The position numbers and the translations under genes were made by a program. The notes under the pieces are model-generated. The model was not told the DNA's origin, searched no databases, and saw nothing but the letters and a program-made list of their open reading frames with translations. Source: an uncultured Gammaproteobacteria bacterium (GTDB taxonomy: Bacteria; Patescibacteriota; Microgenomatia; UBA10105; UBA927). Taken from it: a DNA stretch of 64,000 nt. Below, one piece after another: positions 1-64,000 of this stretch. Every line of letters starts with the position of its first letter. The first letter of the stretch is position 1. The stretch spans positions 110,484 to 174,483 of the forward strand of contig CAYGFH010000002.1 in assembly GCA_964349125.1 (NCBI GenBank), written 5' to 3'.

Positions 1-1556
1 TTGAATCACTTCGGGGAACTGCCCAAGATGCATCAAGTGCAGTACAAGCATGTATTGATGCGGCACAGTCGGGAGACATTATTGAATTTCCGGCAGGGAA
101 ATATCAGATTGCACGCCAGGTGTTTTCACAAAAAAGCGGAATCACGCTTCGAACACAAGGCAAACAAGCATCTATGCCACGTTGCAACAATAGAACAACT
201 GATTGTGCAGAATTTGTCGCAACTTCATCGTTCCAGGGCGCCCAGGCATTATTTGTATTCCATGGGTCTAACCTGACTGTGGACCACCTCTCATTCAACG
301 GGAATCAATATGCACGAAATCATCAGAGAAATACCGATATCGGCGGGTACAATATCGTTGCAGCCGGTAACAATAACACATTCACAAATAACGTCGTTAA
401 AAATGCTCTGAAAATCGCCGCGTTTTGGATCGGAGGCGAATCAATCACTGTGAGTCGTAATCTTTTTTCCGCGAACGGGATGAGGAAAGATCCCTGGGTG
501 AATTTTGTTGCAGATGGCCTTATTGTCGCTGATACCACTCATGGAGTGTTTGAATACAACGAATTCGTCAACGGTGGCACGGACGTCGATATGATCTTTG
601 GATCATGCACGGACTGTTCTATCCGCCACAATACGTTTCGTCGAACGCCCCACATGTGGGGACACACAAATGCTGCTCTCATGTTTACCGATTGGGCCAC
701 GCCGATAGATACATCACTTGCACGGACACAGGTGTCTGACAATATGATAGATTGCGGACCACAGCGACGCTGTACGTTTGGGCTGGTAATCGGAAGTCAT
801 GCATGGATTCCGGACGCGCCGATTGCAGAGGGTGGCATGTTTTTCAACAATACCATTACCAACGCTCAGTACGGCCTTGTGATCGATGATCACAAAAACG
901 CTGAAGTGTACAATAACCCTGTGTCAAACACCACGGGATTTGCCTACTCCATCGGGCTTCATTCCAGTGGCATAGATCGATCAAAAGATACAACAGGGAC
1001 AACATATACCACGCATGATTGGGGTGGCAAGTATATGATGGGCTGTTTACTCAATTGTGACCTCCCTGCAGTAAATGCACAATTTATCAGCCAAAGTGTT
1101 CCGACAACCATGATTGCAGGAAGACCGTACGAGGTTTCGATAACACTCAAAAACACCGGATTTTATGAATGGAACACTTCGGAAACAAATGTCATGGGAC
1201 TCGGATCACACAATCCGCCAGATAATGGGACATGGGGTATGGCGCGTGTGGCGCTACCAGCACATATGAACGTAGGGATCAACGAATCACAAACTTTCAC
1301 CTTTACGGTTACAGCACCAAGCACGCCGGGAACGTATAATTTTCAGTGGCGCATGCTGCAGGATCAGGCGTACGGATGGTTCGGAGACACCACTCCAAAT
1401 GTTCAGATACAAGTGGCTGCCCCCTCACCAAACAGTAGTGATTTGAACACAGACGGCAAAGTAGATATATTTGATTACAATATTCTTGTTGCCAATTTTG
1501 GTAAACCATATACCATATTTGACTACAATACGCTGATAGGAAATTTTGGACGGTAA
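1..1556 (+). CDS. Secreted right-handed beta-helix (pectate-lyase-fold) protein with CARDB/NBR1-like Ig domain and C-terminal dockerin; 5'-truncated at the window edge
   Basis: Frame 3 is open from nt 3 (...AVQACIDAAQSGDIIEFPAGKYQIARQV..., a typical beta-helix N-terminal motif), so the true start is upstream of the track's GTG at 120. 'NNTFTNNVVKNA...SRNLFSANG' are beta-helix repeats. 'GRPYEVSITLKNTGFYEWN...TFTFTVTAPSTPGTYNFQWRM' is a CARDB-like segment. The C-terminus 'DLNTDGKVDIFDYNILVANFGKPYTIFDYNTLIGNFGR' is an EF-hand-like dockerin duplication. Confidence 0.6.
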   Translation, partial: ESLRGTAQDASSAVQACIDAAQSGDIIEFPAGKYQIARQVFSQKSGITLRTQGKQASMPRCNNRTTDCAEFVATSSFQGAQALFVFHGSNLTVDHLSFNGNQYARNHQRNTDIGGYNIVAAGNNNTFTNNVVKNALKIAAFWIGGESITVSRNLFSANGMRKDPWVNFVADGLIVADTTHGVFEYNEFVNGGTDVDMIFGSCTDCSIRHNTFRRTPHMWGHTNAALMFTDWATPIDTSLARTQVSDNMIDCGPQRRCTFGLVIGSHAWIPDAPIAEGGMFFNNTITNAQYGLVIDDHKNAEVYNNPVSNTTGFAYSIGLHSSGIDRSKDTTGTTYTTHDWGGKYMMGCLLNCDLPAVNAQFISQSVPTTMIAGRPYEVSITLKNTGFYEWNTSETNVMGLGSHNPPDNGTWGMARVALPAHMNVGINESQTFTFTVTAPSTPGTYNFQWRMLQDQAYGWFGDTTPNVQIQVAAPSPNSSDLNTDGKVDIFDYNILVANFGKPYTIFDYNTLIGNFGR

Positions 1557-1665
1557 ATTTGGATAGTGATCAGTATCTACATTATTCTTAAGGTTTTTCT
1601 CGTCTGCAGAAGCCTGAATTACTTCTTTTTTTTCCTTATTAATAATATAGTATATACTGATAGAA

Positions 1666-2688
1666 ATGGATCCTGAATTTACGGAACAAGCTCCAGTAAG
1701 ACAATCACCTCACAAAAAAATCATACTGATGCTTTCAGTATTATTATTCGGGACAGCGTCAGCTGCCATCTATTTTACCTTTGAGAGCCAAAAGATAGTG
1801 GGAGAACTCAACCGATTACAAGTATCACAAGACGCTGTCGGAGCACAGGCGACTCAATCAACAGAGGATTGGAAAACATATACCAATACGAACTATAACT
1901 TTAGCATCAAACACCCTGGTAATTGGAGTGTTACGGATAAACCATTAAATGATAAACGCTCAGGAATAAACACCGTGAGAGTATCAAACGGCTCAGATGC
2001 GGTATATATATCAATTCTTTCTGATGGATATGGAGGCGCATGTGCTTCAGAGTTTCAAAAAATACGTATCAGCGGTCAATATCGTGATGTATGCGTGTAT
2101 ATTTCAGAATCAGGAGAGAAAGCGTGGGAACAAATTACATTTGAAACAAAGAACGCTATTTTTGAACTGAGAGGATATGCAAAAACACCCGCAGATAGCT
2201 CATCATCTCTAATACCCCTCATTATATCGACGTTTACCTATGAGAATTCCGTTCAAGATTCGCAATGGAACGTATTCTCAAGCACAGAATACTCCTTTTC
2301 CTTTAAATATCCAAGTCGATTCAGCCGGTTAAATGAATTATTAGACGATGGCACATACGAGAGTATTGGATCGTTTTTCTCACAAAAGGATGAAGAGACA
2401 ATATCAGTTTCAGTCGTCAAAAATAGAACAGACTATACAGGAAAACCCGCATCCTTTGTCGCAAGACAAGAGGCAGCAAACAGCGGTTATGCGCATGCAA
2501 TAACCGAAACAAAAATTGGAAACTCTGCCGCTGCAATCACCAGCTACGACGATTCAAGCTTGGGATATGTTGTCATCACCCTAGCCCATCCGAGAAAAAA
2601 TACTTTTATAACGATTACGTTGCCAACTTCACTATCAAAAACTGAGTTCGAAGAACTGATTACTTCGTTTGAGTTTTCGATGAAGTGA
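1666..2688 (+). CDS. Hypothetical N-terminally membrane-anchored extracytoplasmic protein
   Basis: 340-aa ORF with a signal-anchor (KKIILMLSVLLFGTASAAIYF) followed by a soluble domain with no recognisable motif. Confidence 0.4.
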   Translation: MDPEFTEQAPVRQSPHKKIILMLSVLLFGTASAAIYFTFESQKIVGELNRLQVSQDAVGAQATQSTEDWKTYTNTNYNFSIKHPGNWSVTDKPLNDKRSGINTVRVSNGSDAVYISILSDGYGGACASEFQKIRISGQYRDVCVYISESGEKAWEQITFETKNAIFELRGYAKTPADSSSSLIPLIISTFTYENSVQDSQWNVFSSTEYSFSFKYPSRFSRLNELLDDGTYESIGSFFSQKDEETISVSVVKNRTDYTGKPASFVARQEAANSGYAHAITETKIGNSAAAITSYDDSSLGYVVITLAHPRKNTFITITLPTSLSKTEFEELITSFEFSMK

Positions 2689-2759
2689 AATTCTCCAGTG
2701 TCGAAATCAAACCGTACTTCTCGTTGTGACTCGTAACATCTACATGCTACCCTATATAT

Positions 2760-3938
2760 ATGTATTCATCACTAGTTAAAGTAGTCGGTTTCGTAAGCCT
2801 AGCATTCATATTCACGCCCGTTGTTATGGCAACAGGTAAGGAGACTAGCACGATCACTATTAACAAAAGTGTCCATGTTCCTGCTCAAGATAGTCCGTAT
2901 GTCAAAGTATTCGCCAAGGTTATCCCGGCTCCAACAAGCCTTAATGTGTCAGGAATGACCGGCAGCATTACCTTTACCAGTACACTCCCATATATCGCTC
3001 AAAGCGCAGTTGCTATCTGGTCCAGCCCTAACGGCACTTGTCCGGACGAACAAACTGTTTTTACCGAATATCAAACAATCCTCACCAATTTTCCCGGCAG
3101 TAAAAACATTAATTTTATCAACCTCATTCTCTCAAAGCCAGGTAGCGTCACTGTACCTGTCACTCACCAGTTCTCAGTCAAAAGACCACTGACTGGCTGC
3201 ATTTTTGTGACCTTTGACATGGCCGCAGCACCCGATGGAACTACCAGTAGCGGTGGGATCACTACCACCACCAATATATCCCTTACGTATGACACCCTCA
3301 CACCACCCTCACCTGCGCCTTTTGCAATTCCCATCGGCACTGAATACTGCTTTGGCACCACACAAGGATGTGCCAAGGCAACCACTTGCACAAATATCTC
3401 TTGTGCTTTTGCCACAATGTATAAAGTCACTTCTCCCCTCACGCTAACCGATCTCTTTGGCGATGTGACCGCAAGCCCACTCAATAGCCCAATGTATGGC
3501 ACTGCCCCCACAAGCACTTGGAGCGCTGCCACCGATTTTTATGTGTACAATACATGCGACAATCTTCCCAACCGCGTCAACGGGCCTGATAATTACTATG
3601 CACAGATTCCCGGGGATGCCACTCCCCTTCTCCATGTGCCAATAAATAGTACCTCAGACAACTCAGTCAACACTGCTGTTTCCAAAAAATTTGCCCCAAT
3701 CAAACTCGAAAAAGGCAATTGTCTCATCGGCCTCACCAAATTTTTCTCTCCAAATGGCGCTGTGACTGTCAATGCTCAGGTCTACGCCCTCCTGCAAGCC
3801 AGAAATACTACAAAGCCGGGAGATCTCGATGGCAATGGCAACGTCGACCTTTTTGATTACAATATATTGATCTCTAAATTTGGTAACCCCTATACGCTAA
3901 TTGATTTTAATACGTTACTAAGAAACTATGGTACTTAA
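2760..3938 (+). CDS. Secreted protein with C-terminal dockerin module
   Basis: Signal peptide MYSSLVKVVGFVSLAFIFTPVVMATG; C-terminus DLDGNGNVDLFDYNILISKFGNPYTLIDFNTLLRNYGT. Confidence 0.5.
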   Translation: MYSSLVKVVGFVSLAFIFTPVVMATGKETSTITINKSVHVPAQDSPYVKVFAKVIPAPTSLNVSGMTGSITFTSTLPYIAQSAVAIWSSPNGTCPDEQTVFTEYQTILTNFPGSKNINFINLILSKPGSVTVPVTHQFSVKRPLTGCIFVTFDMAAAPDGTTSSGGITTTTNISLTYDTLTPPSPAPFAIPIGTEYCFGTTQGCAKATTCTNISCAFATMYKVTSPLTLTDLFGDVTASPLNSPMYGTAPTSTWSAATDFYVYNTCDNLPNRVNGPDNYYAQIPGDATPLLHVPINSTSDNSVNTAVSKKFAPIKLEKGNCLIGLTKFFSPNGAVTVNAQVYALLQARNTTKPGDLDGNGNVDLFDYNILISKFGNPYTLIDFNTLLRNYGT

Positions 3939-5691
3939 TATATCTCTCCGTATCAAAATATTCTTACTTCTGGTTAGCATCTTATTCATTGGGGCACAAT
4001 CAACCAGAGCTACCAGTGCTCTCCTCACGGGTTCAATCATATCTATTGACCCGACTGGCTATATTCTAGGCAGAGTCACAGGCTCCAATAATAGTAAATT
4101 ACAAATTAACTTCTATCTCGATGGTCCTTCTGGTACCGAAGCCTGGATAGGTGATGCACACACGATACCCAATGGATACTTCTATTTTCAAATCCCAATC
4201 GAGAGGATCGAAGATGGTCAACGACATCGAGTCTACGTATATGCTTTTGACCCATCTGCCAGCGAATCAGACCGATCTGTACTCCTGATAGCTGGCAAAG
4301 CGCACGACATCCCTATAGTCTACCCCCTATCCCCCCATGCTTTCACTATTAATAACGTCATGCTCGCTAGTCCCACTAGCACCTCTATCACACTCGTTGT
4401 CCACACATCCCACCCCAGTAATATTACCGTTGAATATGGTCAGAACAGCAACTATGGTAGTCGAATAAGCTCCTCTAACCTTACGATACATAAAATTCTA
4501 ATATCTGGCCTCACTGCTAATCATTTATATCACTATCGCCTCACTGCCCAACAAGTATCAAATCTCACAACAATCATCACTAAATCTGACAAAACGTTCA
4601 AAACACAAGCACCACCAGGACAAGCATTTACTTTCGGCATTACCTCTGACAACCAAGGGCAGAATTGGTCCGCAATCGCCTCCAGACTACAAGAGCATAG
4701 CCCAACGCTCCTTTTGGGGATTGGCGACCATAGTGACAATTATGTACTGAACAAAATAAACCGTTTTGACTATTACCTCAGACAATGGCAATTAGATATT
4801 TTTAATTATACTCAAAATCTCACTGATCATATCAGCTCGTACTTCATTATGGGCAATCATGACTACCTCTCTCAACCAAGCAGCGGGAAATTACCCGTCC
4901 ATGTCTACGAAGATAGTCAAAAATATTTCAAGCAAATCTTTGCCAATCCAATTCCCTCAGATTCTCCCGACACCAATTATTCCTTTGAATATGGAGACGC
5001 TCACTTTGCCACTCTCGAAACATTTGATTCCTGCCCCAGCGAGTCTCAGTTAACCTGGCTCGATCAGGACCTAAAAAAAACCAATCGTATCTGGAAAATA
5101 ATTCTCATGCACATCCCCAACATAAATCCTGGCATGACTAGTACCACCACCCAATCACGCGGCAATTGTCTATTCACCAACCCCGAACGCGCCAAGTTGC
5201 TTCATAACATTTTCAAAACCAACAAAGTCGATCTCGTAATTAATGGACATTCACATACCTACAGCCGCTGGGTAAAAGATGGAGTTTATTACCTCACCAA
5301 TTCTACTTCTGGCAACTATACCAGTCACAACTCGCCCACTTCTATTATGAATATTTTTGATCTCCCCTTTGGAGAGACCGGTACACTCAATCCTCCCCGT
5401 TCAATCGCTGGGTCTGGATACATGGTAGGTTCAATTACCAGCAGTGAAATAAAAATCAGTGTGTTTAAAGCAGATGAACTATCTACTGTTACAGGTATAA
5501 AACTGCTGCAATACACAGAACCCAAATATGCACCTATAGATGCTGTCAGTATCAAAAAAAATCTGGCGAAGGGTGATCTCAATCAAGACGGCTTCGTCAA
5601 CATCATTGACTATAACGAACTTGTCAGTCACTTTGGATCAACATACGACATTAGCCATTACAATGACATAATCAAAAATTATGACAAATAA
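3928..5691 (+). CDS. Secreted metallophosphoesterase (purple-acid-phosphatase-like) with C-terminal dockerin
   Basis: Signal peptide. FN3-like N-terminal region. Calcineurin-like motifs GIGDHSDNY, FIMGNHDY and GHSHTYSR. C-terminus DLNQDGFVNIIDYNELVSHFGSTYDISHYNDIIKNYDK. The start ATG lies inside the previous gene's NYGT* codons. Confidence 0.6.
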   Translation: MVLNISLRIKIFLLLVSILFIGAQSTRATSALLTGSIISIDPTGYILGRVTGSNNSKLQINFYLDGPSGTEAWIGDAHTIPNGYFYFQIPIERIEDGQRHRVYVYAFDPSASESDRSVLLIAGKAHDIPIVYPLSPHAFTINNVMLASPTSTSITLVVHTSHPSNITVEYGQNSNYGSRISSSNLTIHKILISGLTANHLYHYRLTAQQVSNLTTIITKSDKTFKTQAPPGQAFTFGITSDNQGQNWSAIASRLQEHSPTLLLGIGDHSDNYVLNKINRFDYYLRQWQLDIFNYTQNLTDHISSYFIMGNHDYLSQPSSGKLPVHVYEDSQKYFKQIFANPIPSDSPDTNYSFEYGDAHFATLETFDSCPSESQLTWLDQDLKKTNRIWKIILMHIPNINPGMTSTTTQSRGNCLFTNPERAKLLHNIFKTNKVDLVINGHSHTYSRWVKDGVYYLTNSTSGNYTSHNSPTSIMNIFDLPFGETGTLNPPRSIAGSGYMVGSITSSEIKISVFKADELSTVTGIKLLQYTEPKYAPIDAVSIKKNLAKGDLNQDGFVNIIDYNELVSHFGSTYDISHYNDIIKNYDK

Positions 5692-7129
5692 ATCGCATGT
5701 AATTGCACAACTATTACTCTTTTTTCTGCCTCTCTGTTGCAATATCAATTATGTTTCCGCAAATACTACAACCAAGATCAGCGATATTACCATCAGTGCT
5801 TCCAGCACGATGGCTGACATGTCCCCACAGAACCTCCTCGATAATATCCCCAGTACTGTCTGGAATGCCGGGAGATCAGCGCCAGCCTGGGTCGCAGTTG
5901 ATCTTGGAAAACCCTATACAGTGAATCAGCTAGATCTGCGTACCAATCAAAGTAGCACAGGGAGAATAATCGTTACTATATCTGGGGGCCTTAGTCTCGA
6001 AACGTTGAAACCACTCATCACAATTGACCAATTCACATCCAACAAACAAGTTCTCACAATACCCTTACTCGCACCCGTTAGTAACATTCAATACATCAAA
6101 ATAACCACAACTCACAGTCCTTCTTGGGTTTCATGGTCTGACGTGGCTATCTATTCAGGAACAACCTCTGCGAATACTCATCTCAGGTATTACGGATATA
6201 TGAGTCATGACGGGCTGGTGAGTGACGTCGGCAGTAATTATTTTGCAGAAATCAGCGCTTTAGGCAATACCAATATTGCGTGGAGTACCTCAGCCAATTC
6301 ACAGCGTTTTGCTGATCATGGTATCATCACTATGATTACCGATCAAAGATGGGTTTTTTTTGACTCTGGTGGTAACCTCAACGTCAATTGGCAAACTAAA
6401 TGGAATACCCTCAAAACCCGTCTAGGTAGCGCCGACCATATTTACGGATTTTACTTTGATGAGCCTGTTTGGCGAGGGTACTCCAAAGAGGCGTTCCTGA
6501 CTGCAACTAAAACTATTAAGGAAGCCTATCCCAGCAAGGCGATTGTGGTAGTTGAGGCCGAGCCACCCATCTCAAACCACACGATTCCTGATGGATATTA
6601 TCAATATGTTACTGATATAGGTTTTGATTATTACTACACCAAAAACGGCAATGATTGGCAAACGTATCTAGATTTATTCGAAAAATTTCGCCCATATGCA
6701 GCAGGGAAAAAAATCTGGTTAATTCCCGATGGCTCCGGCAGCTACAGTAGTCTCTGGTCAGATGCCTACGAAAAATATCTCAGCATTGCTCTAACCAACC
6801 AACAAGTAGTTGGTCTGATGGGATTTTTATACCAATGGCCGACCGACAAACTCACGCTTCGTTCAGCTCTAATTCCGGGTGGATCAGTATACAACCAATC
6901 ATTTCGTACGAGGCAAATTGATATTGGCAAACATATAATCTCTACATCCAGAAATTCTATGCCAGGCGATCTCGACGAAAACAACTCGGTTAATATATTT
7001 GATTACAATATACTTGTTTCGAACTACGGTAAAACGGGATCAGTGGGGTGGATAGTAGCAGACATCGTAGCGGACGGCGTTATTAACATCTTTGATTACA
7101 ACATGCTGTTATCACAATTCCAATTGTAA
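5681..7129 (+). CDS. Secreted F5/8-type-C (discoidin)-domain protein with putative TIM-barrel hydrolase-like region and tandem dockerin repeats
   Basis: Signal peptide. 'ISASSTMADMSPQNLLDNIPSTVWNAGRSAPAWVAVDLGKPYTVNQLDL' is discoidin-like. C-terminus DLDENNSVNIFDYNILVSNYGKTG...DIVADGVINIFDYNMLLSQF. The start overlaps the previous gene's NYDK* end. Confidence 0.5.
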   Translation: MTNKSHVIAQLLLFFLPLCCNINYVSANTTTKISDITISASSTMADMSPQNLLDNIPSTVWNAGRSAPAWVAVDLGKPYTVNQLDLRTNQSSTGRIIVTISGGLSLETLKPLITIDQFTSNKQVLTIPLLAPVSNIQYIKITTTHSPSWVSWSDVAIYSGTTSANTHLRYYGYMSHDGLVSDVGSNYFAEISALGNTNIAWSTSANSQRFADHGIITMITDQRWVFFDSGGNLNVNWQTKWNTLKTRLGSADHIYGFYFDEPVWRGYSKEAFLTATKTIKEAYPSKAIVVVEAEPPISNHTIPDGYYQYVTDIGFDYYYTKNGNDWQTYLDLFEKFRPYAAGKKIWLIPDGSGSYSSLWSDAYEKYLSIALTNQQVVGLMGFLYQWPTDKLTLRSALIPGGSVYNQSFRTRQIDIGKHIISTSRNSMPGDLDENNSVNIFDYNILVSNYGKTGSVGWIVADIVADGVINIFDYNMLLSQFQL

Positions 7130-7152
7130 CTCGTATTGTTAGGGTACCGAAA

Positions 7153-8127
7153 CTACTTTCGGAAGAAATTCAGTACACTCTGGAGAATATTTTTTACAAA
7201 CAAAACGACACCTGATAGAACTCCGGCTGACTGTGCCGTGTTTTCTCCGACGGTTGTGTCTGAAAACGGAGAATATTCATTTGTATCTGAAACAACTGGT
7301 TCCTGACCCATAACAGGATCAGATATAGGTTCCTGAGGAAGATCCGAGGAATCACCCATCGGGCTGTTCCGGACAGAAACAGTTGACCCGGGGGTCGATG
7401 TAACCGAAATATTTGCCCTATTCGTTGCGTTTCTCGCTATTTGTTGGGAAGCAGTCGGACTGGGTGTTGATGTCTGCTGTACGTGTTGCGTGGGTGACAG
7501 CGTGGATTGAGCGTTGCTTTCAACGGAGACAGCCACATCACCGCGGGAAGCCAATACGTTGGTTTGTTTTCCGACAGCAGTCACAATAGTAGCAGGGTCA
7601 AGGACCAAAGATGTTTGCTTCTTTGCTTTTCCCTTTACTATAAAGCTCCCCATGCTGACGGATCCTTTGTAGGGCGATTGGGGTTGCACCCCCACAACGA
7701 CAACCGCATGATTGTTTGCTTTGGTAAGTGGCTTTAACACAATCGGAAAATTGTTTGATGGTGTAAACGAAACAATATCGAGTGCTGTTTGATCAAATCG
7801 CATATCAATGGAAGCCGCGGAAACAACATCGTCATGCGTGTCCAACCATACGTCCACCCGTGTCTGCTCTCCGACAGGAAATGCTTTTTTCCCAATCAGC
7901 AACTTTAACGATGGACCCGTATATCCGGCCTTTGTCCGCGTCTCTGTCGATTTTGATGGCGACCAAATCACCATACCAAGCACTCCAAGCGATAGAATAG
8001 AAAAAAAAGTGAAAGCGGCAATTTTTCTGTATGATCCTGATTGTTGTACTGGATCTGGTACAACCGAACGTGGCGGTTGTACAAAAGAATGTTCATCATC
8101 GATCGTCTGGTTTGCCTGTTGATCCAT
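7153..8127 (-). CDS. Membrane-anchored protein with cohesin-like beta-sandwich domain and Ser/Thr/Pro-rich linker
   Basis: Short cytoplasmic N-terminus, then TM (IAAFTFFSILSLGVLGMVIWS). The ~140-aa segment 'RVDVWLDTHDDVVSAASIDMRFDQTALDIVSFTP...SVSMGSFIVKGKAKKQTSLVLDP' has the strand pattern of cohesin domains. An STP-rich tail follows. It sits among five dockerin genes. Confidence 0.4.
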   Translation of the reverse strand: MDQQANQTIDDEHSFVQPPRSVVPDPVQQSGSYRKIAAFTFFSILSLGVLGMVIWSPSKSTETRTKAGYTGPSLKLLIGKKAFPVGEQTRVDVWLDTHDDVVSAASIDMRFDQTALDIVSFTPSNNFPIVLKPLTKANNHAVVVVGVQPQSPYKGSVSMGSFIVKGKAKKQTSLVLDPATIVTAVGKQTNVLASRGDVAVSVESNAQSTLSPTQHVQQTSTPSPTASQQIARNATNRANISVTSTPGSTVSVRNSPMGDSSDLPQEPISDPVMGQEPVVSDTNEYSPFSDTTVGENTAQSAGVLSGVVLFVKNILQSVLNFFRK

Positions 8128-8216
8128 ATTGCTCTATGAGTATCTCTATTATGCCTTACCGAGTGATAAAGTCAATTATGATTGATATTGCACTGGTATT
8201 GCCATACTATATCCAT

Positions 8217-9881
8217 ATGAACATACAGGGAATTGTTGTGCGCATTATTACGCTTAGTGTAATCTTGTTACTCCATACTGTTCCCGCTCATGCCGCACCT
8301 AACCCTCCCCAACTAGACCGTTCATTTTTTGACCGTAAGGACGTTATCTACAGCTCACAGATCCCTTCATGGGGCCAGATAGATGGCCGATTTGATGGTC
8401 AATACATGCTTAATTATAACAATAGCTGTCCCACGTGTCCTCAGCTTGTCCGGGATGCAAAAATTCCCGTAATTCGCTGGATGGTTTGGGCGCCGTTTTC
8501 TGACCAGATCGATCCAAAAACGAATAAGCCAGGTGCCATGACCGAGGAACAATTTAATAACGTCATCAACGGTATTAGAAACACACTCAATGCCCATCCG
8601 TTTATCCCGCTGCAACCGATCGCTGAAAAGATATTTTGCCCGGATACCTGGGGCGTTGATAACCTGATGAAAATGAACAAAAACATCATACGGGTGGCAG
8701 GAAATCGAGTCCAGCTCTACGAAATAGCCAATGAGCCGGAAATTGATTGTAAATGGGCTAAGTATTCCACTGGAACCGGTGGTCAGGGTGTCAAAATGGC
8801 AGATTACTGGATTAAAATGGTTCCGGAATTAAAACGCTATGCCCGCTCATTGGGGTTTGAAATTTACATTGGAGGCCCTGCTTTTTTCACCGCTGCAGTA
8901 ACGTCTGAAATGCAGGATTTCCTGACCACCATCAGAAGTGAATATAATCGCACGCAAAATAAAGATCTGATTCCTGATTTCGTTACGTTTCATATATTCG
9001 GTGATACCAACTGTACCGTAGCGGCAGGTAAGACACTGAACGATATACCAGGCTCATGTCTGGACAGCTATGGCAGCCAAATCGACAACGTCCATCATAT
9101 GATTACTACGACCTGGGCGGGAGTAAACCCTCTGCCAAAACTGGTTATCTCTGGCTCTGCAGTTTCAGTTGCTGCTACATGGCCAATAGAGCAAATTAAT
9201 GTGATTTCAGAGAAATGGCAGGAGCGATTTTTGACACTGATGCGCAGTAAAAATATATTCATGGCAAACCTCGTCACGATGGCGAGTAAAGAAGGTAACC
9301 CCCGCGATGTTATTAGAAAAGATGGATCAACCGCTCCATCATACAATGCGCTAAAAAGACTCTCACTCACTGATCCTCTAGCGATAGAATCTAGAAATAA
9401 ACTGGTAAAACAACCTGAAGGATGGTTAACCGGCGTAACTTGTGAGCAGATTCGGGGTTGGGCTTGTGATCCCGAGGATTTCAACCAATCAATCGGCGCA
9501 TATCTCTATGCCGACGGGCCAACAGGAACAGGGAAACACATTGGATCGCCCGTGGCAAACAACCAGAGCGAAAATAGTGTTTTTCAATACTGTGGTGGTG
9601 CAAAGAATCGAACCTTTTCCATGCCATTCCCATCTTCACTCAAAGATGGTAAGCCGCACACTATCTATGCCTATACCAAACGCCTAGATACCACAAAAAC
9701 AAATCCACAACTGGGTGGTTCTCCAAAAACAATTACCTGTGCGCAATCAACGGCTAAACAGGGAGATTTAAATAATGATAATCGTGTCGATGCCGATGAT
9801 CTCTCCATTCTTGTGAGTCGGTTCGGAAACCCCTACACAATATTTGACTTTAATACACTAACCACACACTTCGGGAAATAA
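8217..9881 (+). CDS. Secreted clan GH-A-like glycoside hydrolase with C-terminal dockerin
   Basis: I moved the start from the track's 8031 to the ATG at 8217, which gives a clean signal peptide MNIQGIVVRIITLSVILLLHTVPAHA. The 'LYEIANEPEID' NEP motif is typical of the clan GH-A acid/base. C-terminus DLNNDNRVDADDLSILVSRFGNPYTIFDFNTLTTHFGK. Confidence 0.5.
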   Translation: MNIQGIVVRIITLSVILLLHTVPAHAAPNPPQLDRSFFDRKDVIYSSQIPSWGQIDGRFDGQYMLNYNNSCPTCPQLVRDAKIPVIRWMVWAPFSDQIDPKTNKPGAMTEEQFNNVINGIRNTLNAHPFIPLQPIAEKIFCPDTWGVDNLMKMNKNIIRVAGNRVQLYEIANEPEIDCKWAKYSTGTGGQGVKMADYWIKMVPELKRYARSLGFEIYIGGPAFFTAAVTSEMQDFLTTIRSEYNRTQNKDLIPDFVTFHIFGDTNCTVAAGKTLNDIPGSCLDSYGSQIDNVHHMITTTWAGVNPLPKLVISGSAVSVAATWPIEQINVISEKWQERFLTLMRSKNIFMANLVTMASKEGNPRDVIRKDGSTAPSYNALKRLSLTDPLAIESRNKLVKQPEGWLTGVTCEQIRGWACDPEDFNQSIGAYLYADGPTGTGKHIGSPVANNQSENSVFQYCGGAKNRTFSMPFPSSLKDGKPHTIYAYTKRLDTTKTNPQLGGSPKTITCAQSTAKQGDLNNDNRVDADDLSILVSRFGNPYTIFDFNTLTTHFGK

Positions 9882-9909
9882 CAGAAAGACGAATTTAATA
9901 TATTTAGTG

Positions 9910-10416
9910 TCAATCCGCACACACGACATAGTCAGTGGTGGGAACCACGCTGGAGGGGCAAATGGCATCACATCGTAAATGGGACTTTGCGATCTCAGGG
10001 TCAGACACGTTTTCAAGCGTGCTCCACATGCAAAAATCATCCCCGCTGTTTTGCTGTTGATAGTACCACTCATAATCGGAGGGTGGCGGCAATAATTTCA
10101 TGTATACATCCGTAGAACAGGTCGCACCACTTGCAAATACACCGCTGCATTCTGCCAGACAGTCCTGATTCGGAGGTGACCCAGCTTTACATCCGTTAAA
10201 TGTGTTCGTGGCGGTTGTTGCCGGACCGGGATAGATATTGTAATCGTTGTAATAGAGACGGAGAGCATTTTTTACCTGCCGAAACTCGGCTTTAATCTTC
10301 ACATCCTTCGCCCGTTGCCTGGCCCCCAAAAAATTAGAAGATATAAACGCCACAAGGATGGCAATAATGGCAATAACGACGAGTATCTCAATGAGTGTAA
10401 ATCCCAGTTTTTTCAT
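9910..10416 (-). CDS. Type IV pilin / pseudopilin-like protein (prepilin-type N-terminus)
   Basis: MKKLGFTLIEILVVIAIIAILVAFI: class III leader with a G|FTLIE cleavage/methylation motif and Glu at +5. Confidence 0.65.
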   Translation of the reverse strand: MKKLGFTLIEILVVIAIIAILVAFISSNFLGARQRAKDVKIKAEFRQVKNALRLYYNDYNIYPGPATTATNTFNGCKAGSPPNQDCLAECSGVFASGATCSTDVYMKLLPPPSDYEWYYQQQNSGDDFCMWSTLENVSDPEIAKSHLRCDAICPSSVVPTTDYVVCAD

Positions 10417-10422
10417 AGTCTA

Positions 10423-10941
10423 TTATTCTATGGCCACATTTGTGCTGGATATGCCATACGTACACGAGTACGTACCTCCGCAGATCCGCGTCCCGTATCC
10501 ACTTTGATTTATTCCGGCTCCAGTGTCAAGTTCATTCTCAAGACTGGCATATAGTTTAAAATAACTGCCGTCAGATTCATAATAATACGATCTGCCTGAT
10601 TGCGGATCAGAGGGAAGGGCAATCATATACACAGTGGGAGCGCCGGAGGCGGGAGTTTTTTTCCATGGATCTCCCCACTCGCACAACTGCTGTCCATCGA
10701 TGCCACATCCTTTGATTTGATTGGTGGACACGTCTGATTCAGGGTATGCTCCAAAATCGTTATAATAGGTTTCCATAGCCAGGGATATTTGCCTCAGATC
10801 GTTTTTCCGCCGCACATCTCGGGATTTTTTCTGAGAAGAAGTAAAGCTTCCGAGACCGGCAACTATGAGCACGCCGAGGATAGCAATGACCACAAGAAGC
10901 TCCATGAGGGTAAACCCTGCAGATTTTCGAATATTTCTCAT
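10423..10941 (-). CDS. Type IV pilin-like protein
   Basis: I moved the start to the internal Met giving MRNIRKSAGFTLMELLVVIAILGVLIVAGL (prepilin motif). The track start at 10989 adds an unlikely 16-aa extension. Confidence 0.6.
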   Translation of the reverse strand: MRNIRKSAGFTLMELLVVIAILGVLIVAGLGSFTSSQKKSRDVRRKNDLRQISLAMETYYNDFGAYPESDVSTNQIKGCGIDGQQLCEWGDPWKKTPASGAPTVYMIALPSDPQSGRSYYYESDGSYFKLYASLENELDTGAGINQSGYGTRICGGTYSCTYGISSTNVAIE

Positions 10942-10970
10942 ACTATGTAGTTGTATCATATGTAGGACGG

Positions 10971-11633
10971 TTATGGACATCGGTACCACGGATCACCACA
11001 TAACCCCTGACAATTAGGCTCGGCAAACGACATAGGGCACCCAAGTGCCTGCGCGTTACCCACGTCATTGCACTGTCCATCTTTTCGACAGGCATATGAG
11101 CCATTAAATGTGGGGACAACCGTCGGTGTCGGCGTAAACCCATACGCTCCCTCAAAATCCTCATACCCACCACCTGCACTTGTAGGTTCAAATCCGGCAG
11201 ATACACAGTAATTATATCCGGGAGAAAATCCGCAGCCACTGACAGGATCACACCCGATTCTCGTTATATCAGGATCACTGGTGTCTTCAAGCTTTGCACA
11301 GACGCGATATCCCGAGCACACACGAGGTGAACCAGGCACATGGAGGTACGGCAACTTTGTTACAGGGTCACATGGCACCTTTGCAATATACGGACTCAAG
11401 TCTGCCCCATTACAATTTTGGAGAATTCCGGCAGCGGGATAACACTGCGCATCATTGAAGTACTCTTCAAATGTTTTCTGAATTTTTTGCAGATCGGTTT
11501 TTCGCTTTATATCACTCGCCCGCTTTATCTGTGTACCGTAATTCAACAAAACGAGGAAAAGAATAATAAGCAGGATAGAAATCACAATAAGGATTTCCAT
11601 GAGGGTAAAGCCACGTGTGCGGGCACTCGTCAT
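10971..11633 (-). CDS. Type IV pilin-like protein, Cys-rich C-terminal domain
   Basis: MTSARTRGFTLMEILIVISILLIILFLVLL prepilin motif; 12 Cys in the globular part. Confidence 0.65.
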   Translation of the reverse strand: MTSARTRGFTLMEILIVISILLIILFLVLLNYGTQIKRASDIKRKTDLQKIQKTFEEYFNDAQCYPAAGILQNCNGADLSPYIAKVPCDPVTKLPYLHVPGSPRVCSGYRVCAKLEDTSDPDITRIGCDPVSGCGFSPGYNYCVSAGFEPTSAGGGYEDFEGAYGFTPTPTVVPTFNGSYACRKDGQCNDVGNAQALGCPMSFAEPNCQGLCGDPWYRCP

Positions 11634-11975
11634 ATACCCAGTATCGCACAGTCATGACAAAAATCAATCCGGATTTGGGTTCCTACACACAGCGAAAAAC
11701 AGTACTACGGCAATAATGTATGAAAGTATACTAAACTAGATCTAGTATCATGCATATGATGATAGTTTGCATGAATACCCTACCACACGCAGAACTACGG
11801 TATCATGAATCTATTAGATATAGTTATATATTGATATAACTATGTGCGGTTTCTTACTGATATTAAATATATAAATATATAAAAATATAAATCAATATAT
11901 ATAAATCTATTCCTTTATTGATGTCTGTCCTCCACTCTTTACTTACCCCGCTGGCTCTTTTATCATACACGTACC

Positions 11976-13823
11976 ATGCACACAAAGAGACTATCTATCC
12001 AAACATTTTTCACATGGGCGCCAATCGGCATTGTGTCTCTGATCCCATTATTCTTCCTCCCGAGTATTCAGGAATATTATGAGGTGGCAAAGTGGTATGC
12101 CCTTACATTCGTCACACTGCTGGTAAGTGGCGTGTGGACGATTCGATACCTGTGGACCAAACATCCTGTGAAAGTTGAGTTTTCCAATTATACAATAGGA
12201 CTCCTTTCAATGACCGTTGTATCATTCTTGAGTCTTTTTTTCTCCTCCACAAATAGAGTCGAAGCGCTACTTAATCCGTTAGGGCCAATTACATTTGTAT
12301 GCCTTGCCGTACTCACGCTCGTTCTCTCATCCATCCTTGATACACAAACCAAGAATCTCCTGCGGACCTATATATATGGAAGCGCAAGTATCCTTGGACT
12401 CATCGCTATATATCAGCAGATTGGAATAGCGAAGTCTATGTTTCCTGGTGTTACCTATCTCTCTGATCCACTCTGGACGCCGACAGGATCCAGTCTTGCC
12501 ACCATCACGATACTGCTTTCTGTGATTCCTCTGCTTGCCACCGATATTCAGGCACAATTGAAAGAAAAGCGGGAAATGGCCGCATCTCTGTATATTATGA
12601 TGGCGCTACTGATAACAGCAGGTCTTGGGGTCACTATATGGCAATTTTTCCCAAAGATAATAACTACCCTTCTCCCTCTTTCCACAGGATGGACCATAAT
12701 GCTGGATGTTCTCAAATCAGTAAAACAGGCGGCATTTGGCATCGGAGCAGAAAATTTTCTGACAGCATTTAACATGGGCCGGCCCGCATCGTACAACATG
12801 ACTCCTCTTTGGAATATACGATTTACGTCAAATGCCAGTTTCATGCTGCATAGTGTGACTATCTATGGACTATTAGGATTCGCAGCAGGAATTCTTATGC
12901 TCAGAGGGCTCATACCTAAACAGCTCAAACATGCAGAGTCCTTGAGCCTGATCATCTGCATCGTGGCGCTTCTTTTCACACCGCCATCGCTTGCAGTGCT
13001 GTTGACTATCACCATGATCACACTGGTTTCACCTCACGCGCACACTCGGGAGCTGCATCTGCAGCACCTCCACCGCACCTGGGTAAAAGCGATACTGGCG
13101 TTTCTTGTGTTTGGCATACTTGGGTATGGTGTGTTCCTGGTTGGCCGAGAGTATAGAGCACAGCGGGTATTTTACACATCACTTCAGAGGGCAAAAGAAA
13201 ATAATGGGACAGAGACATACAATCTGCAAATTAAGGCGATAGGACTTAACAAATATGTCAGCCTATACCATCTCATTTACAGTCAAACGAACCTAGCACT
13301 GGCAATTTCACTGACCAACGCCATGAATCAGCCTGATGCTGATCAAACGCCGGAGCAAAAAGGTAAAGATCAGCAATTAGTAGCGCAACTCATCCAGCAA
13401 AGTATTAGAGAGGCAAAACTCGCGACAACACTAAATCCGGTGAGCGTACTTGCCTGGGAAAATCTCGCACGCATATATAACCAGCTCATCGACGTAGCAC
13501 AGGGAGCAGATGCATGGACCATCGCATCATATGGCAAGGCCATAGAGCTTGATCCAAATAATCCGATCCTCAGGTTCGAGCTGGGATCAGTGGCCATGAA
13601 GCAGAAAAAATATCCTGAGGCAATCTCATATTTCCAAAAATCAGCAAGTCTCAAACCAAACTATGCAAATGCGTACTATAACCTGGCCTATGCCTACAAA
13701 GAGATGGGAGACGATGCAAAAGCTCTTGAGACATTGAAGCTGACAAAAACCCTCATAGATAAAACATCATCTGATTGGGAAAAAATTACCAAGGATATCG
13801 AATCCCTTGAGCAGAAGAAATAA
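11976..13823 (+). CDS. Wzy_C (O-antigen ligase / O-oligosaccharyltransferase family) polytopic membrane protein with C-terminal TPR repeats
   Basis: About 10 TM helices. The Wzy_C-like periplasmic loop 'GIGAENFLTAFNMG...NASFMLHSVTIYGLLGF' has a His plus a G-rich motif. The C-terminal ~150 aa are TPR-like (AWENLARIYN..., NYANAYYNLAYAYKEMGDDAKALE). Confidence 0.55.
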   Translation: MHTKRLSIQTFFTWAPIGIVSLIPLFFLPSIQEYYEVAKWYALTFVTLLVSGVWTIRYLWTKHPVKVEFSNYTIGLLSMTVVSFLSLFFSSTNRVEALLNPLGPITFVCLAVLTLVLSSILDTQTKNLLRTYIYGSASILGLIAIYQQIGIAKSMFPGVTYLSDPLWTPTGSSLATITILLSVIPLLATDIQAQLKEKREMAASLYIMMALLITAGLGVTIWQFFPKIITTLLPLSTGWTIMLDVLKSVKQAAFGIGAENFLTAFNMGRPASYNMTPLWNIRFTSNASFMLHSVTIYGLLGFAAGILMLRGLIPKQLKHAESLSLIICIVALLFTPPSLAVLLTITMITLVSPHAHTRELHLQHLHRTWVKAILAFLVFGILGYGVFLVGREYRAQRVFYTSLQRAKENNGTETYNLQIKAIGLNKYVSLYHLIYSQTNLALAISLTNAMNQPDADQTPEQKGKDQQLVAQLIQQSIREAKLATTLNPVSVLAWENLARIYNQLIDVAQGADAWTIASYGKAIELDPNNPILRFELGSVAMKQKKYPEAISYFQKSASLKPNYANAYYNLAYAYKEMGDDAKALETLKLTKTLIDKTSSDWEKITKDIESLEQKK

Positions 13824-13840
13824 GCCCAATACAGAAAGCC

Positions 13841-15478
13841 ATGCGTGTTATTCACAGACTCATCCATCTGATAACTGTTCCGATTATACTCTTACACCTG
13901 CTGTTTCTGGTTCAATGGGGAATTTTTATGGGAACTGTACTGCAGCCGTACACCATATCAGTTCCCGGACACACATACGTTCCGCTTCGCGGCCATCTCA
14001 CCTATACCTCACTTATCAGGCAAAGCAGAGATGGCGCATGGAAAACGCTCACAACTCATACAACACGTCCCACACCGGAACTGTATGTGCATACGTTTTT
14101 TGTATTTTTAGGCAAACTGGCGGCGATATTTCACATAGACCCGCCCACTATGTATATGGCTTCCCGGATGGCAGCAGCTGTGATTTTATTCTGGAGTACC
14201 TATTGGTTTGTTCACACACTGCTCCCAAAGCCCATCCATTCTCTTGCGTTGTTTTTTATCCTCGCGCTAGAGCCCGGACCAATGCTTTCTACTATCACCA
14301 CAAGTCTCACCACCTGGAGACCCGCGATATTCAGTTATTATCCGCAAATCGTGAGCCTCAGGCACTTCGGACTTCCCCACCATACGCTGGGAGAAGCGCT
14401 GGGCCTTATCTCAATCACCCTTTTGTTTTTGGCAGTAAAAAAGCCGACGTTCTCCAGACTGGTATGGCTTGGTATAGCAACCTTTCTGGGTGTAAATGTG
14501 CTACCGCCCTACTTTATCATCATCAGCATTTGCCTGCTTTTGCCGTGGGCACTATGGGCTCTCGTACATAGCTCGGTCGCACGGATTGTACTCCCCATGA
14601 GTATCAAAGTAGGGATTATCGCACTGGTATCCCTCTTTCTGAAAGCTCAGATGTCTCAGGGATATCCTGCGAAAGACTTTAATATAGACGAAAAGCGGTG
14701 GGTCACGAACGCGGATGTACTCGTGAGTTACGCCTCTACCCTCATACTGTATATCCCCTTTATCGCACTTCTATGGTCCAGATGCATCGGAGTATGGAGA
14801 ACGCTGGATACCTCAACGAAACGGCTGATTGCTCTTATGAGTGCATGGACTGTACTGCCCGCACTCCTTGTCCCACTATCCAGTTACGCCTGGTTTCCGC
14901 TTGCAAACTTCAGACTCATGGATGGGTATAATTACGCGCCTGCTGGTATACTCGCTGCTATCGGATTTTACTACGGTATGAAAATGATTCGAAACCATGC
15001 GGCGTCACAGTTTATCGCCGGGTTTCTGATGATGGGACTTGTACTGGCAACGGGATTTCTGTCGTATCACTATACGAAGCTTGTTCTCACCGAACAAAGC
15101 TACCCATGGACAAATGTGTATATACACAATGATCATTACAAGGCATTCAAATTCCTTGGTACGGTACCCAACATGAGTGGTCTGATGATCAGCAATCATT
15201 TTGGGGAAATCGCACCGGAATTTGCTCCAGTACGCGCATTTATTGGATCCACTCCTGGTTTTGTGGATTGGGATGAACGGTTTTGGATAGTCGGACGATT
15301 TTATAGTCAGTCATTCACAGAGAGCGATGCCGCTGCGTTGCTGGCACGGGAAGATATCTCGTATGTGTATTATGGTGATGCTGAGAAGAGCATTAACACA
15401 TCAGGCAGACCATTGTATCCGAATTTGTTGACGCCGGTATTTGAGACACCGGTCGTCACAGTATACAAAGTCAAATAG
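13841..15478 (+). CDS. Polytopic membrane protein, putative GT-C-fold glycosyltransferase (paralog family member)
   Basis: More than 10 TM helices with a C-terminal soluble domain ending ...ISYVYYGDAEKS...VVTVYKVK. This architecture is shared with 11 other ORFs in the window. Confidence 0.35.
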   Translation: MRVIHRLIHLITVPIILLHLLFLVQWGIFMGTVLQPYTISVPGHTYVPLRGHLTYTSLIRQSRDGAWKTLTTHTTRPTPELYVHTFFVFLGKLAAIFHIDPPTMYMASRMAAAVILFWSTYWFVHTLLPKPIHSLALFFILALEPGPMLSTITTSLTTWRPAIFSYYPQIVSLRHFGLPHHTLGEALGLISITLLFLAVKKPTFSRLVWLGIATFLGVNVLPPYFIIISICLLLPWALWALVHSSVARIVLPMSIKVGIIALVSLFLKAQMSQGYPAKDFNIDEKRWVTNADVLVSYASTLILYIPFIALLWSRCIGVWRTLDTSTKRLIALMSAWTVLPALLVPLSSYAWFPLANFRLMDGYNYAPAGILAAIGFYYGMKMIRNHAASQFIAGFLMMGLVLATGFLSYHYTKLVLTEQSYPWTNVYIHNDHYKAFKFLGTVPNMSGLMISNHFGEIAPEFAPVRAFIGSTPGFVDWDERFWIVGRFYSQSFTESDAAALLAREDISYVYYGDAEKSINTSGRPLYPNLLTPVFETPVVTVYKVK

Positions 15479-15481
15479 CCA

Positions 15482-16516
15482 CTAGGTATGCCCACGATGC
15501 GTGGTGCGGAAGAATTGGTAGTACACCGCTCCCGCAACAATCACACAGTACAGTATGACCCCTGTTACCAGCGATTTCAGGGTAAACAGAAGCCCTTTTT
15601 CGTGGTATACGAATCGCAAAAATTTACCCAGTAGCACCACATGGATGCAAAATAGAATGGCAGATAGCCAGAGAACAGCAAGTTTTACGAGCTGGGATGG
15701 GATAATAAAAAATAGCATGCTCCCACTGGCAAGTGAAGCCACTGCACCCGCTCCTGTTATACCCGTCATACTTTCCCACAGTGTTGTTGCTACGGGATCA
15801 AACTTATGCCGCTGCCCATAAAGTCGGCTCCAGTAAAAGCTGCGCCAAAAATATTTCCGTGCAACTGGCCAGAAACCTTCAAACTCATGATGCACCCGTA
15901 CGTCAGGCGCAAAAATAATTGCGTATCGTTTTACAATACGGTACGTGATCTCCACATCCTCCATCTGGCGGAATGTTTCATTAAATCCGCCAAGCCGCTT
16001 AAACACATCTGTTTTAATCGCGGCAATGCGTGTACTGAACAGATAATAGTATCCGTCCCGATCTCGCTCATTTATCCAATAACTCCAGTCACGAAGCGCT
16101 TTAAATTGAGGGAAAAAATTATTCGTTTTTTGATGCTTGTCCCACACCCCGGTTAAGGCGGTCAGATCTTCGTCGCCTCTGAATTTCTCTGCAATTTTAC
16201 CCACCGTGTCAGGGTATACCGTCACATCACTGTCTAAAAAGACTAACACTTTCCCTTTCGCGTGTCGTGCCGCGATATTTCGCGCTGCGGCAGGTCCTTT
16301 GTTCACGGGAATTCTATATACCTCAGGAGTGGAGATCCCTGCCTTTTTCCCTAATAGCTGCAACAGGGCTTTGGGTTTCTCCGTATGTGACGCGTCGTCT
16401 CCAATACGCACCTCAAAGTTTGTGTACGAGGACTTTTTCAAACTGGAGAGAAGCACGGCAACATTTCCCCAGGAATTATAGGAAGGAATGACTATAGTGA
16501 GAAACGGCGCTGCCAT
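15482..16516 (-). CDS. Family 2 glycosyltransferase (GT-A) with C-terminal TM helices
   Basis: IVIPSYNSWGNVAVLL...RIGDDAS...VFLDSDV carries the DxD signature; the C-terminal part is hydrophobic. Confidence 0.7.
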   Translation of the reverse strand: MAAPFLTIVIPSYNSWGNVAVLLSSLKKSSYTNFEVRIGDDASHTEKPKALLQLLGKKAGISTPEVYRIPVNKGPAAARNIAARHAKGKVLVFLDSDVTVYPDTVGKIAEKFRGDEDLTALTGVWDKHQKTNNFFPQFKALRDWSYWINERDRDGYYYLFSTRIAAIKTDVFKRLGGFNETFRQMEDVEITYRIVKRYAIIFAPDVRVHHEFEGFWPVARKYFWRSFYWSRLYGQRHKFDPVATTLWESMTGITGAGAVASLASGSMLFFIIPSQLVKLAVLWLSAILFCIHVVLLGKFLRFVYHEKGLLFTLKSLVTGVILYCVIVAGAVYYQFFRTTHRGHT

Positions 16517-16684
16517 CGCACGTATTTGTATACTGTTTAGACAGAAGAGTCAATATGAGCCTGTACGAGTCCGCCCGTCTTTTCCATCTCCGTATAATTA
16601 GTGCGATACGCACGAAGTTATTTTCTGGTAAACACAATCAGATCGTCCTCCCGCTTCGCGGGACTTCGAGGGACAGGCACGAAT

Positions 16685-17617
16685 TTACTTCTTTGCAAAC
16701 ACAATCATATCATCCCAAGGGTTGATCGGGTTCATGATCTTAAAATGGTCAAAAAGTTTTCCAAGAGGTTTTAACATCCATGCTGCCCATGGGAAGTAAT
16801 CCCCTGCTCTTGTGAAAGCAAACGACAAAGGAAATGGTCGTGGAGTATCGGACAGAATTTCTATATGGGAAAATCCCGTTTTTTGCAGAAGTTTTCGCAT
16901 GGTATCGAAATCTAGAAGGACTACATGCTCCGGGTGTCTATACCCAAACCATCGTTTTCCCATGATTTTTTGCCATATTCCTCCCTGATTCGGAGTTGCT
17001 AAAACTAGCAAACCACCCTTTTTGAGTAATTTATATACTCTATTCATCATACGCAGAGGATCACGCTCGTGTTCAATAATCTGAAATGCACTGATCACAT
17101 CAAATGACGAATCCTTCAATTGTTTGACTGTATAGACAGTTCCCTGATATGCACGCAGGTTTTGTTTCAAGCAGTACGAGACAGCATCTCTGGAAATATC
17201 TATACCCTCTACCCTGAATCCTTCCTTTTTTGCTTCTTCCAACAAAACCCCCATAGCGCAGCCGATGTCAAGAAATCGCAATCCGCGAATCGTGAATCGC
17301 GAATCGTGAATCGCATCAATTTTTCGATGTTTTACGGTTAACGGTTTACGTTTAGCGATTAACGAAGATATTTCACCAACCTTCTTCTTAAAGTACGCGT
17401 GGTGAACAGCCAGTTGGTCCATATACGGATCAAAATGCTCAAGATCCTCATGATACAGGGATGCGATTTCCTTAGCTGTGGGCATCGGGACAACCTGCAC
17501 TAGGCCACAGTGCCTGCATTTTCCCATATTCCATCTTTTATGATGTGCAAATAGGATTGTAAACGAACCTGACCGGCACAGTACGCATTTCATAACCAGG
17601 TAATAATACCATACCAT
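16685..17617 (-). CDS. Class I SAM-dependent methyltransferase with N-terminal Cys4 zinc-ribbon
   Basis: Motif I LDIGCAMGVLLEE. N-terminal CVLC...CRHC. It contains an in-frame heptamer-repeat-encoded segment (KRKPLTVKHRKIDAIHDSRFTIRGLRF) immediately before motif I. Confidence 0.65.
   Translation of the reverse strand: MVWYYYLVMKCVLCRSGSFTILFAHHKRWNMGKCRHCGLVQVVPMPTAKEIASLYHEDLEHFDPYMDQLAVHHAYFKKKVGEISSLIAKRKPLTVKHRKIDAIHDSRFTIRGLRFLDIGCAMGVLLEEAKKEGFRVEGIDISRDAVSYCLKQNLRAYQGTVYTVKQLKDSSFDVISAFQIIEHERDPLRMMNRVYKLLKKGGLLVLATPNQGGIWQKIMGKRWFGYRHPEHVVLLDFDTMRKLLQKTGFSHIEILSDTPRPFPLSFAFTRAGDYFPWAAWMLKPLGKLFDHFKIMNPINPWDDMIVFAKK
17284..17364. repeat. Two heptamer arrays, (GCGAATC/GTGAATC)x4 and ACGGTTA-ACGGTTT-ACGTTTA-GCGATTA, inside the methyltransferase CDS
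   Basis: Read directly; in-frame coding. Confidence 0.8.
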
Positions 17618-17699
17618 TCGGCCATGGGAATCATGCTACTTACGAGGTTTTTTTGAGCACCAGTTTATTTTTTCGCACTCTTCAAAATACAGGCTATTT

Positions 17700-19328
17700 T
17701 TGATATCGTATGGTATTATGAGGCGGATTGGTCGTTCTCTCATAGTGTTTTTGACCCTGGCAATCACGTTAATTGCTATAAATCTGCAGTATCGCACCCA
17801 TAAAACTGCGCTCACAATCCCCGGCACGCTCAATACGTACGCAATGGGTAACACAGAGGATTACCACCAGTACATGTATATCATCAAACGCGGGATGGAA
17901 GGGCATCTCCTCTATCACAACGCGTATTCGGAGGAAAGTATTCCGGATGTACTGCTGCAACCCTTCTACCATATCGCTGGCGCCATACTGGCACCACTTC
18001 GTTTGTCGCCGTACGATGTGTATTTTTTGCTTCATCTCGTGTCACTGAGCATCCTACTTTTTTATATATACCGTCTTATCTGCAGCGTACTCAAAACTGA
18101 AACCGGTAGGACTGTAGCGTTCTTGCTGTTTATTTCCGCCACCGGTTTCTGGTCACTTACGTCTGCATATCCCTTTACGGCCGTGAGACAGTATCTGCCG
18201 GACTATAATTTTGATTTATTTATCAAGTATCATGTCATGCAGCCACATCATGACATTGCCACGGCGCTCTATATCATTGCCATCATGGCACTCTCAGAGC
18301 GTGTGTACACGTGGAGACGCATAGTCGTGGGAGGATTCTCCGCCGCGTTACTCGGATTTATTCACCCGTACATCCAGTTATTTTTATTTTTCACTCTTAT
18401 TGTTGAACACATAGTCAGAATTTTTCTTATGAGACGGGAATATTGGAAAGAGGCATTTCGCTATGTAGCCCCAATCCTTATTGCCATACCCACAGCAGCC
18501 GTCACGTACTATACGCTCGTGCATGTACTTCAGTTTGAGATAGGTCTCAAAGGTATTGTCACCCATCTACCCAGGCAACAGACTTTTTGGTCATATACGG
18601 TGTCTCTGGGTCCACTGCTGTTCACTTCCCTATGTTGTGTGTTCCACATCAAAAAAATTGTAGAGATACCCATTCTCCGCTTTATGGCAATTTGGGCATA
18701 TCTTCCCATCATTCTGTTTTTTTTGCCAGATTATCAAATACCCATCAATACTTGGCGATTGTTTCAGACGTATCAGCATATACCAATGGCTATCCTCACC
18801 GCCTATTCACTGGTGTCTTGGGCAAAAACCTCCCGCCTGTTCGCCCTCAGTATCCCGGTGATTGCGGCAGGCTTCCTCATCTATGGGGGAGGTATGTATG
18901 CGTACGCCTATAAAGAAGCCACACAACCAGCCAATAGACTCGTCTGGACTGTAGACGTTCCGCATGTGGTCCTCTCGTTGTTTGAATACCTCAACACAGC
19001 GAGCGAGCCCGATAGTGTCGTGTTAGCTGGCGGCCAATTGTCAAACCTAATTCCTGAATTCACCCATAATCGTGTCATTATCGGACACAACGGGGATAAC
19101 CGTAATTTTCTTGCCAAACAGGCTGACATAAGCGGTTTTCTTATGGGAAATGTACCACTGTCTGAAGTCAGGAATTTTTTATCCCGATACCGTGTATCGT
19201 ACATTATCTTTGGTATAGATGCGCCATACTTCGCCAACACTCCCTATACAGCATTACCGTTTCTTAAGGAAGTGTACGTGGAGCCAAAAACAGGGTTTTC
19301 AGTGGTGCAGGTGCTCACTGACAAATGA
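17700..19328 (+). CDS. Polytopic membrane protein, putative GT-C-fold glycosyltransferase (paralog)
   Basis: About 12 TM helices. N-terminal loop motif 'EDYHQYMYIIKRGMEGH' resembles the D-Y-x2-Y-x3-I-x-QG motif of the other paralogs. C-terminal soluble domain ...VSYIIFGIDAPYF... Confidence 0.35.
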   Translation: MISYGIMRRIGRSLIVFLTLAITLIAINLQYRTHKTALTIPGTLNTYAMGNTEDYHQYMYIIKRGMEGHLLYHNAYSEESIPDVLLQPFYHIAGAILAPLRLSPYDVYFLLHLVSLSILLFYIYRLICSVLKTETGRTVAFLLFISATGFWSLTSAYPFTAVRQYLPDYNFDLFIKYHVMQPHHDIATALYIIAIMALSERVYTWRRIVVGGFSAALLGFIHPYIQLFLFFTLIVEHIVRIFLMRREYWKEAFRYVAPILIAIPTAAVTYYTLVHVLQFEIGLKGIVTHLPRQQTFWSYTVSLGPLLFTSLCCVFHIKKIVEIPILRFMAIWAYLPIILFFLPDYQIPINTWRLFQTYQHIPMAILTAYSLVSWAKTSRLFALSIPVIAAGFLIYGGGMYAYAYKEATQPANRLVWTVDVPHVVLSLFEYLNTASEPDSVVLAGGQLSNLIPEFTHNRVIIGHNGDNRNFLAKQADISGFLMGNVPLSEVRNFLSRYRVSYIIFGIDAPYFANTPYTALPFLKEVYVEPKTGFSVVQVLTDK

Positions 19329-20609
19329 CTCAATTGTCCGAACCACATACTTGAGCATTTGTTTGGTCAGTCCAGGGTGCACGCCAATCCAAAACGCATC
19401 ATTCATGAGTTTGTCTGAGCTTTTTAAATCCCCTACTTTGCGTATACGCGGATGATTCACGTACGCAGGGTGGCGGGTCAAATTTCCTCCAAAAATCGCA
19501 CGGGTCGCGATTTTTTTCTCATCCAGATAATTGACGAGATCGACTTTGGTAAACGGTGCCCCATCTCGTACAACCAGAGGGAACCCGAACCAGCTGGGAT
19601 TAGCGCCGGGCAATGCCTCCGGCAATATAAAGTATTGTTCTAATGTTTTAAAATATTGAAACAAATAGGCAAAATTATCTCGTCTGGCTTTGATAAACTT
19701 CGGTAGTTTTTTCATTTGCGCAAGCCCTATGGAAGCCTGGATATCTGTAAGCTTCAGGTTATAGCCGATTTGCGAATAGGTGTATTTGTGATCATACCCG
19801 TACGGCAACTCTCCCAATTTCCATTTGAATCGCATCCCGCAGGTGTTGTCTTTTCCCGTGTCGCACCAGCAGTCACGACCCCAATCCCGAAACTGTCGTA
19901 TTGCTTTATTTAGCCGTGAGTCGCTCGTCACTATAGCTCCTCCCTCACCCATCGTAATCTGATGAGCAGGATAGAAACTGAATGTTGCGATGTGTCCGAA
20001 TGTTCCTGCTAATCGGCCGTTATACTCCCCTCCCAATGCATCGCAGCAATCTTCAATAAACCACAGGTTATATTTGGCAACCAATGCCATGATTTCATCC
20101 ATAGGCATGAGGTTCCCCAGCGTATGGGCCATCATAATTACTTTTGTTTTGGGTGTTATCGCCTGCTCCAGATCCGCAGGATTCACATTTTTTGTGACGA
20201 TGTCATTATCCAAAAGCACCAGAGTGCAGTTGTTCTGGATCGTCGGGTTGATTGTTGTCGGGAAACCGGTTCCCACACTGATGACTTCATCTCCCGGCTG
20301 TAGAGCCCTATCACGAAAAACTTTGGATGTGAGAGCAGTGAGTGCCACTAAATTTGCGCTAGAGCCGGAATTTACCAGAGACACAAATTTCACACCAAGA
20401 AATTTTGAAAATTCTTTTTCAAATTCCAAAGCAAACCGCCCTTCAGTCCACCACCCATCTAAAACCGCCTCAATGCCGTATAAAAGCTCGCTCTCATCAA
20501 ACACTTTACCTGATACTGGCACGCTAGCTTCCCCTGCCACAAATTTCTTTTTGGCAAAGTTTTTTTTGTAGTGGGCAAGAATCTGTTTTTGCAGCGTTTT
20601 TGAAATCAT
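19299..20609 (-). CDS. ddhC: CDP-6-deoxy-D-glycero-L-threo-4-hexulose 3-dehydratase (E1; DegT-fold PMP/[2Fe-2S] enzyme)
   Basis: DegT/DnrJ fold, but the active-site Lys is replaced by His (FSFYPAHQITMGEGG versus FSFYPGKNLG in the 38202 paralog). It has a C-x-C-x7-C cluster (RDCWCDTGKDNTC). The 436-aa length matches RfbH/AscC. Confidence 0.75.
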   Translation of the reverse strand: MISKTLQKQILAHYKKNFAKKKFVAGEASVPVSGKVFDESELLYGIEAVLDGWWTEGRFALEFEKEFSKFLGVKFVSLVNSGSSANLVALTALTSKVFRDRALQPGDEVISVGTGFPTTINPTIQNNCTLVLLDNDIVTKNVNPADLEQAITPKTKVIMMAHTLGNLMPMDEIMALVAKYNLWFIEDCCDALGGEYNGRLAGTFGHIATFSFYPAHQITMGEGGAIVTSDSRLNKAIRQFRDWGRDCWCDTGKDNTCGMRFKWKLGELPYGYDHKYTYSQIGYNLKLTDIQASIGLAQMKKLPKFIKARRDNFAYLFQYFKTLEQYFILPEALPGANPSWFGFPLVVRDGAPFTKVDLVNYLDEKKIATRAIFGGNLTRHPAYVNHPRIRKVGDLKSSDKLMNDAFWIGVHPGLTKQMLKYVVRTIESFVSEHLHH

Positions 20610-20677
20610 ACCAGCATTATAAACACTTCTAATCTATCAATCTATACTTGAGCAAATACATACTATAAGATATAATC

Positions 20678-21823
20678 TTGTGCATGTCTATTTCCGAGCA
20701 TGCGGAAACACGCAGAGAACCTGCACAAGCAAAACAAATTCCAATACACATCGGTTTTTTTGAACACGATACTGGTTCTCGTGCCGATAATAGTGTGGTA
20801 TTTTCAAAATTAGAATTGGCAGCGACAGAAGTAATGCGAAATAATAATGGCACTGTTGCACTTTTATTGGAGTCTCCCGAGTTTACTGAAGAACTTGCAC
20901 ATTCCTTACATAACATACATTCTGCCGGTTTCAGCTATAAAGAATCGTTCATTCTTCAGTCGTATTCTCATTCTCTACTACGTGAACATGCCTATAAGCC
21001 AAATACCACTGATAGAATACGATGGACATATATTAACCCTCAGAAAAACCCGATAAAAAAACTGATACTGCAATACTATCTTCCCACAGCTGCGGAACAT
21101 TTTATTAGAATATCTGATCACTTAACTACAGATTGGAATCAATTACTGATATTTCTGGATAAGCTTGAATCTAAGTTCGGAAGCAGATTTACAGTGATAT
21201 TTGAATCATATTCTGAATCTAAGCTATCTAATCTGAAACGATACATGTCAGAAATGGATACATGCATGTCGAGTGGAGATATAAAAGGCGCTGCAGACGC
21301 ACTTTTCAATCAAATGTGGAGTATTCATCAGGAAACGGTAACAAGAGACCCTAAAGCGGAAAGTCAAATTGAAGAGCTTGCGCATAAAACAGATGTAGCT
21401 ATAGTTCTTTCGCTGTTCGGAGCTATACATCAAATGATAGCAGAGTCGCTTTTTTCAAAAGGCTTTGCGGTATTTCCACATGTAGTCGAAGATGGAGAGC
21501 AATACGCGAATTTGCTATTCGGAATAGTCAGGCAAATCAGGAGAGGTGAAAATCCGTCATATTTTCTTCTTAAACGGGCTGCGATTTTATCATGGTATTA
21601 CCGACATGTATTTGCTTCCTGGTCACTATTGCCGATTGATATTTCTGATTCTATAAGTCAAAAACATGCAATTGAAAGAACTCAAATACTATCATCTATA
21701 CTCTCTTCACGTGAGGATTTAGAGGAGGTGGAAAAACAGTTAAAAACGGATCCAGAGCATAATACCTTTAGCTTTTTGAATAAACTCACAAGAAGAGAAG
21801 TTGTACTTTTTGCCGAAAAGTAA
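20678..21823 (+). CDS. Hypothetical cytoplasmic protein
   Basis: 381-aa ORF with no TM segment and no recognisable motif. The likely start is the ATG two codons in (MSISEHAE). Confidence 0.35.
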   Translation: MCMSISEHAETRREPAQAKQIPIHIGFFEHDTGSRADNSVVFSKLELAATEVMRNNNGTVALLLESPEFTEELAHSLHNIHSAGFSYKESFILQSYSHSLLREHAYKPNTTDRIRWTYINPQKNPIKKLILQYYLPTAAEHFIRISDHLTTDWNQLLIFLDKLESKFGSRFTVIFESYSESKLSNLKRYMSEMDTCMSSGDIKGAADALFNQMWSIHQETVTRDPKAESQIEELAHKTDVAIVLSLFGAIHQMIAESLFSKGFAVFPHVVEDGEQYANLLFGIVRQIRRGENPSYFLLKRAAILSWYYRHVFASWSLLPIDISDSISQKHAIERTQILSSILSSREDLEEVEKQLKTDPEHNTFSFLNKLTRREVVLFAEK

Positions 21824-22020
21824 TTCGACAATCATCACTTTCAACATGTTCATGTCTCTGTCGAAAAACTCAACGTTTTTAAACACGAAATATAAACGAC
21901 AGATCGCTGACGAAGTAGCAGGAAAATTATAAGAAATATACTCTAGTTTCTACACTGAGTGGTTTATGATCGATATTACCTGTAATGATACGAATAAAAT
22001 TTCATTTCTAAATGCAATCA

Positions 22021-23208
22021 TCAGGTAAGAACCTTTTTCAATACCATGCAGACAAATTCCACATCGCGCTCGGTGATATCAAACGCACTGGGTAAATTAA
22101 ACCCATCATTTGCTACTTTGGTAGCGACAGGATTTGCAAAGCGAGCCGTGTACATCGGGAACAAACTCATGCGTGGAAACGCCTCACGGGCATGAATATT
22201 GTATGTTTTGAGCTTCGCCACCAGTGCGTTTCTCGAGATTTTTTTCGTATTGAGCATCACTGCAGGATATGCGTAATTTGAGCGCATGCCTTCCTGCTCT
22301 CTCAAGAGGGTAATTTCTTCCATATCAGAGAGTCTCTCCCAATACCATTCAAAAATCTTGCGTTTCATGGCAACCAACTCTTCTATTCGTTCCACCTGGG
22401 CAAGAGCCAAAGAAGCGGTCACATTTGCCATCTGGTACTCAAAGCCCATCGTGTCACACCAGAAGTTAGCCTTACTGTCAGTGCGCCCCATATTGCTGAG
22501 GAGATATGCCTGATCAAGCATCTTTTTGTTATTTGTGAGAAACATTCCGCCTTCACCACTTGCCGCGATTTTCGCGCCGTGGAACGATACACATCCCACA
22601 TCCCCAATGCTTCCGACCTTTTTACCCTTATAGATACTCCCCAATGAGGGCGCGGCATCCTCTATCACTTTCAGCTTATATTTTCTGGCGAGCTTCATGA
22701 TCGCATCCATGTTTGCAGGCATGCCAAAGGTGTGAACGAGCATGATCCCTTTTGTCTTTTTCGTGATGGCGTTCTCTATCGCCTTGGGGTCTATACACCA
22801 CGTGTCAGGCTCTATATCAACAAATACTGGAGTGGCTCCTGCCCATGCTATGACGTGTGCGGTCGCAGCCCAACTGAAGTCAGTCACGATGACCTCATCA
22901 CCCTTCCCAAAACCACAGACGAGACATGCCAGATGCATCGCGTGTGTTGCACAAAACTGCGCAAGGGAATATTTTGTTCCAACATATTCTGCCATCTCGT
23001 GTTCCAGTTTTTTTACGTGCTTATCAAATGTTTGGTAAAAACCGTTTTTCACACCGTCAACAACATACGTCAGTTCTTTTTTTGTAATAGATGGACCCGC
23101 GAAACTGATTTTCTTCTTACTCGGTCTTAACAAATCAGATCTTTTTGATTTGTTATAGAGCGAGTTATCCCGTGAAGCGGGGTTACTCTGTTGTTTTTTT
23201 GTTTTCAT
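22021..23208 (-). CDS. DegT/DnrJ/EryC1/StrS-family PLP-dependent sugar aminotransferase
   Basis: FGKGDEVIVTDFSW...; VSFHGAKIAASGEGG carries the Lys; 395 aa with a basic N-terminal extension. Confidence 0.75.
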   Translation of the reverse strand: MKTKKQQSNPASRDNSLYNKSKRSDLLRPSKKKISFAGPSITKKELTYVVDGVKNGFYQTFDKHVKKLEHEMAEYVGTKYSLAQFCATHAMHLACLVCGFGKGDEVIVTDFSWAATAHVIAWAGATPVFVDIEPDTWCIDPKAIENAITKKTKGIMLVHTFGMPANMDAIMKLARKYKLKVIEDAAPSLGSIYKGKKVGSIGDVGCVSFHGAKIAASGEGGMFLTNNKKMLDQAYLLSNMGRTDSKANFWCDTMGFEYQMANVTASLALAQVERIEELVAMKRKIFEWYWERLSDMEEITLLREQEGMRSNYAYPAVMLNTKKISRNALVAKLKTYNIHAREAFPRMSLFPMYTARFANPVATKVANDGFNLPSAFDITERDVEFVCMVLKKVLT

Positions 23209-23209
23209 T

Positions 23210-23854
23210 TTAATTCCCTTCTCCTGTCATATAGACATCAAATCGTTTTATACGTTTGGTATATCCGTCAGGTGCTATAGTCCACTCTCCTCCATCCGGC
23301 GTCTTTGTGTACACCAATGGGATCCGTTTTGTTTCTACAAATCCCAATCGGGTATATAGAGCAAGTGCACGGGTATTATCTGACGTAGTCTGGAGCGTAT
23401 AGGACGTAAGTCCCAGTGTTTCTCTCCCCCAGCGCATCATCAGTTGTATCGCCTCGGCCATCATGCCTTTTCTTCCGACCCGTCCTCTCACTATATTATC
23501 GATTTCGCAACAGTTGTTATCGAAATCGAACCGGTAGAGGCCGACATGTCCTCTATATGTACCATGAATATCTATCATAAACAAGAGTCGGTCAGGTTCA
23601 TTAAGCACCCTGTTTTGCAGCCATGATGCAGTGCGTTTCATAGAGACTGGAAACTGGGCCGGAAACCAGTACTCATGCTTTTTCCTCCATCTGCCCAGAA
23701 GTCTCACAATACCCGTATCGTGTGCGCATTGGGTCGTCAATAAACGCAGTATAAGAGGATTTTTAGACTCACGAGATACCAGATCCATGGAGCCAAACGG
23801 GGCTTGTTTAAGTCGTGCTATCGTGGAAAGAACCTGTGTTTTTTTTGCGTTCAT
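23210..23854 (-). CDS. GNAT-family N-acetyltransferase (WecD-like sugar N-acetyltransferase candidate)
   Basis: RGRVGRKGMMAEAIQLMMRWGRETLGLTSYTLQTTSDNTRALALYTRLGFVE is a GNAT motif A/B. It lies 1 bp from the upstream aminotransferase. Confidence 0.55.
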   Translation of the reverse strand: MNAKKTQVLSTIARLKQAPFGSMDLVSRESKNPLILRLLTTQCAHDTGIVRLLGRWRKKHEYWFPAQFPVSMKRTASWLQNRVLNEPDRLLFMIDIHGTYRGHVGLYRFDFDNNCCEIDNIVRGRVGRKGMMAEAIQLMMRWGRETLGLTSYTLQTTSDNTRALALYTRLGFVETKRIPLVYTKTPDGGEWTIAPDGYTKRIKRFDVYMTGEGN

Positions 23855-23864
23855 TCGTAACAGT

Positions 23865-25643
23865 TCAAATTTCGGTCATTCGAGCAAATTCTTCTCTGGG
23901 CAAAAATGGGAATAAATCTTCATACGGTTTGGAAACCATTCGTCCGTCAGCAGCTTTCTCTGATGATACCCGCGGAATGATAAGTTGCCATTCTGGAGAG
24001 AGCACATCTATGACCATCGGCCCCTCAAATGTCATAATGCTCTTTAGTTTTCTATTCAACTCATTCGGCGTGGATATACGAACTGCCTTGATGCCATACG
24101 CCTCAGCAATTTTTATGGAGTCTGGTATATACAATCCGGTTTTGGGACTTTCTCCAAGTAGTCTTCCTTCCATATGAGTTTTTTGCGTATGGCGGATAAG
24201 TAAATACCCGTTATTGTTAATCACAAATAGTTTTATATTCAGCTTATTTTGTTTGAGTGTTGCCAGCTCCTGCAAATTCATCTGGAGACACCCGTCTCCT
24301 GTAATCACCAACGTCTGACCGTTTGGACGTGCCATAGCCGCACCTATGGATGCGGGCCAATAGCCCATGGTCGATATACCGCCGGTGGTGATAAACCGTT
24401 GCCCTTTCTTAATTTTCCATGTCTGACACACGACATGGAATGGAGAGCTCGTATCCACAACGATGGTGTCATGTTTTGAAGCGGCCTCTGATAACTTGTC
24501 AGTAAACAGATAGGAATTTACTTTTTTTTCTTTCGCGTACTGCGGGAGATTCATCGGATATGCTTTTTTCCACACACCGATCCGTGATACCCAGTGAGAG
24601 TACGAATGAAGTGACACTCCTGCTATCCCGCTTGAGAGTGCTGACAAAAACTGTTTCGCATCCGATTGAATTGTCAGTGACGGCGTAATTCCCGGTTTAT
24701 CCAATTCCTTCTGATCCACGTCCACGATTACCTTGAATGCCCGCCTACCCCAATCAGAAGCATCGTATCCAACTACCCCAGGGTCAAGTCTTGCTCCGAC
24801 TGCGATAATCAGATCAGCCATCTGGACGGCAAAGTTTGCCGGCCTGTCACCGTACAAACCCGGCCTGCCGACAAACTGATTGGTATAGGAGTCGACCAGA
24901 TCAATGCCGAGCCGTGTGGTAGCAACGGGCATGCGCGTTTTTTTTAGAAACTGTTCCATTTCCCGCACTGCGCCTGAGAGGAATATCCCATGACCCGCTA
25001 TAAACAGTGGACGCTTGGCATTACAAAGAAGCGTCACGATACGCTCGATATCACTTGCCTGTGTCATGCACGATTCTCTGCACTCTGACTCAGAAAATTG
25101 CTTCATGCCTTTTTTGGGCATTTGCATTCTCTGGATATCCAGTGGTACATCAATCCAAACAGGACCCGGTCTTCCATGAGTCGCAACATGCCATGCTTTT
25201 TCCAGGTGATACTCTACACTCAGAGGGTCATCGATCGACACATAGTATTTTGTCACACTGCTGGCCAAGGGTTTCATGTGGATGCCCTGAAGTCCGTATT
25301 GCCGTATCCCTGTTTTTTCCATGTACGCGGCATTACCGCTTGATGATTGGCCCGCTATGACGATCATTGGAGCGCTGTCCACATAGGCTCCGACTACACC
25401 GGTAAGTGCATTCACACCCGCTGGGCCTGCTGTCACCATGGCAACACCCAAGTTGCCCGAAATTCTTCCATATCCTTCCGCAGCCATAGCCGCTGCCTGC
25501 TCATGATGATGGAAAATCGGACGTATTTTCTTAGACTGATAGATTGCGTCGTTTAGAAACATCGCCTGCCCGCCGGGAACCATAAACACGGTATCCACCC
25601 GTTTTTTTTCTATGTACGACACGATGTACTCTGCAATATTCAT
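23865..25643 (-). CDS. Thiamine-diphosphate-dependent enzyme, acetolactate-synthase/YerE-like
   Basis: N-terminal Pyr domain (VFMVPGGQAMFLNDAIYQ...). C-terminal ThDP motif GDGCLQMNLQELATL...NNNGY. 592 aa. Confidence 0.75.
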   Translation of the reverse strand: MNIAEYIVSYIEKKRVDTVFMVPGGQAMFLNDAIYQSKKIRPIFHHHEQAAAMAAEGYGRISGNLGVAMVTAGPAGVNALTGVVGAYVDSAPMIVIAGQSSSGNAAYMEKTGIRQYGLQGIHMKPLASSVTKYYVSIDDPLSVEYHLEKAWHVATHGRPGPVWIDVPLDIQRMQMPKKGMKQFSESECRESCMTQASDIERIVTLLCNAKRPLFIAGHGIFLSGAVREMEQFLKKTRMPVATTRLGIDLVDSYTNQFVGRPGLYGDRPANFAVQMADLIIAVGARLDPGVVGYDASDWGRRAFKVIVDVDQKELDKPGITPSLTIQSDAKQFLSALSSGIAGVSLHSYSHWVSRIGVWKKAYPMNLPQYAKEKKVNSYLFTDKLSEAASKHDTIVVDTSSPFHVVCQTWKIKKGQRFITTGGISTMGYWPASIGAAMARPNGQTLVITGDGCLQMNLQELATLKQNKLNIKLFVINNNGYLLIRHTQKTHMEGRLLGESPKTGLYIPDSIKIAEAYGIKAVRISTPNELNRKLKSIMTFEGPMVIDVLSPEWQLIIPRVSSEKAADGRMVSKPYEDLFPFLPREEFARMTEI

Positions 25644-25648
25644 ATGGA

Positions 25649-26692
25649 TTATGTCAGTGACTCCAGATGGAAATCATTTGGCTTATTTCGTTTTTGACTT
25701 CCCAGCATTTTTGCTATCTCGATAATCATATCTTCCTGCCCTGCAACTATCTGTCTGCGGCCTAACTCGGATAGTATATCACGCACATCAACATCGTATG
25801 CTTTCGCGGCTTTCACCACGTGCGGAGCAAAGCCTGAAAATACTCCCGCAAGCCCGCTTGATAACGTCACTGAGTTTATTTCCGGTAGGTGCGGCACCCA
25901 TGTTGACACAATATCTCCCCCATCCATGAGCGGGTACAATTCCACACCCGTGTCCAGTTTCATTCTGGCAAACAGCGCCACAACAACTTCAAGGGGCACA
26001 TTTCCGGCTCCAGCGCCCAGACCGCGTGCTGTGCCATCGATAATCGTGGCGCCGTGTTCTACGGCAACCAACGAGTTTGCCACGGCCAATCCCAGATTAT
26101 TATGTGCATGAAACCCCACGTCTATCGATAAACCGGAGACGAGCTTTTCCACTTTCTCTTTCACATCATCCGTCAGATACGCGCCTGCGCTGTCCATGAG
26201 AATCACGCCTTCCGCCCCATAAGACTCCATCAGTTTTGCCTGTTCCAGAAGTCCGGATGCATCAAGCATATGGGACATCATAAGCACACCATAGGTGGTT
26301 AATTTTTTGTTTTTTGCGTACACGATATGCTGTTTTGTCACGGTCGCCTCGCTGCAGTGACACGCGACTATGAGTGTGCTGATTCCGGATTCGATTGCGG
26401 GCGCGAGATCCGCATGTATGGTGCCAAATCCGGGAATTAAAAATCCGGCAAGTGACGTGTTGTGAAGTACGGATTTCGCCGACGCAAACATATCACTGTC
26501 CGAGAGTAGCGCCCGTCCCAAATGGACAGACGATGCGCCCAACCCGTTTCCGTGCCCTACCACAAGTACCGGTACATGCGCTTCTTCCGCCTTTGTTGAG
26601 TATGACGAAATCATGTCAGCGGAAAGTTGGTGCGCTATGGCATGGGAACCATCCCGAAGCGTGGAATCAATGATGGTAATTTTTCTGTTCAT
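25649..26692 (-). CDS. 4-hydroxy-2-oxovalerate aldolase-like (DRE-TIM metallolyase, DmpG family)
   Basis: IIDSTLRDGSHA, HAHNNLGLAVANSLVAVEHGA and DGTARGLGAGAGN motifs. Confidence 0.7.
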   Translation of the reverse strand: MNRKITIIDSTLRDGSHAIAHQLSADMISSYSTKAEEAHVPVLVVGHGNGLGASSVHLGRALLSDSDMFASAKSVLHNTSLAGFLIPGFGTIHADLAPAIESGISTLIVACHCSEATVTKQHIVYAKNKKLTTYGVLMMSHMLDASGLLEQAKLMESYGAEGVILMDSAGAYLTDDVKEKVEKLVSGLSIDVGFHAHNNLGLAVANSLVAVEHGATIIDGTARGLGAGAGNVPLEVVVALFARMKLDTGVELYPLMDGGDIVSTWVPHLPEINSVTLSSGLAGVFSGFAPHVVKAAKAYDVDVRDILSELGRRQIVAGQEDMIIEIAKMLGSQKRNKPNDFHLESLT

Positions 26693-26705
26693 ATATACTA
26701 TTTTA

Positions 26706-27590
26706 TTATTTTATTTTTTTGGTAGCATACCCTTCAGCAACGGCGATGGCCGCGCAGTTAATGATATCCAGATTACCGGCATAAATAGGCAGAAAATCGC
26801 CCAAGCCTACCACCTGAGACATGATGACAATCCGTCCATGATCATAGAACGGAGCATGAATCAGTGAGTAGCCCGGAGTATATTCACGGACTTTGGAAAC
26901 CACCGCAGATACAGCCTTCTCAATAGCCTTCATGTCGGGAGACTCATACGGTATATAGATTGTATTATGCATCATAATTGGCGGATCTGCGGAATTGAGA
27001 ATAATAATCGTTTTTGCTTTTTTCACACCGGTAAGGGAAACAATGGCATCGCTGGTTGTTTGGGTATACTCATCGATGTTCTCCCTGGTGCCGATACCTG
27101 CTGATCGGGAGGAAATACTCGAAACAATCTCTACGTAGGGTATATTGGGTAATACTGTTGATATGGCATGAAGTATCGGAATATTTGCCTGACCACCGCA
27201 GGAAATCATACTGACATTGGCATTCTTAACGCCCTCCGATTTATTCACTACGGGGACACATAATGCCCCGATTTTAGATGGCGTCATATCGATGACAAAT
27301 TTTTGCAGTTTTTTAAGTATCGGTGCGTGAACAAGGTGGTGTTTGGCGCTGGTTGCATCAAACACAATGTCAATATGTTTCTCCTCACGCACGATTGCAG
27401 CAATGGAATCAGCGGATACGGGAATCCCCATACGTTTTGCCCTCTGAATTCCTTCAGACGCTGGATTTTGTCCTGCAAACAATACACAGGATAAATGGGG
27501 AGATCGCATCACTTTGGAGAGCAAATCACTCCCGATATTTCCGGTGCCAAGGATGGCAACTCTCGCTTTTGTTGATCGTGATTTTTTCAT
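26706..27590 (-). CDS. Acetaldehyde dehydrogenase (acetylating), DmpF-like
   Basis: VAILGTGNIGSDL Rossmann motif. Catalytic-Cys region ISCGGQANIPILHAIS. About 294 aa. Adjacent to the DmpG-like gene. Confidence 0.7.
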   Translation of the reverse strand: MKKSRSTKARVAILGTGNIGSDLLSKVMRSPHLSCVLFAGQNPASEGIQRAKRMGIPVSADSIAAIVREEKHIDIVFDATSAKHHLVHAPILKKLQKFVIDMTPSKIGALCVPVVNKSEGVKNANVSMISCGGQANIPILHAISTVLPNIPYVEIVSSISSRSAGIGTRENIDEYTQTTSDAIVSLTGVKKAKTIIILNSADPPIMMHNTIYIPYESPDMKAIEKAVSAVVSKVREYTPGYSLIHAPFYDHGRIVIMSQVVGLGDFLPIYAGNLDIINCAAIAVAEGYATKKIK

Positions 27591-27625
27591 GATACCGTAC
27601 GGTGTTGACCGGCACTGGATAAGGG

Positions 27626-28570
27626 TCAGTTGGATACATTAACCGTCTTACTCACAATGTATTTTGGTCGCCGTTTTACTTCCAAAAATATCTTCGCCAA
27701 ATATTCTGCAATAACACTTAATGATAATAATTGTACACCACCCAAAAAAAGAATCAGAACCACCACAGTCGGAATTCCTTTTGCTGCACTACCGTATGTA
27801 AGAAATGCGATAATATCGTAAATAAGAAACAAGAATGAAAAAATCGTTACACCAAACGCAATCGTAGATATCCACTCAAGCGGTTTAAAAGAGAAGTTCA
27901 CAAGTATAGTTTTTGCCCACCAGAACCCCGTCAAAATACTTTCCGATGACCTGCCATGTGCCCGTGCATCACGTACATAGTCTATACCAACCTGTTTAAA
28001 TCCGACATACGCCCGAAGACAGCGTAAATAATAATCGTATTCGTCAAGCGCCAACAACTCTCGTATGACCTTACGGTCGACAAGAGAATACTCCCCTGCA
28101 TTCATCGGAATGTGGATGTACGCCAGTTTATTGAGCACATAATAAAATCCTTTGTAGAGTGTATTCCACATCCACCCGTACCCTTTTCGCGATTTCCTCA
28201 CACCATACACGACATCAAATCCTTCTTCCCATTTTTTCACAAATGCCCCGATGAGTTCAGGCGGATCCTGGATATCTCCATGCATAAATACAGCGGCCAT
28301 CCCTTTTGCATATTCCATTCCCGCGATAAATGACGGCTGCGGGGAACCGAAATTCCGGCTCATATAGATGATTTTTACCTGTTTATCTTTTCTTGCAAGT
28401 TTGGTGTACAGCTTGTCTGAGCGATCCAGCGATGCATTATCCACATACAGAATTTCGTAGGTATATCCCGGAAGTTTTTTAAATACAGAAACGATCCGCT
28501 CGTACATTTCGAGGATATTTTCGACCTCATTATAGTTGGTAACGATGATAGAAATTATTTTTTTCTTCAT
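27626..28570 (-). CDS. GT2 polyprenol-phosphate sugar synthase-like glycosyltransferase (DPM1/GtrB/ArnC-like) with C-terminal TM helices
   Basis: IIVTNYNEVENI...YVDNASLDRSD...HGDIQDP; two C-terminal TM helices. Confidence 0.7.
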   Translation of the reverse strand: MKKKIISIIVTNYNEVENILEMYERIVSVFKKLPGYTYEILYVDNASLDRSDKLYTKLARKDKQVKIIYMSRNFGSPQPSFIAGMEYAKGMAAVFMHGDIQDPPELIGAFVKKWEEGFDVVYGVRKSRKGYGWMWNTLYKGFYYVLNKLAYIHIPMNAGEYSLVDRKVIRELLALDEYDYYLRCLRAYVGFKQVGIDYVRDARAHGRSSESILTGFWWAKTILVNFSFKPLEWISTIAFGVTIFSFLFLIYDIIAFLTYGSAAKGIPTVVVLILFLGGVQLLSLSVIAEYLAKIFLEVKRRPKYIVSKTVNVSN

Positions 28571-28576
28571 GCTATT

Positions 28577-28604
28577 CGATTCGCGGTTAACGGTTAACGG
28601 TTAA
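28577..28604. repeat. Heptamer array CGATTCG (CGGTTAA)x3 spanning the epimerase stop codon
   Basis: Read directly. Its reverse complement encodes ...ALTVNR-TAA. Confidence 0.85.
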
Positions 28605-29555
28605 CGCTTTTTTATACCATGCGTATGTTTCAAGTAATCCCATTTCCAGTGAAAATTTCGGCCTCCAGCCGAGTTTTGCTATTTTACTCCAATTGAGGTG
28701 TTGACTTGGGATTTCATTTTTCTGAGTATTTTTGATTGAGTAGGGTATCGTTGCACCCAATATCCGCTGGGCAGATTCAATTAATTTCAGTACAGAAAGA
28801 CTCGTATCAGACGCGATATTAAACGCTTCGCCGCGTGCCGCATCAAAATGCTCAAGCAAATAGAGGTATGCATCCACCACATCCCCGACATACACATAAT
28901 CCCGTACAAACGTCCCGTCGGACCGCAAAGCCAATTCTTCTCCTGTAATTGCCGAGTTCACTATGCTTGGTATGATTCTGGACATATTTAGGTCACCGGG
29001 ACCGTAAATATTACCAAATCGCACGGTTGATACAGGAGCACCATAGGTCCTCACATATGCGTTTGTTATGATATCAGCTGCTGATTTACTTGCTTCATAC
29101 GGGTGGTCACCGGCCAGAGGGTGATCCTCTGAGTAAGTTTTGTCACTTTTGCCATAGGCCTTGTCTGATGATGTCACGATGATCCGCTGCACTGTAGCAC
29201 TCTGCCAGGCGGCATCAAGTACATGTGTTGTCCCGATCACATTGGTGGTTATTGTTTCAACAGGGTTTGCATAGGCCGTATCCACAATCGGCTGCGCCGC
29301 CAGGTGGTAGATAGTTTCAATTTCGTATTTGGATACAATATCAGTAATTCTCCGTCTGTCTGTAATATCTCCCTGCGCAAGCACTGTTTTTTTATCTAAA
29401 CCGCGGGTCATAAAATATGAGGCATGATCAATGCTCCGAAATGGGATAACCACACGTGCACCTCTTTGCACCAGTGCCTCAACGAGATGACTACCGACGA
29501 ACCCGGTTCCGCCGGTAACCAATATGTGTGAATGACTGCCGATTTGATAGCTCAT
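28587..29555 (-). CDS. NAD-dependent sugar-nucleotide 4,6-dehydratase/epimerase (SDR); candidate CDP-glucose 4,6-dehydratase
   Basis: ILVTGGTGFVGSHLVEAL and YEASKSAAD (YxxxK). Its last residues ...ALTVNR* and its stop codon are encoded by the CGGTTAA heptamer array. Confidence 0.65.
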   Translation of the reverse strand: MSYQIGSHSHILVTGGTGFVGSHLVEALVQRGARVVIPFRSIDHASYFMTRGLDKKTVLAQGDITDRRRITDIVSKYEIETIYHLAAQPIVDTAYANPVETITTNVIGTTHVLDAAWQSATVQRIIVTSSDKAYGKSDKTYSEDHPLAGDHPYEASKSAADIITNAYVRTYGAPVSTVRFGNIYGPGDLNMSRIIPSIVNSAITGEELALRSDGTFVRDYVYVGDVVDAYLYLLEHFDAARGEAFNIASDTSLSVLKLIESAQRILGATIPYSIKNTQKNEIPSQHLNWSKIAKLGWRPKFSLEMGLLETYAWYKKALTVNR

Positions 29556-29674
29556 GGTGTGTGAAAACGGGGTGGGAGGATTCCCGCTATACGGTTGCTG
29601 CGGTCTGCATCAACTCAGACTGACTATAGCACAAAAACAGAGAACTACAACAGGGTTCGTGGCGCGGGCACCTG

Positions 29675-30457
29675 TTACTTCCAGACTTTCCACTGAGGAT
29701 CTGTGTTCCAATACGTGTTCAGATTCTCCACATCCGCATAGGTATCCATCGCATGCCAGAATCCTTCATGAACATGGAGAGACAGTTCTCGTTTCATGAC
29801 CAGTCTATGCAGGGCTTTATGCTCAAATTCACCCACGCGCAGGTACTCAAAAAATTTTTTGTTAAATACCATAAACCCGCCATTCACCCATTCTTTGAGT
29901 GATGGTTTCTCCACAAATTCGGTTACTGTATGTTCTCCATTTATTCTTACCTGTCCATATTTACTGCGTGGGTGTACACCCGTTATTGTTCCGATTGTGC
30001 GCTGTTTTTTATGGAAGGCGACCAGTTTTTTGATATCTATAGTGCCGACTCCATCGCCGTAGGTCACCATAAAATCTTTATCTTCTTTCGGTATGTAGTC
30101 CTTAATTCTCAAGATCCGCTCACCGGGAAGTGTTTCCGCCCCAGTGTCCACAAATGTGATGTTGAAATCATCCACAGTGTTCTCCCCTGCCGAGGCTTTA
30201 TGGATTTTTGTTTTTCCATTTTTTGTGGAGAGTGAAAAGTCGTGTGTGAAATATTGTTGATTTAAAAAATACTCTTTTATGTAGTCACCCTTATATCCGA
30301 GTGCAATGATAAAATCATTAAACCCGTAGTGGGCATAGATTTTCATGATATGCCACAATATCGGCTTATTACCGATAGTCACCATGGGTTTTGGCTTAAA
30401 TTCCGTTTCCTCTTTCAGACGATATCCTATACCACCACACAAAATCACTGTTTTCAT
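29675..30457 (-). CDS. rfbF: Glucose-1-phosphate cytidylyltransferase
   Basis: I moved the start to the internal Met: MKTVILCGGIGYRLKEETEFKPKPMVTIGNKPILWHIMKIYAHYGFNDFIIALGYKGDYIKEYF. This matches DdhA/RfbF and gives ~260 aa. Confidence 0.8.
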   Translation of the reverse strand: MKTVILCGGIGYRLKEETEFKPKPMVTIGNKPILWHIMKIYAHYGFNDFIIALGYKGDYIKEYFLNQQYFTHDFSLSTKNGKTKIHKASAGENTVDDFNITFVDTGAETLPGERILRIKDYIPKEDKDFMVTYGDGVGTIDIKKLVAFHKKQRTIGTITGVHPRSKYGQVRINGEHTVTEFVEKPSLKEWVNGGFMVFNKKFFEYLRVGEFEHKALHRLVMKRELSLHVHEGFWHAMDTYADVENLNTYWNTDPQWKVWK

Positions 30458-30524
30458 ACTTCTCGTAATTATAGTTGTACGTTCATGAATTGCAAGTGGA
30501 GTAACTCCAGCGAGTGCCGGTTCT

Positions 30525-31034
30525 TTATGGAAAAATCCGCCAGTACCATTCAAGTACCAGTTCTCTTATGCGAAAATATGACTGCGTTTTGCCGAGTCTG
30601 TACAGTGTTCCGTTGTATTGGATATCTCCTGAATCAAGCAACCGCTCAATTCGTCTTTGTACAATCTGTCGAACACCATACGTTTTTAACAGTTCATTTT
30701 TTGATACACCGTTCGTCCTTCCGCTGATTTCAGAGAGAAACCACACGGTTAGAGAGGCTTCGAACACACTAAACACAGTAAACAAAAATAACACCACACA
30801 TGCTGTATATATACCAATCACGAGTACTACCCCCGTCGTGTACTGCATGAGAGAGAGTCCAAGTATATCCGCTTTGTGAATCCATATACCGCTTGCAAGA
30901 AACAGCCCGAAGAAAAATACGATTAGCATTGCCCGTATCGCCAGTTTTTGTGAGACAATGCGAAACAATATTGGCAAACAGCATATTGCCAGAAGTACCG
31001 TTACTAGGCTTGACACTATAATCCACTCATCCAT
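30525..31034 (-). CDS. Small membrane protein (3-4 TM) with C-terminal winged-helix-like domain
   Basis: Hydrophobic N-terminal ~100 aa. C-terminus ...LLKTYGVRQIVQRRIERLLDSGDIQYNGTLYRLGKTQ. Paralogous to 31037..31522 and 40318..40839. Confidence 0.35.
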   Translation of the reverse strand: MDEWIIVSSLVTVLLAICCLPILFRIVSQKLAIRAMLIVFFFGLFLASGIWIHKADILGLSLMQYTTGVVLVIGIYTACVVLFLFTVFSVFEASLTVWFLSEISGRTNGVSKNELLKTYGVRQIVQRRIERLLDSGDIQYNGTLYRLGKTQSYFRIRELVLEWYWRIFP

Positions 31035-31036
31035 AC

Positions 31037-31522
31037 TTACCCCCGTTTTTTCCTATAAAATAGCGTTTCATAAGCTGCTATCATGCGAGCAAATTGCATG
31101 CCTTTCTTTGTACTGACAACTCCCTGTGATGTTATCGCAACCAGCCCGGACGAGCGCAAATCATCAATACGTTTCCATACGAGCTGTTTTTCACTAAACA
31201 GCGATTCTATCGCGGATTTAGTCATACCGGGACGGGATGCAAGGGCGTGAAGGATCATAGACGAGGGCGTCTCACCTCCCAAAATCACCCCGACATATAA
31301 AAACGAAAAAATAGCCGACAGCAAAAGATACAGGAGGACCGAAGAGAATATAAAGTCACTCTGTATATAGAGAAGTAGAAACACTAATGGAACTACACCC
31401 AACAGGTACACACAGACACTGCCGAGTGTGATGGCATTGTTCTTTCGACCAGACAAATGAATACCACGGTGAACCCAAATAAAAAAACCTAACACGGATA
31501 GTATACTCACCAGACTAAGCAT
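31037..31522 (-). CDS. Small membrane protein with C-terminal winged-helix-like domain (paralog)
   Basis: 4 TM helices, then ...MTKSAIESLFSEKQLVWKRIDDLRSSGLVAITSQGVVSTKKG. Confidence 0.35.
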   Translation of the reverse strand: MLSLVSILSVLGFFIWVHRGIHLSGRKNNAITLGSVCVYLLGVVPLVFLLLYIQSDFIFSSVLLYLLLSAIFSFLYVGVILGGETPSSMILHALASRPGMTKSAIESLFSEKQLVWKRIDDLRSSGLVAITSQGVVSTKKGMQFARMIAAYETLFYRKKRG

Positions 31523-31525
31523 ATG

Positions 31526-33076
31526 TTATTTTCTGCGCCAGAGAGCAGTCCCCCACCCCTCCACTTTTTCATAGTGCTCATTGATATACGGAAGATCATC
31601 AGTGAGTTCCCAAAACCTGCCGCTGTCGCCCTGATAGATATATGCCACCTTCTTTTCCTCCAGTACTTCACGAAGCGGTCTAGGAGGTCTGGAAAGAAAC
31701 CGTACGAAGGTACCAAACGGCAGACAGCAAATATCGTACGGGTCCGTCCTGTATATAAACCTGCCGTCGAGATCCAACACCTGCTCATTCTCACCAACGA
31801 GCGACCGCAGTTGTTCCGTTTGGACAAGCTGTACTTTGTTTGATATCTGCATTTTTGGGGCATTCACTACTGCTGTCTGCCTCGCAAATAGAAGCGCCAA
31901 CGCGATAAGCAGTACGGGAGACAAAACAGAAGTACGACGAAAAACTAACGAAACGAAATCTGCACAGTACATCGCGATAAAGACCGCAATGGGAATCAGA
32001 TACTGACTGTGCTTCATGGGAAAAAACATCACATACAATACCACTGAGACAATAAATACTCCTGCGATCAGGAGCTCTGATAACACCCGCTTCCCTTTCC
32101 CGTCAGCTCTAATATAGGGGGTGAGCAGACTCATCACACCCACGCAAATGCCGATCGCCCAAATCGTATGGTTCAAGAGAAGCGCATTGGTAACCCCCCA
32201 TCCACCATAAAACGATGCGTTAGGGAAAAAGAACAGGTGTGGCTCCATTATATATATGCGCCCGATGGTATTTGCCTCAAACGGCATGCTCGTCAGTGAA
32301 TAGAGCACTTTAGATATATCCCCCAGTGACAGCAGCCAGAATGCGAACAACAGTCCCGTCATACCAAATCCGTAGAGAAAATATGCATGGGCTCCTGTGC
32401 CCGGCAGGCGCTGAATCCTGCGTGTAGAAAGTGTGCGGAGTATCCACTGATACATCCCCACATCCAACAGGTATATGGCAAAACCTACCACGACAAACGG
32501 GAGTGATTTTACAAGAATTATCATAGATGCAGCGTAGCTAATCGCCGAGAAAAACCAATAGTACCTGCTGCGCCCATGGAGCGGATTCTCCATAGCTATG
32601 ATCTGTAGATACATTCCCAAAAGCCCGAACACTGTGGAGACATTATCGGGACGCACTTCCATAAATTTGTCAAATGGCATCGGTAAAAACGCGAGGATAC
32701 ACATCGGAATCACAAAAAACCGCTTTGACCTCACGGTTCTATACAGAAGTCCCGTCAAGGCAACCATGACAGCAAAAACAACAAATGCAGCAACTCGTGT
32801 GGCGATAAATAAGGATGTGCTCTTGCCGAAGAGCCAAAACAACGGAGTTAAAAGCCAATAAAAACCGGGGGTAAAAAAGGTGAAAAAATCTATATATGGC
32901 GTCTGACCCCGGGCAAAATTTGCGGCCCAGTGCAGATGGGTGAATTCGTCCACATCAAAAAAGCGAGTAATTCCGACTGTGTAATGCCAGTACAGCAGAT
33001 ATCCCAAAAGAACACTCGCTATTACATACTCGACGAGAATAATCAGTTTGGGGATGGTGAAATATGATGATTTCAT
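31526..33076 (-). CDS. Polytopic membrane protein, putative GT-C-fold glycosyltransferase (paralog)
   Basis: About 12 TM helices. C-terminal domain ...KKVAYIYQGDSGRFW... It overlaps the upstream SDR gene by 4 bp. Confidence 0.35.
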   Translation of the reverse strand: MKSSYFTIPKLIILVEYVIASVLLGYLLYWHYTVGITRFFDVDEFTHLHWAANFARGQTPYIDFFTFFTPGFYWLLTPLFWLFGKSTSLFIATRVAAFVVFAVMVALTGLLYRTVRSKRFFVIPMCILAFLPMPFDKFMEVRPDNVSTVFGLLGMYLQIIAMENPLHGRSRYYWFFSAISYAASMIILVKSLPFVVVGFAIYLLDVGMYQWILRTLSTRRIQRLPGTGAHAYFLYGFGMTGLLFAFWLLSLGDISKVLYSLTSMPFEANTIGRIYIMEPHLFFFPNASFYGGWGVTNALLLNHTIWAIGICVGVMSLLTPYIRADGKGKRVLSELLIAGVFIVSVVLYVMFFPMKHSQYLIPIAVFIAMYCADFVSLVFRRTSVLSPVLLIALALLFARQTAVVNAPKMQISNKVQLVQTEQLRSLVGENEQVLDLDGRFIYRTDPYDICCLPFGTFVRFLSRPPRPLREVLEEKKVAYIYQGDSGRFWELTDDLPYINEHYEKVEGWGTALWRRK

Positions 33077-33981
33077 TTCTCGTAGTATGACATATTTTTA
33101 TTTACCACATCCTGCCAGCTATATGCCGGTATACCAAGTTTTTTGCCGGTATCAACTCCTGTAATTGCGCTGTACTTGGTAAACCGGGCAGGAAGGGTTT
33201 CTCTTTTGACATAGTCATCAAATGAGATTGTCTGCAACTCATGCGTATCCAAGCCCAGACCCTTGAGTGCGTACAGACAAAGCTCGTACGGACTCACCTC
33301 ATCATCACTCACCATATGGAATATGCCGCAACTGCGATTGGCCACTAACGTCCGGACACCCTGTGCTGCGATTGCCAGATCAGTTACGGGGAAGTACTGG
33401 TCAATAAAAAGCGGGTAGAGCTGTTTTTTCCTATAGAGCATGAGTAGCGACCGAAGATACTCCCCCATTGCACTGATCCGCCTGTGGGGCGTGACCGGTC
33501 CGTACAGTGGGTGCGATAGCCGAATGATCGCGCCATGTGGCTGGAAAAATTGTTCCCCCAATTTTTTGGTTACCCCATACCAGGACAGCAGTTCGTCGGA
33601 AGCGACTGGATCTTCTTCAGAAAACGGACCAGGGTTGACTGGTGTTCCTGAAAATACGGATCCTGTGGAGATGTATATACCATATGCGCCGGATTGTTCC
33701 ATCGCGACTGCGATAGCATCAGAACCAGTCACATTAACCCTATAACACTCCCCTGACGTGTCTCCCCGCTCATTTTCTGCGCGAGTGTTATCTGTAAATG
33801 CAGCCGCATGGATAATTGCGGTAGGTTTTACACGTGATACGTAGGACAAAACTGATTCTTTTTCGGTGATATCCATTTCATCCCTGCTCGGTGTGAAAAT
33901 AGTACACCAGTCAGAAAGCAGTGAGGCAAACACCGACCCCACAAACCCTCTTGCACCTGTTATGAGTATTTTTTGTTTCAT
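33073..33981 (-). CDS. NAD(P)-dependent sugar-nucleotide reductase/epimerase (RmlD-like)
   Basis: I moved the start to MKQKILITGARGFVGSVFASLL; short-chain SDR lacking an extended substrate domain. Confidence 0.5.
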   Translation of the reverse strand: MKQKILITGARGFVGSVFASLLSDWCTIFTPSRDEMDITEKESVLSYVSRVKPTAIIHAAAFTDNTRAENERGDTSGECYRVNVTGSDAIAVAMEQSGAYGIYISTGSVFSGTPVNPGPFSEEDPVASDELLSWYGVTKKLGEQFFQPHGAIIRLSHPLYGPVTPHRRISAMGEYLRSLLMLYRKKQLYPLFIDQYFPVTDLAIAAQGVRTLVANRSCGIFHMVSDDEVSPYELCLYALKGLGLDTHELQTISFDDYVKRETLPARFTKYSAITGVDTGKKLGIPAYSWQDVVNKNMSYYEK

Positions 33982-34030
33982 ATGCATCGATACTATTTCA
34001 TGATTCAACAATACCCTTTACGCGTTACGA

Positions 34031-35701
34031 CTATAATTTCACTCTGTAAATAATCACGTCTCCCTCGTTGTACACCTCGCTCAAAAACGGGTATTTCAAT
34101 CCCCATCTGGAGGGATTAAGCGCATGTTCCTCTGGAGAATAGTACACGTACGAAATATCATAGGTCTGCAAAAATGTATATGCCGCGGCATCATCCACTG
34201 TTTGCCGATAAAACCCGGATAGAGCGCCTAATACGGCTGGGAATGATGGCGGCTCAATCAGTTTATACCACCAGCTCGTGTACACTCTGTTTCCCGCAAA
34301 TGCTGGAATGAGCATTCCTGCGTGATACCCAGACAACACAATATCACCCGTCTTTGTGTTCTGTCGTAACCAGTCAATGGATCTCATGACAGTCTTAGCA
34401 GGATACCCGAAATCTAGCACGGGAGGCTGACAGAAACATAGTTCGGACCGCCGTACGGTCCGCTGATATGAAAAAATACTGGTGCCAAGGATCAGGATCA
34501 ACAGTGCTCCGTAGATTCTATTTGGCCTCAACAGAGAGAATCTCGCTTTTGCCCACGCAACAATATGGGCCAACAGCACTCCCGACAACACGCCAAACGC
34601 GACATAGTACGGGGTGATCATATACCGGATCGGATTGATATGCATGAATTTGGAAAGTACGAATTCCCCCACCGGATGCATGATTGTCCATGTCCATAAA
34701 AGCAGAAGAAGCGGCGAGCCTTTTTTCAGAACAATGGGTAACGATACTATTGAGAGGATATACGGAACTCCCATTACAAATAGATACTCGGAAAATGTCA
34801 GAACAAACGGATTGAGAAATTCCATTTTTCCGGTATTCAAATCTTGCCAGTAGTATCCGACAATATAGCGCACGTATAGAACCGGAATAAGCACAACTGC
34901 CGCATAGGTACATATCACTCCCAGCTGTACCACAGAAACAGTCAGTTTTTTGCGGCGGATCCATCCTGATAGGATACTGAGGAGCACAAACAGCGGAAAA
35001 CTGGAGACAATAAGTATGATATCGGGTGCATAGAAAAACGCCACGAGGATTCCTGATATTAAGGCCAGAACGAATAGCGTGAACGCGCGGGAGATGACAA
35101 ATACCCGCGCTAGTAGGTACATGGTTACGAAAGAAAACAGACCTCCCAACAGATAGTGCGGCATGGCGATAGTCATGCGTTGAAACACCAGGACATCGTA
35201 AATTGCTCCGTCCGGAAAACTAAATTGCCAGGAGGGCAACACGATGCCCGATCCAAACAGAACAAGTATATATGCAGCAACGCGTCCGGCGAGAGGCGGG
35301 ATGACACTCCGTATCAGTATGTACACCATCGCCATATAGCCAAGTGACAGGACAAATTGGGATATCCGAAACATATGTATGGGATCAGTCCGAAGCAGCC
35401 GTGCGAGATGTCCTATGACTATGTATTCGAATTTTACAATCGACGGATGATCACCCAAAAAAATGGAATAGTTAAACCGTGCAAACACCTCTCCCAGATA
35501 CCCTTGCCTGACATACGCCAGATTTCCCAGCTGATCTATCGGAAATTCTTCCGCACCAAAATAGTATCTGTCAGTGGGTGCGCGCTGATAATTTCTATAT
35601 ATGGGAAAGTATGCACAGCATAGGAGCACAATGCTGATACTTACTATATAGATATACTCACGGTAGCGTCCAATAAATCCGGCCATACGGTATACATCCA
35701 T
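34031..35701 (-). CDS. Polytopic membrane protein, putative GT-C-fold glycosyltransferase (paralog)
   Basis: N-terminal loop 'DRYYFGAEEFPIDQLGNLAYVRQGYLGEVF'. More than 10 TM helices. C-terminal domain ...YDISYVYYSPEE...DVIIYRVKL. Confidence 0.35.
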   Translation of the reverse strand: MDVYRMAGFIGRYREYIYIVSISIVLLCCAYFPIYRNYQRAPTDRYYFGAEEFPIDQLGNLAYVRQGYLGEVFARFNYSIFLGDHPSIVKFEYIVIGHLARLLRTDPIHMFRISQFVLSLGYMAMVYILIRSVIPPLAGRVAAYILVLFGSGIVLPSWQFSFPDGAIYDVLVFQRMTIAMPHYLLGGLFSFVTMYLLARVFVISRAFTLFVLALISGILVAFFYAPDIILIVSSFPLFVLLSILSGWIRRKKLTVSVVQLGVICTYAAVVLIPVLYVRYIVGYYWQDLNTGKMEFLNPFVLTFSEYLFVMGVPYILSIVSLPIVLKKGSPLLLLLWTWTIMHPVGEFVLSKFMHINPIRYMITPYYVAFGVLSGVLLAHIVAWAKARFSLLRPNRIYGALLILILGTSIFSYQRTVRRSELCFCQPPVLDFGYPAKTVMRSIDWLRQNTKTGDIVLSGYHAGMLIPAFAGNRVYTSWWYKLIEPPSFPAVLGALSGFYRQTVDDAAAYTFLQTYDISYVYYSPEEHALNPSRWGLKYPFLSEVYNEGDVIIYRVKL

Positions 35702-35920
35702 CTTACTCAGATTTGCAGCTCTTCTCAGTGAAAAATCTGACTCGCCTCGCTGTTATGTAGCGAAGCGGGTTAGATGGGTCTATACCCAAAAACTAATGTT
35801 GCAAATCTGCGTTTTTGCGGTATACACATACTATCAAAGCACCTTACACAGTCAACACCAAAATACTTTTTTTGAGACTCTCCAAGTAGGCGCGCTTGGA
35901 GGTATAATGAGCTACCAGGT

Positions 35921-36622
35921 ATGAAACTTCGATCGCTTACAATCGTTATCCCCTGCTACAACACAGCCTCTACCGTACAGGATGTGGTTCTAAACGCCCA
36001 CTCAGTAGCAAAACGGGTAAGCAGTTCTGTGGAAATAATTACACTTGACGATGCCAGTACTGACAGCACACCGGCGATACTTGTTAGTCTCAAGTCAAAG
36101 ATCCCCGGGATGAGAGTACTTTCTCACTCGGTAAACAAAGGATACGGAGAAACGATAAAAACCCTGTACCAAAAGGCAACGGGAGACTGGATATTTTCGC
36201 TGCCTTCAGATGATCAGTTTGATGCCGCTGAACTTATGAAATTACTCCCCTACACCACGTCTGCAGATATGATACTGGGCAGGAGGGTAAAACGCAGCGA
36301 TATAGCCAAGCGCAGGCTTCAGTCACAGATATATAACTGGTTGCTTCGATTCCTTTTTGGGATGAATCTTCATGATGCCAATACAATACGGCTTATGAAA
36401 AAAAGCGTGATCACTGCACTGCCACTTGTATCACGGAGTGCGTTTGTTGATGCGGAACTCGCCATTAGAATGCAGCAACATGGGTATACAATGCGGGAAG
36501 TCCCGGTTACCCATAAAGTCCGCATAGATAAAGGCGGATCTGGTGGAAAATTTTTCAAAACAATCCTTCCTACAATTATAGATATGGTGAGGATGAAAAT
36601 ATCGTTAACCGCGAAACGCTAA
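35921..36622 (+). CDS. GT2 DPM1-like glycosyltransferase (soluble, 233 aa)
   Basis: TIVIPCYNTASTV...ITLDDASTDST...SVNKGYGE. The C-terminus ...SLTAKR* is encoded by heptamer-repeat-like sequence. Confidence 0.7.
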   Translation: MKLRSLTIVIPCYNTASTVQDVVLNAHSVAKRVSSSVEIITLDDASTDSTPAILVSLKSKIPGMRVLSHSVNKGYGETIKTLYQKATGDWIFSLPSDDQFDAAELMKLLPYTTSADMILGRRVKRSDIAKRRLQSQIYNWLLRFLFGMNLHDANTIRLMKKSVITALPLVSRSAFVDAELAIRMQQHGYTMREVPVTHKVRIDKGGSGGKFFKTILPTIIDMVRMKISLTAKR

Positions 36623-36636
36623 TCGCGAACGCAAAA

Positions 36637-36692
36637 CGATTAACGATTAACGATTAACGATTAACGATTAACGATTAACGATTAACGATTAA
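36637..36692. repeat. Perfect tandem heptanucleotide array (CGATTAA)x8, flanked upstream by degenerate CGNNNAN heptamers from 36603
   Basis: Direct count: 56 nt = 8 x 7. It lies 25 bp upstream of the ATG at 36718. Confidence 0.9.
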
Positions 36693-36717
36693 CGTATGGT
36701 ATCATACCCTCACAATT

Positions 36718-37725
36718 ATGATTCAGATAGGCATTATCGGATTCGGATACTGGGGTCCAAATATTTTGAGAAACTTCGCCTCCCATAATGACGCTAGTGT
36801 TATATGGGTATGCGATATAAACCCAAAGACCACCACTCTGGTGGAAAAACAGTACCCGGGTGTCAAAGTCACCGCAAACGCGAGGGATGTATTTGATGAC
36901 CCCACCTGTGATGCTGTGGTTATTGTCACACCCATATCCACACACTTCTCCCTGGCAAAAAAAGCGCTCGAAGCCAAAAAGCATGTGCTGATAGAGAAAC
37001 CCATGACCCAGAAAAAAACAGAGTCAGACACGCTGATATCACTGGCAAAAAAACATAAAAAAACCCTTATGGTTGATCATACGTTTATCTATACTCCGGC
37101 CGTATCTGAAATTAAAAAAATAATAGACTCAGAAAAACTTGGGAGTATACTCCATGTAGACTGTGTCCGAACCAATCTCGGTCTTCTTCAGCGTGATAGT
37201 AATGTGCTCTACGACTTGGCTACACATGATCTTTCTATCATTGATTATATTTTCGGCGCATCCCCCACTGCGGTGTCTACACAGGGAGTGACCCTCGATG
37301 GTACAAATCAGGAAGCGGTTGCCTATATGAACGCGACTTATCCCGGCAATCTGCATGTGCATATTCATGTGAGCTGGATATCGCCGGTCAAGGTCAGAAA
37401 GATTACCATAGTCGGTACGAAAAAAATGCTCGTATATGATGATATGGAACCGACAGAGAAAATAAAGATTTATGATAAATCAATTTCCCTCACCGCGGAT
37501 GCACATGCGGCACAGCAGCTCAGGATCGGGTACCGCATCGGTTCGACGATTGCCCCGCACATCGACGTTGCCGAAGGACTTTCGAAAATGGCATCTGTAT
37601 TTATACACGCCATCACGACGCACACTCCTCCTCCGACAGACGGCGATCAGGGAAAGCGTATAGTGCACATTCTTGAGTCTGCTACAAAATCGATCAGGAA
37701 TAATGGTAAAATGATTCGACTCTAG
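36718..37725 (+). CDS. Gfo/Idh/MocA-family NAD-dependent sugar oxidoreductase (WbpB/WlbA-like)
   Basis: IGIIGFGYWGPNILRNF Rossmann motif. EKP motif (LIEKPMTQ). Adjacent to a hexapeptide acetyltransferase and a DegT aminotransferase. Confidence 0.7.
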   Translation: MIQIGIIGFGYWGPNILRNFASHNDASVIWVCDINPKTTTLVEKQYPGVKVTANARDVFDDPTCDAVVIVTPISTHFSLAKKALEAKKHVLIEKPMTQKKTESDTLISLAKKHKKTLMVDHTFIYTPAVSEIKKIIDSEKLGSILHVDCVRTNLGLLQRDSNVLYDLATHDLSIIDYIFGASPTAVSTQGVTLDGTNQEAVAYMNATYPGNLHVHIHVSWISPVKVRKITIVGTKKMLVYDDMEPTEKIKIYDKSISLTADAHAAQQLRIGYRIGSTIAPHIDVAEGLSKMASVFIHAITTHTPPPTDGDQGKRIVHILESATKSIRNNGKMIRL

Positions 37726-37735
37726 TAGTACCGCT

Positions 37736-38197
37736 ATGATCACAGACGATGTTATCCTCGGGAAAAACGTGCAAATATTCCATCCGGAACAGGTAAATAT
37801 ATACGGATGCTCCATTGGTGACAATACAAAAATCGGCTCGTTTGTCGAGATAAAAGAAACGGCAATAATCGGAAAAAACTGTAAAATCCAGGCTTTTGCG
37901 TTTATCCCTGAGGGGGTTGTGATAGAAGACGGTGTATTTATCGGTCCACACGTTGTGTTTACAAACGATACGTATCCTAAAGCTATAAACGAAGACGGGA
38001 CGATGAAAAAAGCCGGCGACTGGACACCGAAAAAAACCCATGTTCGGGCTGCAGCCGCCATCGGCGCAGGGGCAGTGATTTTGCCTGGAGTGACGATCGG
38101 TCGAAATGCTACGGTAGGTGCAGGATCTGTCGTGACAAAGGATGTCCCTGCACACAGTACCGTAATCGGAAACCCTGCCCGCATTCAAAAAAAATAA
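37736..38197 (+). CDS. Left-handed beta-helix (hexapeptide-repeat) sugar N-acetyltransferase (WbpD/WlbB-like)
   Basis: Repeated [LIV]G-x4 hexapeptides (IGDNTKIGSFVEI..., IGAGAVILPGVTIGRNATVGAGSVV). Confidence 0.7.
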   Translation: MITDDVILGKNVQIFHPEQVNIYGCSIGDNTKIGSFVEIKETAIIGKNCKIQAFAFIPEGVVIEDGVFIGPHVVFTNDTYPKAINEDGTMKKAGDWTPKKTHVRAAAAIGAGAVILPGVTIGRNATVGAGSVVTKDVPAHSTVIGNPARIQKK

Positions 38198-38201
38198 TCG
38201 C

Positions 38202-39320
38202 ATGAAGCATATACCTCTCGTGAACCTGGAGCGTCAATTTACGTCAATTAAGCGTGACGTAACACGCGCGCTACTTGCCGTCTGTAAAAAGACCGATTTT
38301 ATTCTCGGTGATGAGGTTCTGGAATTTGAAGAAGCGTTTGCCACGTATATAGGAGTTTCGTACTGTGTCGGTGTTGCAAACGGTACAGACGCCTTAAAAC
38401 TTATGGGAATGGCCTCTGGCATCACAAAGGGTGACGAGATTATCATGCAGGCCAATACGTTTATCGCGACAGCCCTCCCGTTTATTGAACTTGGTGCGAC
38501 ACCGGTCTTCGTTGACTGCGATCCAAAAACCGGACAGATAGATGTAGCAGCTGTAGAAAAAGCGATGACGAAAAAGACCCGTGCCATTATCCCAGTCCAC
38601 CTGTACGGGTATCCGGCACCCATCAATGAATTATCACGGTTAACGGTTAACAGTTCGCGATTAACGATACTTGAGGACGCCTGTCAGGCACACGGCTCCA
38701 TGGTGAACGGCAAAAAATGCGGATCGTTTGGCGATATGGCTGCTTTTTCTTTCTATCCGGGCAAAAACCTTGGCGCGTACGGCGACGGCGGCGCAGTGGT
38801 GACAAACAGTAAGAAACTGTACGAAAAGCTGAAGATTATTAGAAACATCGGACAGAAGAAAAAATATGAGCATACGGTGCTTGGCACCAACAGCAGGCTT
38901 GATACCATACAGGCGGCTGTATTATCCGTCAAACTCCCCCACCTTGATTCGTGGAACAGGAAAAGAAATACTATCGCGCTTCGATATCTGCGGGAGCTAT
39001 CCGATGTACAGGGATTGGCATTGCCACCACTTCCGTCGAGAGAATCAGCTACAAACTGGCATTTATTTGTCGTTCAAACCTCAAGGAGAACTGCACTCAT
39101 GAAATTTTTACACGCAAACGGTATTCATACAGGCATCCATTACCCGACACCGCTACATACTACACCTGCATTGAAGTTTCTGGGATATACACAGGGAGAC
39201 TTCCCCAGGAGCGAGGCACGCGCCAAGCAACTGCTCACACTTCCTCTGTATGCTGAACTTACAGAATCTGAAATTTCCTATATAATCCGAACAATCAAAA
39301 CTTTCTGTATAAAAAAGTAA
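38202..39320 (+). CDS. DegT/DnrJ/EryC1/StrS-family aminotransferase (WbpE/WlbC-like)
   Basis: Lys motif FSFYPGKNLGAYGDGG. It has an unusual in-frame heptamer-repeat-encoded segment INELSRLTVNSSRLTIL where paralogs have MDAIMKLARKYKLKVI. Confidence 0.75.
   Translation: MKHIPLVNLERQFTSIKRDVTRALLAVCKKTDFILGDEVLEFEEAFATYIGVSYCVGVANGTDALKLMGMASGITKGDEIIMQANTFIATALPFIELGATPVFVDCDPKTGQIDVAAVEKAMTKKTRAIIPVHLYGYPAPINELSRLTVNSSRLTILEDACQAHGSMVNGKKCGSFGDMAAFSFYPGKNLGAYGDGGAVVTNSKKLYEKLKIIRNIGQKKKYEHTVLGTNSRLDTIQAAVLSVKLPHLDSWNRKRNTIALRYLRELSDVQGLALPPLPSRESATNWHLFVVQTSRRTALMKFLHANGIHTGIHYPTPLHTTPALKFLGYTQGDFPRSEARAKQLLTLPLYAELTESEISYIIRTIKTFCIKK
38637..38664. repeat. CGGTTAA CGGTTAA CAGTTCG CGATTAA heptamers inside the aminotransferase CDS
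   Basis: Read directly; encodes SRLTVNSSRLTI. Confidence 0.8.
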
Positions 39321-39327
39321 CGACACT

Positions 39328-40317
39328 ATGAAACTTCGCGGTAAAACACTGTTGGTCACAGGCGGTGCCGGATTTATCGGCTCCCATTTTGTGGAAGAGT
39401 ACGCAAAAACGCATACGATCATCGTATATGACAACTTCGCATCGAATGTAGTCACTCCATCACAATTGAAAACATTCGGTGTGTCCCGTGTGGTCAAAGG
39501 GGATATTCTAGACCGGGAAAAACTGACGAAGGCCATGAAGGGTGTGGATGTCGTGTTTCATTTTGCCGTTGCCTGCGTACGGCTATCACTGTCCGATGAA
39601 GCGCATGTGCACGAAGTAAATGCCACAGGGACACTCTTCGCACTCCTGGCAGCGAAAAAGGCGGGGGTGAAACAATTTGTCTATATTTCCTCCTCGGAAG
39701 TGTATGGCACAACCCATGGAGAATCCATTGATGAATCACACGGTATTACACCGCAGACGGTATATGGCATGAGCAAGTACGTGGGAGAATTGTATGCCAA
39801 ACACTTCAACGATATAGAAGGCCTCCCAAGTTGCATCATACGGCCATTTAATGCGTATGGACCCAGAGCACATTTTGACGGTGTATACGGAGAAGTCATT
39901 CCCCGGTTCACCATACAGGCACTAAGCGGCACTCAGCTGACGGTATTCGGAGACGGATCACAAACACGTGATTTTACCTATGTGAAAGATACGGTAACAG
40001 GCATATACGCTGCGGCAGAAGAGGAAAAATTGCGGGGAGATGTCATAAACATTGCCTTCGGCAAGGAGGTGTCAGTGAGAACGATTGCACAGACCATTTG
40101 CCGCCACACCAATCTTCCATATCAGCCCGATCAACTCCCTCCCCGTCCAAATGACGTGGATAGGCTTGCTGCAAATACAAAAAAAGCCGGGAAGCTACTC
40201 GGGTTTTCTCCGAAAACGGCAATTGAAACAGGGCTAGAACTGTATGTGGATTGGGTGAAGCAATCGTATCGCGACACCAAGAAGCTGCTAAGACAAATAC
40301 CCTCCCGTAACTGGTAA
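39328..40317 (+). CDS. NAD-dependent sugar-nucleotide epimerase/dehydratase (SDR)
   Basis: LLVTGGAGFIGSHFVEE and YGMSKYVGE (YxxxK). Confidence 0.7.
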   Translation: MKLRGKTLLVTGGAGFIGSHFVEEYAKTHTIIVYDNFASNVVTPSQLKTFGVSRVVKGDILDREKLTKAMKGVDVVFHFAVACVRLSLSDEAHVHEVNATGTLFALLAAKKAGVKQFVYISSSEVYGTTHGESIDESHGITPQTVYGMSKYVGELYAKHFNDIEGLPSCIIRPFNAYGPRAHFDGVYGEVIPRFTIQALSGTQLTVFGDGSQTRDFTYVKDTVTGIYAAAEEEKLRGDVINIAFGKEVSVRTIAQTICRHTNLPYQPDQLPPRPNDVDRLAANTKKAGKLLGFSPKTAIETGLELYVDWVKQSYRDTKKLLRQIPSRNW

Positions 40318-40839
40318 TTAGCGGCCGGACGGCTGTATACCGAATAGTGCTCCAACAATCCTGTACATATTCACTATCCACTCTCCGCGCGGTGTGATAC
40401 GCCAACCACCTCCATCAGGTCGTATGGAGCCTGTCTGTTCCTGTTCGATAATCCGCTTTCCCACCGCATCACTCTTCAGGATAAAGCCATCGATGAGCAC
40501 GTCCTCCAACTGTTTTTTTGTGTAAACCGTGCCGTTTGAGAGCATCCGCTGCAGCAAAAACACAGAGACAGACCGGTCAAGCGTTACAGGAACCAATGTA
40601 AAAAATACGATATGCATACTTATGAATATGATAGTGAGAGATATGATCACCAAGCGAGGTATCACCAGTCGTTTCCGTAGAACACCAAGGACTATTCCCT
40701 GTAACAATCCAACACATAAGATAAAGACAAGACCTCTATAAAAAAATGCCAAGGTGCCAGCTATGCGTGTGTGAAACAGAGATAACAACAGGAGTGTGTG
40801 TATGGCGAAACTAATAACCATTAGCGTAAGCGTTCTCAT
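40318..40839 (-). CDS. Small membrane protein with C-terminal winged-helix-like domain (paralog)
   Basis: 4 TM helices, then ...LLQRMLSNGTVYTKKQLEDVLIDGFILKSDAVGKRIIE. 4-bp overlap with the upstream membrane gene. Confidence 0.35.
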   Translation of the reverse strand: MRTLTLMVISFAIHTLLLLSLFHTRIAGTLAFFYRGLVFILCVGLLQGIVLGVLRKRLVIPRLVIISLTIIFISMHIVFFTLVPVTLDRSVSVFLLQRMLSNGTVYTKKQLEDVLIDGFILKSDAVGKRIIEQEQTGSIRPDGGGWRITPRGEWIVNMYRIVGALFGIQPSGR

Positions 40840-42131
40840 ATATCTTTTTTCAATTCCCGAATAAGTAATACAGTGCTCACTAGTAACAACGGTCTGGCAA
40901 CAGCAAGCAACCGTCCGAAATCATCATATGCCATGAGAGAACTCACCGCTACATGATAGACCCCTATGAGGGTGATACACAGCACGCCGGAGAGTGTGGC
41001 ATCACTTTTTTTGATCGCCCTGTACAGTACAAACAGCACACCGAATAGTGGAATAAATGACAGGTACACCAATCGTTGGTATATCAGTTTCAACACTGCA
41101 AAAAAAGCATCATACTTCCCGGTCGTAGCTGTTTTATCCACAATGTCAGTGGGGCTTGTCACCACAGCTGGCAACGATGTTACGGAGTGAGCCACATACG
41201 CTCCTAGATGGTCTCTAACCAGACCGGTGGTGAAGTTATGGAAAGTTCCAGCATGTTCGCGTTTGTACAGTTCTGGAAACTGTCTAAATATTTCAAACGG
41301 ATGTTTTGCATGTACCTGCATAGCTGCCCTCGCTTTACGAGCCGTGTCAGAATCACCCAGATCTTGGTCAGAAATTCCCATATGGAGCAATTTCCCCCAC
41401 ATATTCACATCCTGAATTCGGCTTATCCCGGAAAATCCCGACTGTGACAGGTTAACACGCGAGTACACGGTGATCACACCAACATAGAGGATCAGTGAAA
41501 TGATGCTAGCAACCAGCATCCTTCTCGTGCGATACCGAAGGATGCTAGCGCCTAGAATAAGAAATGGCAACCCGATGACGCTCGGACGCAGGAACATTCC
41601 TATTATCCATAGAATTGTGAGGACCGCGATATATCGCCAGCTGAAACGTGTAAATAATAGTACCGAGAAATATACAACGATGCTAAGCCAAAAAAACGAA
41701 AATGCTTCAGTAAGTATTGCATGTTCCAAAAGCAGCAACGTATAGTCTGCAGTTGCCACAAAAGATAGCGCTGCAGATAAAAATGAATTCAATCGCAACT
41801 TCAGACATATTACGTAGAGTATCAGAGTTCCAATCACCATAAAAACGGACTGCCATATGCGGATGCACATAAGTCCTGATGTAAATACTCCGGATATTTC
41901 GGTTGGCATGGGATGACCACTGAAGACATATGGAACAGCAAGGAGAAGCGGATATACCGGTGTCCTCCATGGGTCTACAAGATTCCCTGTTTCAACAATA
42001 TGTTTTGCGGTCAAAAAATAGCTGACAGAGTCTCCTGTCGTGATGTATGAGGGAGAGTGCGCTGCGTAGGCAAATCGCAGCACCGTTGCGCAAAGTACGA
42101 GGCAAATACCCCAAAAAACATGGTGTTTCAT
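40836..42131 (-). CDS. Polytopic membrane protein, putative GT-C-fold glycosyltransferase (short paralog)
   Basis: About 11 TM helices, 431 aa. Translationally coupled between the GT2 gene (42128..42823) and the small membrane gene. Confidence 0.35.
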   Translation of the reverse strand: MKHHVFWGICLVLCATVLRFAYAAHSPSYITTGDSVSYFLTAKHIVETGNLVDPWRTPVYPLLLAVPYVFSGHPMPTEISGVFTSGLMCIRIWQSVFMVIGTLILYVICLKLRLNSFLSAALSFVATADYTLLLLEHAILTEAFSFFWLSIVVYFSVLLFTRFSWRYIAVLTILWIIGMFLRPSVIGLPFLILGASILRYRTRRMLVASIISLILYVGVITVYSRVNLSQSGFSGISRIQDVNMWGKLLHMGISDQDLGDSDTARKARAAMQVHAKHPFEIFRQFPELYKREHAGTFHNFTTGLVRDHLGAYVAHSVTSLPAVVTSPTDIVDKTATTGKYDAFFAVLKLIYQRLVYLSFIPLFGVLFVLYRAIKKSDATLSGVLCITLIGVYHVAVSSLMAYDDFGRLLAVARPLLLVSTVLLIRELKKDI

Positions 42132-42823
42132 ACGCGTAGAGTGCGGTACACGCGTATCATATCGAAAAGCGCTTCAATTACATGAGACATACGTATGCCG
42201 CGTTTTCGTTTAATTTTTTTATAGTGATCAATCGGAAGATATCCAATGGTGTATCCTGCCCTGGATGCACGCAGTAGTCGCTCGGCCTCATCAAATACTC
42301 CATTGGATAGTATCGGAAGTGATAATACTTTTTTTTTGAACACTTTAATACTTCCTGCATCTCTGGTTTGCACACCAAAGAGATGGTTCATGAGAAAGTT
42401 ATACATATATGAGACTAATCCACGCCATGGTGTGTATTGTTTTTGCATACGACATCCGATGATGATGTCCTTACCTGTCTTATTTTGTTCGTCCAAGAGT
42501 CGCAGTACGTCATTTGGATTCCATTCTCCATCCATGCTAAACAGTACAACACGTTTTCCATTTGCTCGTTTATATAGTTCTCTGTATGTTTTTGCGATCC
42601 CCTGGTTGGTATCGTGGGTAAATACTTTCAAATGCTTCATATGCTTTTCACAGACTTTTGCTATACGCACACTGTCATCGGTGCTCGCATCATCTATACA
42701 AATAATTTCATATGAGGACGTTCGTTTAGAGAGCAGCGTGTTTACCGTAGTCAGTACTTGCCTGAGTGTTCGAGTATCGTTATATATAGGACTAACAATG
42801 GAAATATCCGCAATCTTTTTCAT
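42128..42823 (-). CDS. GT2 DPM1-like glycosyltransferase
   Basis: ISIVSPIYNDTRTL...ICIDDASTDDS...DTNQGIAKT. Confidence 0.7.
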   Translation of the reverse strand: MKKIADISIVSPIYNDTRTLRQVLTTVNTLLSKRTSSYEIICIDDASTDDSVRIAKVCEKHMKHLKVFTHDTNQGIAKTYRELYKRANGKRVVLFSMDGEWNPNDVLRLLDEQNKTGKDIIIGCRMQKQYTPWRGLVSYMYNFLMNHLFGVQTRDAGSIKVFKKKVLSLPILSNGVFDEAERLLRASRAGYTIGYLPIDHYKKIKRKRGIRMSHVIEALFDMIRVYRTLRV

Positions 42824-42852
42824 AGAGGAGCTTTTACAAACCGTATGCTATT

Positions 42853-44475
42853 ATGAATCACATGAAGAGTATACCTTTCTTACTGCATTTTGCAACGATT
42901 CTTCAAGACATACCGGCACATGTGCAAAATCAGGTTAGAATGCGTTATATCCCAAGCACATCTTCAGGTGGAGGGCATAAAGTGCTCGCTTTTCGATTTA
43001 TTCGTATATACATTCTTCTTATTTCTATACTCAGTGTCCTGTTATTGGCACCACTCCTGTTCTCCGCCTTTCAGAGCGGATACGGGTATCAATTTGATAC
43101 GGATGAATTGCATCACGCAAATCTTGTTTACTTGATTGCCAATGGCTTTATTCCCTACCGTGATATATACAACTCATTTTATACACCATTATTTGAGTGG
43201 ACCTTATTGCCCGTGTTTACATTTTTTGGATTTTCGTTCAAAACAATCATGTTTACCAGATTCGTTATGATTCTCATGTATGGGATACGACTGCTGTCAC
43301 TTTATACACTTATTCGGAATCTATGGAACAGACGTACGGCCTTACTTTTTATCCCCTTGTTGATTCTTGATCCGTTTGCTGTGCTGTCGAGTTTTCAAAT
43401 CCGAACAGATAACTTCATGCTTATGCTCTATAGCGTGGGACTTGCGATTGCTGCTGTTGGCGTAAAACGGCCGGCTTCGCACATGTTGGAATTTGCTGCA
43501 TTTTTTCTGGGCCTTTCTGCTCTTTCGTTTCCCAAAATTATTCCCTCGGTTGGAATCATTGTGCTGTTTTTGATGTGGTTCAGGTATTCACAAAAAGGAT
43601 TCAGGGGAATAGTGAAAACGATTACTGCGACTGCCTTCCCTACTCTCCTGTTTCTGATGTACGGACTTTTCACAGGTAGCCTATACGAAATGTGGATGCA
43701 ACTTGTGGTGGATGCGAAAGCCGCATATAGCGTATTTCGCGCGCCCTTGCCATTTGGCGCAATCTTTTATCCAAATAACCTCTGGATTTATGGCACCATG
43801 GGTAAGCCTGTCACATGGATGTATATTTGGATTTTACCGCTTCTGGGAGCGGGAGGGTTATTTTCACAGCTCACATTGCTACTTCAAAAGAAAACGATCG
43901 TACATACCGATGTATTTAAACTGCTCCTTGGACTGACGCTCATATTAAATTTTATTTCTTTATTTGCACTTCCTGTCGTGTTTCTCCAACACTATCTACT
44001 AATCAATTGGCTCTACGCCCTATTTGCAGGTGCGCTTATAGACGATACTCTTCGAGCTATCGAATCGAGAAAAACCGCGTATGTGGTGGTCATAACAATA
44101 CTATTTTTGGTATATGCCCACATGGTGAATATGAGCCGCACGTATAACTACGCCCGTTCGACCATACGCGGTCAGGAAACAATCGAGGCCTATGAAAAGC
44201 GTTTTACCCAGATAGGACAGAGTGAATCGGTGTTCCCGAATTTTCTGTTTCGCCCACCCGTCTACCCAGTTCCGTTTGGATACTACATTGGGAATGTTCC
44301 TGAGAGCATCATGAACCGGCTGCCTGATATCCCAACGATGTTGGATGATAAGAAAGTTCAAAAACTCTTATTTGATGAATACACGTTCTCCCTGATGCCT
44401 ACACATGTGCAGGCATATGTGACCGAGCATTACTCCCGTGTACCCGGAGATCCGGAGCTCATGGTTCGAAAGTAA
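42853..44475 (+). CDS. Polytopic membrane protein, putative GT-C-fold glycosyltransferase (paralog)
   Basis: N-terminal loop 'DTDELHHANLVYLIANGFIPYRD'; more than 10 TM helices; C-terminal soluble domain. Confidence 0.35.
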   Translation: MNHMKSIPFLLHFATILQDIPAHVQNQVRMRYIPSTSSGGGHKVLAFRFIRIYILLISILSVLLLAPLLFSAFQSGYGYQFDTDELHHANLVYLIANGFIPYRDIYNSFYTPLFEWTLLPVFTFFGFSFKTIMFTRFVMILMYGIRLLSLYTLIRNLWNRRTALLFIPLLILDPFAVLSSFQIRTDNFMLMLYSVGLAIAAVGVKRPASHMLEFAAFFLGLSALSFPKIIPSVGIIVLFLMWFRYSQKGFRGIVKTITATAFPTLLFLMYGLFTGSLYEMWMQLVVDAKAAYSVFRAPLPFGAIFYPNNLWIYGTMGKPVTWMYIWILPLLGAGGLFSQLTLLLQKKTIVHTDVFKLLLGLTLILNFISLFALPVVFLQHYLLINWLYALFAGALIDDTLRAIESRKTAYVVVITILFLVYAHMVNMSRTYNYARSTIRGQETIEAYEKRFTQIGQSESVFPNFLFRPPVYPVPFGYYIGNVPESIMNRLPDIPTMLDDKKVQKLLFDEYTFSLMPTHVQAYVTEHYSRVPGDPELMVRK

Positions 44476-44517
44476 TGCACATCTCTACCACCTCCGAGGT
44501 GGAAGTGAAAATTGAGG

Positions 44518-46350
44518 CTAATTTTCAGGTGTTTTATATATTCTGACCATCGGACTTTGATACACCTGGACAAGTGCAGGATACAGTGTCCGCAAGTCCT
44601 CTACCCCACCGGATATTTCAAACTCCTCAGGCCCGTAGAACACATAAGACGCCTTGGAGTTTTTCAGAAATTCCATTTCTTCTTCCAGAGGTAAATGTCG
44701 CCGGTAAAAATTCCCGATTTCGGCTTCTTTGATTTCAAGTTTTACTGTGTTGGCGTGTCCGATATAGGCAGTGTTTCCGCTATACACGGGCATATAATTT
44801 CCGGTTGTTTTACCGGTCAACACGATGGAGCTCCGTGGGGTATTTACCTGGAGCCAAATGAGCCCTTCCACAATCTCCCGCATCGGATACATGACATCAG
44901 CATTGTGCGGCACAAGCGGTATTGTCGCGCGCAGTTTATGATCCACAAAATCCCGTAGCCACATATAGGAGGAAGCCATGGAAGATAGAGATAAGATAAT
45001 GATGACAACTGGTATCGCGTATATCGTATGCTGTATTGCGCATAAAACCTTCTTCAAATGTGCTTTCCCAATATACACAATACTAAATATAGGATACTGG
45101 GTGCCATCTTTCAGTTTAGACACCTTCGTGGAAACTAACAGAGATATTTCATACAGTAATACCCCTGTAAACACGCCCAACGGTACTTGCGGCACCATTT
45201 GAGTAAACCGGGTCGGTGACTGTTGCGGAATCCGGTCAAACACAAACAGAAATACAATCCATGCGACTGTCCAGTACAGGAAGAATTGCAGTTTCCCAAT
45301 GAGCTCTTTTTTATATAACACGACAAACAGGATTCCCAATACTCCCAGAGGGAAGAGTGGACCGACTGCCATAAAGTATTCCACAAATGAGAACTTCGTC
45401 GGATGCAGTACATCAAATTCAACGAGCCGTTTCCATGGGTACTGAGACAGAAGGAGCGCAAAGTATACAAGAGACGGCAGGCTGATAATGCCAAAAATAA
45501 ACCGGTCATATCCCACCGAAACAAACCATTTTCCAAGTATCGCACCTATCCGTGTTTTGCGGGCACCCACTTTCGTAAACAGTGCGATCATTTCACCCAC
45601 ACACACAAATGCAATGACGCCATACACAAACGTGAGACCGGGTGGAAATATTATTCCAAGGATAAGCCCGACCACTCCAAGAAATATCGCATTTCCGGGA
45701 TGTTTTTTGGTAATAAATCCGCCTGTTCCAAACTGCATGGTACTAAACACCCAAAAGATAAAGATCATGAGCGTCTGCGCCAGAAGTACGTGCGGCATAA
45801 ATGTTGTCCGTTGCAGGCTATCTGCCTGCGTATACCACGGCATCCACCCTCCCAGGCGGGGTACGCCCAATACCGTTTCAAATTTCGGCCAGGTGGATTG
45901 AAGAGCAATCAGTAAAAACATCACCAGCTGATAGCCAAATCCCGCTTGCCGCATAAGCCATTCACTGAGCTTCCAAATACTCCAGAGAAACACGCCGGAA
46001 AAAAACAATCTTGCCACATGATAGGCAAACCACACGTACGGGGTCTGAATATGCGCGTAGTCGGCAAGCCTTCCGATTATTACATACAGTATTTGTGAGA
46101 GAGAACCACTGTGAGGTTCTGACGTATATTTTTCACGGGCTAGCCAGGACCCTTCCTTTCCCTGCCTAATTTTTGACAGATATAAATTGTAGTCCGTGGG
46201 AAAGTTGTGTACCAATTCAAAAAAACGATCAGGCTTAGTCCTGCCGCGTGCGTTCCACTCATACATGGTGGGAGCAAATGAAAAGAGTATCAGAAATACG
46301 ATGATACCGACCACTATATGCGTGTGACGGGGTGAACTGTCAGGATCCAT
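44518..46350 (-). CDS. Polytopic membrane protein, putative GT-C-fold glycosyltransferase (paralog)
   Basis: 'FPTDYNLYLSKIRQGKEGSW' loop motif. C-terminus ...ASYVFYGPEEF...VRIYKTPEN. Confidence 0.35.
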   Translation of the reverse strand: MDPDSSPRHTHIVVGIIVFLILFSFAPTMYEWNARGRTKPDRFFELVHNFPTDYNLYLSKIRQGKEGSWLAREKYTSEPHSGSLSQILYVIIGRLADYAHIQTPYVWFAYHVARLFFSGVFLWSIWKLSEWLMRQAGFGYQLVMFLLIALQSTWPKFETVLGVPRLGGWMPWYTQADSLQRTTFMPHVLLAQTLMIFIFWVFSTMQFGTGGFITKKHPGNAIFLGVVGLILGIIFPPGLTFVYGVIAFVCVGEMIALFTKVGARKTRIGAILGKWFVSVGYDRFIFGIISLPSLVYFALLLSQYPWKRLVEFDVLHPTKFSFVEYFMAVGPLFPLGVLGILFVVLYKKELIGKLQFFLYWTVAWIVFLFVFDRIPQQSPTRFTQMVPQVPLGVFTGVLLYEISLLVSTKVSKLKDGTQYPIFSIVYIGKAHLKKVLCAIQHTIYAIPVVIIILSLSSMASSYMWLRDFVDHKLRATIPLVPHNADVMYPMREIVEGLIWLQVNTPRSSIVLTGKTTGNYMPVYSGNTAYIGHANTVKLEIKEAEIGNFYRRHLPLEEEMEFLKNSKASYVFYGPEEFEISGGVEDLRTLYPALVQVYQSPMVRIYKTPEN

Positions 46351-46450
46351 TTCTTCAGTCTATACCCATCTTACGCAGGTTTGCAACAGAAATATGTTGC
46401 CAAAACGGCTTAGATGGGTTTATACCCGAAACATGCTGCACGTGTGAAGG
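46351..46450 (-). promoter_or_regulatory. Conserved structured 5' leader element (GGGTATAnACCCATCTAA ... TGCAAAyCTGmGTAAGATGG) upstream of 44518..46350; second copy at 35702..35800 upstream of 34031..35701
   Basis: Direct comparison of the two upstream regions. Both contain TTAGATGGGTyTATACCC and CATCTTACnCAGnTTTGCA, plus inverted-repeat potential (TATAAACCCATCT / AGATGGGTATA). Confidence 0.5.
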
Positions 46451-46694
46451 GTGTACTAGAACATCGCGGTAACGACAATAACTGACGGAGTCTCTGAATA
46501 TACATGTGTTGACTGATGTCATCCTGCCCCTGTATTCTAGTTGAGTGGATACGCAGTCAACCTTTCCCAGTAAAGCAATGATTATTTCCCTATTGGGGTC
46601 ACTCGTTTTGATTACTGTTTCCAGTTGGATCATTGAGTACGCGTACACGAGAAGTGCGTTTGGCGTAACCCCATAAGTGAGTACCGTATTAGGA

Positions 46695-48488
46695 TCATCC
46701 ACACTCTATGGGAGGGACATCCACCACAGTATAGACGGTTGTCATCCCAAAGGTATTCCATGGCTGCAGAAATAAGTATCTAGAAACCGCATTCCCGGCT
46801 TGTCTTTCATCAGCGCTAAAAAATACCGCTTTTATGTTGTTGGTCTTCACGAGCATATAGGCCTCACACGGAGACATGGTTCCGGCAAAAAATGACCAGG
46901 AAACTGCCAGTTTCTTATCCAACTCAGGTGTGTAGACAACCTGCCCTACATAGACTGACCTATTCACATATGTCGGTATTGTCATACCGGCAAGAGACAG
47001 TGACATGATCGCTTCGCCCGGTTTTGTTATAGCCCCAAGTTCACGAATTGCACTCACATATTGGATGTCTGGATATTGGTAGTCACGGCCAAAATAGACA
47101 TGTGCTATCTGTTCACTCACTGTGGAAGGGTACCCGACAAATGTCAGCACAACCATAGCGGCAATCACAAGGATACGAAGCACCGAGGGAAGAATCTGAA
47201 GCGCGGTGGAAAACCCGACTGCCCCCAAAATTGACAAGGGAACCCAGACAGCTACCTGTAAAAAACGGATATTGGATATCGGGTGAGTTCTGATAACCTC
47301 AAATGGGCTAAACGGCATGAGCTTTGACAGTGGGATCATCACAATTGAGGTGACAATCCAAAGCAATAATATAAGAAAATTCGAAATCCTAAACTCGAAA
47401 TTCGAAATATGTTTGATACCGTTATATGTTGTACCTTTTGTTTGTTTTGAATTTGTTTCGAGTTTCACGCTTCGTGCTTCGAATTTAAGTGATACGAATA
47501 TGGCAATCATGCCAATGATTGCAAAAAATACCACTGGCCCCAATGCCAACAGATATTCAGGTACGGATAATGCAAATGACCACCCTTCAAATGCACGTGC
47601 CAGATTCCAAGGAAAAATCGCGGATACACTGTTTATAATACCGAGTCCGCTTCCGGCTCCCACGAGTGAAGCAAAACCAATTTGGATCATCCTCTGTGAC
47701 CGGATGATCACCATAATGAGTGGGATGATAAGCAGTATCTGTATTGCGCTGGGAGGGTGGACAAATGCAGCAATCCACGCGGCGACTGCCACCCTCACGA
47801 GCCACCGTTTTCCCGTCCTTGATTCCCTATGCCACCAGGTGGAGAACGCCCATTTCGTCCGCTCGGGAACTATTTTTTTAGGAGCCTGGAAACGGACGTA
47901 TTCCAAAACCGATATAAACACAGAGACCATCATGATATGCCCCATTGTGAAGTGCGGGATAAAAGCCGCTCGAACTACGGGATCAAGCTCACTCCACCAG
48001 GTCATGTAGCCTGTGACAACCGGGGCTCCCAATACCTCGACCACACGGGGAAAACTGGCGCTAAACAAGGAAAATGCGAGAGCCAGTATCCTCTGCCATT
48101 TTTCCCGGATGGAGAGTGTTATGAGTCTGTATATCGCGATACACCAGATAATTCCGAGCACATAGCGCGAAGCGTGGTATGCAATATGCGCATCTGATAC
48201 CCCGATACTTCGTGCCACCATGCCTATAGCCAGATAGAAAAAATGGATCACACTCCCTTCGTGGGTCTCCGTGGCAAACGGATTGAATACTGTTATACTC
48301 CCGTCGACTCCCTGCCGCACCACAGACACGTAAAATGAATAATCACTCAGTGAATTGTGTATAGGGATGTACGTGTGGCCGGGATCAATCTGCGCGAGCT
48401 TCCCTACCCATACGGCGATATTAAGACACAGTGCTATGGCGCAAAGAAGGATAACGATGCCGTATTCACTCTTAGTAGCGTCCTTCAT
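46695..48488 (-). CDS. Polytopic membrane protein, putative GT-C-fold glycosyltransferase (paralog)
   Basis: 'LSDYSFYVSVVRQGVDGS' loop motif. It contains heptamer-repeat-encoded ISNFEFRISNF. C-terminus ...IKAVFFSADE...TTVYTVVD. Confidence 0.35.
   Translation of the reverse strand: MKDATKSEYGIVILLCAIALCLNIAVWVGKLAQIDPGHTYIPIHNSLSDYSFYVSVVRQGVDGSITVFNPFATETHEGSVIHFFYLAIGMVARSIGVSDAHIAYHASRYVLGIIWCIAIYRLITLSIREKWQRILALAFSLFSASFPRVVEVLGAPVVTGYMTWWSELDPVVRAAFIPHFTMGHIMMVSVFISVLEYVRFQAPKKIVPERTKWAFSTWWHRESRTGKRWLVRVAVAAWIAAFVHPPSAIQILLIIPLIMVIIRSQRMIQIGFASLVGAGSGLGIINSVSAIFPWNLARAFEGWSFALSVPEYLLALGPVVFFAIIGMIAIFVSLKFEARSVKLETNSKQTKGTTYNGIKHISNFEFRISNFLILLLWIVTSIVMIPLSKLMPFSPFEVIRTHPISNIRFLQVAVWVPLSILGAVGFSTALQILPSVLRILVIAAMVVLTFVGYPSTVSEQIAHVYFGRDYQYPDIQYVSAIRELGAITKPGEAIMSLSLAGMTIPTYVNRSVYVGQVVYTPELDKKLAVSWSFFAGTMSPCEAYMLVKTNNIKAVFFSADERQAGNAVSRYLFLQPWNTFGMTTVYTVVDVPPIECG
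47370..47480. repeat. TTCGAAA-type heptamer repeats inside CDS 46695..48488
   Basis: ttcgaaatcctaaactcgaaattcgaaat ... ttcgagtttcacgcttcgtgcttcgaattt. Confidence 0.6.
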
Positions 48489-48503
48489 ACTTTGATCATA
48501 GCA

Positions 48504-48546
48504 CGGTAAAATCGCTAATCGCTAATGGTTATTCGTTATTCGTATA
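48504..48546. repeat. Heptamer array (ATCGCTA x2, TGGTTAT, TCGTTAT x2-like) in the promoter region of the minus gene starting at 48488
   Basis: Read directly. Confidence 0.75.
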
Positions 48547-48600
48547 TATTATTCTGTCCCCTAACCCCTATTCTAATCTCTATGGTACAATTGCGCTGAT

Positions 48601-49371
48601 ATGAACGATGTAGACGAGCTTCCGGATCTGCCCAATCTCAAAAACACAGGCCTTATCGCAGGGGTAATTTGCGTGGGGCTTATCTTGTTTATCATTCTGC
48701 AACACAATTTGTCATTTCAAAAAACCTCACAAACAATAATCCCGGCTGGAAATACCTATCTTGGCCCCCCAAAGACAGAGACTCCGGCTCCCACCGCAGA
48801 AACGGTAGTAGCAACAAATACACCAGACACTACCCCACTTCCCACCGAAAAAGGCCGGACGAATACCAAAGCAGTCGTGACAATGAATGCACAGGGCAAA
48901 CTCACAGCTCCCGCAGATGTTCCCATGACCGTTATGAAAGGGAAAAGATATCCATACTCATTTTCTGTTCCGTCCACCCTCAAGCTAACGACGTTTCCCA
49001 ATGATCAATTTGATATTTACGCAATCGTGTGGGAAAACCGCCCGCCGGACCAGAACGTACTCGTTGGAGTTGATAATTTATCACGTACAGATGCACTAAA
49101 ACAATATATATCACTTTCCAAACGGTCATATGTGGAGACATGGTGGAAGCAGTTTGGAGGACTCAAGGGAGTCGCATCCATAGTGGAATTCAAAAACAGC
49201 AAAGGACTCAAGGGGTATCGTGCGAAATATTTAAACACCAGTAATCAGTCTCCAAACGAGGATGTTTTTTTTGAGACACCCGACCCCAAGTTCGTCATTC
49301 ATCTGGCAAGCGGCATTCTAGACAGCGCACTGTTTAACAGTATCGTTGATACCGTTTCGTGGAGTAAGTAA
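48601..49371 (+). CDS. Hypothetical membrane-anchored protein with Pro/Thr-rich linker
   Basis: TM helix LIAGVICVGLILFIIL, then a PTAETVVATNTPDTTPLPTEKG linker and a ~150-aa domain. Confidence 0.35.
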   Translation: MNDVDELPDLPNLKNTGLIAGVICVGLILFIILQHNLSFQKTSQTIIPAGNTYLGPPKTETPAPTAETVVATNTPDTTPLPTEKGRTNTKAVVTMNAQGKLTAPADVPMTVMKGKRYPYSFSVPSTLKLTTFPNDQFDIYAIVWENRPPDQNVLVGVDNLSRTDALKQYISLSKRSYVETWWKQFGGLKGVASIVEFKNSKGLKGYRAKYLNTSNQSPNEDVFFETPDPKFVIHLASGILDSALFNSIVDTVSWSK

Positions 49372-49451
49372 CAGTATTGTCATTCTCGACCATATCGAAA
49401 ATCTCTGTATAATTAATTACATATCCCCGCCCGCAGGGTGACTTTCTTTCT

Positions 49452-51047
49452 ATGAAGCGTGCAGTCATTAGTATCATCCTCATATTCACCATACTCAATA
49501 TCAGCAGTTTTTTTATTATGCGTGCTCGGGCACCAAAATATACCGTATACACGGGCGCGGTGCACTATCCGCCGGATTATCTGTACTACTTGTCCTATAT
49601 CGCTCAGGGACGTGATCATTGGGTGCTTGGAGAGAATCTTAAATCCGCTGAGACAACACAGGGAGCGCTGGTAAATTGGTTCTATGTACTGGGAGGACGC
49701 TTCGGCAACAGTATCGGAATGTCAGACATTATCACCTATCAACTACTCGTCATTATGGCAAGTATTTGGTATTTGTCTGCGTCCTATTTTTTATTTGCGC
49801 TCTGTTTCCCAAAGCAACCCATGACTCGGCTCATCGCATGGGTGCTGTTTTTGCTCTCAAATGCGTTTCCAAAAATCACTCATACGTCCCAGGGATGGGA
49901 TTTTGGATTTTACTACCCGTTTAACAATCTGGGACATCCCTTCGTACGGCTTTCAAATGTACCGCACCATACACTTATTCAGGGGTCTATTATGGCTGCA
50001 TTTGCATTCACTCTCTATTACTGGAAAACATACGCGCCAAACGCACTGGGCATGCTCATTCTGCTTGGTATGATACTCGGAACAATGCAGCCACTTCAGT
50101 GGGTGTTTACTGGTAGTGTAATTGGCGTGTATGGGCTTGTACTCTGCTACGCTATATATACAAAACAGTGGCAACACCCATATGAATTTCTCCGGCCGCT
50201 TTTGCCCGCTGTCTCATTATGTATCATAGGATTTCCCGGCGCACTCTATATACAGCACCTGTATAGTGGCCCTCTCTACCAATACATGCTTGCCTGGGAA
50301 AAAAATCAGCATGTGTTCATCCCTATTATCGACTTTATTCGGTTGCATGGCCCTGTGGTACTCATAGGGTTACTTGGCATTCCGATCACATTCCCAAAGA
50401 CCCCACGACATATACATATAGTATGGGTGTATTCAGGACTCGCGCTTGCTATTTTTTTCTCTCCTATCCCGCAGTGGATTGGAGTACTTAATCTTAGATT
50501 TTTGTCCGTGCTGCCAATATTCGTTGCTTCTTATGCAACTGCCGAACTCATTAGAAGGATAACGAAACGGGCATCGCAACAGCTTCGCTATCCCCTTATG
50601 TGGACCATCGCATTTCTTATCATCGCCATTACCATACCTGTCACATATGCACATGTTGCATTGGGTCGACCGAATGCTAAAGGCGAGGATGTACTCACCT
50701 ATCTGCCTATTGGTGCCTTCCAGATATATGAAACAGCAAAATACAGTATTGACCCACAGGAAACGACGTTGGTTACACCTCTGTTTACACAAAGCTTTCC
50801 AGCATTTACCGGTCGACATGTCTATGAGGCGGATGTATTTGGAACCATCGATTTTGCCCGCAAACACGCTGAGGCGCAGCGTTTTTGGAGCTCCATTGAC
50901 CCGCCAGATGTGCGTGCCAATTGGCTTCGCAAACAGGATATTTCCTATGTATTCACCTATGCCTGGACCCCTATTTCAGATATGCAAAACCTGACAGTGG
51001 TGTCTGCAAACGATTATGCTATCTTGTATAAAGTGCGGCACAATTAA
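49452..51047 (+). CDS. Polytopic membrane protein, putative GT-C-fold glycosyltransferase (paralog)
   Basis: 'PPDYLYYLSYIAQGRDHW' loop motif. C-terminus ...ISYVFTYAWTP...AILYKVRHN. Confidence 0.35.
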   Translation: MKRAVISIILIFTILNISSFFIMRARAPKYTVYTGAVHYPPDYLYYLSYIAQGRDHWVLGENLKSAETTQGALVNWFYVLGGRFGNSIGMSDIITYQLLVIMASIWYLSASYFLFALCFPKQPMTRLIAWVLFLLSNAFPKITHTSQGWDFGFYYPFNNLGHPFVRLSNVPHHTLIQGSIMAAFAFTLYYWKTYAPNALGMLILLGMILGTMQPLQWVFTGSVIGVYGLVLCYAIYTKQWQHPYEFLRPLLPAVSLCIIGFPGALYIQHLYSGPLYQYMLAWEKNQHVFIPIIDFIRLHGPVVLIGLLGIPITFPKTPRHIHIVWVYSGLALAIFFSPIPQWIGVLNLRFLSVLPIFVASYATAELIRRITKRASQQLRYPLMWTIAFLIIAITIPVTYAHVALGRPNAKGEDVLTYLPIGAFQIYETAKYSIDPQETTLVTPLFTQSFPAFTGRHVYEADVFGTIDFARKHAEAQRFWSSIDPPDVRANWLRKQDISYVFTYAWTPISDMQNLTVVSANDYAILYKVRHN

Positions 51048-51170
51048 CGGCCGTGCGCCACAAGAATCAGACATCATCTCAGGTTCTATAAATGCATAAT
51101 GGCGGGTGCTGTGTGTGTTTGTTACAATGCCATATACACAGCCGTTACATGACACTATAAGAGAGAACCA

Positions 51171-53126
51171 GTGGTATCAATGTGGTGTTATATTCTTATG
51201 AAACGAGTCTTTACATACCTTGCTGATCCATCTCATATACACATCATTTTAGCGGTGGGATTGCTGTTTCGTCTCGTACTTATACCGAGCCCCGGGTTTG
51301 AAGCGGACATTTCATTCTGGAAATCATGGGGTCTTGCTGTGCGTGATTACGGCATAGTGAAGGGATTACCACTTACGAATTTCAACTACCCTACTCCTTT
51401 CGGATACATGCTTGGTTTCATGGCGCATGTGTATAGCCTTTTCTCTGATCCGCATAATTTTGATCAGTTCTGGAAAAATACAAATCTCCTCTTCCTCACT
51501 GTTGCAAAAGCTCCATCAATTTTAGCTGATTTTGGTATTTTTACTATTATCCTTTGGGTTGGGAAAAATGCAAAACGGCTCAATTTTCCGCAACTTTCGC
51601 TCTCAATCTATTATCTTTTGGCAGCCATATATATACTTTCTCCCCTCCCGATGTTTGATGGTGCGCTTTGGGGACAGGTTGATAGTGTGGGGGTATTTCT
51701 GTTTCTGCTTGCCAATGTGTTCGTATGGAGAAAACAGCCACTTTTGGGAGGAATTTTTTACATGGTTTCCATGATGACCAAGCTGCAGAACCTTATCTAC
51801 GGACCGGCATTTTTTCTCTTTGTCTGGCAATATCTGGGTTATACGGGACTTGTGCGGGCAGTCGCCGGGAGCGTAGCCACATTTATCGGACTGAACATTG
51901 AGTTTATCCTTGCTAGGCAAATGTACCGCGTTGCGGGAGACCTGACAGGCAATTATGACTATTTCCCATGGATGTCGCTTAATGCCTATAACGTCTGGTG
52001 GATAGTAGCCAAGGCGCACGGGATGCAGATTTCAGATAAACTGTCAGTCATAGGTATTGCAAGCGCAAAGACAGTCGGATTATTTCTGTTTTCCTCCACA
52101 TACCTTTTGGCCTGTTTACAAATGCTTAGAGGTCGATTCCTTGGTGTCGTTGCGAGCGAAGCGCGGCAATCTCATCATAAGATTGCTTCGACCGATGGTA
52201 CTCATGGGTCTCGCAATGACATTGATGAAAGCTCAATCATCAATAAAGAACTTATCTTCCGCTACCTGAGCGCACTTATCATTGTGTGTGCCGGGTTCTT
52301 CCTATTCCAAACTCAATCGCACGACAGATATGCATTCCCAATCGCTGTATTTGCCCTTCTTTGGGCTCCCTTTTACATCAGCGGGTTACGTGTTGCGATA
52401 GACAAAGTACGCATACAACAATTTATATTGTTTTACGGAATTTTTACCGTTCTATTTTTCTACAACATCCATAACGCCATGATTGCAAACTACCCAAAAA
52501 ATGGCATCCCGCTTCTCGGTTCACTCAATATCCCTCCCCTGACCATCGCCACGTCGTATGGGCAAATAGGGTTATTCCTTGCCTTTCTGTACACTATCAG
52601 AACATACATAACGAACCAAATTTTCATAATTGCGACGAGTGTTTGGATATTACTTGTCGTCATGGCAAACAAGGCACTCATTCTGGGTAAGCCCATACCC
52701 ATCACAGACCTCACACCAATTACCAGCATCACGGGCTACGGCAGGCGTCAGGAAAACATGCCGGTGAATGCGAGTTTCGGTATAAAAAACTGGGGATTTT
52801 TGTCGGTACAATATGCGTACTACAAGCGAGGTATAGGAACACACGCGCCGAGCCGTGAGGTATATGATATAAATCGTAAGTTTCGCACACTTTCTACAGA
52901 CATGGGAATCGACACCAACGGCGGACCACAGGGAAGTGTGATATTTTCAGTGTATGGGGACGGGAAACAACTGTACCAATCAGAACTTATCAAGCGGTAC
53001 GAATTCCCTAGGCACGCCACCATAGATATAACAGGTGTAAAGACACTGGAACTAAGCATTTCAGATGGCGGAAACGGAAATTTTGATGATCATGCAAATT
53101 GGTTAAACACGTACCTGATACCGTAA
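51171..53126 (+). CDS. Polytopic membrane protein (GT-C-like paralog) with C-terminal NPCBM/NEW2 carbohydrate-binding domain
   Basis: The C-terminal 140 aa 'FGIKNWGFLSVQYAYYKRGIGTHAPSREVYDI...GIDTNGGPQGSVIFSVYGDGKQLYQS...LELSISDGGNGNFDDHANWLNTYL' match the NPCBM signature. The gene contains an in-frame 75-bp palindromic element at 52146..52220. Confidence 0.45.
   Translation: MVSMWCYILMKRVFTYLADPSHIHIILAVGLLFRLVLIPSPGFEADISFWKSWGLAVRDYGIVKGLPLTNFNYPTPFGYMLGFMAHVYSLFSDPHNFDQFWKNTNLLFLTVAKAPSILADFGIFTIILWVGKNAKRLNFPQLSLSIYYLLAAIYILSPLPMFDGALWGQVDSVGVFLFLLANVFVWRKQPLLGGIFYMVSMMTKLQNLIYGPAFFLFVWQYLGYTGLVRAVAGSVATFIGLNIEFILARQMYRVAGDLTGNYDYFPWMSLNAYNVWWIVAKAHGMQISDKLSVIGIASAKTVGLFLFSSTYLLACLQMLRGRFLGVVASEARQSHHKIASTDGTHGSRNDIDESSIINKELIFRYLSALIIVCAGFFLFQTQSHDRYAFPIAVFALLWAPFYISGLRVAIDKVRIQQFILFYGIFTVLFFYNIHNAMIANYPKNGIPLLGSLNIPPLTIATSYGQIGLFLAFLYTIRTYITNQIFIIATSVWILLVVMANKALILGKPIPITDLTPITSITGYGRRQENMPVNASFGIKNWGFLSVQYAYYKRGIGTHAPSREVYDINRKFRTLSTDMGIDTNGGPQGSVIFSVYGDGKQLYQSELIKRYEFPRHATIDITGVKTLELSISDGGNGNFDDHANWLNTYLIP
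52146..52220. mobile_element. MITE-like palindromic element copy A (75 bp) with terminal inverted repeats GTCGTTGCGAG / CTCGCAATGAC and internal hairpin GCAATCT-n7-AGATTGC, inserted in-frame in a CDS
   Basis: Direct alignment with copy B. It is translated as ...VVASEARQSHHKIASTDGTHGSRND. Confidence 0.6.
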
Positions 53127-53139
53127 TAACATTCTGCAT

Positions 53140-53231
53140 GTCATTGCGAGGAGTCCACGACAGTTCGTCGTGACGACGCGGCAATCTCTTTCGTATAGAT
53201 TGCTTCGCCGTTGGAACGGACTCGCAATGAC
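53140..53231. mobile_element. MITE-like palindromic element copy B (92 bp), intergenic
   Basis: TIRs GTCATTGCGAGGAGTCC / GGACTCGCAATGAC. It shares the core GCGGCAATCTC..AGATTGCTTCG with copy A. Confidence 0.6.
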
Positions 53232-53243
53232 AAAGAAGAATAT

Positions 53244-55751
53244 ATGAAAAAACTGACGATTGATAAAATACTAGGACTGCTGATGCTCATTTTTTCCATC
53301 GGCTTCAACTTGTTTCTCTACAGGTTGGAGCCCACCGCGACAATCGACCCAAACGACAATACATTCCAGTTTGCTCTCGTAGATAGGACAAACACTATAT
53401 GGGATTTTGCTGTCAAAAAGTGTTCATCTTCAATATCCGGAATTTTGACCTATCCGATCTGTCATTTTTCGTACTTGGCTGACCATTGGGTGAACAATTG
53501 GGCAGAAGGATATAACCTCCCCTACTACTACTCACATATCCCGCAGATTGCCATAGTTGGAAGCTACCGATTGATTCACTGGATTACTTCAATGTTCAAT
53601 GTTCAATTTTCAATTTTTCAATACTATCATGTAGTGATTTATTTGCTTCTGTGTTTTACTCCACTGCCTGTATTTCTTGCCATCCGTGTGATTGGATTGT
53701 CTTGGCTGACAGCAGGCATAGGCGCGCTCTTAGCTACACATTTATCTACGGACGGATTGTACGGCCTTGACCCGTCTTCGTACCTTTGGCGGGGATACGG
53801 ATTATCCAGTCAGCTGTTTGCGATGATATGGCTTCCTCTGGCATTGGCCTATTCGTATAAATTTTTCGTTAACCGTGAACCGTTAACCGCTAACCGCGAT
53901 TGGAAACACTTATTTTCGATTAACGATTTACGATTAGCGATTAGCGCTATTGTATTTACTACCCTCACCACCGCCGGTCATTTGGGTATCGGTATGATTA
54001 CCATGCTCTCTATTGGCTTTTTGGCTATCTCAAACCCGATTTCTAGATTCATGGAGCAGTCATCTCGTAAGGAAATCCTGCAGTCTCTTTTTGAATCGCT
54101 TATCCGATTATTCCTGATCGCAGGAGTGTCGATTTTCCTCCTGAGCTACTGGATTATCCCAACCTTTATACATGGCAACTTCCACAATATGTCCTTCTGG
54201 GATCCGGTGTGGAAATTTGACTCGTACGGGGCTATGGAAACAATCATCAGATTGTTCAATGGAGATCTATTGGACTTCGGGCGCGTCCCCATTCTGACCG
54301 CGCTAACATTTGCAGGGATAGTGGCTGGATTTGGTCTGACTATCAACAGGGCTGTGAAACGGGCTGAAGATGCTGACGGACAAGCAGATGGCATATATAA
54401 AACGCTCTACCCTTTCTCGTTTCTTTTCTTATTCTGGATAGTATTTTACTTCGGCCGTACCACGTGGGGTGGACTGATTGATCTCATTCCCGGCATGAAG
54501 GATTTTCATTTGTCCCGTTTCATAGTCGGTGTGCATGTAGCCTCTATGCTGTTAATACCGATCGGATTTTCTTGGATCGCTGAACAGTTGATTCAATACA
54601 TACAACGATCCAAGAATGTTCAATTTTCAATTTTCAATTATCGATTACCGTCTCACTTGCTTATTCGCGTATTTGTGTATATGTCTATTGGAATATTGAT
54701 TATTCCTCCTGTCTATCGGTGGACACTCACCTATAATGAGCTCAACGACCGACTGATCGTCCAGGCAAACGGCAACCATGCAAAGGTAACAGAAGATGAG
54801 CAGGCACTATTTACAAAGCTGCGAAGCCTACCTCCCGGGCGCATATTTGCGGGGCGTGGTGGAGGGTTCGGGAAACGGTTCGAGGTCGCGGAAACACCAT
54901 ACTACATGCATCTGTCCACGTACGGCCTTCCTACCACATTATGGCTCCCGGAAACATGGTCTATGAACTCCGATACAGAACAGTATTTCAGTGAGGATCA
55001 GGAAAAAGATTATGACTTATACAATATCAGATATGTGGCGGCTCCAGCAGATGAGCCGGCACGTCCATTTTGGACACTGATAGACGAACGCCCCACATGG
55101 AAACTGTATAAAGTGAAAACAACCGGATACTTCACCACAGGAGTACGACCGGCAACCATTTCTATCGGAAAACAATCATTTATGTCATTGGTTCACCTGT
55201 GGATTCAGTCAGATATGCATAAAAATAGATTGTTTCCCGAAATGACCTTTGATACAACGTATCCCAAACCATTCGGACTTCCAAATTTCAAAATGCTAGA
55301 TGAGGTTACGTACATGACCCCAGATGGAAAAAAGCACAACCTATGGGCTGAACCTCCGGTCTATCTCCCCTCGGGCGTGAAATCACTTGACGAGTTTGCA
55401 AAATTAGAAAACCAGAAGCAGGGAGACATGGAGCTCCTTGGCCCTGAGAAAACCGACACAGATATGGTATTTTCCACGACGGTGAAAGTCGGTAAAAATT
55501 GTACGGAGTGCATGGTTATCCTAAAACACACATTCCATCCCGGATGGAGGGCATTCATTGACGGAAAAGCGGCAAAAACGATGATAGTATTCCCCTTCTA
55601 TATCGGAGTTCATGTTCCAGAAGGAACACATACGATAACACTTTCTTATGAACCATCAAAGCTAAAAATAGCACTTCTTACAGCGGCTATCGTCGCCTTG
55701 GCAGGGTTCATTTGGTTAGCCCGTCTACACGCTCCAAAAAATCAAACCTAA
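53244..55751 (+). CDS. Large (about 835 aa) polytopic membrane protein, GT-C-like paralog with extended C-terminal extracytoplasmic domain and terminal TM
   Basis: I moved the start to MKKLTIDKILGLLMLIF because the track start at 53211 lies inside the MITE-like element. It contains heptamer-repeat-encoded NVQFSIFQY / NVQFSIFNY and LTANRDW...INDLRLAIS segments. Confidence 0.35.
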   Translation: MKKLTIDKILGLLMLIFSIGFNLFLYRLEPTATIDPNDNTFQFALVDRTNTIWDFAVKKCSSSISGILTYPICHFSYLADHWVNNWAEGYNLPYYYSHIPQIAIVGSYRLIHWITSMFNVQFSIFQYYHVVIYLLLCFTPLPVFLAIRVIGLSWLTAGIGALLATHLSTDGLYGLDPSSYLWRGYGLSSQLFAMIWLPLALAYSYKFFVNREPLTANRDWKHLFSINDLRLAISAIVFTTLTTAGHLGIGMITMLSIGFLAISNPISRFMEQSSRKEILQSLFESLIRLFLIAGVSIFLLSYWIIPTFIHGNFHNMSFWDPVWKFDSYGAMETIIRLFNGDLLDFGRVPILTALTFAGIVAGFGLTINRAVKRAEDADGQADGIYKTLYPFSFLFLFWIVFYFGRTTWGGLIDLIPGMKDFHLSRFIVGVHVASMLLIPIGFSWIAEQLIQYIQRSKNVQFSIFNYRLPSHLLIRVFVYMSIGILIIPPVYRWTLTYNELNDRLIVQANGNHAKVTEDEQALFTKLRSLPPGRIFAGRGGGFGKRFEVAETPYYMHLSTYGLPTTLWLPETWSMNSDTEQYFSEDQEKDYDLYNIRYVAAPADEPARPFWTLIDERPTWKLYKVKTTGYFTTGVRPATISIGKQSFMSLVHLWIQSDMHKNRLFPEMTFDTTYPKPFGLPNFKMLDEVTYMTPDGKKHNLWAEPPVYLPSGVKSLDEFAKLENQKQGDMELLGPEKTDTDMVFSTTVKVGKNCTECMVILKHTFHPGWRAFIDGKAAKTMIVFPFYIGVHVPEGTHTITLSYEPSKLKIALLTAAIVALAGFIWLARLHAPKNQT
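53867..53947. repeat. Heptamer arrays CGTTAAC-CGTGAAC-CGTTAAC-CGCTAAC-CGCGATT and CGATTAA-CGATTTA-CGATTAG-CGATTAG inside a CDS
   Basis: Read directly. Confidence 0.8.
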
Positions 55752-56006
55752 GCTTTAAAATCAATGGTGTATTGAAGCTAAAATTTTGACATATTGTATG
55801 AATATTGCTATTGACCAATCTATCCGCATTGTTTTCTCTCGCGATAAAGACACGTGTTATCTTCTCGACATCGGCTCGCACGATGAGGTGTATTAGTTTG
55901 AGAGACAACCACTTGTGTAAAATATACTCACGCCCTTCAAACATGTCACTGTTTTTGGGAATCACTTCTGAGTTTCTTTAACACTCGGCGTTCACGATGT
56001 GTATTT

Positions 56007-59000
56007 TTATCTTGCTTCTTCCGCCTCGCTACAGCTATACATATCATTATGTAGTGTCGGATTATATCTATTGAAAAATGCTTCCATGCCAAATAAATCT
56101 CTGAGAACCTTCAGCTCATCAGCCCACCTGAGTGCTCCGTATTGTGATCGCGATTGCCCAAGAACCGTCGGGATAATGACTTCCGGAGATGTGTTATTTA
56201 AAAGCACCAATAAATTAAACGCATGATATGCTTCTCCGACGCGATTGACCAGTGAATAGTCCTTATATTCATTTTTAGCCAGAAGCGCATCTGCGTTGAA
56301 ATATCCTTCAATCGGATACGGCAATTCTTCCGGGTGACCGTATTGGGACAAAATCATATCTCCTGTAGTCTCAGGGGTTTTATACGCTGGCAATGTGTTA
56401 AAGGATAAATTAGACGAATATTCATCCAAAATATGTTTTCGCATCCAATTGGCGGATTGCCATAACGGAATCATTTCTTCACGATTTTGCTTAGCGGTAA
56501 ATGCCTGTCGGGATTGATACTTCAGATAGTTCGTAGTGTCTGTAAGAGCTAAATCTAAATCACCATTCTCATAATCCAAAAAATGCGCCAAAATATATGA
56601 AGCAGATACTGGAGTATTGGTTTCCTCCACTGTCTTCTCAATTTCTTTTGTCAACAAATAGAAAGCCTCTAATCTTGGTTTATATGAGTCTTCTGGCAAA
56701 TCTGTATTGAACGCGGCACTATACCCACCCCCGCGTCCTAATAAGTCCGTAATCGGCATGCCACGATAGGTTTGCTCTCCGACACCTTTTAAGCATGTAA
56801 ACGCAGATTTCGGCAGGTTTCCACTTGATCCACTTGTTCCCTCAACAGCTTTCCAACCATTTTCGATAAACAGTCGTATCAACGATTTTCCAACCATGTA
56901 ATCTGCCAAACCATCTTCACAAATGTCCTTTATGAGCTTATATTTCTCATCATCCTTCTGAATTTTTTTTGTGAATTGTGAAACTACTTCATAGGGTGAC
57001 GTATAGTCTCCATAACTCCAAATGACAGGCGCATTTGGATTATTTTCTCTATACAGATCAATTCCTTCCTGAACTATTTCCTTCACGGGACGTGCGTTTG
57101 GATTCTCTTGTGGCAACGCTGGCCCGTGCAACGTATCATCTTCTACAGCCATCTGTAACAAATCTTTGTGCCAGTACGATAGCCAAAGATACGCGGAGCC
57201 TTTCACTAGTAAGCGCCCTACTGTATAGCTCATTGTTCCCTCTTTGCATTTATTTAAGATGTCGGAAAGAAGTTGGAGTGAGAATACCCAGGTAAGTATT
57301 TGTCGTTTTTTCATCTTTTTTTCTCCACCACCCCCACCGTTTCCCTTTTCTGAATCTCGCAATCTCAACGCTTGGGCGACTGCAACAGGGGCGTGTGTGA
57401 TAATTTTTCCTACTGCAGCCAAACATGTTTTTCCAAAGCCCGCACCATCCCCGTCCTTCGCATAAACTTTGTGAATAAACGGATTTTGCCCCAATCCTCC
57501 CCCACCGCAATAATCTTCAACAGCAGCAATTTCTTCTTTAATTTGAACTGTTTCATTCTGAAATTGTAATTGTGTTGTTCCATTATTTGAAATACCTGAA
57601 TGACCATCCCTATCTGGATTTGAATATACATATCCTGGATTGGTGTTCATAAACACTGGTAGCTTATTTGGTATATTAATATTTTTATTCAACCAATTGC
57701 CTGGATTCAGATAATCATTTTCTTGCACTCTATTTGGTCTTATATTCTTGGATAGATTTTTTTCGTAACGTGCCTTTCGATATACCTGAGCAAGTGAGAA
57801 AATACGCACAGCATAGAAATTTTTTCTAAGCCCATAAATCAAAATATCTGCAGAAGCATCAGTATAGAAAATCGATATATTTTGTGTTTTTGAAGTAGGC
57901 ATTCTATTATTTGAAATTTCTATGGCTAAATACCTTGCCTCTTTCTCAATATTCATAACTTCCTCTGCTGTAAACTCATGCTGGAAATATTGTTTCAATG
58001 CCTTATATTGGGCACGATATGTTGAGTATTTGATATATCCTTTATAGATAAGTTCAGGCACATTATGGGTGAAGAATAATAAGCCACCCACTATAGCACT
58101 TGTCGGTTCAAACTTGTTGTCAACCAAAATTTGTGCGGACATAAGCGGCTGAAGTATAGTCCATGCATGTATACTTGTTTGGATAATTGTTTTTAATATA
58201 GTGCTTTGAACGTCTGCTGTAACACCTTCATCCTGTACCTTTTGAATAAATTCTCCGAGTCTATCAGTAGATTGCATAAATCGTAGTACTGATGGGTGAA
58301 TAATACCAAATATAGTCGGTTCAGATTGTGAGGATGCTTTTTTATTTTTTAGAAGCATAGTGCCAACACTCTTTTCCCATTCCTTGTCAATAATTTCCTG
58401 ATTGAGCTGTTTTTGAAGCTCTTTTAAGATAGACACTGTATTTTCCGCTTGGCGTATTCGTGCATCCCAACGTTCCGTCCATATTTGGACTGAGCTCACA
58501 GGGCGATTGCTTAGAGATATCTGTGTTTTATTTGTCGTGCCTCCTAAATAATTTCCGCTCCATTGCGCAAGAATAGCGGTATGTAATTTCGATGGAATAT
58601 CTGTCTGCTTCAGGAATTCACGCATTTCATTTTCAAAAGTTGATTCCAGATATAAGGTATCCGGAGTAAAGGCGTCGGAGTATTTTGATATTGTATCCTG
58701 AAAAATTTCATCCGAAGTCGCAAGTGATGATTGGATGTGCGCAACTTGTTTATGCATAAGCATTTTCATACGTTGTTCTTCTGTGAATTGGTATGGGTTA
58801 TAGTACCAACTATCAGTTCCAACGCCGTGTTGCTGAGACATGACTCTCATTAGAGTTCCTGTACCAAATAATGAGTCGATTAATGTTCCCAAAGCCGGAG
58901 CACTAAATTGTTGGCCATCTGATCCGACAAAGTGTTGTATTCCATACAAGTGTTCACTTCTGGCTGAAACGACGAGAGATCTCCAGACAAGCTGTTCTGG

Positions 59001-62000
59001 AAGATACGACATTAATACATCTAACACTGTACGAATACCGTATACAGACTCATCATACGAAGGAGCTCCCCCAGGGATGATTGAATGTGCAAGAGTCTCT
59101 GTAAGTCCTTCCATATTTCCTGTATCTACAGCAATCGATGGAACGTATGCAGTATTCGGTTGCATCATATGGATACTCTCATGTATTGATGTTTGCAACA
59201 GACTAATAAGTCCCATAATTACTTGCTGCCCTTCGGAAAAAACCGATAATCCAGCTACTGCAGTTTGAGTGCTTGATTGTTGCATCCCAGCTTCATTCGA
59301 TGTTAATGTTAATTTCAGTTGCTGCTCTATATACGAGATAGGAAATACAAGATCCTCGGGAGTGTGCCATGCGTCATTCCAACCCGTTCTCTCTTTCATA
59401 ACTTGCTTCGCTTTTGACTGTGATGCATGCTGTATTTCGCGATAATTATTTATGCTTCCGAAAATATCAAGAACATTTTCTATAGATGCCAATGCAAGCA
59501 TGCTGACAAATCTAAGCTTTTCATCACTTATATGCTCACTTGTCACACTATTTCCGAATCGTATGAAGAGTATTTTTAGAATTTCCCGCTCTTCCTGCGT
59601 AAACGATGAATAATCAAAAAGATTAGCGTTTAATCCTGAGACTTTGTGTAAGGTATCTCGATATTTTTTTAGCAAAATATCTAATTTTTTCATCGGGACG
59701 GTCACTGAATCACCACCCGCTATGTTCTTCGCAATATGATATGTTAAATCCTCGTAGGGAAATGGTATATGGAGTATCGATGCTGCTGCTTCATACTCTT
59801 CAAAATTTACGGCACCATGAGGACTCTCTGTAGATGTAGGTTGATGATTTTTTTGTGTGATTTTACGACTATTTTGCATATATAATACATACCCATTAAC
59901 AATATCTTCACTGAAGAGTATCTGCGTTGGGTTTAATGCTTTTATTTCTTTCATGATATATAAAATATCTTCCGTGGTCAGAATTGATCTGATGCCATTT
60001 TTAAGATCCAGAAGTCTAGGATGATGTTCAACCATTGGTTCAAGCGCATTGCTCACCAAAATTATTCGTTGAATTTTTTCTAAATTATTCACGGCCTCAG
60101 TAGCGTGGCGATTTATAACACTTGTTGAATCAGTATCATGTACGCGTACTGCTTTTCTTTGTCTAACACCGATTCCCTGTTTCAGTATTTGACTCAAACG
60201 TGAAGCTGGTATACCCATATCTGGTATAGCGAGTAACCAATCGGATGAAGTAGATATGATTGGTAATGAGCCGATATGTATACGGGCTAGCGTCCAATCC
60301 AATATGTTAAATACGCCTAAGGAAGTGATGAGTTTGGAAACATATTGAACAATTTGTAATTCCTTGAACAGCGTAATTGCATTTGATGAGATACCTGTTA
60401 TGGAATCTATCTGCTGCTGAGGTAATACAACGTCCAGGGCATGCCATACTCCCCAAGCTCCAATAGTGCTTCCCAAAATTCTCACTACTCTCGATGCTAT
60501 GCGTTTGGGCCAAAAATATTTCTCAAGTGGCTTTAGGGCCTCTGTAGTTATAGTATTTCCTAATTTATTGGCAAGCACCTTTAATAGCACTTCTGTCTCA
60601 TGTGGAGTTACATTTTCAAGGAATATTTTAGAAAAAACAGACATACGTATGTATATAACCGGAGCACGTTTCATATTGCCCTTTCGATCAATAATTGCAG
60701 AATGTGTTACAAATTGTGGCTTGTTATTCACAGTCCAATTAATCCAATCCAAACTCAGTATTTTGCCTATAATTGGTATGCGAAAAGGAGCTATGCTTGC
60801 CATGTACGCCCGGTATTCTTCAGGCGTCAGGATTACGCGGGTGCGTTCGGCGATCTGTATACCTGTAGCGTAGTCAATATTAGTTTCTATTACGGCCTTT
60901 TTAATCATTTCTTTGATAGCACCTGAATTCACTATCATCGTATAAGAAACTCCAGATCGATCAGTCTGATATGCGAAAGAGTTAGCATATTCAATTTCCT
61001 GTTGTCTCATCGGAAGAACCCAATGTTTTATGAGCATAAGTATACTTTCTTGTGGTATATTCGTTTTTGTCGAACCATACCCTCTCGATTGCATATACCT
61101 GATAATTGAACCGATCGGAGCAGTCCATATTTTTCGTATCGATTGAATACTGGTACTAACCAAAGGGTGATGTGCTATCCTGCTTCTCAACCCAGGTTTA
61201 CACGCAGATGCTGATGTGTCAGCGGCAAATACTATTTTGGTTAATCCGAAGCTATTGATTGTTACGGCGCATGCCTCTGCAGCATTCAGGCGCACCTCCT
61301 CAAACTTTGCTGCTATTTGGGACAAAATAGTATAGGTAAACCATTCAGAGGGAAGTCTGAACATTGATCCGTTTAGATAGATACTTGGTCTCACCGATGA
61401 TCCTCCGGATTTGTATTTAGCTATCAAAAAGAAATGTCCGCTGGATGTGAATGCCGGTATAAGCTGTTCGATATTTGACGGCTGGGGCGATGCCATGCCA
61501 AACCAACCAAAGCTTCCAGAGGCCGTCTGCATGAGGCCGCCTTCTTTCCCGTTACTACACGAATTAAATATGATGGAAGGATTTTCTACAAATACCTTTT
61601 TGATAATCGGTGCCAAAAATGAATCTTCGTATAAATCTGCTTTTGCGAGGATTTGATTCATATCGCTCGCATCACCAAAGGACATCTGATTGGCTGATCC
61701 ATGACCACCAAATACGCCAAATACCATGCGATTACCTCTCCCGTACCGCTCATGAAGTGTTTCGAGTTTTTTCCCTAGCGTTTGTATATCCTGTACCTCA
61801 ACTACTCTGACAAGTGGAGGTTTGAAGTCATACGAGGCATCGTGTAACTGTTTCATCTGCGAATGAAACGTCGAGAGCATTTTTATTTCGCTTAAAAATG
61901 CCCCGTTCCAATCAGCTTCCGGATTTATAATGACTCCATATTCTCGTGTTGTATCGTTTCTTTCATCGTACTGCGCAACGAGCATTTCTGTGGGATAGCG

Positions 62001-64000
62001 GGCGAAATTTTTTATGCCAAATTCATGTAACAATACAACTGCAGACCCTTTTCGTTCTTTCTCCAACCTCTCAATGGCAAGAATATTTTGCTCGTATGTA
62101 TAGAGGAAATCCCTATCTGATTTATTCAGAGGATCATATAAACTTGGGTTTATTTCTCGCATCGGGATCGGACCTAAATTCCATGCATTGCGTATAGCAC
62201 TGGTTTCCTCACCGGTAAAGCCATATTTCTGTATCAATAGGCTCACATTACGCGGCAGCAAGGTATCTCCGTTGGGATTCATCAGGGTGGCCATAAAATC
62301 AGAGGATGCTCTGGTGGGATAGAACCCTTCCATGGCACCGCTGAGAATGAGCATTTTATATCGCAATGGATTTTCGCGTAATCCTTTCCTGATCTCTGGA
62401 TTAAACGCCATGTCTAACATAGTATTCATCACATCTGAAGCCCGTCTTCCGTGAGGCAAGTACCCGTACGTTCCATTAATCTCATCCGTGATCACAGTAA
62501 CCTCTCGCATTCCTGCTCCATTGAGTGCCTCCGTAATCAGCGCTTTTTCATCGTTTGATAAGTAATCACGCAGACTTCGGAAATTCCCATAGTGGTAGTA
62601 CATTTCCCTCACAAAATCTTCGAGAGATGAATGCCCGTTTTCATTTACTATTGTTTGCATAAACGTAAATTGTGTACGAATATAGGAAAGTGCTTTTGCT
62701 TTTGCATTCGCTGATCCAAATCGAAGTATTTGCATGAGTGGATACATTCTGGTGTACCATGCTGCCGATCCGTCTCCATCGGTAAAGCGAAGAATGTCAT
62801 CAAAATGCGATTCCAAAAACCGGACTGATTCCCTATCTACTATAGAAATAGAATTATTAACGCTATAAGAAATAAGTTGTATCGATGCATTTGGGTCTTC
62901 TGCAAAGTGTTCTCGAAAAATGTCTGCATTAAATGCCAATATATCTATAACATTTTCCCGCCCGTTATCCGATGAATCATCAGCTGTAATAAACGAGACG
63001 AATGTATTCAATAGCGTGGCGTAATCCTCTTTCGACTTTGAAAGAAGTAGTAGATCTGTTCGAATATCTTCCTGTAACGATTCCCATTGTGGGGTTCTCC
63101 ATAATTTTCTATCTAGCGCAGCGAACTCTTTTACGTTAAAAAGAATTCGCGAAGCTGCTAGGCTTGCTGTAGTAGTACCTGGTGATTGCTTCTTCACAGT
63201 TTCAACCACAGAATCATCTGTTGTTGGAACAAGCGAACTGTTAGAATCCAGTGTTTTTTCTATCCACGCTTTGATTGCTCCAAAGAATTTTTGGACAGCG
63301 GTTTGCCGTGGAAGTGGCATAAGGGTATTGCCGGAAATTCTTAAAATTTCTTCGTTATTTTGGGTAAATATAATTGTTCTGGTATTTTCGAAATAGATGG
63401 TTTCATTTGGAGTAATTTGGTATTTGGTCGGGTCATCAGCAAAGTGGTAAAACCCTTCAGATGGTACTTTCCCAAGTAACTTCCCATTAGCATCGAAATA
63501 CTGTCCTCCTGCAGACAAAATTACACACCCTATACCTTCCCGCTGTGCAAACACTTGTGGAACCAAATGAAGGGCCCTGTCTCCGCAGAGATTGAATGAT
63601 TTTTTTGCTATCCCATTTTTTGACGGCTCAAATTCTGCCTGCTGCAATATTTCATATGTCCCCCGTGTTCCCCCACCCCAATGGATAGTATCTGCAGGGC
63701 CACCTTTATCTGCGCCCACACTAAATGAACCTCTCCCCACAAACTGTTCTGCATCATTACCGTTTGGACTGTCCCCTATCTTAATCACATCATCCAATTC
63801 AATTCCATGTTCCTGTAGGACTCTAAATATATTTCCTTTATTTGCTTCATTGGATCTGATTGAAATAGAGTGACGACTACGTGACACAGCTACAACTGGT
63901 AGTGATTGCTGCGTAATATACTTCTGTATCACACTCACTGCTGGAGACGTTAACTGAGCATCTTCTAACCAAAGTGTCAGTGACTCTTTTTCTTCATAGA
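56007..64000 (-). CDS. Giant multidomain protein (>2,660 aa), 5'-truncated at the window edge; N-terminal HAD/Cof-like fragment and a central region with a candidate His/Cys dyad
   Basis: The frame stays open past the track's GTG at 63938 to nt 64000. 'KGNIFRVLQEHGIELDDVIKIGDSPNGNDAEQF' resembles HAD motif III/IV. 'MVFGVFGGHGSAN ... IIFNSCSNGKEGG' appears mid-protein. GC is visibly lower than in the rest of the window. Confidence 0.55.
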   Translation of the reverse strand, partial: YEEKESLTLWLEDAQLTSPAVSVIQKYITQQSLPVVAVSRSRHSISIRSNEANKGNIFRVLQEHGIELDDVIKIGDSPNGNDAEQFVGRGSFSVGADKGGPADTIHWGGGTRGTYEILQQAEFEPSKNGIAKKSFNLCGDRALHLVPQVFAQREGIGCVILSAGGQYFDANGKLLGKVPSEGFYHFADDPTKYQITPNETIYFENTRTIIFTQNNEEILRISGNTLMPLPRQTAVQKFFGAIKAWIEKTLDSNSSLVPTTDDSVVETVKKQSPGTTTASLAASRILFNVKEFAALDRKLWRTPQWESLQEDIRTDLLLLSKSKEDYATLLNTFVSFITADDSSDNGRENVIDILAFNADIFREHFAEDPNASIQLISYSVNNSISIVDRESVRFLESHFDDILRFTDGDGSAAWYTRMYPLMQILRFGSANAKAKALSYIRTQFTFMQTIVNENGHSSLEDFVREMYYHYGNFRSLRDYLSNDEKALITEALNGAGMREVTVITDEINGTYGYLPHGRRASDVMNTMLDMAFNPEIRKGLRENPLRYKMLILSGAMEGFYPTRASSDFMATLMNPNGDTLLPRNVSLLIQKYGFTGEETSAIRNAWNLGPIPMREINPSLYDPLNKSDRDFLYTYEQNILAIERLEKERKGSAVVLLHEFGIKNFARYPTEMLVAQYDERNDTTREYGVIINPEADWNGAFLSEIKMLSTFHSQMKQLHDASYDFKPPLVRVVEVQDIQTLGKKLETLHERYGRGNRMVFGVFGGHGSANQMSFGDASDMNQILAKADLYEDSFLAPIIKKVFVENPSIIFNSCSNGKEGGLMQTASGSFGWFGMASPQPSNIEQLIPAFTSSGHFFLIAKYKSGGSSVRPSIYLNGSMFRLPSEWFTYTILSQIAAKFEEVRLNAAEACAVTINSFGLTKIVFAADTSASACKPGLRSRIAHHPLVSTSIQSIRKIWTAPIGSIIRYMQSRGYGSTKTNIPQESILMLIKHWVLPMRQQEIEYANSFAYQTDRSGVSYTMIVNSGAIKEMIKKAVIETNIDYATGIQIAERTRVILTPEEYRAYMASIAPFRIPIIGKILSLDWINWTVNNKPQFVTHSAIIDRKGNMKRAPVIYIRMSVFSKIFLENVTPHETEVLLKVLANKLGNTITTEALKPLEKYFWPKRIASRVVRILGSTIGAWGVWHALDVVLPQQQIDSITGISSNAITLFKELQIVQYVSKLITSLGVFNILDWTLARIHIGSLPIISTSSDWLLAIPDMGIPASRLSQILKQGIGVRQRKAVRVHDTDSTSVINRHATEAVNNLEKIQRIILVSNALEPMVEHHPRLLDLKNGIRSILTTEDILYIMKEIKALNPTQILFSEDIVNGYVLYMQNSRKITQKNHQPTSTESPHGAVNFEEYEAAASILHIPFPYEDLTYHIAKNIAGGDSVTVPMKKLDILLKKYRDTLHKVSGLNANLFDYSSFTQEEREILKILFIRFGNSVTSEHISDEKLRFVSMLALASIENVLDIFGSINNYREIQHASQSKAKQVMKERTGWNDAWHTPEDLVFPISYIEQQLKLTLTSNEAGMQQSSTQTAVAGLSVFSEGQQVIMGLISLLQTSIHESIHMMQPNTAYVPSIAVDTGNMEGLTETLAHSIIPGGAPSYDESVYGIRTVLDVLMSYLPEQLVWRSLVVSARSEHLYGIQHFVGSDGQQFSAPALGTLIDSLFGTGTLMRVMSQQHGVGTDSWYYNPYQFTEEQRMKMLMHKQVAHIQSSLATSDEIFQDTISKYSDAFTPDTLYLESTFENEMREFLKQTDIPSKLHTAILAQWSGNYLGGTTNKTQISLSNRPVSSVQIWTERWDARIRQAENTVSILKELQKQLNQEIIDKEWEKSVGTMLLKNKKASSQSEPTIFGIIHPSVLRFMQSTDRLGEFIQKVQDEGVTADVQSTILKTIIQTSIHAWTILQPLMSAQILVDNKFEPTSAIVGGLLFFTHNVPELIYKGYIKYSTYRAQYKALKQYFQHEFTAEEVMNIEKEARYLAIEISNNRMPTSKTQNISIFYTDASADILIYGLRKNFYAVRIFSLAQVYRKARYEKNLSKNIRPNRVQENDYLNPGNWLNKNINIPNKLPVFMNTNPGYVYSNPDRDGHSGISNNGTTQLQFQNETVQIKEEIAAVEDYCGGGGLGQNPFIHKVYAKDGDGAGFGKTCLAAVGKIITHAPVAVAQALRLRDSEKGNGGGGGEKKMKKRQILTWVFSLQLLSDILNKCKEGTMSYTVGRLLVKGSAYLWLSYWHKDLLQMAVEDDTLHGPALPQENPNARPVKEIVQEGIDLYRENNPNAPVIWSYGDYTSPYEVVSQFTKKIQKDDEKYKLIKDICEDGLADYMVGKSLIRLFIENGWKAVEGTSGSSGNLPKSAFTCLKGVGEQTYRGMPITDLLGRGGGYSAAFNTDLPEDSYKPRLEAFYLLTKEIEKTVEETNTPVSASYILAHFLDYENGDLDLALTDTTNYLKYQSRQAFTAKQNREEMIPLWQSANWMRKHILDEYSSNLSFNTLPAYKTPETTGDMILSQYGHPEELPYPIEGYFNADALLAKNEYKDYSLVNRVGEAYHAFNLLVLLNNTSPEVIIPTVLGQSRSQYGALRWADELKVLRDLFGMEAFFNRYNPTLHNDMYSCSEAEEAR

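Follow-up and report, generated by a model that had tools for sequence, protein, structure and literature searches.

A likely non-cellulosomal cohesin-dockerin surface-display locus in a putative Microgenomates-type bacterium

The DNA analyzed here (the window; 64 kb) most likely derives from a member of the CPR/Patescibacteria of the Microgenomates type, probably an ultra-small organism. A six-frame regular-expression search found a Ca-loop motif exactly five times in the window, always between 1 and 9.9 kb and always directly followed by a stop codon, which confirms the five motif-bearing tails of the preliminary description. That description called the five genes consecutive; all of them indeed lie within 1–9.9 kb, but their run is interrupted by a gene whose product lacks a dockerin.

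1..1556, + strand: cargo 1, secreted protein with a right-handed beta-helix (pectate-lyase-like) and an Ig-like domain (Pfam Beta_helix 1.8e-8, N_BRCA1_IG 1.9e-6)
1666..2688, + strand: PsbP_2-like TM-anchored protein of 340 aa without dockerin (Pfam PsbP_2 1.1e-7; TM helix aa 19-33)
2760..3938, + strand: cargo 2, secreted 392-aa protein with signal peptide and no known fold
3928..5691, + strand: cargo 3, secreted metallophosphoesterase with signal peptide (Pfam Metallophos 1.1e-15)
5681..7129, + strand: cargo 4, secreted protein with signal peptide and a discoidin (F5/8 type C) glycan-binding domain (Pfam F5_F8_type_C 7.6e-9)
8217..9881, + strand: cargo 5, secreted protein with a (beta/alpha)8 barrel of clan GH-A and a beta-sandwich (AF2 and Foldseek)

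These bodies are the ones originally proposed, and the signal peptides ascribed to all five cargo proteins were found. Frame 3 of cargo 1 is open from base 3, and its N-terminus therefore lies beyond the window edge; the 72 amino acids outside include the signal peptide (MKTHLPYIVICAAAALFLYAPPVHA), which was read from the source contig (L011), where the full-length protein has 550 amino acids. Cargo 2 matches nothing in Pfam, NCBIfam or the PDB. The genes for cargos 3 and 4 each share 11 bp with their upstream neighbor. The purple-acid-phosphatase N-terminal domain was matched weakly in cargo 3, and the discoidin domain of cargo 4 is followed by ~260 amino acids without family assignment. The true start of cargo 5 is internal, at about 8151-8217 rather than 8031. 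Foldseek matches its AF2 model to GH51, GH39, GH79 and GH5_4; in the alignment the NEP acid/base motif is retained and SGSA stands in place of the nucleophile motif SEWN, so cargo 5 is probably a GH-A-fold protein that has lost its nucleophile. Whether the PsbP_2-like protein belongs to the system is uncertain.

The C-terminal tails of the cargo proteins are of two kinds.

1422..1553, + strand: short one-loop dockerin of cargo 1, DLNTDGKVDIFD-YNILVANFG-KP-YTIFD-YNTLIGNFGR
3804..3935, + strand: short one-loop dockerin of cargo 2
5560..5688, + strand: short one-loop dockerin of cargo 3, whose second helix (YDISHYNDIIKNYDK) diverges most
6950..7126, + strand: two-loop dockerin of canonical length, cargo 4 (Pfam Dockerin_1 6e-4, profile positions 1-52 of 57)
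9747..9878, + strand: short one-loop dockerin of cargo 5

In the first loop of the tails, positions 1, 3, 5, 9 and 12 carry the canonical Ca ligands, and the tail profile matches solved dockerins (2y3n_B at 1.2e-9); both support the identification of the tails as dockerins. The tails in the window score at most 20.3 bits against the Pfam Dockerin_1 cut-off of 22.9, and the two-loop tails of related loci exceed that cut-off (28.8-30.3 bits). The dockerin of cargo 4 is 58-62% identical over 52-55 amino acids to dockerins of related loci, among them L004 and L005, whose titles name Gottesmanbacteria (blastp 3e-17). The duplication of the Ca loop that had been described for every tail applies to this one alone; in its second loop, ligand position 3 is a V. 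Each of the remaining four tails has a single complete loop and has lost 15 residues internally, so that only the helix 'IFDYNxL..FG' is repeated. Loop 2 lacks its positions 1-7 in these short tails, and the linker between the repeats is gone as well; both 'IFDYN' helices are kept, with the hydrophobic I-F pair at positions 10/11.

The remaining gene of the locus, on the opposite strand, encodes a single-cohesin protein.

7153..8127, - strand: cohesin anchoring protein, 324 aa, transcribed divergently from cargo 5
7960..8022, - strand: N-terminal TM helix, aa 36-56 (19-aa hydropathy 2.32)
7498..7941, - strand: cohesin domain, aa 63-210, type-I-like, all-beta, no helical insert (family HMM 1.1e-49)
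7234..7512, - strand: S/T/P/Q-rich stalk, aa 206-298 (16 S, 13 T, 10 P and 8 Q in 93 aa)
7156..7233, - strand: C-terminal amphipathic/hydrophobic helix (...AGVLSGVVLFVKNILQSVLNFFRK), preceded by EYSPF

This architecture agrees with the TM-anchored protein and STP-rich stalk of the preliminary description: there is one strong helix, and S, T and P account for 39 of the 93 stalk residues. The TM helix follows a polar segment of 35 aa whose last residues are YRK. The helix itself may be either a signal anchor or a signal, uncleaved or cleaved. The cohesin is only ~12 residues from the TM helix and the stalk is distal, which is an odd display geometry if the N-terminal helix is not removed. The search for relatives returned 255 proteins. 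PF00963 was matched by 43 of 45 cohesin-family relatives (best 9e-15), and the window cohesin taken alone falls just under the Pfam Cohesin cut-off (22.6 vs 24.1 bits). Against the PDB, the family profile matched 3l8q at 1.9e-11 and NagJ at 1e-6. The AF2 model of the ectodomain has a pLDDT of 94.9, and its best 26 Foldseek PDB matches are all cohesins (TM ~0.7), with 2jh2, 2vo8 and 2xdh among the top matches. By sequence and predicted structure, the ectodomain is a cohesin. Profile search and structure prediction, the two computational checks initially suggested, both came out in favor of the preliminary interpretation.

The portion of the genome covered here is the window and a 37.5-kb Logan contig. 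In the window, family-built HMMs detected one cohesin (E 1e-49), five dockerin tails (E-values of 1e-24 to 1e-26) and no further cohesin or dockerin at E<=10, so that the other 54 kb hold neither module. The lone cohesin gene sits within the dockerin gene run. Comparable arrangements recur elsewhere. At six of nine related genome loci, one to three dockerin-tailed ORFs directly adjoin a cohesin gene; those loci with informative titles are assigned to Gottesmanbacteria/Patescibacteria. Their cargo is carbohydrate-active (beta-helix/GH141-like, BNR, SASA plus GH core, DUF4434 and GH32-like), and between loci the dockerin module alone is conserved while the cargo bodies differ. A further 79 metagenome loci were retrieved solely through the short-dockerin junction 'FGNPYTIFDYN', which occurs in 107 ORFs, C-terminally in 105. 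Cohesins are encoded in 20 of these 79 loci and in 13 of the 33 that span at least 5 kb; all 20 lie on the same strand as the short dockerin, 12 of them <=150 nt away. Cohesin-dockerin linkage therefore recurs across independent genomes and metagenomes. Several of the metagenome contigs that carry both modules have groundwater-style names.

We consider it likely that the locus encodes a non-cellulosomal cohesin-dockerin surface-display system. In this model, the five cargo proteins would be exported through their Sec signal peptides and their C-terminal dockerins would plug, in a Ca2+-dependent manner, into the single type-I-like cohesin of the 324-aa envelope-anchored protein. In each short tail, one Ca loop leads into helix 1, which a 6-residue turn joins to helix 3; with both cohesin-contact helices kept, the short tails are expected to occupy the same cohesin face. 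The cell surface could thereby hold a changeable mix of glycan-binding, glycan-cleaving and phosphate-releasing proteins, a mix that would serve in scavenging or in contact with a host or substrate surface.

The same docking could operate with a different mode of anchoring. The N-terminal helix, present in 145 of 150 cohesin-family members, may be a signal peptide cleaved at the conserved motif R-[ST]-[RK]-A, after which the C-terminal amphipathic helix would hold the mature cohesin, or the cohesin would be set free as a soluble adaptor. This motif fits the -3/-1 rule and is found just before the cohesin in 79 of 150 relatives, but it lies 10-12 residues past the hydrophobic core, farther than a usual c-region. 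The order cohesin, stalk, C-terminal helix mirrors classical anchoring scaffoldins, and the helix ends in RK; with a mean hydropathy of 0.82 and a moment of 1.58, however, it is amphipathic and not a clear membrane span, and it is found in only 53 of 150 relatives, about a third. Relatives with an N-terminal helix and a C-terminal dockerin do resemble secreted adaptors. We regard this alternative as somewhat unlikely.

It is improbable that the modules are genuine and their local pairing is not, such that the five dockerins bind cohesins encoded elsewhere, for instance in a multi-cohesin scaffoldin, or on another cell and the local cohesin binds a different ligand. The family does include multi-cohesin proteins (19/150), such as P0002 with nine cohesins, as well as cohesin-plus-dockerin proteins (22/150); the cohesin census spans 64 kb, and the real partners may be cohesins encoded beyond it. 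PMC10066038 cites Peer et al. (2009) for the observation that no partner is known for many non-cellulosomal dockerins. Against this stand the position of the only cohesin in the 64 kb, inside the dockerin gene run, and the tight, recurrent, same-strand adjacency of dockerin and single-cohesin genes at independent loci.

Very improbable is the notion that the dockerin of cargo 4 is the only working plug and that the four short tails are decayed remnants or Ca-binding stabilizing or carbohydrate-binding appendages without cohesin contact: despite the missing part of loop 2 and linker and a pLDDT of ~30 for the tail in the sole AF2 model containing one (cargo 5), the strong conservation of the 'FGNPYTIFDYN' junction across the 79 independent loci argues for selection rather than decay, linkage to cohesin genes is seen for the short-tail genes themselves, and the I-F pair persists in both helices. 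Published work on truncated dockerins points both ways. In R. flavefaciens, dockerins that occur naturally in a truncated one-loop form show high-affinity binding to a cohesin anchored at the cell (PMC12270676). Of eight engineered half-dockerins, three bound cohesin (one ~100-fold more weakly) and five did not (PMC12270676); because halving often abolishes binding, the four short tails could be weak or non-binders.

In comparing the docking system proposed here with known ones, we found both shared features and differences. The R. flavefaciens group-2 dockerins that pair with ScaE (PDB 9GVB; PMC12270676) are also ~40 amino acids long, with one Ca2+ loop followed by two helices, and stand C-terminally on secreted proteins; their partner is likewise a single cohesin attached to the cell envelope. 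However, 9GVB is absent from the profile matches at E<=10, which indicates no detectable sequence relationship to RfDoc2. The kind of truncation also differs: in the window tails a stretch inside the module is deleted and helices 1 and 3, both 'IFDYN', remain, whereas the second helix of RfDoc2 corresponds to an additional helix 4. A 2:1 binding mode belongs to the R. flavefaciens system. For the window locus, sequence and models show the domain identities, export signals, copy numbers and recurrent linkage; from these we infer local binding, its Ca dependence and stoichiometry, the anchoring mode and the physiological role.

The preliminary description termed the system cellulosome-style. The docking principle is indeed shared with the classical C. 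thermocellum cellulosome (CipA/OlpB type), namely a Ca-dependent F-hand dockerin, a jelly-roll cohesin and signal-peptide cargo with a C-terminal dockerin. Unlike that cellulosome, the window contains no multi-cohesin scaffoldin, CBM, SLH or sortase anchor; none of the cargo proteins is a cellulase, and the one with a GH fold has probably lost its nucleophile. Also comparable are the non-cellulosomal or "minimal" systems, such as the C. perfringens NagJ/GH84 pairs, the Archaeoglobus fulgidus cohesin 2XDH and one-cohesin Cellulosilyticum lentocellum (PMC13487519), in which one or few cohesins serve a few dockerin-tailed proteins other than classical cellulases; the fold matches 2jh2, 2vo8 and 2xdh accord with this likeness. 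The window locus differs from them in the N-terminal TM helix, S/T/P stalk and C-terminal helix of its cohesin protein, in its probable CPR lineage, in the truncation of most plugs and in the recurrent clustering of cohesin and dockerin genes.

The pilin genes (three, of the N_methyl type) and the glycosylation island of the preliminary description follow the locus; adjacency to pilin genes did not recur at other loci in a weak test. Cohesins and dockerins in Microgenomates are already known. Our literature search on them found no account of the locus layout, the TM-anchored single-cohesin family or the short dockerin subtype. The existing reports concern the supergroup to which we assign the window and likewise describe cohesin and dockerin domains, but at the level of domain annotation and read as cellulosomes. 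Cohesin and dockerin proteins of Ca. Roizmanbacterium were described by Geesink et al. (2020), as cited in PMC9123182, and a metaproteome of Ca. Shapirobacterales (Microgenomates) revealed that such proteins are expressed (10.1101/2021.08.21.457207, PMC9123182).

Family HMMs, the predicted fold and recurrent gene linkage together lend computational support to a cohesin-dockerin docking system at 1–9881, putative as to binding and distinct from a strict-sense cellulosome. Seven genes occupy the left 9.9 kb of the window, and six of them had been grouped in the preliminary description as a minimal docking module. We designate the five genes with dockerin tails cargo 1 to cargo 5.

Genes in the left 9.9 kb of the window
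1–1556: cargo 1, right-handed beta-helix and Ig-like domain
1666–2688: PsbP_2-like, TM-anchored protein without a dockerin, interrupting the cargo run
2760–3938: cargo 2, 392 aa, no recognisable family
3928–5691: cargo 3, metallophosphoesterase (Metallophos, 1e-15)
5681–7129: cargo 4, discoidin/F5-8 type C protein (7.6e-9)
7153–8127, minus strand: cohesin protein, 324 aa
8217–9881: cargo 5, no sequence-level family

The cargo bodies first read from the sequence (beta-helix, a protein of no family, metallophosphoesterase, discoidin and GH-A fold) were all recovered, as was a signal peptide on every cargo protein. Cargo 1 extends past the left window edge and encodes 550 aa on the source contig, where its N-terminal signal peptide lies. 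The gene upstream of it carries no dockerin, and the cluster therefore starts at cargo 1. Cargo 5 has an internal start at ~8151–8217 with a clear signal peptide. The five dockerin genes had been described as consecutive; the number holds, but the PsbP_2-like gene lies among them. Cargo 2, 3 and 4 each overlap the next by 11 bp (3928–3938 and 5681–5691), an arrangement suggestive of operon-style translational coupling among the three genes. None of the literature and database sources consulted gives names for these proteins.

The cohesin protein contains a single strong TM helix near its N-terminus, followed by the cohesin domain and a long stalk.

Features of the cohesin protein (7153–8127, minus strand)
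aa 1–35: polar N-terminus
aa 36–56: strong TM helix, the only one
aa 63–210: cohesin domain
aa 206–298: S/T/P/Q-rich stalk of 93 aa
C-terminus: amphipathic helix, final residues RK

Searched by itself, this protein scores below the Pfam PF00963 cut-off of 24.1 bits, at 18.9 bits over its whole length and 22.6 bits when the domain is taken separately, with an alignment that spans profile positions 3–133 of 139. A word-indexed homologue search returned only the protein itself; an exhaustive HMMER search found 255 relatives, and 43 of the 45 that were aligned match PF00963 individually (best 9.3e-15). The PDB matches of the resulting family profile are nearly all cohesins, including 3l8q (ScaB; 1.9e-11) and the NagJ cohesin of C. 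perfringens (1e-6). When the ectodomain was used as a single sequence its sole PDB match was Mto2, a spurious hit that the family profile replaces with cohesins. The AF2 model of the domain, built from the family alignment, is all-beta (pLDDT 94.9, pTM 0.86), and in a Foldseek search of the PDB its 26 best-ranking matches are without exception cohesins (TM 0.58–0.74, probability 1.00), among them the non-cellulosomal cohesins of Archaeoglobus and C. perfringens. Model and matches share the nine-stranded flattened beta-sandwich (jelly-roll) that characterizes cohesins. The structure prediction proposed as a check on the preliminary description thus yielded a cohesin fold, and the cohesin-like ectodomain it had claimed is upheld by profile and model alike.

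A regular expression for the Ca-loop, applied to all six frames of the 64 kb, gave exactly five matches, all in 1–9.9 kb and each directly before a stop codon. With the family HMMs, the window yields five dockerins at E 1e-24 to 1e-26 and a single cohesin at E 1e-49, with no further member of either family at E<=10. All five tails are C-terminal modules of secreted proteins, each ending at a stop codon in a product with a signal peptide. Their first loops carry D/N at ligand positions 1, 3, 5, 9 and 12 and are followed by a helix, the arrangement of an F-hand. Among solved dockerins, the tail profile matches 2y3n_B best (1.2e-9), then 5nrm, 4fl4, 2mte and 1daq; matches to the PPR proteins 4wsl and 4pjr reflect only the helix pattern YNTLIS...G (i-E>=39 per stretch) and were discarded. 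Pfam Dockerin_1 (PF00404) gives the window tails 14.5–20.3 bits, all below its cut-off of 22.9, and homologous two-loop tails of related loci 28.8–30.3 bits, above it. Both families are recognized at the profile level, with the single window sequences below Pfam cut-offs. In the full-length AF2 model of the GH-like protein, the dockerin tail has a pLDDT of ~30.

A duplicated Ca-loop had been ascribed to all five tails. The motif is indeed present five times, but the tandem loop-helix duplication (a 22-residue segment with two Ca sites) is confined to the discoidin protein, 5681–7129, in which loop 2 has V at position 3. From end to end, this two-loop tail shares 58–62% identity with dockerins of related loci, two of them Gottesmanbacteria-titled. 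The other four tails are short: an internal deletion of 15 residues has taken out the linker between the repeats together with loop 2 positions 1–7, so that the element repeated in them is the helix IFDYNxL..FG and not the loop.

One explanation for the short form is decay at this locus. A database search revealed the same junction in independent fragments, and a degenerate DNA pattern for FGNPYTIFDYN alone retrieved 79 metagenome loci (median length 4 kb), in which 105 of 107 matches lie <=14 aa from a stop codon. Because of these independent fragments, the 79 loci and the position next to stop codons, the short dockerin, as judged from its sequence distribution, is not a product of local decay. 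All tails inspected in the 79 loci are of the one-loop type. Many of these loci (L012–L090) show 2–4 junction matches on one strand, 2–4 kb apart, and thus form window-like tandem arrays of short dockerins. Several short-dockerin loci are on contigs named Hain-H41/H51, presumably for the groundwater site at Hainich, the source of a described Roizmanbacterium.

The linkage of the two module types was addressed by comparative genomics. Cohesin relatives occur at nine loci in species-representative genomes, with record titles of Ca. Gottesmanbacteria (three), Patescibacteria (one) and Gammaproteobacteria or Pseudomonadales (five). In six of the nine, 1–3 dockerin-tailed ORFs directly adjoin the cohesin gene, and two of the nine have a dockerin at the end of the cohesin protein itself. 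The converse test is independent, since the 79 metagenome loci were chosen by the short-dockerin junction alone. Family cohesins were found in 20 of these 79 loci (13/33 of those at >=5 kb and 8/18 at >=8 kb). In all 20 the closest cohesin shares a strand with the short-dockerin gene; it lies within 150 nt of that gene in 12 and downstream of it in 16, and is often present as two or three tandem cohesin genes. The window departs from this common layout solely in the inversion of its cohesin gene, which diverges from cargo 5. Only the dockerin module is conserved between loci; the cargo bodies vary and, where recognisable in related loci, are carbohydrate-active. A constant dockerin on varying cargo reads as the signature of a portable plug and a constant socket. 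Some loci have 2–4 tandem single-cohesin genes (L015, L032, L046, L052, L069, L040 and L077), and one relative, P0002 (2276 aa), is a scaffoldin with nine cohesins and a two-loop dockerin at its end; these genes point to larger assemblies within the family. The five MAG loci titled uncultured Gammaproteobacteria or Pseudomonadales (L002, L003, L006, L007 and L008) have cohesin loci 65–100% identical to the Gottesmanbacteria-type query, and we suspect that these titles are taxonomic mislabels.

In a classical cellulosome, cellulases and hemicellulases are brought together by a multi-cohesin scaffoldin that also has a cellulose-binding module. The window, in contrast, encodes one cohesin, no multi-cohesin scaffoldin and no CBM, and its cargo proteins are not cellulases. 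Docking by cohesin and dockerin is already known, also outside cellulosomes and in Microgenomates. Modules of both types outside cellulosomes are long known according to PMC10066038, which cites Peer et al. 2009, and a system of one cohesin and one dockerin has proved functional in C. lentocellum (PMC13487519). Cohesin and dockerin proteins were reported as expressed in Ca. Shapirobacterales (Microgenomates), and the same source mentions "cellulosomes" in Ca. Roizmanbacterium (10.1101/2021.08.21.457207). An essential protein of a cultivated Saccharibacterium carries a dockerin domain (PMC10633639). The novelty here lies in the lineage of short dockerins and in the conserved cassette: we found no literature on the TM-anchored single-cohesin family, on the [cargo-Doc]n-[cohesin]n layout or on this short dockerin subtype.

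Natural one-loop truncated dockerins have been described only for R. flavefaciens group 2, where they are called the sole functional truncated dockerins known and where two of them together occupy the cell-anchored ScaE cohesin (PMC12270676). The short tails resemble that description in their length of ~40 aa and their single Ca2+ repeat followed by a second helix. They differ in that 9GVB, the RfDoc2 structure entry, is not among the PDB matches of the tail profile at E<=10, and in the type of deletion, which keeps both contact helices. The second helix repeats the IFDYN of helix 1 and is therefore a helix-3 remnant, not a helix-4 equivalent. A dockerin of ~38 aa with one Ca site and both contact helices challenges the statement in PMC12270676 on the only functional truncated dockerins and, if it binds, would provide a useful small affinity tag or part for designer scaffolds. 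It is tempting to speculate, although we consider it rather unlikely, that the FGNPYTIFDYN tails are a second, independently evolved lineage of functional truncated dockerins, widespread in uncultured, probably CPR, bacteria, whose [cargo-Doc]n-[TM-cohesin]n operons provide a plug-and-play set of surface tools for contact with a host or substrate, perhaps with each cohesin taking up two plugs, as it does in R. flavefaciens.

How CPR/Patescibacteria, with their tiny genomes and mostly uncharacterised surfaces, display enzymes and adhesins on their envelopes is poorly understood, and a compact, recurrent cohesin-dockerin cassette offers a concrete, testable mechanism for holding proteins there. 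Alongside the observed module identities, export signals, copy numbers and gene linkage, we infer binding, its Ca dependence, its stoichiometry and its role as follows. Cargo proteins would be exported via Sec; their dockerins would fold around Ca2+ and then dock on the cohesin of the envelope-anchored protein, and the cell surface would in this way retain a mixture of proteins that bind glycans, cleave glycans or act as phosphoesterases. Of these steps, anchoring is the least secure. An N-terminal helix is present in 145 of 150 members of the cohesin family. In 79 of the 150, a (T)QDxR-S-R-A-type motif, R-[ST]-[RK]-A, which obeys the -3/-1 rule of signal peptidase, stands just before the cohesin (aa 60–70), and 53 of the 150 carry a C-terminal amphipathic helix, IFxQxFSSILxFFxKLF (aa 285–324), often preceded by (D/E)[YW]SPF. 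Neither the post-TM motif nor this helix has a Pfam or NCBIfam match; they may be processing or sorting signals. Because of the cleavage-like motif and the C-terminal helix, a precursor that is cleaved and then retained through its C-terminus is a live alternative to anchoring by the TM helix.

The AF2 model of cargo 5 reveals a confident (beta/alpha)8 barrel and a beta-sandwich, with its best structural matches in the clan GH-A families GH51, GH39, GH79 and GH5_4. The acid/base motif NEP is kept (alignment A6). At beta7, all 13 distant homologues have the nucleophile motif [ST]-E-[WY]-N; cargo 5 and its 79% relative have S-G-S-A. Because of this replacement, cargo 5 is probably not a retaining glycosidase but a catalytically dead fold, and it may act as a lectin. 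The beta-sandwich before its dockerin (9443–9878, aa 409–554) shows 34% identity, across 160 aa that take in the dockerin, with the module standing before the dockerin of an unrelated DUF7705 cargo (L008:7660–9906). This module may be a shared X-module that travels with the dockerin.

Downstream of the locus are three type IV pilin-like genes (N_methyl) and a large sugar-modification and glycosyltransferase island, as first described. Pilin adjacency was not recurrent in related loci (0/8 and 4/79) by a weak regular expression, which recovers just one of the three pilins in the window. These surroundings are best taken for a cell-surface region of general character and not for a component of the docking system. 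No tRNA or Rfam element was found in the window. Within the glycosylation island, 23865–27590 (minus strand) encodes an unusual combination of a TPP-dependent enzyme, an HMGL/DmpG-like aldolase and an acetaldehyde dehydrogenase, flanked by aminotransferase/acetyltransferase and GT2 genes; these enzymes may build a modified sugar side chain. An ORF of 2643 aa at 56007–63938 (minus strand), in a region with a G+C of 0.39–0.41 (~0.45 elsewhere), has no Pfam match at E<=1e-3, and the family HMMs detect neither a cohesin nor a dockerin in it. The 651-aa product of 51171–53126 (plus strand) has a C-terminal NPCBM/NEW2 glycan-binding domain (8.5e-32) without a dockerin and is a further candidate for a surface glycan-binding protein.

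Follow-up and report, generated by a model that had tools for sequence, protein, structure and literature searches.

A conserved prepilin trio beside a remote Wzy_C-like, TPR-bearing membrane protein in Microgenomates: a candidate pilin-modification module

Introduction

Three prepilin genes that stand back to back with a gene for a polytopic membrane protein, at the edge of a glycan-biosynthesis region, raise the question of whether ultrasmall bacteria of the CPR/Patescibacteria modify their pilins and by what enzyme. Host attachment and DNA uptake in these organisms are thought to rely centrally on type IV pili. For the pilins of Patescibacteria no experimental glycosylation data have been reported, and a 2024 study of Saccharibacteria leaves pilin glycosylation open (PMC11623550). 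The initial annotation of the window (the whole 64-kb stretch of DNA analysed here) proposed a pilin O-glycosylation locus, with the membrane protein as a Wzy_C-family transferase of the PglL/TfpO/PilO type. A Cys-rich pilin coupled to a dedicated Wzy_C-like/TPR protein would provide a concrete, testable handle on pilin modification in CPR bacteria. The family of the membrane protein, through loss of the catalytic triad under strong constraint, also has a bearing on the mechanism of WaaL/PglL-type enzymes, and on whether glycoengineering could draw on new O-linking transferases from outside Proteobacteria.

Results

In a type IV prepilin a short basic leader runs to a Gly; F-T-L-x-E comes next, its Glu at +5, and then a hydrophobic helix some 20 residues long. 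All three ORFs carry such a class III signal, G↓FTL(I/M)E(I/L)L and then a hydrophobic stretch, and all three pass TIGR02532 as well as the Pfam N_methyl gathering score of 21.2 bits (Table 1). The HMM search thus bears out the annotation of three tandem prepilin genes, which are the only ORFs with a prepilin motif in the 64-kb window. Pfam scans of the same window found no gene for a prepilin peptidase or for an assembly ATPase or platform. Prepilin 1 gives a partial GspG-like match in a profile search and ends in ...VCAD, of which CAD is kept across its orthologues. Prepilin 2, which ends in ...VAIE, matches T2SSG weakly in Pfam; its reading frame is open up to the GTG at 10989 and, from inspection of the candidate start codons, the ATG at 10941 or 10959 is the likely start. 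Prepilin 3 ends in ...YRCP and is Cys-rich as had been noted: its 213 mature residues include 14 Cys, in a globular part. The Cys knot at its C-terminus follows a Pro/Thr linker of sequence TPTPTVVPT (aa 167-175, nt 11109-11135). Across 21 orthologues of prepilin 3 the Cys framework is conserved and the PT/SP-rich linker is variable; 33 of 80 orthologues have a 12-residue window holding at least nine Pro, Thr or Ser, and the PT linker is missing from many. The order of the trio recurs in relatives, where orthologues of prepilin 2 come second and those of prepilin 1 third, and prepilin 3 is the pilin found most consistently beside the enzyme gene.

Table 1. Coordinates and properties of features at the pilin locus and in the adjoining region of the window
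Feature	Position	Strand	Properties or basis
Prepilin 1	9910..10416	-	168 aa; leader MKKLG↓FTLIEIL; 8 Cys; Pfam N_methyl 29.4 bits, TIGR02532
Prepilin 2	10423..10989	-	motif ...SAG↓FTLMELL; 4 Cys; Pfam N_methyl 31.5 bits
Prepilin 3	10971..11633	-	220 aa; leader MTSARTRG↓FTLMEIL; Pfam N_methyl 22.6 bits
Divergent intergenic region	11634..11975		342 bp, 32.7% GC
Membrane domain of the 615-aa protein, aa 1-400	11976..13175	+	11 predicted TM helices; AF2, Foldseek, hhalign
TM11 extension and C-terminal TPR domain of the 615-aa protein, aa ~409-615	13176..13823	+	roughly five helix pairs
545-aa polytopic membrane protein	13841..15478	+	no Pfam match; one of six island paralogues
Glycan-biosynthesis and -transfer region	15482..55751		Pfam scans, TM counts, paralogy

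The divergent spacer has exactly the annotated length and is AT-rich as described, its GC content standing against 44.2% for the whole window and dropping to 17% in a core at 11800-11920. It is presumed to be the promoter region of both transcription units. Sigma-70-like matches lie at 11895-11866 on the minus strand and 11938-11966 on the plus strand; such matches are no more frequent in the spacer than in shuffled sequence.

On the far side of the spacer, the ORF at 11976-13823 (plus strand) encodes a 615-aa protein in which TPR_17, TPR_11, TPR_1, TPR_2 and TPR_19 all exceed their Pfam cut-offs, which confirms the TPR repeats annotated in the divergent membrane protein. AF2 models (pLDDT 90 for the membrane domain) place the helices of the TPR part at residues 411-614. 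Lys and Arg number 9 per 44 residues in the inside loops versus 10 per 125 outside. Read with the positive-inside rule, the AF2 helices predict a protein of 11 TM helices with its N-terminus in, and the TPR domain together with every conserved residue is predicted to lie outside the cell. The protein belongs to a large family in Microgenomates (CPR), of which species-representative genomes contain 522 stretches or more. Residues conserved in the family at the predicted outer face are K39, N93, P169, G171, W239, E/D244, K247, G255, G257, R/K269, N274, W279, R282, G298, G301, P336 and R/K391. At least 15 polar, aromatic or Gly residues of this face are at least 90% conserved across sequences that are about 30% identical; among 81 family members N274 is invariant (81/81), and W279 (80/81), R/K269 (80/81) and K247 (77/81) are nearly so. 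In the first outer loop one position, 33, is kept as E, D or N, and a DDX motif is absent.

The assignment of this protein to the Wzy_C family failed as a direct match and survived as a remote relationship. The PF04932 search that had been proposed as a check gave no match to residues 1-470, even at E≤10, and Pfam scans for PglL_A (PF15864) were negative for the 615-aa protein and eight relatives. Among 17 family members, 8 match PF04932 and 2 of these pass its gathering score (39.0 and 33.0 bits vs 31.7). An hhalign comparison of the family profile with a profile of Pfam-verified Wzy_C proteins covered 254 columns and reached 96.5% probability (E 8.5e-10); the GxGxxNF and GxxG motifs of the two line up, and unrelated polytopic control proteins gave E values of 0.1-0.5. 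A direct profile-profile comparison with WaaL remained at noise level (E 0.12). Foldseek returned WaaL (7tpg) as the single outstanding PDB match, with a probability of 0.94 and a TM-score of only 0.34; the GT-C structures Pmt4 and OST scored an E of about 1.7 and a probability of 0.08. The bridging profile supports remote homology of the 615-aa protein to Wzy_C proteins, and the fold of its membrane domain is probably related, at great divergence, to that of WaaL, PglL and Wzy (Wzy_C).

Active WaaL, PglL and TfpM enzymes depend on an Arg/Arg/His triad in their outer loops, R215/R288/H338 in E. coli WaaL and R224/R298/H349 in PglL. The essential His of TfpM is H286 (PMC9829042). In the bridging Wzy_C profile (A7), R188/R255/H298 align with the WaaL triad, and the same columns align with S173/L235/A287 of the 615-aa protein; mapped in this way, the triad is absent. 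Column 287 holds S, R, A or G among the 81 family members, and none of their columns has a conserved His, the most His-rich being column 292 (His in 34/81). What stands of the annotated PglL/TfpO/PilO-type enzyme is a pilin-linked Wzy_C-like enzyme, by remote homology; its membership of the PglL/TfpO-type O-oligosaccharyltransferases is something that we infer, against the absent triad and the lack of a direct Wzy_C or PglL_A match.

The functional link between pilins and membrane protein that had been proposed from adjacency gains strong support from comparative searches begun at either gene. From the enzyme side, 80 genome loci contain 41 prepilin ORFs; 40 of these are no more than 3.5 kb away from a family gene, and one falls in the remaining 539 kb (binomial p = 5e-13). 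Linkage occurs in several clades and in divergent, co-directional-upstream and downstream arrangements; within the clade to which the window belongs, 7 of 9 members have the divergent trio. When metagenomes were scanned from the pilin side with the C-terminal domain of prepilin 3, 32 of the loci found had flanks of 1.5 kb or more in both directions, and a family gene adjoins the pilin cluster in 28 of them (22 divergent, 5 co-directional downstream, 1 convergent); dereplicated at 80% identity, the count is 25 of 28. At some related loci, L046, L058 and L066 among them, the pilin gene precedes the enzyme gene in the same direction, 49-151 nt apart. The four-gene module of pilin trio and enzyme is thus conserved across Microgenomates from either side of the search. 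About 70% of the family genes sampled in genomes have no pilin within 1.5 kb, and this holds for all 19 loci of an Amesbacteria-type clade. In other lineages the pair occurs with no glycan genes nearby, among neighbours such as a LysM-M23 peptidase, glutamate dehydrogenase and a thioredoxin-reductase-like gene. Because the pair persists among such housekeeping neighbours, the pilin is the constant partner of the enzyme and the glycan island is not. In the window's clade, PMT_2-like, GT2, methyltransferase and DegT genes are the more constant neighbours.

The glycan island annotated beyond the 615-aa gene extends from about 13.8 to 55.7 kb. It contains four GT2 genes (15482, 27626, 35921, 42128), three DegT aminotransferases, epimerases/dehydratases, an NTP-transferase, an RmlD-like protein and a hexapeptide acetyltransferase, as well as a methyltransferase, a GNAT protein and a TPP enzyme with an aldolase and an acetaldehyde dehydrogenase. 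Its membrane proteins include PMT_2-like and YfhO-like members and many polytopic proteins that lack annotation. No GT4 or GT1 was detected in the island, and a search of 46 window ORFs with Bac_transf, Glycos_transf_4 and Polysacc_synt, in which several polytopic ORFs stay unannotated, gave neither an initiating phosphoglycosyltransferase nor a Wzx flippase, whose genes may be located in another part of the genome. In its make-up the island resembles a combination of GT2 modules, of the polyprenyl-phosphate-sugar synthase type, with GT-C modules.

Discussion

The adjacency of enzyme and pilin has precedents. PglL homologues adjoin pilins in 21 of 31 species (PMC3643930), tfpO, tfpM and tfpW adjoin their pilin gene (PMC9829042; 10.1101/2020.04.19.049825), and the 615-aa gene shares this position with the pilin-specific O-oligosaccharyltransferases TfpO, TfpM and PglS. 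TfpO (PilO) and TfpM of Pseudomonas, Acinetobacter and Moraxellaceae are likewise polytopic and encoded beside their cognate pilin, and belong to the Wzy_C superfamily, to which the 615-aa protein is remotely related. They lack a TPR domain and keep the essential His (PMC9829042), whereas the 615-aa protein has the TPR domain and lacks the triad, and their genes lie downstream of the pilin rather than divergent from it. Their acceptor is a C-terminal Ser/Thr of the pilin (PMC9829042), whereas the pilins of the window end in ...CAD, ...AIE and ...RCP. PglL and PglS, general or ComP-specific O-oligosaccharyltransferases, are of the same superfamily and often pilin-adjacent (PMC3643930); PglL has the PglL_A motif together with R224, R298 and H349, whereas the motif was detected neither in the 615-aa protein nor in eight relatives, and equivalents of the three residues are not conserved. 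The gross architecture is nearly identical to that described for TfpW, which arabinosylates the pilin in P. aeruginosa group IV strains (~620-650 aa, pilin-adjacent; 10.1101/2020.04.19.049825), the 615-aa protein sharing the N-in orientation, 11 TM helices and extracytoplasmic C-terminal TPR domain at the level of prediction. TfpW is modelled on ArnT (GT-C, with a DDX motif), whereas the 615-aa protein aligns with Wzy_C and finds its best fold match in WaaL. A C-terminal TPR motif has been reported for WsfB and PglL (PMC2943079). By description, WsfB and WsaB of Paenibacillus and Geobacillus are Wzy_C enzymes with a surface protein as acceptor in cells that lack an outer membrane, and WsfB joins Wzy_C to a C-terminal TPR (PMC2943079); their acceptor is the S-layer protein and, unlike the pilin-adjacent 615-aa gene, their genes reside in S-layer glycan clusters. 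WaaL itself (7TPG), related in profile only remotely through the bridging Wzy_C proteins, has 12 TM helices, no TPR domain, lipid A-core as acceptor and an intact triad.

The reading we favour, at a little under an even chance, is that the four genes form one module in which the 615-aa protein is a dedicated pilin-modifying, most likely glycosylating, transferase at the outer face of the membrane. The joint conservation of the four genes makes the module a strong candidate for such a system, with a putative active site of an unusual kind. The three prepilins would be exported and processed by pilus machinery encoded elsewhere. We infer that, at the outer leaflet, the membrane domain may bind its donor, a glycan linked to polyprenyl-(pyro)phosphate, through the re-wired residues K39, K247, R/K269, N274, W279, R282, R/K391 and E/D244, and that the glycan would be transferred to a protein acceptor which the extracytoplasmic TPR domain may hold. 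The acceptor would most likely be the Cys-rich prepilin 3, at its Pro/Thr-rich linker or at neighbouring Ser/Thr patches. Modification would take place before or during pilus assembly, with the glycan supplied in this genome by the adjacent 40-kb island. A dedicated enzyme of this kind is argued for by the linkage seen from both sides, the survival of the pair where glycan genes are missing, the homology to Wzy_C, the topology, the precedents and the linkers of prepilin 3, and is argued against by the absent triad, the lack of a direct Pfam match, the weak fold match, the want of a Wzx or phosphoglycosyltransferase gene, the many family genes that stand apart from pilins and the many prepilin 3 orthologues that have no PT linker.

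Those unlinked genes, in a family so widespread, would suit a general envelope glycan enzyme, a housekeeping ligase or O-glycosylation enzyme of Microgenomates that acts on many surface proteins or on a wall polymer, with pilins as one substrate or none and adjacency reflecting co-regulation of surface structures. The more constant PMT_2-like, GT2, methyltransferase and DegT neighbours in the window's clade point the same way, as does the precedent of Neisseria PglL, which is general and unlinked to pilE (PMC3643930). We regard such an enzyme as unlikely, since from the prepilin 3 side linkage is nearly obligate, outlasts three types of rearrangement and the loss of all glycan neighbours, and has no rival in any other conserved protein partner that was seen. 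Tight pilin linkage even where glycan genes are missing, the lack of the R/R/H triad and of a conserved His, and the role of TPR domains in protein-protein contacts would suit a non-catalytic accessory, in which a Wzy_C-like scaffold with an external TPR domain serves Cys-rich pilins as chaperone, docking platform or assembly/anchoring factor. The conserved outer-face residues form a pattern typical of a ligand-binding or catalytic site, with four to five conserved basic residues left to bind pyrophosphate, and make a purely structural role improbable.

Pfam Wzy_C also covers polymerases, and at the outer face a Wzy-type polymerase or TfpW-like enzyme might polymerise or lengthen a glycan, perhaps on the pilin itself, from Und-P-sugar donors, with no en bloc transfer of a finished oligosaccharide. 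The gene content of the window, which has no Wzx or phosphoglycosyltransferase but four GT2 genes and small proteins of 3-4 TM helices typical of Und-P-sugar routes, would fit such chemistry. TfpW, likewise with 11 TM helices and an external TPR domain, both polymerises and transfers (10.1101/2020.04.19.049825), and an acidic residue or Asn is kept in the first outer loop (E/D/N33). Foldseek, however, places the ArnT/PMT/OST GT-C structures far below WaaL, and no chain-length regulator was found; we consider a polymerase or TfpW-like enzyme quite unlikely. A further proposal, also unlikely in our estimation, is that the family represents an undescribed pilin-processing class of CPR/Microgenomates, which would have kept the Wzy_C fold, discarded the triad, built a new active site at the outer face, added an external TPR acceptor clamp and co-evolved with a fixed set of three pilins. 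Its chemistry may differ from classical en bloc O-glycosylation, for example by building the glycan on the pilin or by joining the pilin to a lipid-linked wall precursor.

Any of the island's GT2 or GT-C modules could, in place of the 615-aa protein, glycosylate the PT linker, which counts against the dedicated transferase. The 545-aa gene begins 18 nt after the TPR gene's stop codon, and the two are probably co-transcribed; its product is a candidate GT-C-type glycosyltransferase. Paralogues of this protein are encoded at 17700, 34031 and 44518, and in a related locus (L084) a PMT_2 protein occupies the position equivalent to the 545-aa gene.

Organisation of the pilin locus

The initial annotation had proposed a pilin O-glycosylation locus in which three tandem prepilin genes, the third Cys-rich, face a Wzy_C and TPR protein across an AT-rich divergent spacer, leading into a glycan-biosynthesis island. 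Its description of the pilins and spacer is borne out. The three pilin ORFs lie head to tail, all exceed the Pfam gathering score for N_methyl, and each encodes a short basic leader, the motif G|FTL(I/M)E(I/L)L and then a hydrophobic helix. A six-frame motif scan of the whole 64 kb window found no prepilin-like ORF beyond this trio. The listed pilin 2 ORF overlaps the end of the pilin 3 ORF, and alternative ATG starts at 10959 or 10941 would give a more usual leader. Pilin 3 has 14 Cys per 213 mature residues and carries a TPTPTVVPT stretch followed by a C-terminal Cys-rich module. The 342 bp spacer has 32.7% GC compared with 44.2% for the window, and its core (11800-11920, 17% GC) consists mostly of ATATAAAT-like repeats. 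When the spacer was scanned for promoters and terminators, matches were no commoner than in shuffled sequence.

Features of the window and of related loci
Locus	Feature	Position	Strand	Remarks
Window	Secreted protein	5681-7129		F5/8 type C domain, dockerin-like C-terminus
Window	Membrane-anchored protein	7153-8127	-	Weak cohesin match
Window	Secreted protein	8031-9881		Dockerin-like C-terminus
Window	Pilin 1	9910-10416	-	N_methyl, TIGR02532
Window	Pilin 2	10423-10989 (as listed)	-	N_methyl, TIGR02532
Window	Pilin 3	10971-11633	-	N_methyl, TIGR02532
Window	Divergent spacer	11634-11975
Window	615-aa protein gene	11976-13823	+	Last ~200 residues are clear TPR repeats (Pfam)
Window	Six polytopic paralogues	13841-15478, 17700-19328, 34031-35701, 44518-46350, 46695-48488, 49452-51047		7-11 TM helices, no Pfam match
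Window	Four GT2 enzymes	15.5-55.7 kb		Two of ~230 aa, two with C-terminal TM helices
Window	Methyltransferase, three DegT aminotransferases, GNAT, hexapeptide acetyltransferase	15.5-55.7 kb
Window	Two epimerase/dehydratases, RmlD-like reductase, NTP-transferase, GFO/IDH/MocA oxidoreductase	15.5-55.7 kb
Window	TPP-dependent enzyme, HMGL-like aldolase, acetaldehyde dehydrogenase	23865-27590		Aldolase with DmpG communication domain; beside DegT and GNAT
Window	PMT_2-like polytopic pair	31526-33076, 42853-44475
Window	NPCBM fusion protein	51171-53126		~8 TM helices, C-terminal NPCBM glycan-binding domain
Window	YfhO-like protein	53211-55751		846 aa
Window	Giant ORF	56007-63938	-	2643 aa, no Pfam match
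L006, L029, L071, L136	Giant ORFs beside pilin module	222-7952, 272-5482, 30-4649, 85-4806 respectively		1000-2600 aa
L029	Phage tail-fibre and peptidase domains	5558-8014		Gp34_trimer and Peptidase_S74 domains
L058	Canonical Wzy_C protein	2106-3755		56 bits, R/R/H triad intact, adjoins pilin
L083	Family gene (Amesbacteria-type)	1984-3731		Without pilins
L115	K1-lyase C-terminal domain	7257-10184
L163	Ten tandem pilin-like ORFs	3295-9773		All on one strand

Conserved linkage of pilins with the 615-aa protein

The linkage of pilins with the family of the 615-aa protein is the strongest result of our analysis. From the enzyme side, 80 genome loci were fetched with the family alignment and prepilins were called with an HMM of the prepilin N-terminus. 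Of the 41 prepilin ORFs, 40 fall in the 450 kb of searched sequence that is no more than 3.5 kb away from the family gene, and the other 539 kb hold a single one (binomial p = 5e-13). A pilin stands within 1.5 kb of the family gene in 17 of the 57 loci that reach 1.5 kb or further in each direction. From the pilin side, metagenome contigs were scanned with aligned C-terminal domains of pilin 3, stripped of the generic N-terminal helix. The family membrane-domain HMM matches beside the pilin cluster in 28 of the 32 loci in which that cluster has 1.5 kb or more of flank to either side; once the pilins are grouped at 80% identity, 25/28 loci are linked. The enzyme gene is divergent and upstream in 22 of the 28 linked loci, co-directional and downstream of the trio in five and convergent in one. 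In 27/32 loci the cluster consists of exactly three genes, arranged as pilin 3, pilin 2, pilin 1. Chance adjacency is rejected by the statistics from both search directions. No substitute transferase was recognised in the four loci that have the trio and lack the family gene.

Clustering of the enzyme sequences showed the linkage to be clade-structured. The clade of the window has the divergent trio in 7/9 members, and a Roizmanbacteria-type clade has a single pilin-3-like gene in 9/9, which in eight of them precedes the enzyme gene by 49-155 nt on its strand. In other clades, a pilin stands ~950 nt upstream or pilins lie downstream, and none of the 19 loci of an Amesbacteria-type clade shows pilin linkage. 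When same-strand loci with pilin and enzyme were checked for pilus machinery, the neighbours were housekeeping genes; around loci with a pilin-3-like gene and the enzyme gene only, they encode a LysM-M23 peptidase, a glutamate dehydrogenase and a thioredoxin-reductase-like protein. It is therefore the pilin, and not a glycan cluster, that stays constant beside the enzyme. The three pilins and the 615-aa gene very probably form one functional module.

A probable divergent branch of the Wzy_C superfamily

A protein search gave 147 clusters for the family of the 615-aa protein, and contigs sampled at one genome per species contain at least 522 stretches of it. Relatives occur almost only in Gottesman-, Ames-, Roizman-, Woese-, Collier-, Shapiro- and Beckwithbacteria and unnamed Patescibacteria MAGs. 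Some records are titled Gammaproteobacteria or Pseudomonadales (these two on many of loci L002-L081), and a few Micrarchaeota, Bathyarchaeia or Vitreimonas; such non-CPR titles probably reflect taxonomic mislabelling or contamination of bins. The distribution of relatives therefore places the window in a CPR bacterium of Microgenomates type. An identical 615-aa protein is also present on a Logan contig of run ERR3094293.

Membership of Wzy_C, as the initial annotation had it, finds no direct Pfam match and is supported, through profile-profile comparison, as remote superfamily homology. The 615-aa protein matches TPR families only in Pfam, residues 1-470 scanned alone match nothing there at E<=10, and an NCBIfam scan returned TPR models only, leaving the membrane domain without a family. 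PF04932 does match residues ~170-305 of more distant family members over nearly the whole profile, with two passing the gathering score. Searched against PDB sequences, the profile of the family's membrane domain (A2) gave chance TolB matches only and did not find WaaL, and one distant family member gave chance PsaF matches only. Comparison by hhalign of the family profile with WaaL of E. coli gave E 0.12-0.13, both for the lone sequence and for a 23-sequence profile. A direct WaaL relationship is not claimable, because unrelated polytopic proteins of the window used as controls score no worse (E 0.1-0.5).

The relationship is instead carried by a bridging profile, A7, built from homologues of the canonical Wzy_C gene of L058, all of which have PF04932. 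A2 aligns with A7 at 96.5% probability (E 8.5e-10, 254 columns); between A7 and the WaaL profile the probability is 93.5% (E 2.3e-7). As a Foldseek search with the full-length model was swamped by TPR proteins, it was rerun on the N-terminal domain model alone (AlphaFold, pLDDT 89.6). WaaL (7tpg) was then the sole outstanding match, with a probability of 0.94 compared with <=0.18 for the rest; the superposition on 7tpg is poor (TM-score 0.34). Taken together, these comparisons support the 615-aa protein as a true, if highly diverged, member of the superfamily of Wzy_C and WaaL. In L058, the pilin is flanked by two superfamily members, the divergent canonical Wzy_C gene and a following Wzy_C-like/TPR gene.

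Active site and topology

In the A7-WaaL alignment, the invariant A7 residues R188, R255 and H298 correspond to WaaL R215, R288 and H338. This R/R/H triad reportedly matters for WaaL function and is conserved in PglL as well, and TfpM activity depends on the His of the triad (PMC3643930, PMC9829042). The A2-A7 alignment, in which the GxGxxNF (G255/G257) and GxxG (G298/G301) motifs keep register, places the triad columns on S173, L235 and A287 of the window protein, and two weaker alignments put the His column at the same position. Among 81 family members, column 287 holds S/R/A/G, and the only His-rich column is 292 (His 34, Gln 24, Thr 15). Other positions are strongly conserved: G255, G257, N274 and G298 (81/81), W279 (80/81), R/K269 (80/81), G171 (78/81), K247, F283, G301 and R/K391 (77/81 each), F265 and E/D244 (76/81 each), N93 (75/81), W239 and P336 (74/81 each), K39 (72/74) and R282 (66/81). 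Judged from these alignments, the active site is not canonical, with another residue set conserved instead of the triad.

With TM segments assigned from the AF2 model helices, 11 TM helices are predicted. Lys and Arg number 9 per 44 residues in inside loops compared with 10 per 125 in outside loops, which points to an N-terminus inside, with the conserved residues all predicted to be on the outer face and the TPR domain to be extracytoplasmic. A conventional lipid A-core ligase is rejected, given the absent triad and a family found almost only in Patescibacteria/Microgenomates records, apart from the mislabelled-looking titles. These lineages are not known to have LPS.

Proposed function

The best-supported mechanism, which we favour tentatively, is that the 615-aa enzyme would transfer a lipid-linked glycan to pilin at the outer face while its TPR domain would hold the pilin acceptor. 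This model rests on the superfamily relationship, the outer-face conservation and four precedents. PglL homologues are pilin-adjacent in 21/31 species (PMC3643930), and tfpO and tfpM adjoin their pilins (PMC9829042). TfpW shares the architecture of 11 TM helices and a periplasmic TPR domain (10.1101/2020.04.19.049825), and WsfB, an S-layer transferase of a monoderm, combines Wzy_C and TPR (PMC2943079). Pilin-adjacent Wzy_C-superfamily enzymes are thus already known; here the enzyme has a fused external TPR domain and replaced active-site residues.

Loss of the canonical triad leaves room for three alternatives. A role as a general enzyme of envelope glycans is unlikely. We consider it less likely still that a TfpW-like or Wzy-like enzyme both builds and attaches the glycan. 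Least probable is a non-catalytic pilin accessory factor.

Within the glycan-transfer model, the likely acceptor may be pilin 3. Its orthologues share a framework of ~10 conserved Cys, a PCDP motif and a GYNYG(V/I)SS motif, and many have a variable-length Pro/Thr- or Ser/Pro-rich linker between the globular part and the C-terminal Cys knot, ranging from the TPTPTVVPT of the window to more than 40 residues (L078, L071). A 12-residue stretch with at least nine Pro/Thr/Ser occurs in 33/80 metagenomic orthologues; many orthologues have no such linker. Linkers of this composition are typical O-glycosylation targets, and that of pilin 3 may be one. As no pilin of the trio ends in Ser or Thr, a TfpO/TfpM-type acceptor at the C-terminus is excluded.

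In the literature searched, neither the enzyme family nor pilin glycosylation in Microgenomates was found described, and a study of Saccharibacteria pili gives pilin glycosylation as predicted only (PMC11623550). In this CPR lineage, the enzyme with its replaced active-site residue set is conserved together with a three-pilin set.

Glycan island and other surroundings

The glycan island is real, with sugar-biosynthesis and transfer genes spread over some 40 kb of the window (Table). A polytopic protein gene 18 nt downstream of the 615-aa gene (13841-15478) has five paralogues in the window, and its position is taken by a PMT_2 protein in a related locus. These six paralogues and the PMT_2-like pair probably represent a lineage-specific expansion of GT-C-type transferases, and the island looks like a collection of polyprenyl-phosphate-sugar synthase and GT-C modules. 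The search of the island detected no GT4/GT1 enzyme, no initiating phosphoglycosyltransferase and no Wzx flippase, and therefore no en bloc Und-PP-oligosaccharide route is documented in the window. The gene combination around its TPP-dependent enzyme is unusual and may serve to produce an amino sugar that is branched or acylated.

The two dockerin-like proteins and the cohesin-like protein between them, encoded just upstream of the pilins, suggest a cohesin-dockerin surface display pair. Giant ORFs recur beside the pilin module in related loci, and phage tail-fibre and K1-lyase domains occur in two loci. The metagenomic contig L163, which carries the array of ten pilin-like ORFs, has a pilin-3 relative and no family enzyme gene nearby. 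The family gene of L083 adjoins an IS200-type transposase, with ComEC-like (Competence) and ComEA-like (SLBB, HHH_3) DNA-uptake genes a few kb away.

Follow-up and report, generated by a model that had tools for sequence, protein, structure and literature searches.

A cluster for the branched sugar erwiniose in Pectobacterium atrosepticum encodes a ThDP-dependent enzyme, ErwE, with the BphI/DmpG-like ErwI and the BphJ/DmpF-like ErwJ, and also carries the genes for CDP-4-keto-3,6-dideoxyglucose (Steitz et al. 2022, PMC9306805). ErwI and ErwJ make (R)-4-hydroxy-2-oxopentanoate, from which a branch of four carbons is donated. ErwE took the R enantiomer of this 2-oxo acid as substrate and rejected pyruvate, the donor used by YerE (PMC9306805). 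JanthE is a characterised carboligase that accepts pyruvate among other donors (PMC12188165).

The stretch of DNA analysed here, 64 kb in length and referred to as the window, is probably part of a Patescibacteria (candidate phyla radiation) genome. It shares with the erwiniose cluster the trio of ThDP, DmpG-like and DmpF-like enzymes and the genes for CDP-4-keto-3,6-dideoxyglucose. Unlike the erwiniose cluster the window lacks a branch ketoreductase, having in its place a GNAT acetyltransferase and a DegT-family aminotransferase, and its module is linked to a GtrB-like family-2 glycosyltransferase (GT2) and a protein predicted to have the GT-C fold. Branch attachment was already described in 2022; amination and N-acetylation seem to replace the usual final reduction here. 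The genes are as follows.

17718..19328, plus strand: putative GT-C-fold membrane glycosyltransferase, 536 aa (AF2 model and Foldseek)
19299..20609, minus strand: E1 (CDP-6-deoxy-L-threo-D-glycero-4-hexulose 3-dehydrase; RfbH/DdhC/AscC), 436 aa (NF011936)
22021..23208, minus strand: DegT-family PLP aminotransferase, 395 aa (DegT 342 bits; Schiff-base Lys kept)
23210..23854, minus strand: GNAT N-acetyltransferase, 214 aa (Acetyltransf_3 and Acetyltransf_1)
23865..25643, minus strand: ThDP-dependent carboligase of the JanthE/YerE-like class (putative ErwE role), 592 aa (domains, PDB, tree)
25649..26692, minus strand: class II pyruvate aldolase (DmpG/BphI/ErwI-like), 347 aa (TIGR03217)
26706..27590, minus strand: acylating acetaldehyde dehydrogenase (DmpF/BphJ/ErwJ-like), 294 aa (TIGR03215, NF006157)
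27626..28570, minus strand: GtrB/ArnC/PgfS-like family-2 glycosyltransferase (polyprenyl-phosphate sugar synthase), 314 aa (PDB and NCBIfam matches)
28587..29555, minus strand: putative short-type NDP-hexose 4,6-dehydratase (DdhB role), 322 aa (NCBIfam, motifs, synteny)
29675..30457, minus strand: glucose-1-phosphate cytidylyltransferase-like (RfbF/DdhA), 260 aa (TIGR02623), first gene of the transcription unit
30525..31034, minus strand: small membrane protein, 169 aa, conserved with the module
31037..31522, minus strand: small membrane protein, 161 aa, paired with the 169-aa protein
33073-34011: RmlD-like SDR, conserved in locus L085

Open reading frame calls and profile searches recovered every gene named in a preliminary description of this DNA where it had been placed, with strong family matches. 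Three others within the same region (the GT2, GNAT and DegT aminotransferase genes) had not been mentioned, and the real departures from the described pathway, namely the GNAT and aminotransferase at the reductase's place and the embedded GtrB-like GT2, were missed. The single minus-strand operon that had been proposed needs correcting: an opposite-strand ORF (20678-21823) separates the E1 gene from the other eight, and E1 is therefore a neighbour of the set and not strictly part of the same operon. The best promoter-like site lies at 30495-30468 on the minus strand, just 5′ of the cytidylyltransferase gene, in a scan whose total number of sites is not above chance.

Both sugar-nucleotide genes are present, with profile scores below the cut-offs. 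The cytidylyltransferase matches TIGR02623 over its full length at 268.6 bits, just short of the cut-off of 300.25, and on public contigs the product is likewise annotated as 260 aa. Most related loci have a homolog of it (37-79% identity) along with the ThDP gene, and the dehydratase gene always comes directly 3′ of the cytidylyltransferase gene. Among NCBIfam models this SDR scores highest with CDP-glucose 4,6-dehydratase (194 bits) and dTDP-glucose 4,6-dehydratase (191 bits), both below cut-off; the motifs GxTGFxG, S-D-K (130) and YxxxK (153), together with the synteny, point to a 4,6-dehydratase.

The identification of E1 is firm. With the RfbH equivalog NF011936 (cut-off 423) the protein reaches 641 bits, and with the Yersinia E1 structure 3bcx 518 bits. 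Its PAHQIT segment aligns with PAHHIT in the wild-type enzyme and PAKHIT in the H220K mutant (3bb8), and since it combines His216 with the Fe-S cysteine pattern C189-X57-C247-X-C249-X7-C257, a Lys-bearing aminotransferase is ruled out, as the preliminary description had anticipated. E1 homologs are co-located with the ThDP gene in most related loci, and 48 of those in the loci related by that gene have the His and CxCx7C. The absence of an E3 (DdhD) reductase from the window was also noted correctly: neither a motif scan nor tblastn with an approximate AscD sequence found an E3-like ORF in the 64 kb.

On balance we consider that the locus probably encodes an erwiniose-type route in which the tailoring step is altered, the product being a rare acyl-branched 3,6-dideoxyhexose that a lipid carrier would deliver. 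The protein families, their motifs and the conservation of gene order are observed; we infer all substrates and the order of the steps. The cytidylyltransferase would form CDP-glucose, which the short SDR would convert to CDP-4-keto-6-deoxyglucose. E1, using PMP and its [2Fe-2S] cluster, would then remove the 3-hydroxyl group to give CDP-4-keto-3,6-dideoxyglucose, with electrons supplied by a reductase encoded outside the window; that the Fe-S E1 has no reductase partner within the window counts against the scheme. In a parallel branch the DmpF-like enzyme would reduce acetyl-CoA to acetaldehyde, and the DmpG-like aldolase would combine this with pyruvate to give 4-hydroxy-2-oxopentanoate, probably 4R. 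The ThDP enzyme would decarboxylate the latter and attach a 3-hydroxybutanoyl unit at the sugar's C-4 ketone, leaving a tertiary alcohol and a ketone on the branch. This ketone, the sole remaining carbonyl, would be aminated by the DegT aminotransferase, and acetylation of the amine by the GNAT would yield CDP-3,6-dideoxy-4-C-(1-acetamido-3-hydroxybutyl)-hexose. The GtrB-like GT2 would load the sugar on polyprenyl phosphate, use of a CDP-sugar by such an enzyme being an assumption, and a GT-C enzyme would move it from the lipid to a cell-surface acceptor.

The tailoring step invites the most serious alternative. The aminotransferase has the Lys motif SFHGAK (Lys213), and its gene begins one nucleotide after the GNAT stop codon. 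Among solved structures the protein comes closest to 7b0m (251 bits) and to perosamine synthases (about 230 bits), and the latter are ring C-4 aminotransferases, which counts against a role on the branch. It is possible, though unlikely, that a plain erwiniose-type pathway runs alongside synthesis of a second sugar, the aminotransferase and GNAT diverting part of the CDP-4-keto-3,6-dideoxyhexose (or CDP-4-keto-6-deoxyhexose) to a 4-acetamido sugar while a non-adjacent SDR reduces the branch ketone. The RmlD-like SDR, common to the window and L085 (41% identity), could still serve as that reductase, and in L090 a GNAT and aminotransferase pair (61% identical) occurs with no ThDP gene within 9 kb. 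Comparison of loci speaks for the tailoring role. In sister loci L003, L008 and L087 an SDR lies 3′ of or near the ThDP gene, these SDRs being 41-49% identical to one another. Loci of the window type have no ortholog of it, and the GNAT and aminotransferase occupy its position; the RmlD-like protein is no ortholog either (25% identity over half its length). The GNAT gene is directly 3′ of the ThDP gene in L005, L085, L086, L092 and L093. L092 forms a single co-directional unit of ten genes (cytidylyltransferase, dehydratase, an unknown 313-aa gene, GT2, DmpF, DmpG, ThDP, GNAT, aminotransferase and, directly 3′ of it, E1) with no second SDR, and the units of L093 and L091 have no spare SDR either. 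Eleven aminotransferase homologs share a contig with ThDP homologs, two of them confirmed at locus level. Fusions of GNAT and aminotransferase, 570-617 aa long, are found among many homologs, and the pair or fusion recurs beside ThDP and E1 in L030, L089 and L091 and, in clusters with other aldolases, in L094 (HpcH/HpaI) and the P0133 contig. Two enzymes vying for one intermediate within a tight operon would also be less economical.

The sugar is predicted to be erwiniose-like and not yersiniose-like, because in the erwiniose scheme a DmpG/DmpF pair supplies the donor of the C4 branch. The preliminary description was thus right to expect a branched 3,6-dideoxyhexose, but its yersiniose-like assignment gives way to the precedent of ErwE, ErwI and ErwJ. 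Its statement that the DmpG/DmpF pair belongs to no described dideoxyhexose pathway was mistaken, as ErwI and ErwJ show (PMC9306805), and its view of the pair as source of a two-carbon donor does not fit an erwiniose pair that builds a C5 2-oxo acid for a C4 branch. The pair itself is well supported, both members exceeding equivalog cut-offs. The DmpF-like protein scores 370 bits against TIGR03215 (cut-off 282), 380 against NF006157 (cut-off 166), 273 against 7z3s and 226 against 1nvm_B, and its catalytic-Cys motif SCGGQA aligns with tCGGQA. The DmpG-like aldolase scores 358 bits against TIGR03217 (cut-off 286) and 269 against 1nvm_A, and keeps R17, D18, H21, H200 and H202 (DmpG numbering). 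Positions L88 and Y291 of DmpG, corresponding to BphI L87 and Y290, are both Phe in the window aldolase. Of the 14 other ThDP-linked aldolases, 13 also have Phe at position 291 (L015 has Leu) and 11 have it at position 88, where two have Tyr and one has His. In BphI, the substitutions Y290F and L87W/Y290F relax the 4S specificity or invert it to 4R (PMC3962088). The window residues resemble the engineered 4R-specific L87W/Y290F enzyme and fit the R preference of ErwE; the product is probably (4R)-4-hydroxy-2-oxopentanoate.

The ThDP enzyme might instead take pyruvate, as YerE does (PMC9306805) and as JanthE, its closest solved relative, can (PMC12188165), to place a two-carbon acetyl branch, with DmpG/DmpF only balancing the pools of pyruvate, acetaldehyde and acetyl-CoA. 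We regard this as quite improbable. Of the 15 most similar loci (ThDP identity at least 43% and enough flank), 14 have DmpF and DmpG directly 5′ of the ThDP gene (the exception, L016, is also at 43%), and none of the more distant loci has this arrangement; ErwE, partner of such a pair, rejected pyruvate; and the aldolase substitutions suggest a specific (4R) aldol product, not housekeeping cleavage.

The ThDP enzyme itself has three ThDP domains, catalytic Glu48 and a GDG...NN motif. It scores 352 bits against JanthE (8rph), at most 249 against AHAS structures and 215 against 5ahk, which we take to be PpYerE. These scores support the sugar-branching (YerE-type) function that had been proposed, as opposed to IlvB, but YerE proper is no near relative in sequence, with 5ahk scoring no higher than AHAS. 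Gene content and the likeness to JanthE suggest, by analogy, the link to ErwE. The family crosses phyla, includes the ketone-accepting JanthE and usually lies beside E1 genes.

Very unlikely, in our estimation, is a scheme in which the ThDP enzyme only decarboxylates 4-hydroxy-2-oxopentanoate to 3-hydroxybutanal, DmpF oxidises this to 3-hydroxybutyryl-CoA, and the GNAT puts the 3-hydroxybutyryl group on a 4-amino-3,4,6-trideoxyhexose made by the aminotransferase. The chemistry is closed, every gene is used, and bacterial glycans commonly contain N-(3-hydroxybutanoyl) amino sugars. Yet the sister loci keep DmpF-DmpG-ThDP and would have nothing to acylate, since they lack the GNAT and DegT aminotransferase (neither a GNAT nor any aminotransferase is present in L003/L004 and L008, and L087 has only a class I/II aminotransferase); they do encode a DegT-family putative 3-dehydratase, 33-38% identical to E1 and without the Fe-S motif. 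In addition, the link between the ThDP family and E1 extends over several phyla, and the characterised member of the family is a carboligase. Hardly credible is a chance neighbourhood of an acetohydroxyacid synthase of branched-chain amino acid synthesis and a catabolic meta-cleavage pair: acetolactate synthase heads the NCBIfam names, but this reading is already contradicted by scores that reach no AHAS cut-off (382 at best, where 538 is required), by 29% identity to E. coli IlvI across a long branch, with the window enzyme in a DmpFG-linked subclade (NJ tree with one outgroup, without support values), by the lack of an AHAS small-subunit gene adjoining the ThDP gene and by a gene order kept across many phyla.

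As to delivery, a lipid carrier probably takes the sugar to the cell surface. The GT2 matches GtrB sll0501 (5ekp) at 210 bits over residues 6-308, ArnC at 92-101 bits and DPMS at 53 bits, and NCBIfam PgfS at 224 bits, below cut-off; its gene also stands within the module in L003, L005, L085 and L092. The protein at 17718-19328 has no Pfam or NCBIfam match, and 14 homologs were found in all. All 26 Foldseek matches (E<=0.001) of its AF2 model (pLDDT 88.3, pTM 0.89) are GT-C enzymes (DPY19, AftA, STT3/PglB/AglB, AftD and ArnT), making it a candidate transferase using a lipid-linked sugar. Its gene is convergent with that of E1 and overlaps its end, a pairing also seen in L085 and L086. Both small membrane proteins have homologs in L085, L005 and L093. 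The L093 homolog of the 169-aa protein is encoded within the operon, between dehydratase and DmpF. The 169-aa protein has a weak match to DUF6512 as its only Pfam hit and a poor single-sequence AF2 model (pLDDT 64), and the C-terminal parts of the two small proteins show weak similarity.

Eight closely spaced genes run along the minus strand from 30457 to 22021, with successive gaps of 119, 16, 35, 13, 5, 10 and 1 nt. They are listed here in the order in which they are read, followed by the two genes at the downstream end.

First gene from 30457, minus strand: glucose-1-phosphate cytidylyltransferase-like protein (TIGR02623 over the full length, 268.6 bits, cut-off 300)
Second gene, minus strand: 322-aa short chain dehydrogenase/reductase (SDR); the best models are CDP-glucose and dTDP-glucose 4,6-dehydratases, with S-D-K and YxxxK motifs
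27626-28570, minus strand: family-2 glycosyltransferase (GT2)
26706-27590, minus strand: DmpF-type acylating acetaldehyde dehydrogenase
25649-26692, minus strand: DmpG-type aldolase
23865-25643, minus strand: 592-aa ThDP enzyme
23210-23854, minus strand: GNAT acetyltransferase
22021-23208, minus strand: DegT aminotransferase, Schiff-base lysine kept
20678-21823, plus strand: 381-aa ORF
20609-19299, minus strand: E1 gene, beyond the 381-aa ORF, overlapping at its end with the convergently oriented gene of a 536-aa membrane protein

The 381-aa ORF has no Pfam or NCBIfam match and lies in a stretch of low GC (0.39) that separates the aminotransferase and E1 genes. Those two genes are adjacent in L092 (L numbers denote related loci with homologs of the window genes), where the order is cytidylyltransferase, dehydratase, an unknown 313-aa gene, GT2, DmpF, DmpG, ThDP, GNAT, aminotransferase and E1, all ten co-directional. 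By this comparison the window's ORF is a local insertion. At the same junction L085 and L086 carry other, unrelated genes, in L086 a YafQ-type toxin, and the site seems to gather lineage-specific insertions. Identical copies of the stretch are present on public metagenome contigs. The named close homologs are Patescibacteria (‘Patescibacteria group’, Curtissbacteria, Parcubacteria) and, judged from these names, the host is probably a Patescibacterium. Promoter and terminator counts in the window do not exceed those in shuffled sequence, and Rfam and tRNA scans of the window returned no matches.

The product of 19299-20609 has the DegT/AAT fold (PF01041, 302 bits), scores 641 bits on the RfbH equivalog NF011936, for which the cut-off is 423, and 518 bits against the Yersinia E1 structure 3bcx. 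His216 (PAHQIT) takes the place of the PLP lysine; in the alignment PAHQIT stands opposite PAHHIT in 3bcx and PAKHIT in 3bb8, the H220K mutant. The cysteines are arranged as C189-X57-C247-X-C249-X7-C257, corresponding to C-X57-C-X1-C-X7-C, which we take to be the iron-sulfur motif as defined in the E1 literature. Equivalog score, histidine and cysteine spacing are thus those of AscC, DdhC and RfbH, and they bear out the identification of this protein as E1 in the preliminary description. The same description saw no E3 reductase in the window, and this also holds. No six-frame ORF in the window pairs a plant-type ferredoxin motif with FNR motifs, and a tblastn search of the 64 kb with an AscD query gave no match at E ≤ 10. 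The window differs in this respect from the E1 systems named, which have a cognate E3 (AscD/DdhD). A motif scan of 93 related loci likewise found no full E3; just four of these loci, L010, L021, L048 and L072, have a short FNR-like ORF after E1. SpnQ, the E1 homolog in forosamine biosynthesis, functions with general ferredoxin or flavodoxin reductases, which by analogy makes a housekeeping electron donor plausible for the window E1. We note that the sister loci of the reductase type (L003/L004, L008, L087 and L038) have a DegT-family protein of 400-415 aa, 33-38% identical to E1 and without CxCx7C, perhaps a 3-dehydratase that needs no Fe-S cluster (ColD-like), perhaps an aminotransferase.

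The ThDP enzyme has the three-domain architecture of acetohydroxyacid synthases (AHAS; PF02776, PF00205 and PF02775), with the catalytic Glu48 in HHEQ and GDG at 449-451 followed by NN. It falls under every AHAS model cut-off (best 382 against 538) and no AHAS small-subunit gene adjoins it in the window. Among solved structures the best match is JanthE from Janthinobacterium sp. HH01 (8rph, 352 bits over the full length), a ‘YerE-like’ enzyme that puts 2-oxo-acid-derived acyl groups onto ketones. True AHAS reach at most 249 bits and 5ahk, which we take to be PpYerE, a homolog of YpYerE, reaches 215. The window enzyme is 34% identical to JanthE in a trimmed alignment and 29% identical to E. coli IlvI. 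In a neighbour-joining tree with E. coli IlvI as single outgroup and without support values, a long branch separates the whole ThDP family, JanthE included, from IlvI. The window enzyme belongs to a subclade characterised by DmpF and DmpG genes directly upstream. JanthE, of the same family relative to IlvI, branches outside this subclade; its ThDP-binding motif is CDG, that of the window enzyme GDG. A reciprocal search with IlvI gave 435-465 bits for AHAS, 255 for 5ahk and 211 for JanthE. The term ‘YerE-like’ therefore spans at least two lineages and, on sequence grounds, the window enzyme groups with JanthE and not with YerE proper. The proposed relationship to YerE survives in part, since the enzyme is nearer to JanthE than to AHAS, but 5ahk scores below AHAS. 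Identity with IlvB, the outcome that had been named as fatal to the proposal, is contradicted by the scores below all AHAS cut-offs and the separation from IlvI in the tree; on the same evidence we reject the reading of the cluster as a chance neighbourhood around an IlvB.

A family scan with one genome per species gave, as its best 80 loci, ThDP genes of 38-70% identity that span many bacterial phyla and some archaea; neither Pectobacterium nor Yersinia is among these 80 closest loci. In most loci with sufficient flank the neighbours of the ThDP gene include a cytidylyltransferase, a dehydratase-type SDR and an E1 homolog, and 48 of the E1 homologs in ThDP loci carry both the histidine and CxCx7C. 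Genes of the same ThDP family also occur with other partners: a DJ-1/PfpI gene directly downstream (L049, L029 and the contig P0133), an HpcH/HpaI aldolase with Ldh_2 (L094), and a 495-aa NeuB-like protein (L064, Chromobacterium). This variety suggests that the family handles many different branch donors. An in silico survey by Krug et al. in 2024, as cited in a later review, reportedly comprises more than 200 YerE-like clusters, and part of the present system may already be catalogued there.

Which branch is attached in the window? The pathway was first proposed to be yersiniose-like. Yersiniose A biosynthesis in Yersinia pseudotuberculosis (ddhA-D, yerE, yerF) has in common with the window the acceptor, CDP-4-keto-3,6-dideoxy-D-glucose formed via DdhA, DdhB and E1, and branch attachment at C-4 by a ThDP enzyme. 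However, YerE takes pyruvate to give a C2 branch without an aldolase/dehydrogenase pair, and the Yersinia pathway has both E3 (DdhD) and the YerF reductase. A pyruvate donor fits the comparative data less well than a branch of the erwiniose type. In the erwiniose cluster of Pectobacterium atrosepticum SCRI1043 the genes for ErwE (ThDP enzyme), ErwF (reductase), ErwI (BphI/DmpG-like) and ErwJ (BphJ/DmpF-like) adjoin those for CDP-4-keto-3,6-dideoxyglucose (Steitz et al. 2022, PMC9306805). In the scheme of these authors ErwJ makes acetaldehyde from acetyl-CoA, ErwI combines it with pyruvate to give 4-hydroxy-2-oxopentanoate, ErwE transfers the decarboxylated C4 unit to the keto sugar, and the resulting branch ketone is reduced by ErwF. 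ErwE uses the R enantiomer and refuses pyruvate (PMC9306805). The preliminary description had held that a DmpG/DmpF pair is part of no described dideoxyhexose pathway and might supply or process a two-carbon donor. Given ErwI and ErwJ the first statement is wrong, and the precedent gives a branch of four carbons, not two (PMC9306805).

The window and the erwiniose cluster share a ThDP enzyme, aldolase, acylating dehydrogenase, cytidylyltransferase, 4,6-dehydratase and E1, the likeness to ErwE being one of gene content. There are several differences. The window has no ortholog of an ErwF-type ketoreductase, with the GNAT and DegT aminotransferase genes in that position; a GtrB-like GT2 lies inside the module, a GT-C enzyme is linked to E1 and E3 is absent; and the host is a probable Patescibacterium as opposed to a Gram-negative bacterium with LPS.

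The DmpF and DmpG genes are separated by 13 nt, and DmpG from the ThDP gene by 5 nt. Both proteins score above their equivalog cut-offs and resemble DmpG-DmpF and BphI-BphJ in catalytic residues. The dehydrogenase keeps its cysteine nucleophile, and the aldolase keeps Arg17, Asp18, His21, His200 and His202 of DmpG together with the DmpG communication domain. The proposed direction is biosynthetic, from acetyl-CoA to acetaldehyde to aldol product, whereas the known pairs are catabolic and 4S-specific. The aldolase has Phe at the positions of DmpG Leu88 and Tyr291, which correspond to BphI Leu-87 and Tyr-290 under a one-residue offset that we deduce by comparing Arg16/His20/Tyr290 of BphI with Arg17/His21/Tyr291 of DmpG. 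Of 14 other ThDP-linked aldolases, 13 have Phe at position 291, with Leu in L015, and 11 have Phe at position 88, the others having Tyr (L009 and L013) or His (L010). BphI is strictly 4S-specific; Y290F abolishes this control, and L87W/Y290F and L87N/Y290F turn the enzyme 4R-specific (PMC3962088). By analogy with these mutants the natural Phe/Phe pair predicts relaxed or 4R selectivity. The residues would suit production of (R)-4-hydroxy-2-oxopentanoate, and such a product fits the enantiomer that ErwE consumes.

The fate of the branch ketone is the point at which the window would depart from erwiniose. In the sister loci L003/L004, L008 and L087 an SDR of approximately 285-295 aa, with 41-49% mutual identity, follows or lies near the ThDP gene. 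Orthologs of this SDR are missing from the window, L005, L085, L086, L092 and L093, and in all six a GNAT and an aminotransferase stand at its position. An RmlD-like SDR at 33073-34011 was considered as the ErwF equivalent and rejected; it is not an ortholog of the sister-locus SDRs (25% identity over 171 residues) and its own ortholog is found in L085 only. Many close homologs of the aminotransferase, at 57-79% identity, are single proteins of 570-617 aa in which GNAT and aminotransferase are fused, which argues that the two proteins act in consecutive steps. Eleven aminotransferase homologs apparently share a contig with ThDP homologs, two of them confirmed directly. The pair or fusion is found beside ThDP and E1 genes in L030, L089 and L091, and also in L094 and on the P0133 contig, there with an HpcH/HpaI aldolase and Ldh_2. 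A supposed module of ThDP enzyme, small acetyltransferase and aminotransferase in L049 and L029 was discarded, the small gene being DJ-1/PfpI and not GNAT.

Addition by the ThDP enzyme at C-4 would create a tertiary alcohol and leave the C-1′ ketone of the branch as the sole carbonyl. On the premise that the operon yields a single product, this is where the aminotransferase would have to act. We consider it probable, from gene content and conservation, that an erwiniose-type branch ketone is aminated and N-acetylated. Alternatively, the aminotransferase could compete for the ring 4-ketone so that a second sugar is made. The nearest solved structures are those of ring C-4 aminotransferases (a literature search on the nearest, PDB 7b0m and 7b0d, found nothing relevant), and L090 has a GNAT and aminotransferase pair at 61% identity with no ThDP gene within 9 kb. 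Two sugars, however, need more assumptions than amination of the branch, and we regard this alternative as unlikely. A route through an N-acyl donor is a poorer fit to the comparative data than amination of the branch ketone and is rejected.

How might the sugar be delivered? At 210 bits, the match of the GT2 to GtrB (5ekp) spans residues 6-308 of 314 and takes in the C-terminal membrane part; that to ArnC (92-101 bits) spans residues 4-312, and DPMS comes next. GtrB, ArnC and DPMS load sugars onto polyprenyl phosphate. No family model matches the 536-aa membrane protein encoded convergently to E1, for which only 14 homologs could be detected. Its AlphaFold model has a pLDDT of 88.3, and the significant Foldseek matches are all GT-C enzymes (DPY19, AftA, STT3/PglB/AglB, AftD and ArnT), with query-normalised TM-scores of 0.51-0.63. 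The pairing of this GT-C-fold protein with E1 is kept in L085 and L086. From the GT2 matches and the GT-C fold we infer delivery as a lipid-linked monosaccharide, similar to Arn and Gtr. In common with the GtrB/ArnC and ArnT systems, a GT2 and a GT-C-fold enzyme are encoded with sugar-nucleotide genes. In contrast to them, the donor in the window would be a CDP-sugar, which is an assumption for a GtrB-like GT2, the family of the GT-C protein is tiny and has no Pfam model, and the window has no recognisable flippase, only two small membrane proteins.

30525-31034, minus strand: small membrane protein (169 aa)
31037-31522, minus strand: small membrane protein (161 aa)

Both have some three membrane helices towards the N-terminus and a helix-hairpin-helix region at the C-terminus. 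These C-terminal regions are weakly alike, and neither protein has a family assignment; a single-sequence AF2 model of the 169-aa protein is poor (pLDDT 64). They are kept with the sugar module in L085, L005 and L093, in the last inside the operon.

The attachment of an aldolase-made 2-oxo acid to CDP-4-keto-3,6-dideoxyglucose by a ThDP enzyme is already known. Since this core chemistry is published the cluster is not a new kind of system. The following, each a prediction from sequence, would be new: amination and acetylation of the branch, the Phe/Phe pair of the aldolase, delivery on a lipid carrier, and presence of the system in Patescibacteria. Taken as a whole the proposal is a tentative one: that Patescibacteria, despite their very small genomes, may devote some ten genes to a sugar so far undescribed in any organism, a 3,6-dideoxyhexose whose C-4 is a tertiary alcohol carrying a 1-acetamido-3-hydroxybutyl branch. 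A DegT aminotransferase and a GNAT, often fused, would act on the exocyclic ketone left by the ThDP carboligase, following a naturally 4R-selective DmpG and an Fe-S E1 without a dedicated E3, and the CDP-sugar would pass to polyprenyl phosphate by the GtrB-like enzyme and to the surface by a GT-C family absent from Pfam. To our knowledge the surface glycans of candidate-phyla-radiation bacteria are essentially unknown, and acyl-branched sugars would be extended to these organisms from the LPS and lipooligosaccharides of Proteobacteria and mycobacteria. The recurrent GNAT and aminotransferase module, in converting the branch ketone to an acetamido group, would define a family of branched amino sugars predictable from sequence. 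There is biocatalytic interest in ThDP enzymes that form tertiary alcohols and in a natural Phe/Phe DmpG-type aldolase that can be compared with the engineered 4R substitutions.

The window as a whole is a large surface-glycosylation island. The RmlD-like SDR (33073-34011, minus strand; rmlD model 124 bits, below the cut-off) overlaps by 4 nt the gene for a 516-aa polytopic membrane protein without family match (31526-33076, minus strand). The pair is kept in L085, at 41% and 58% identity, and could be a further modification or transfer step. Further large polytopic membrane proteins, mostly without family match, are encoded at 13841-15478, 34031-35701, 42853-44475 (weak match to PMT_2), 44518-46350, 46695-48488 and 53211-55751 (weak match to YfhO), interspersed with GT2 and methyltransferase genes. 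A 2643-aa ORF without Pfam match occupies 56007-63938 on the minus strand. On the plus strand, 36718-40317 holds a second amino-sugar module of GFO/IDH/MocA oxidoreductase, hexapeptide acetyltransferase, DegT aminotransferase and SDR epimerase/dehydratase, a set that resembles WbpB/WbpD/WbpE-type diacetamido-sugar genes. Three adjoining small genes at 9910-11633, on the minus strand, encode the N-terminal methylation motif of type IV pilins.
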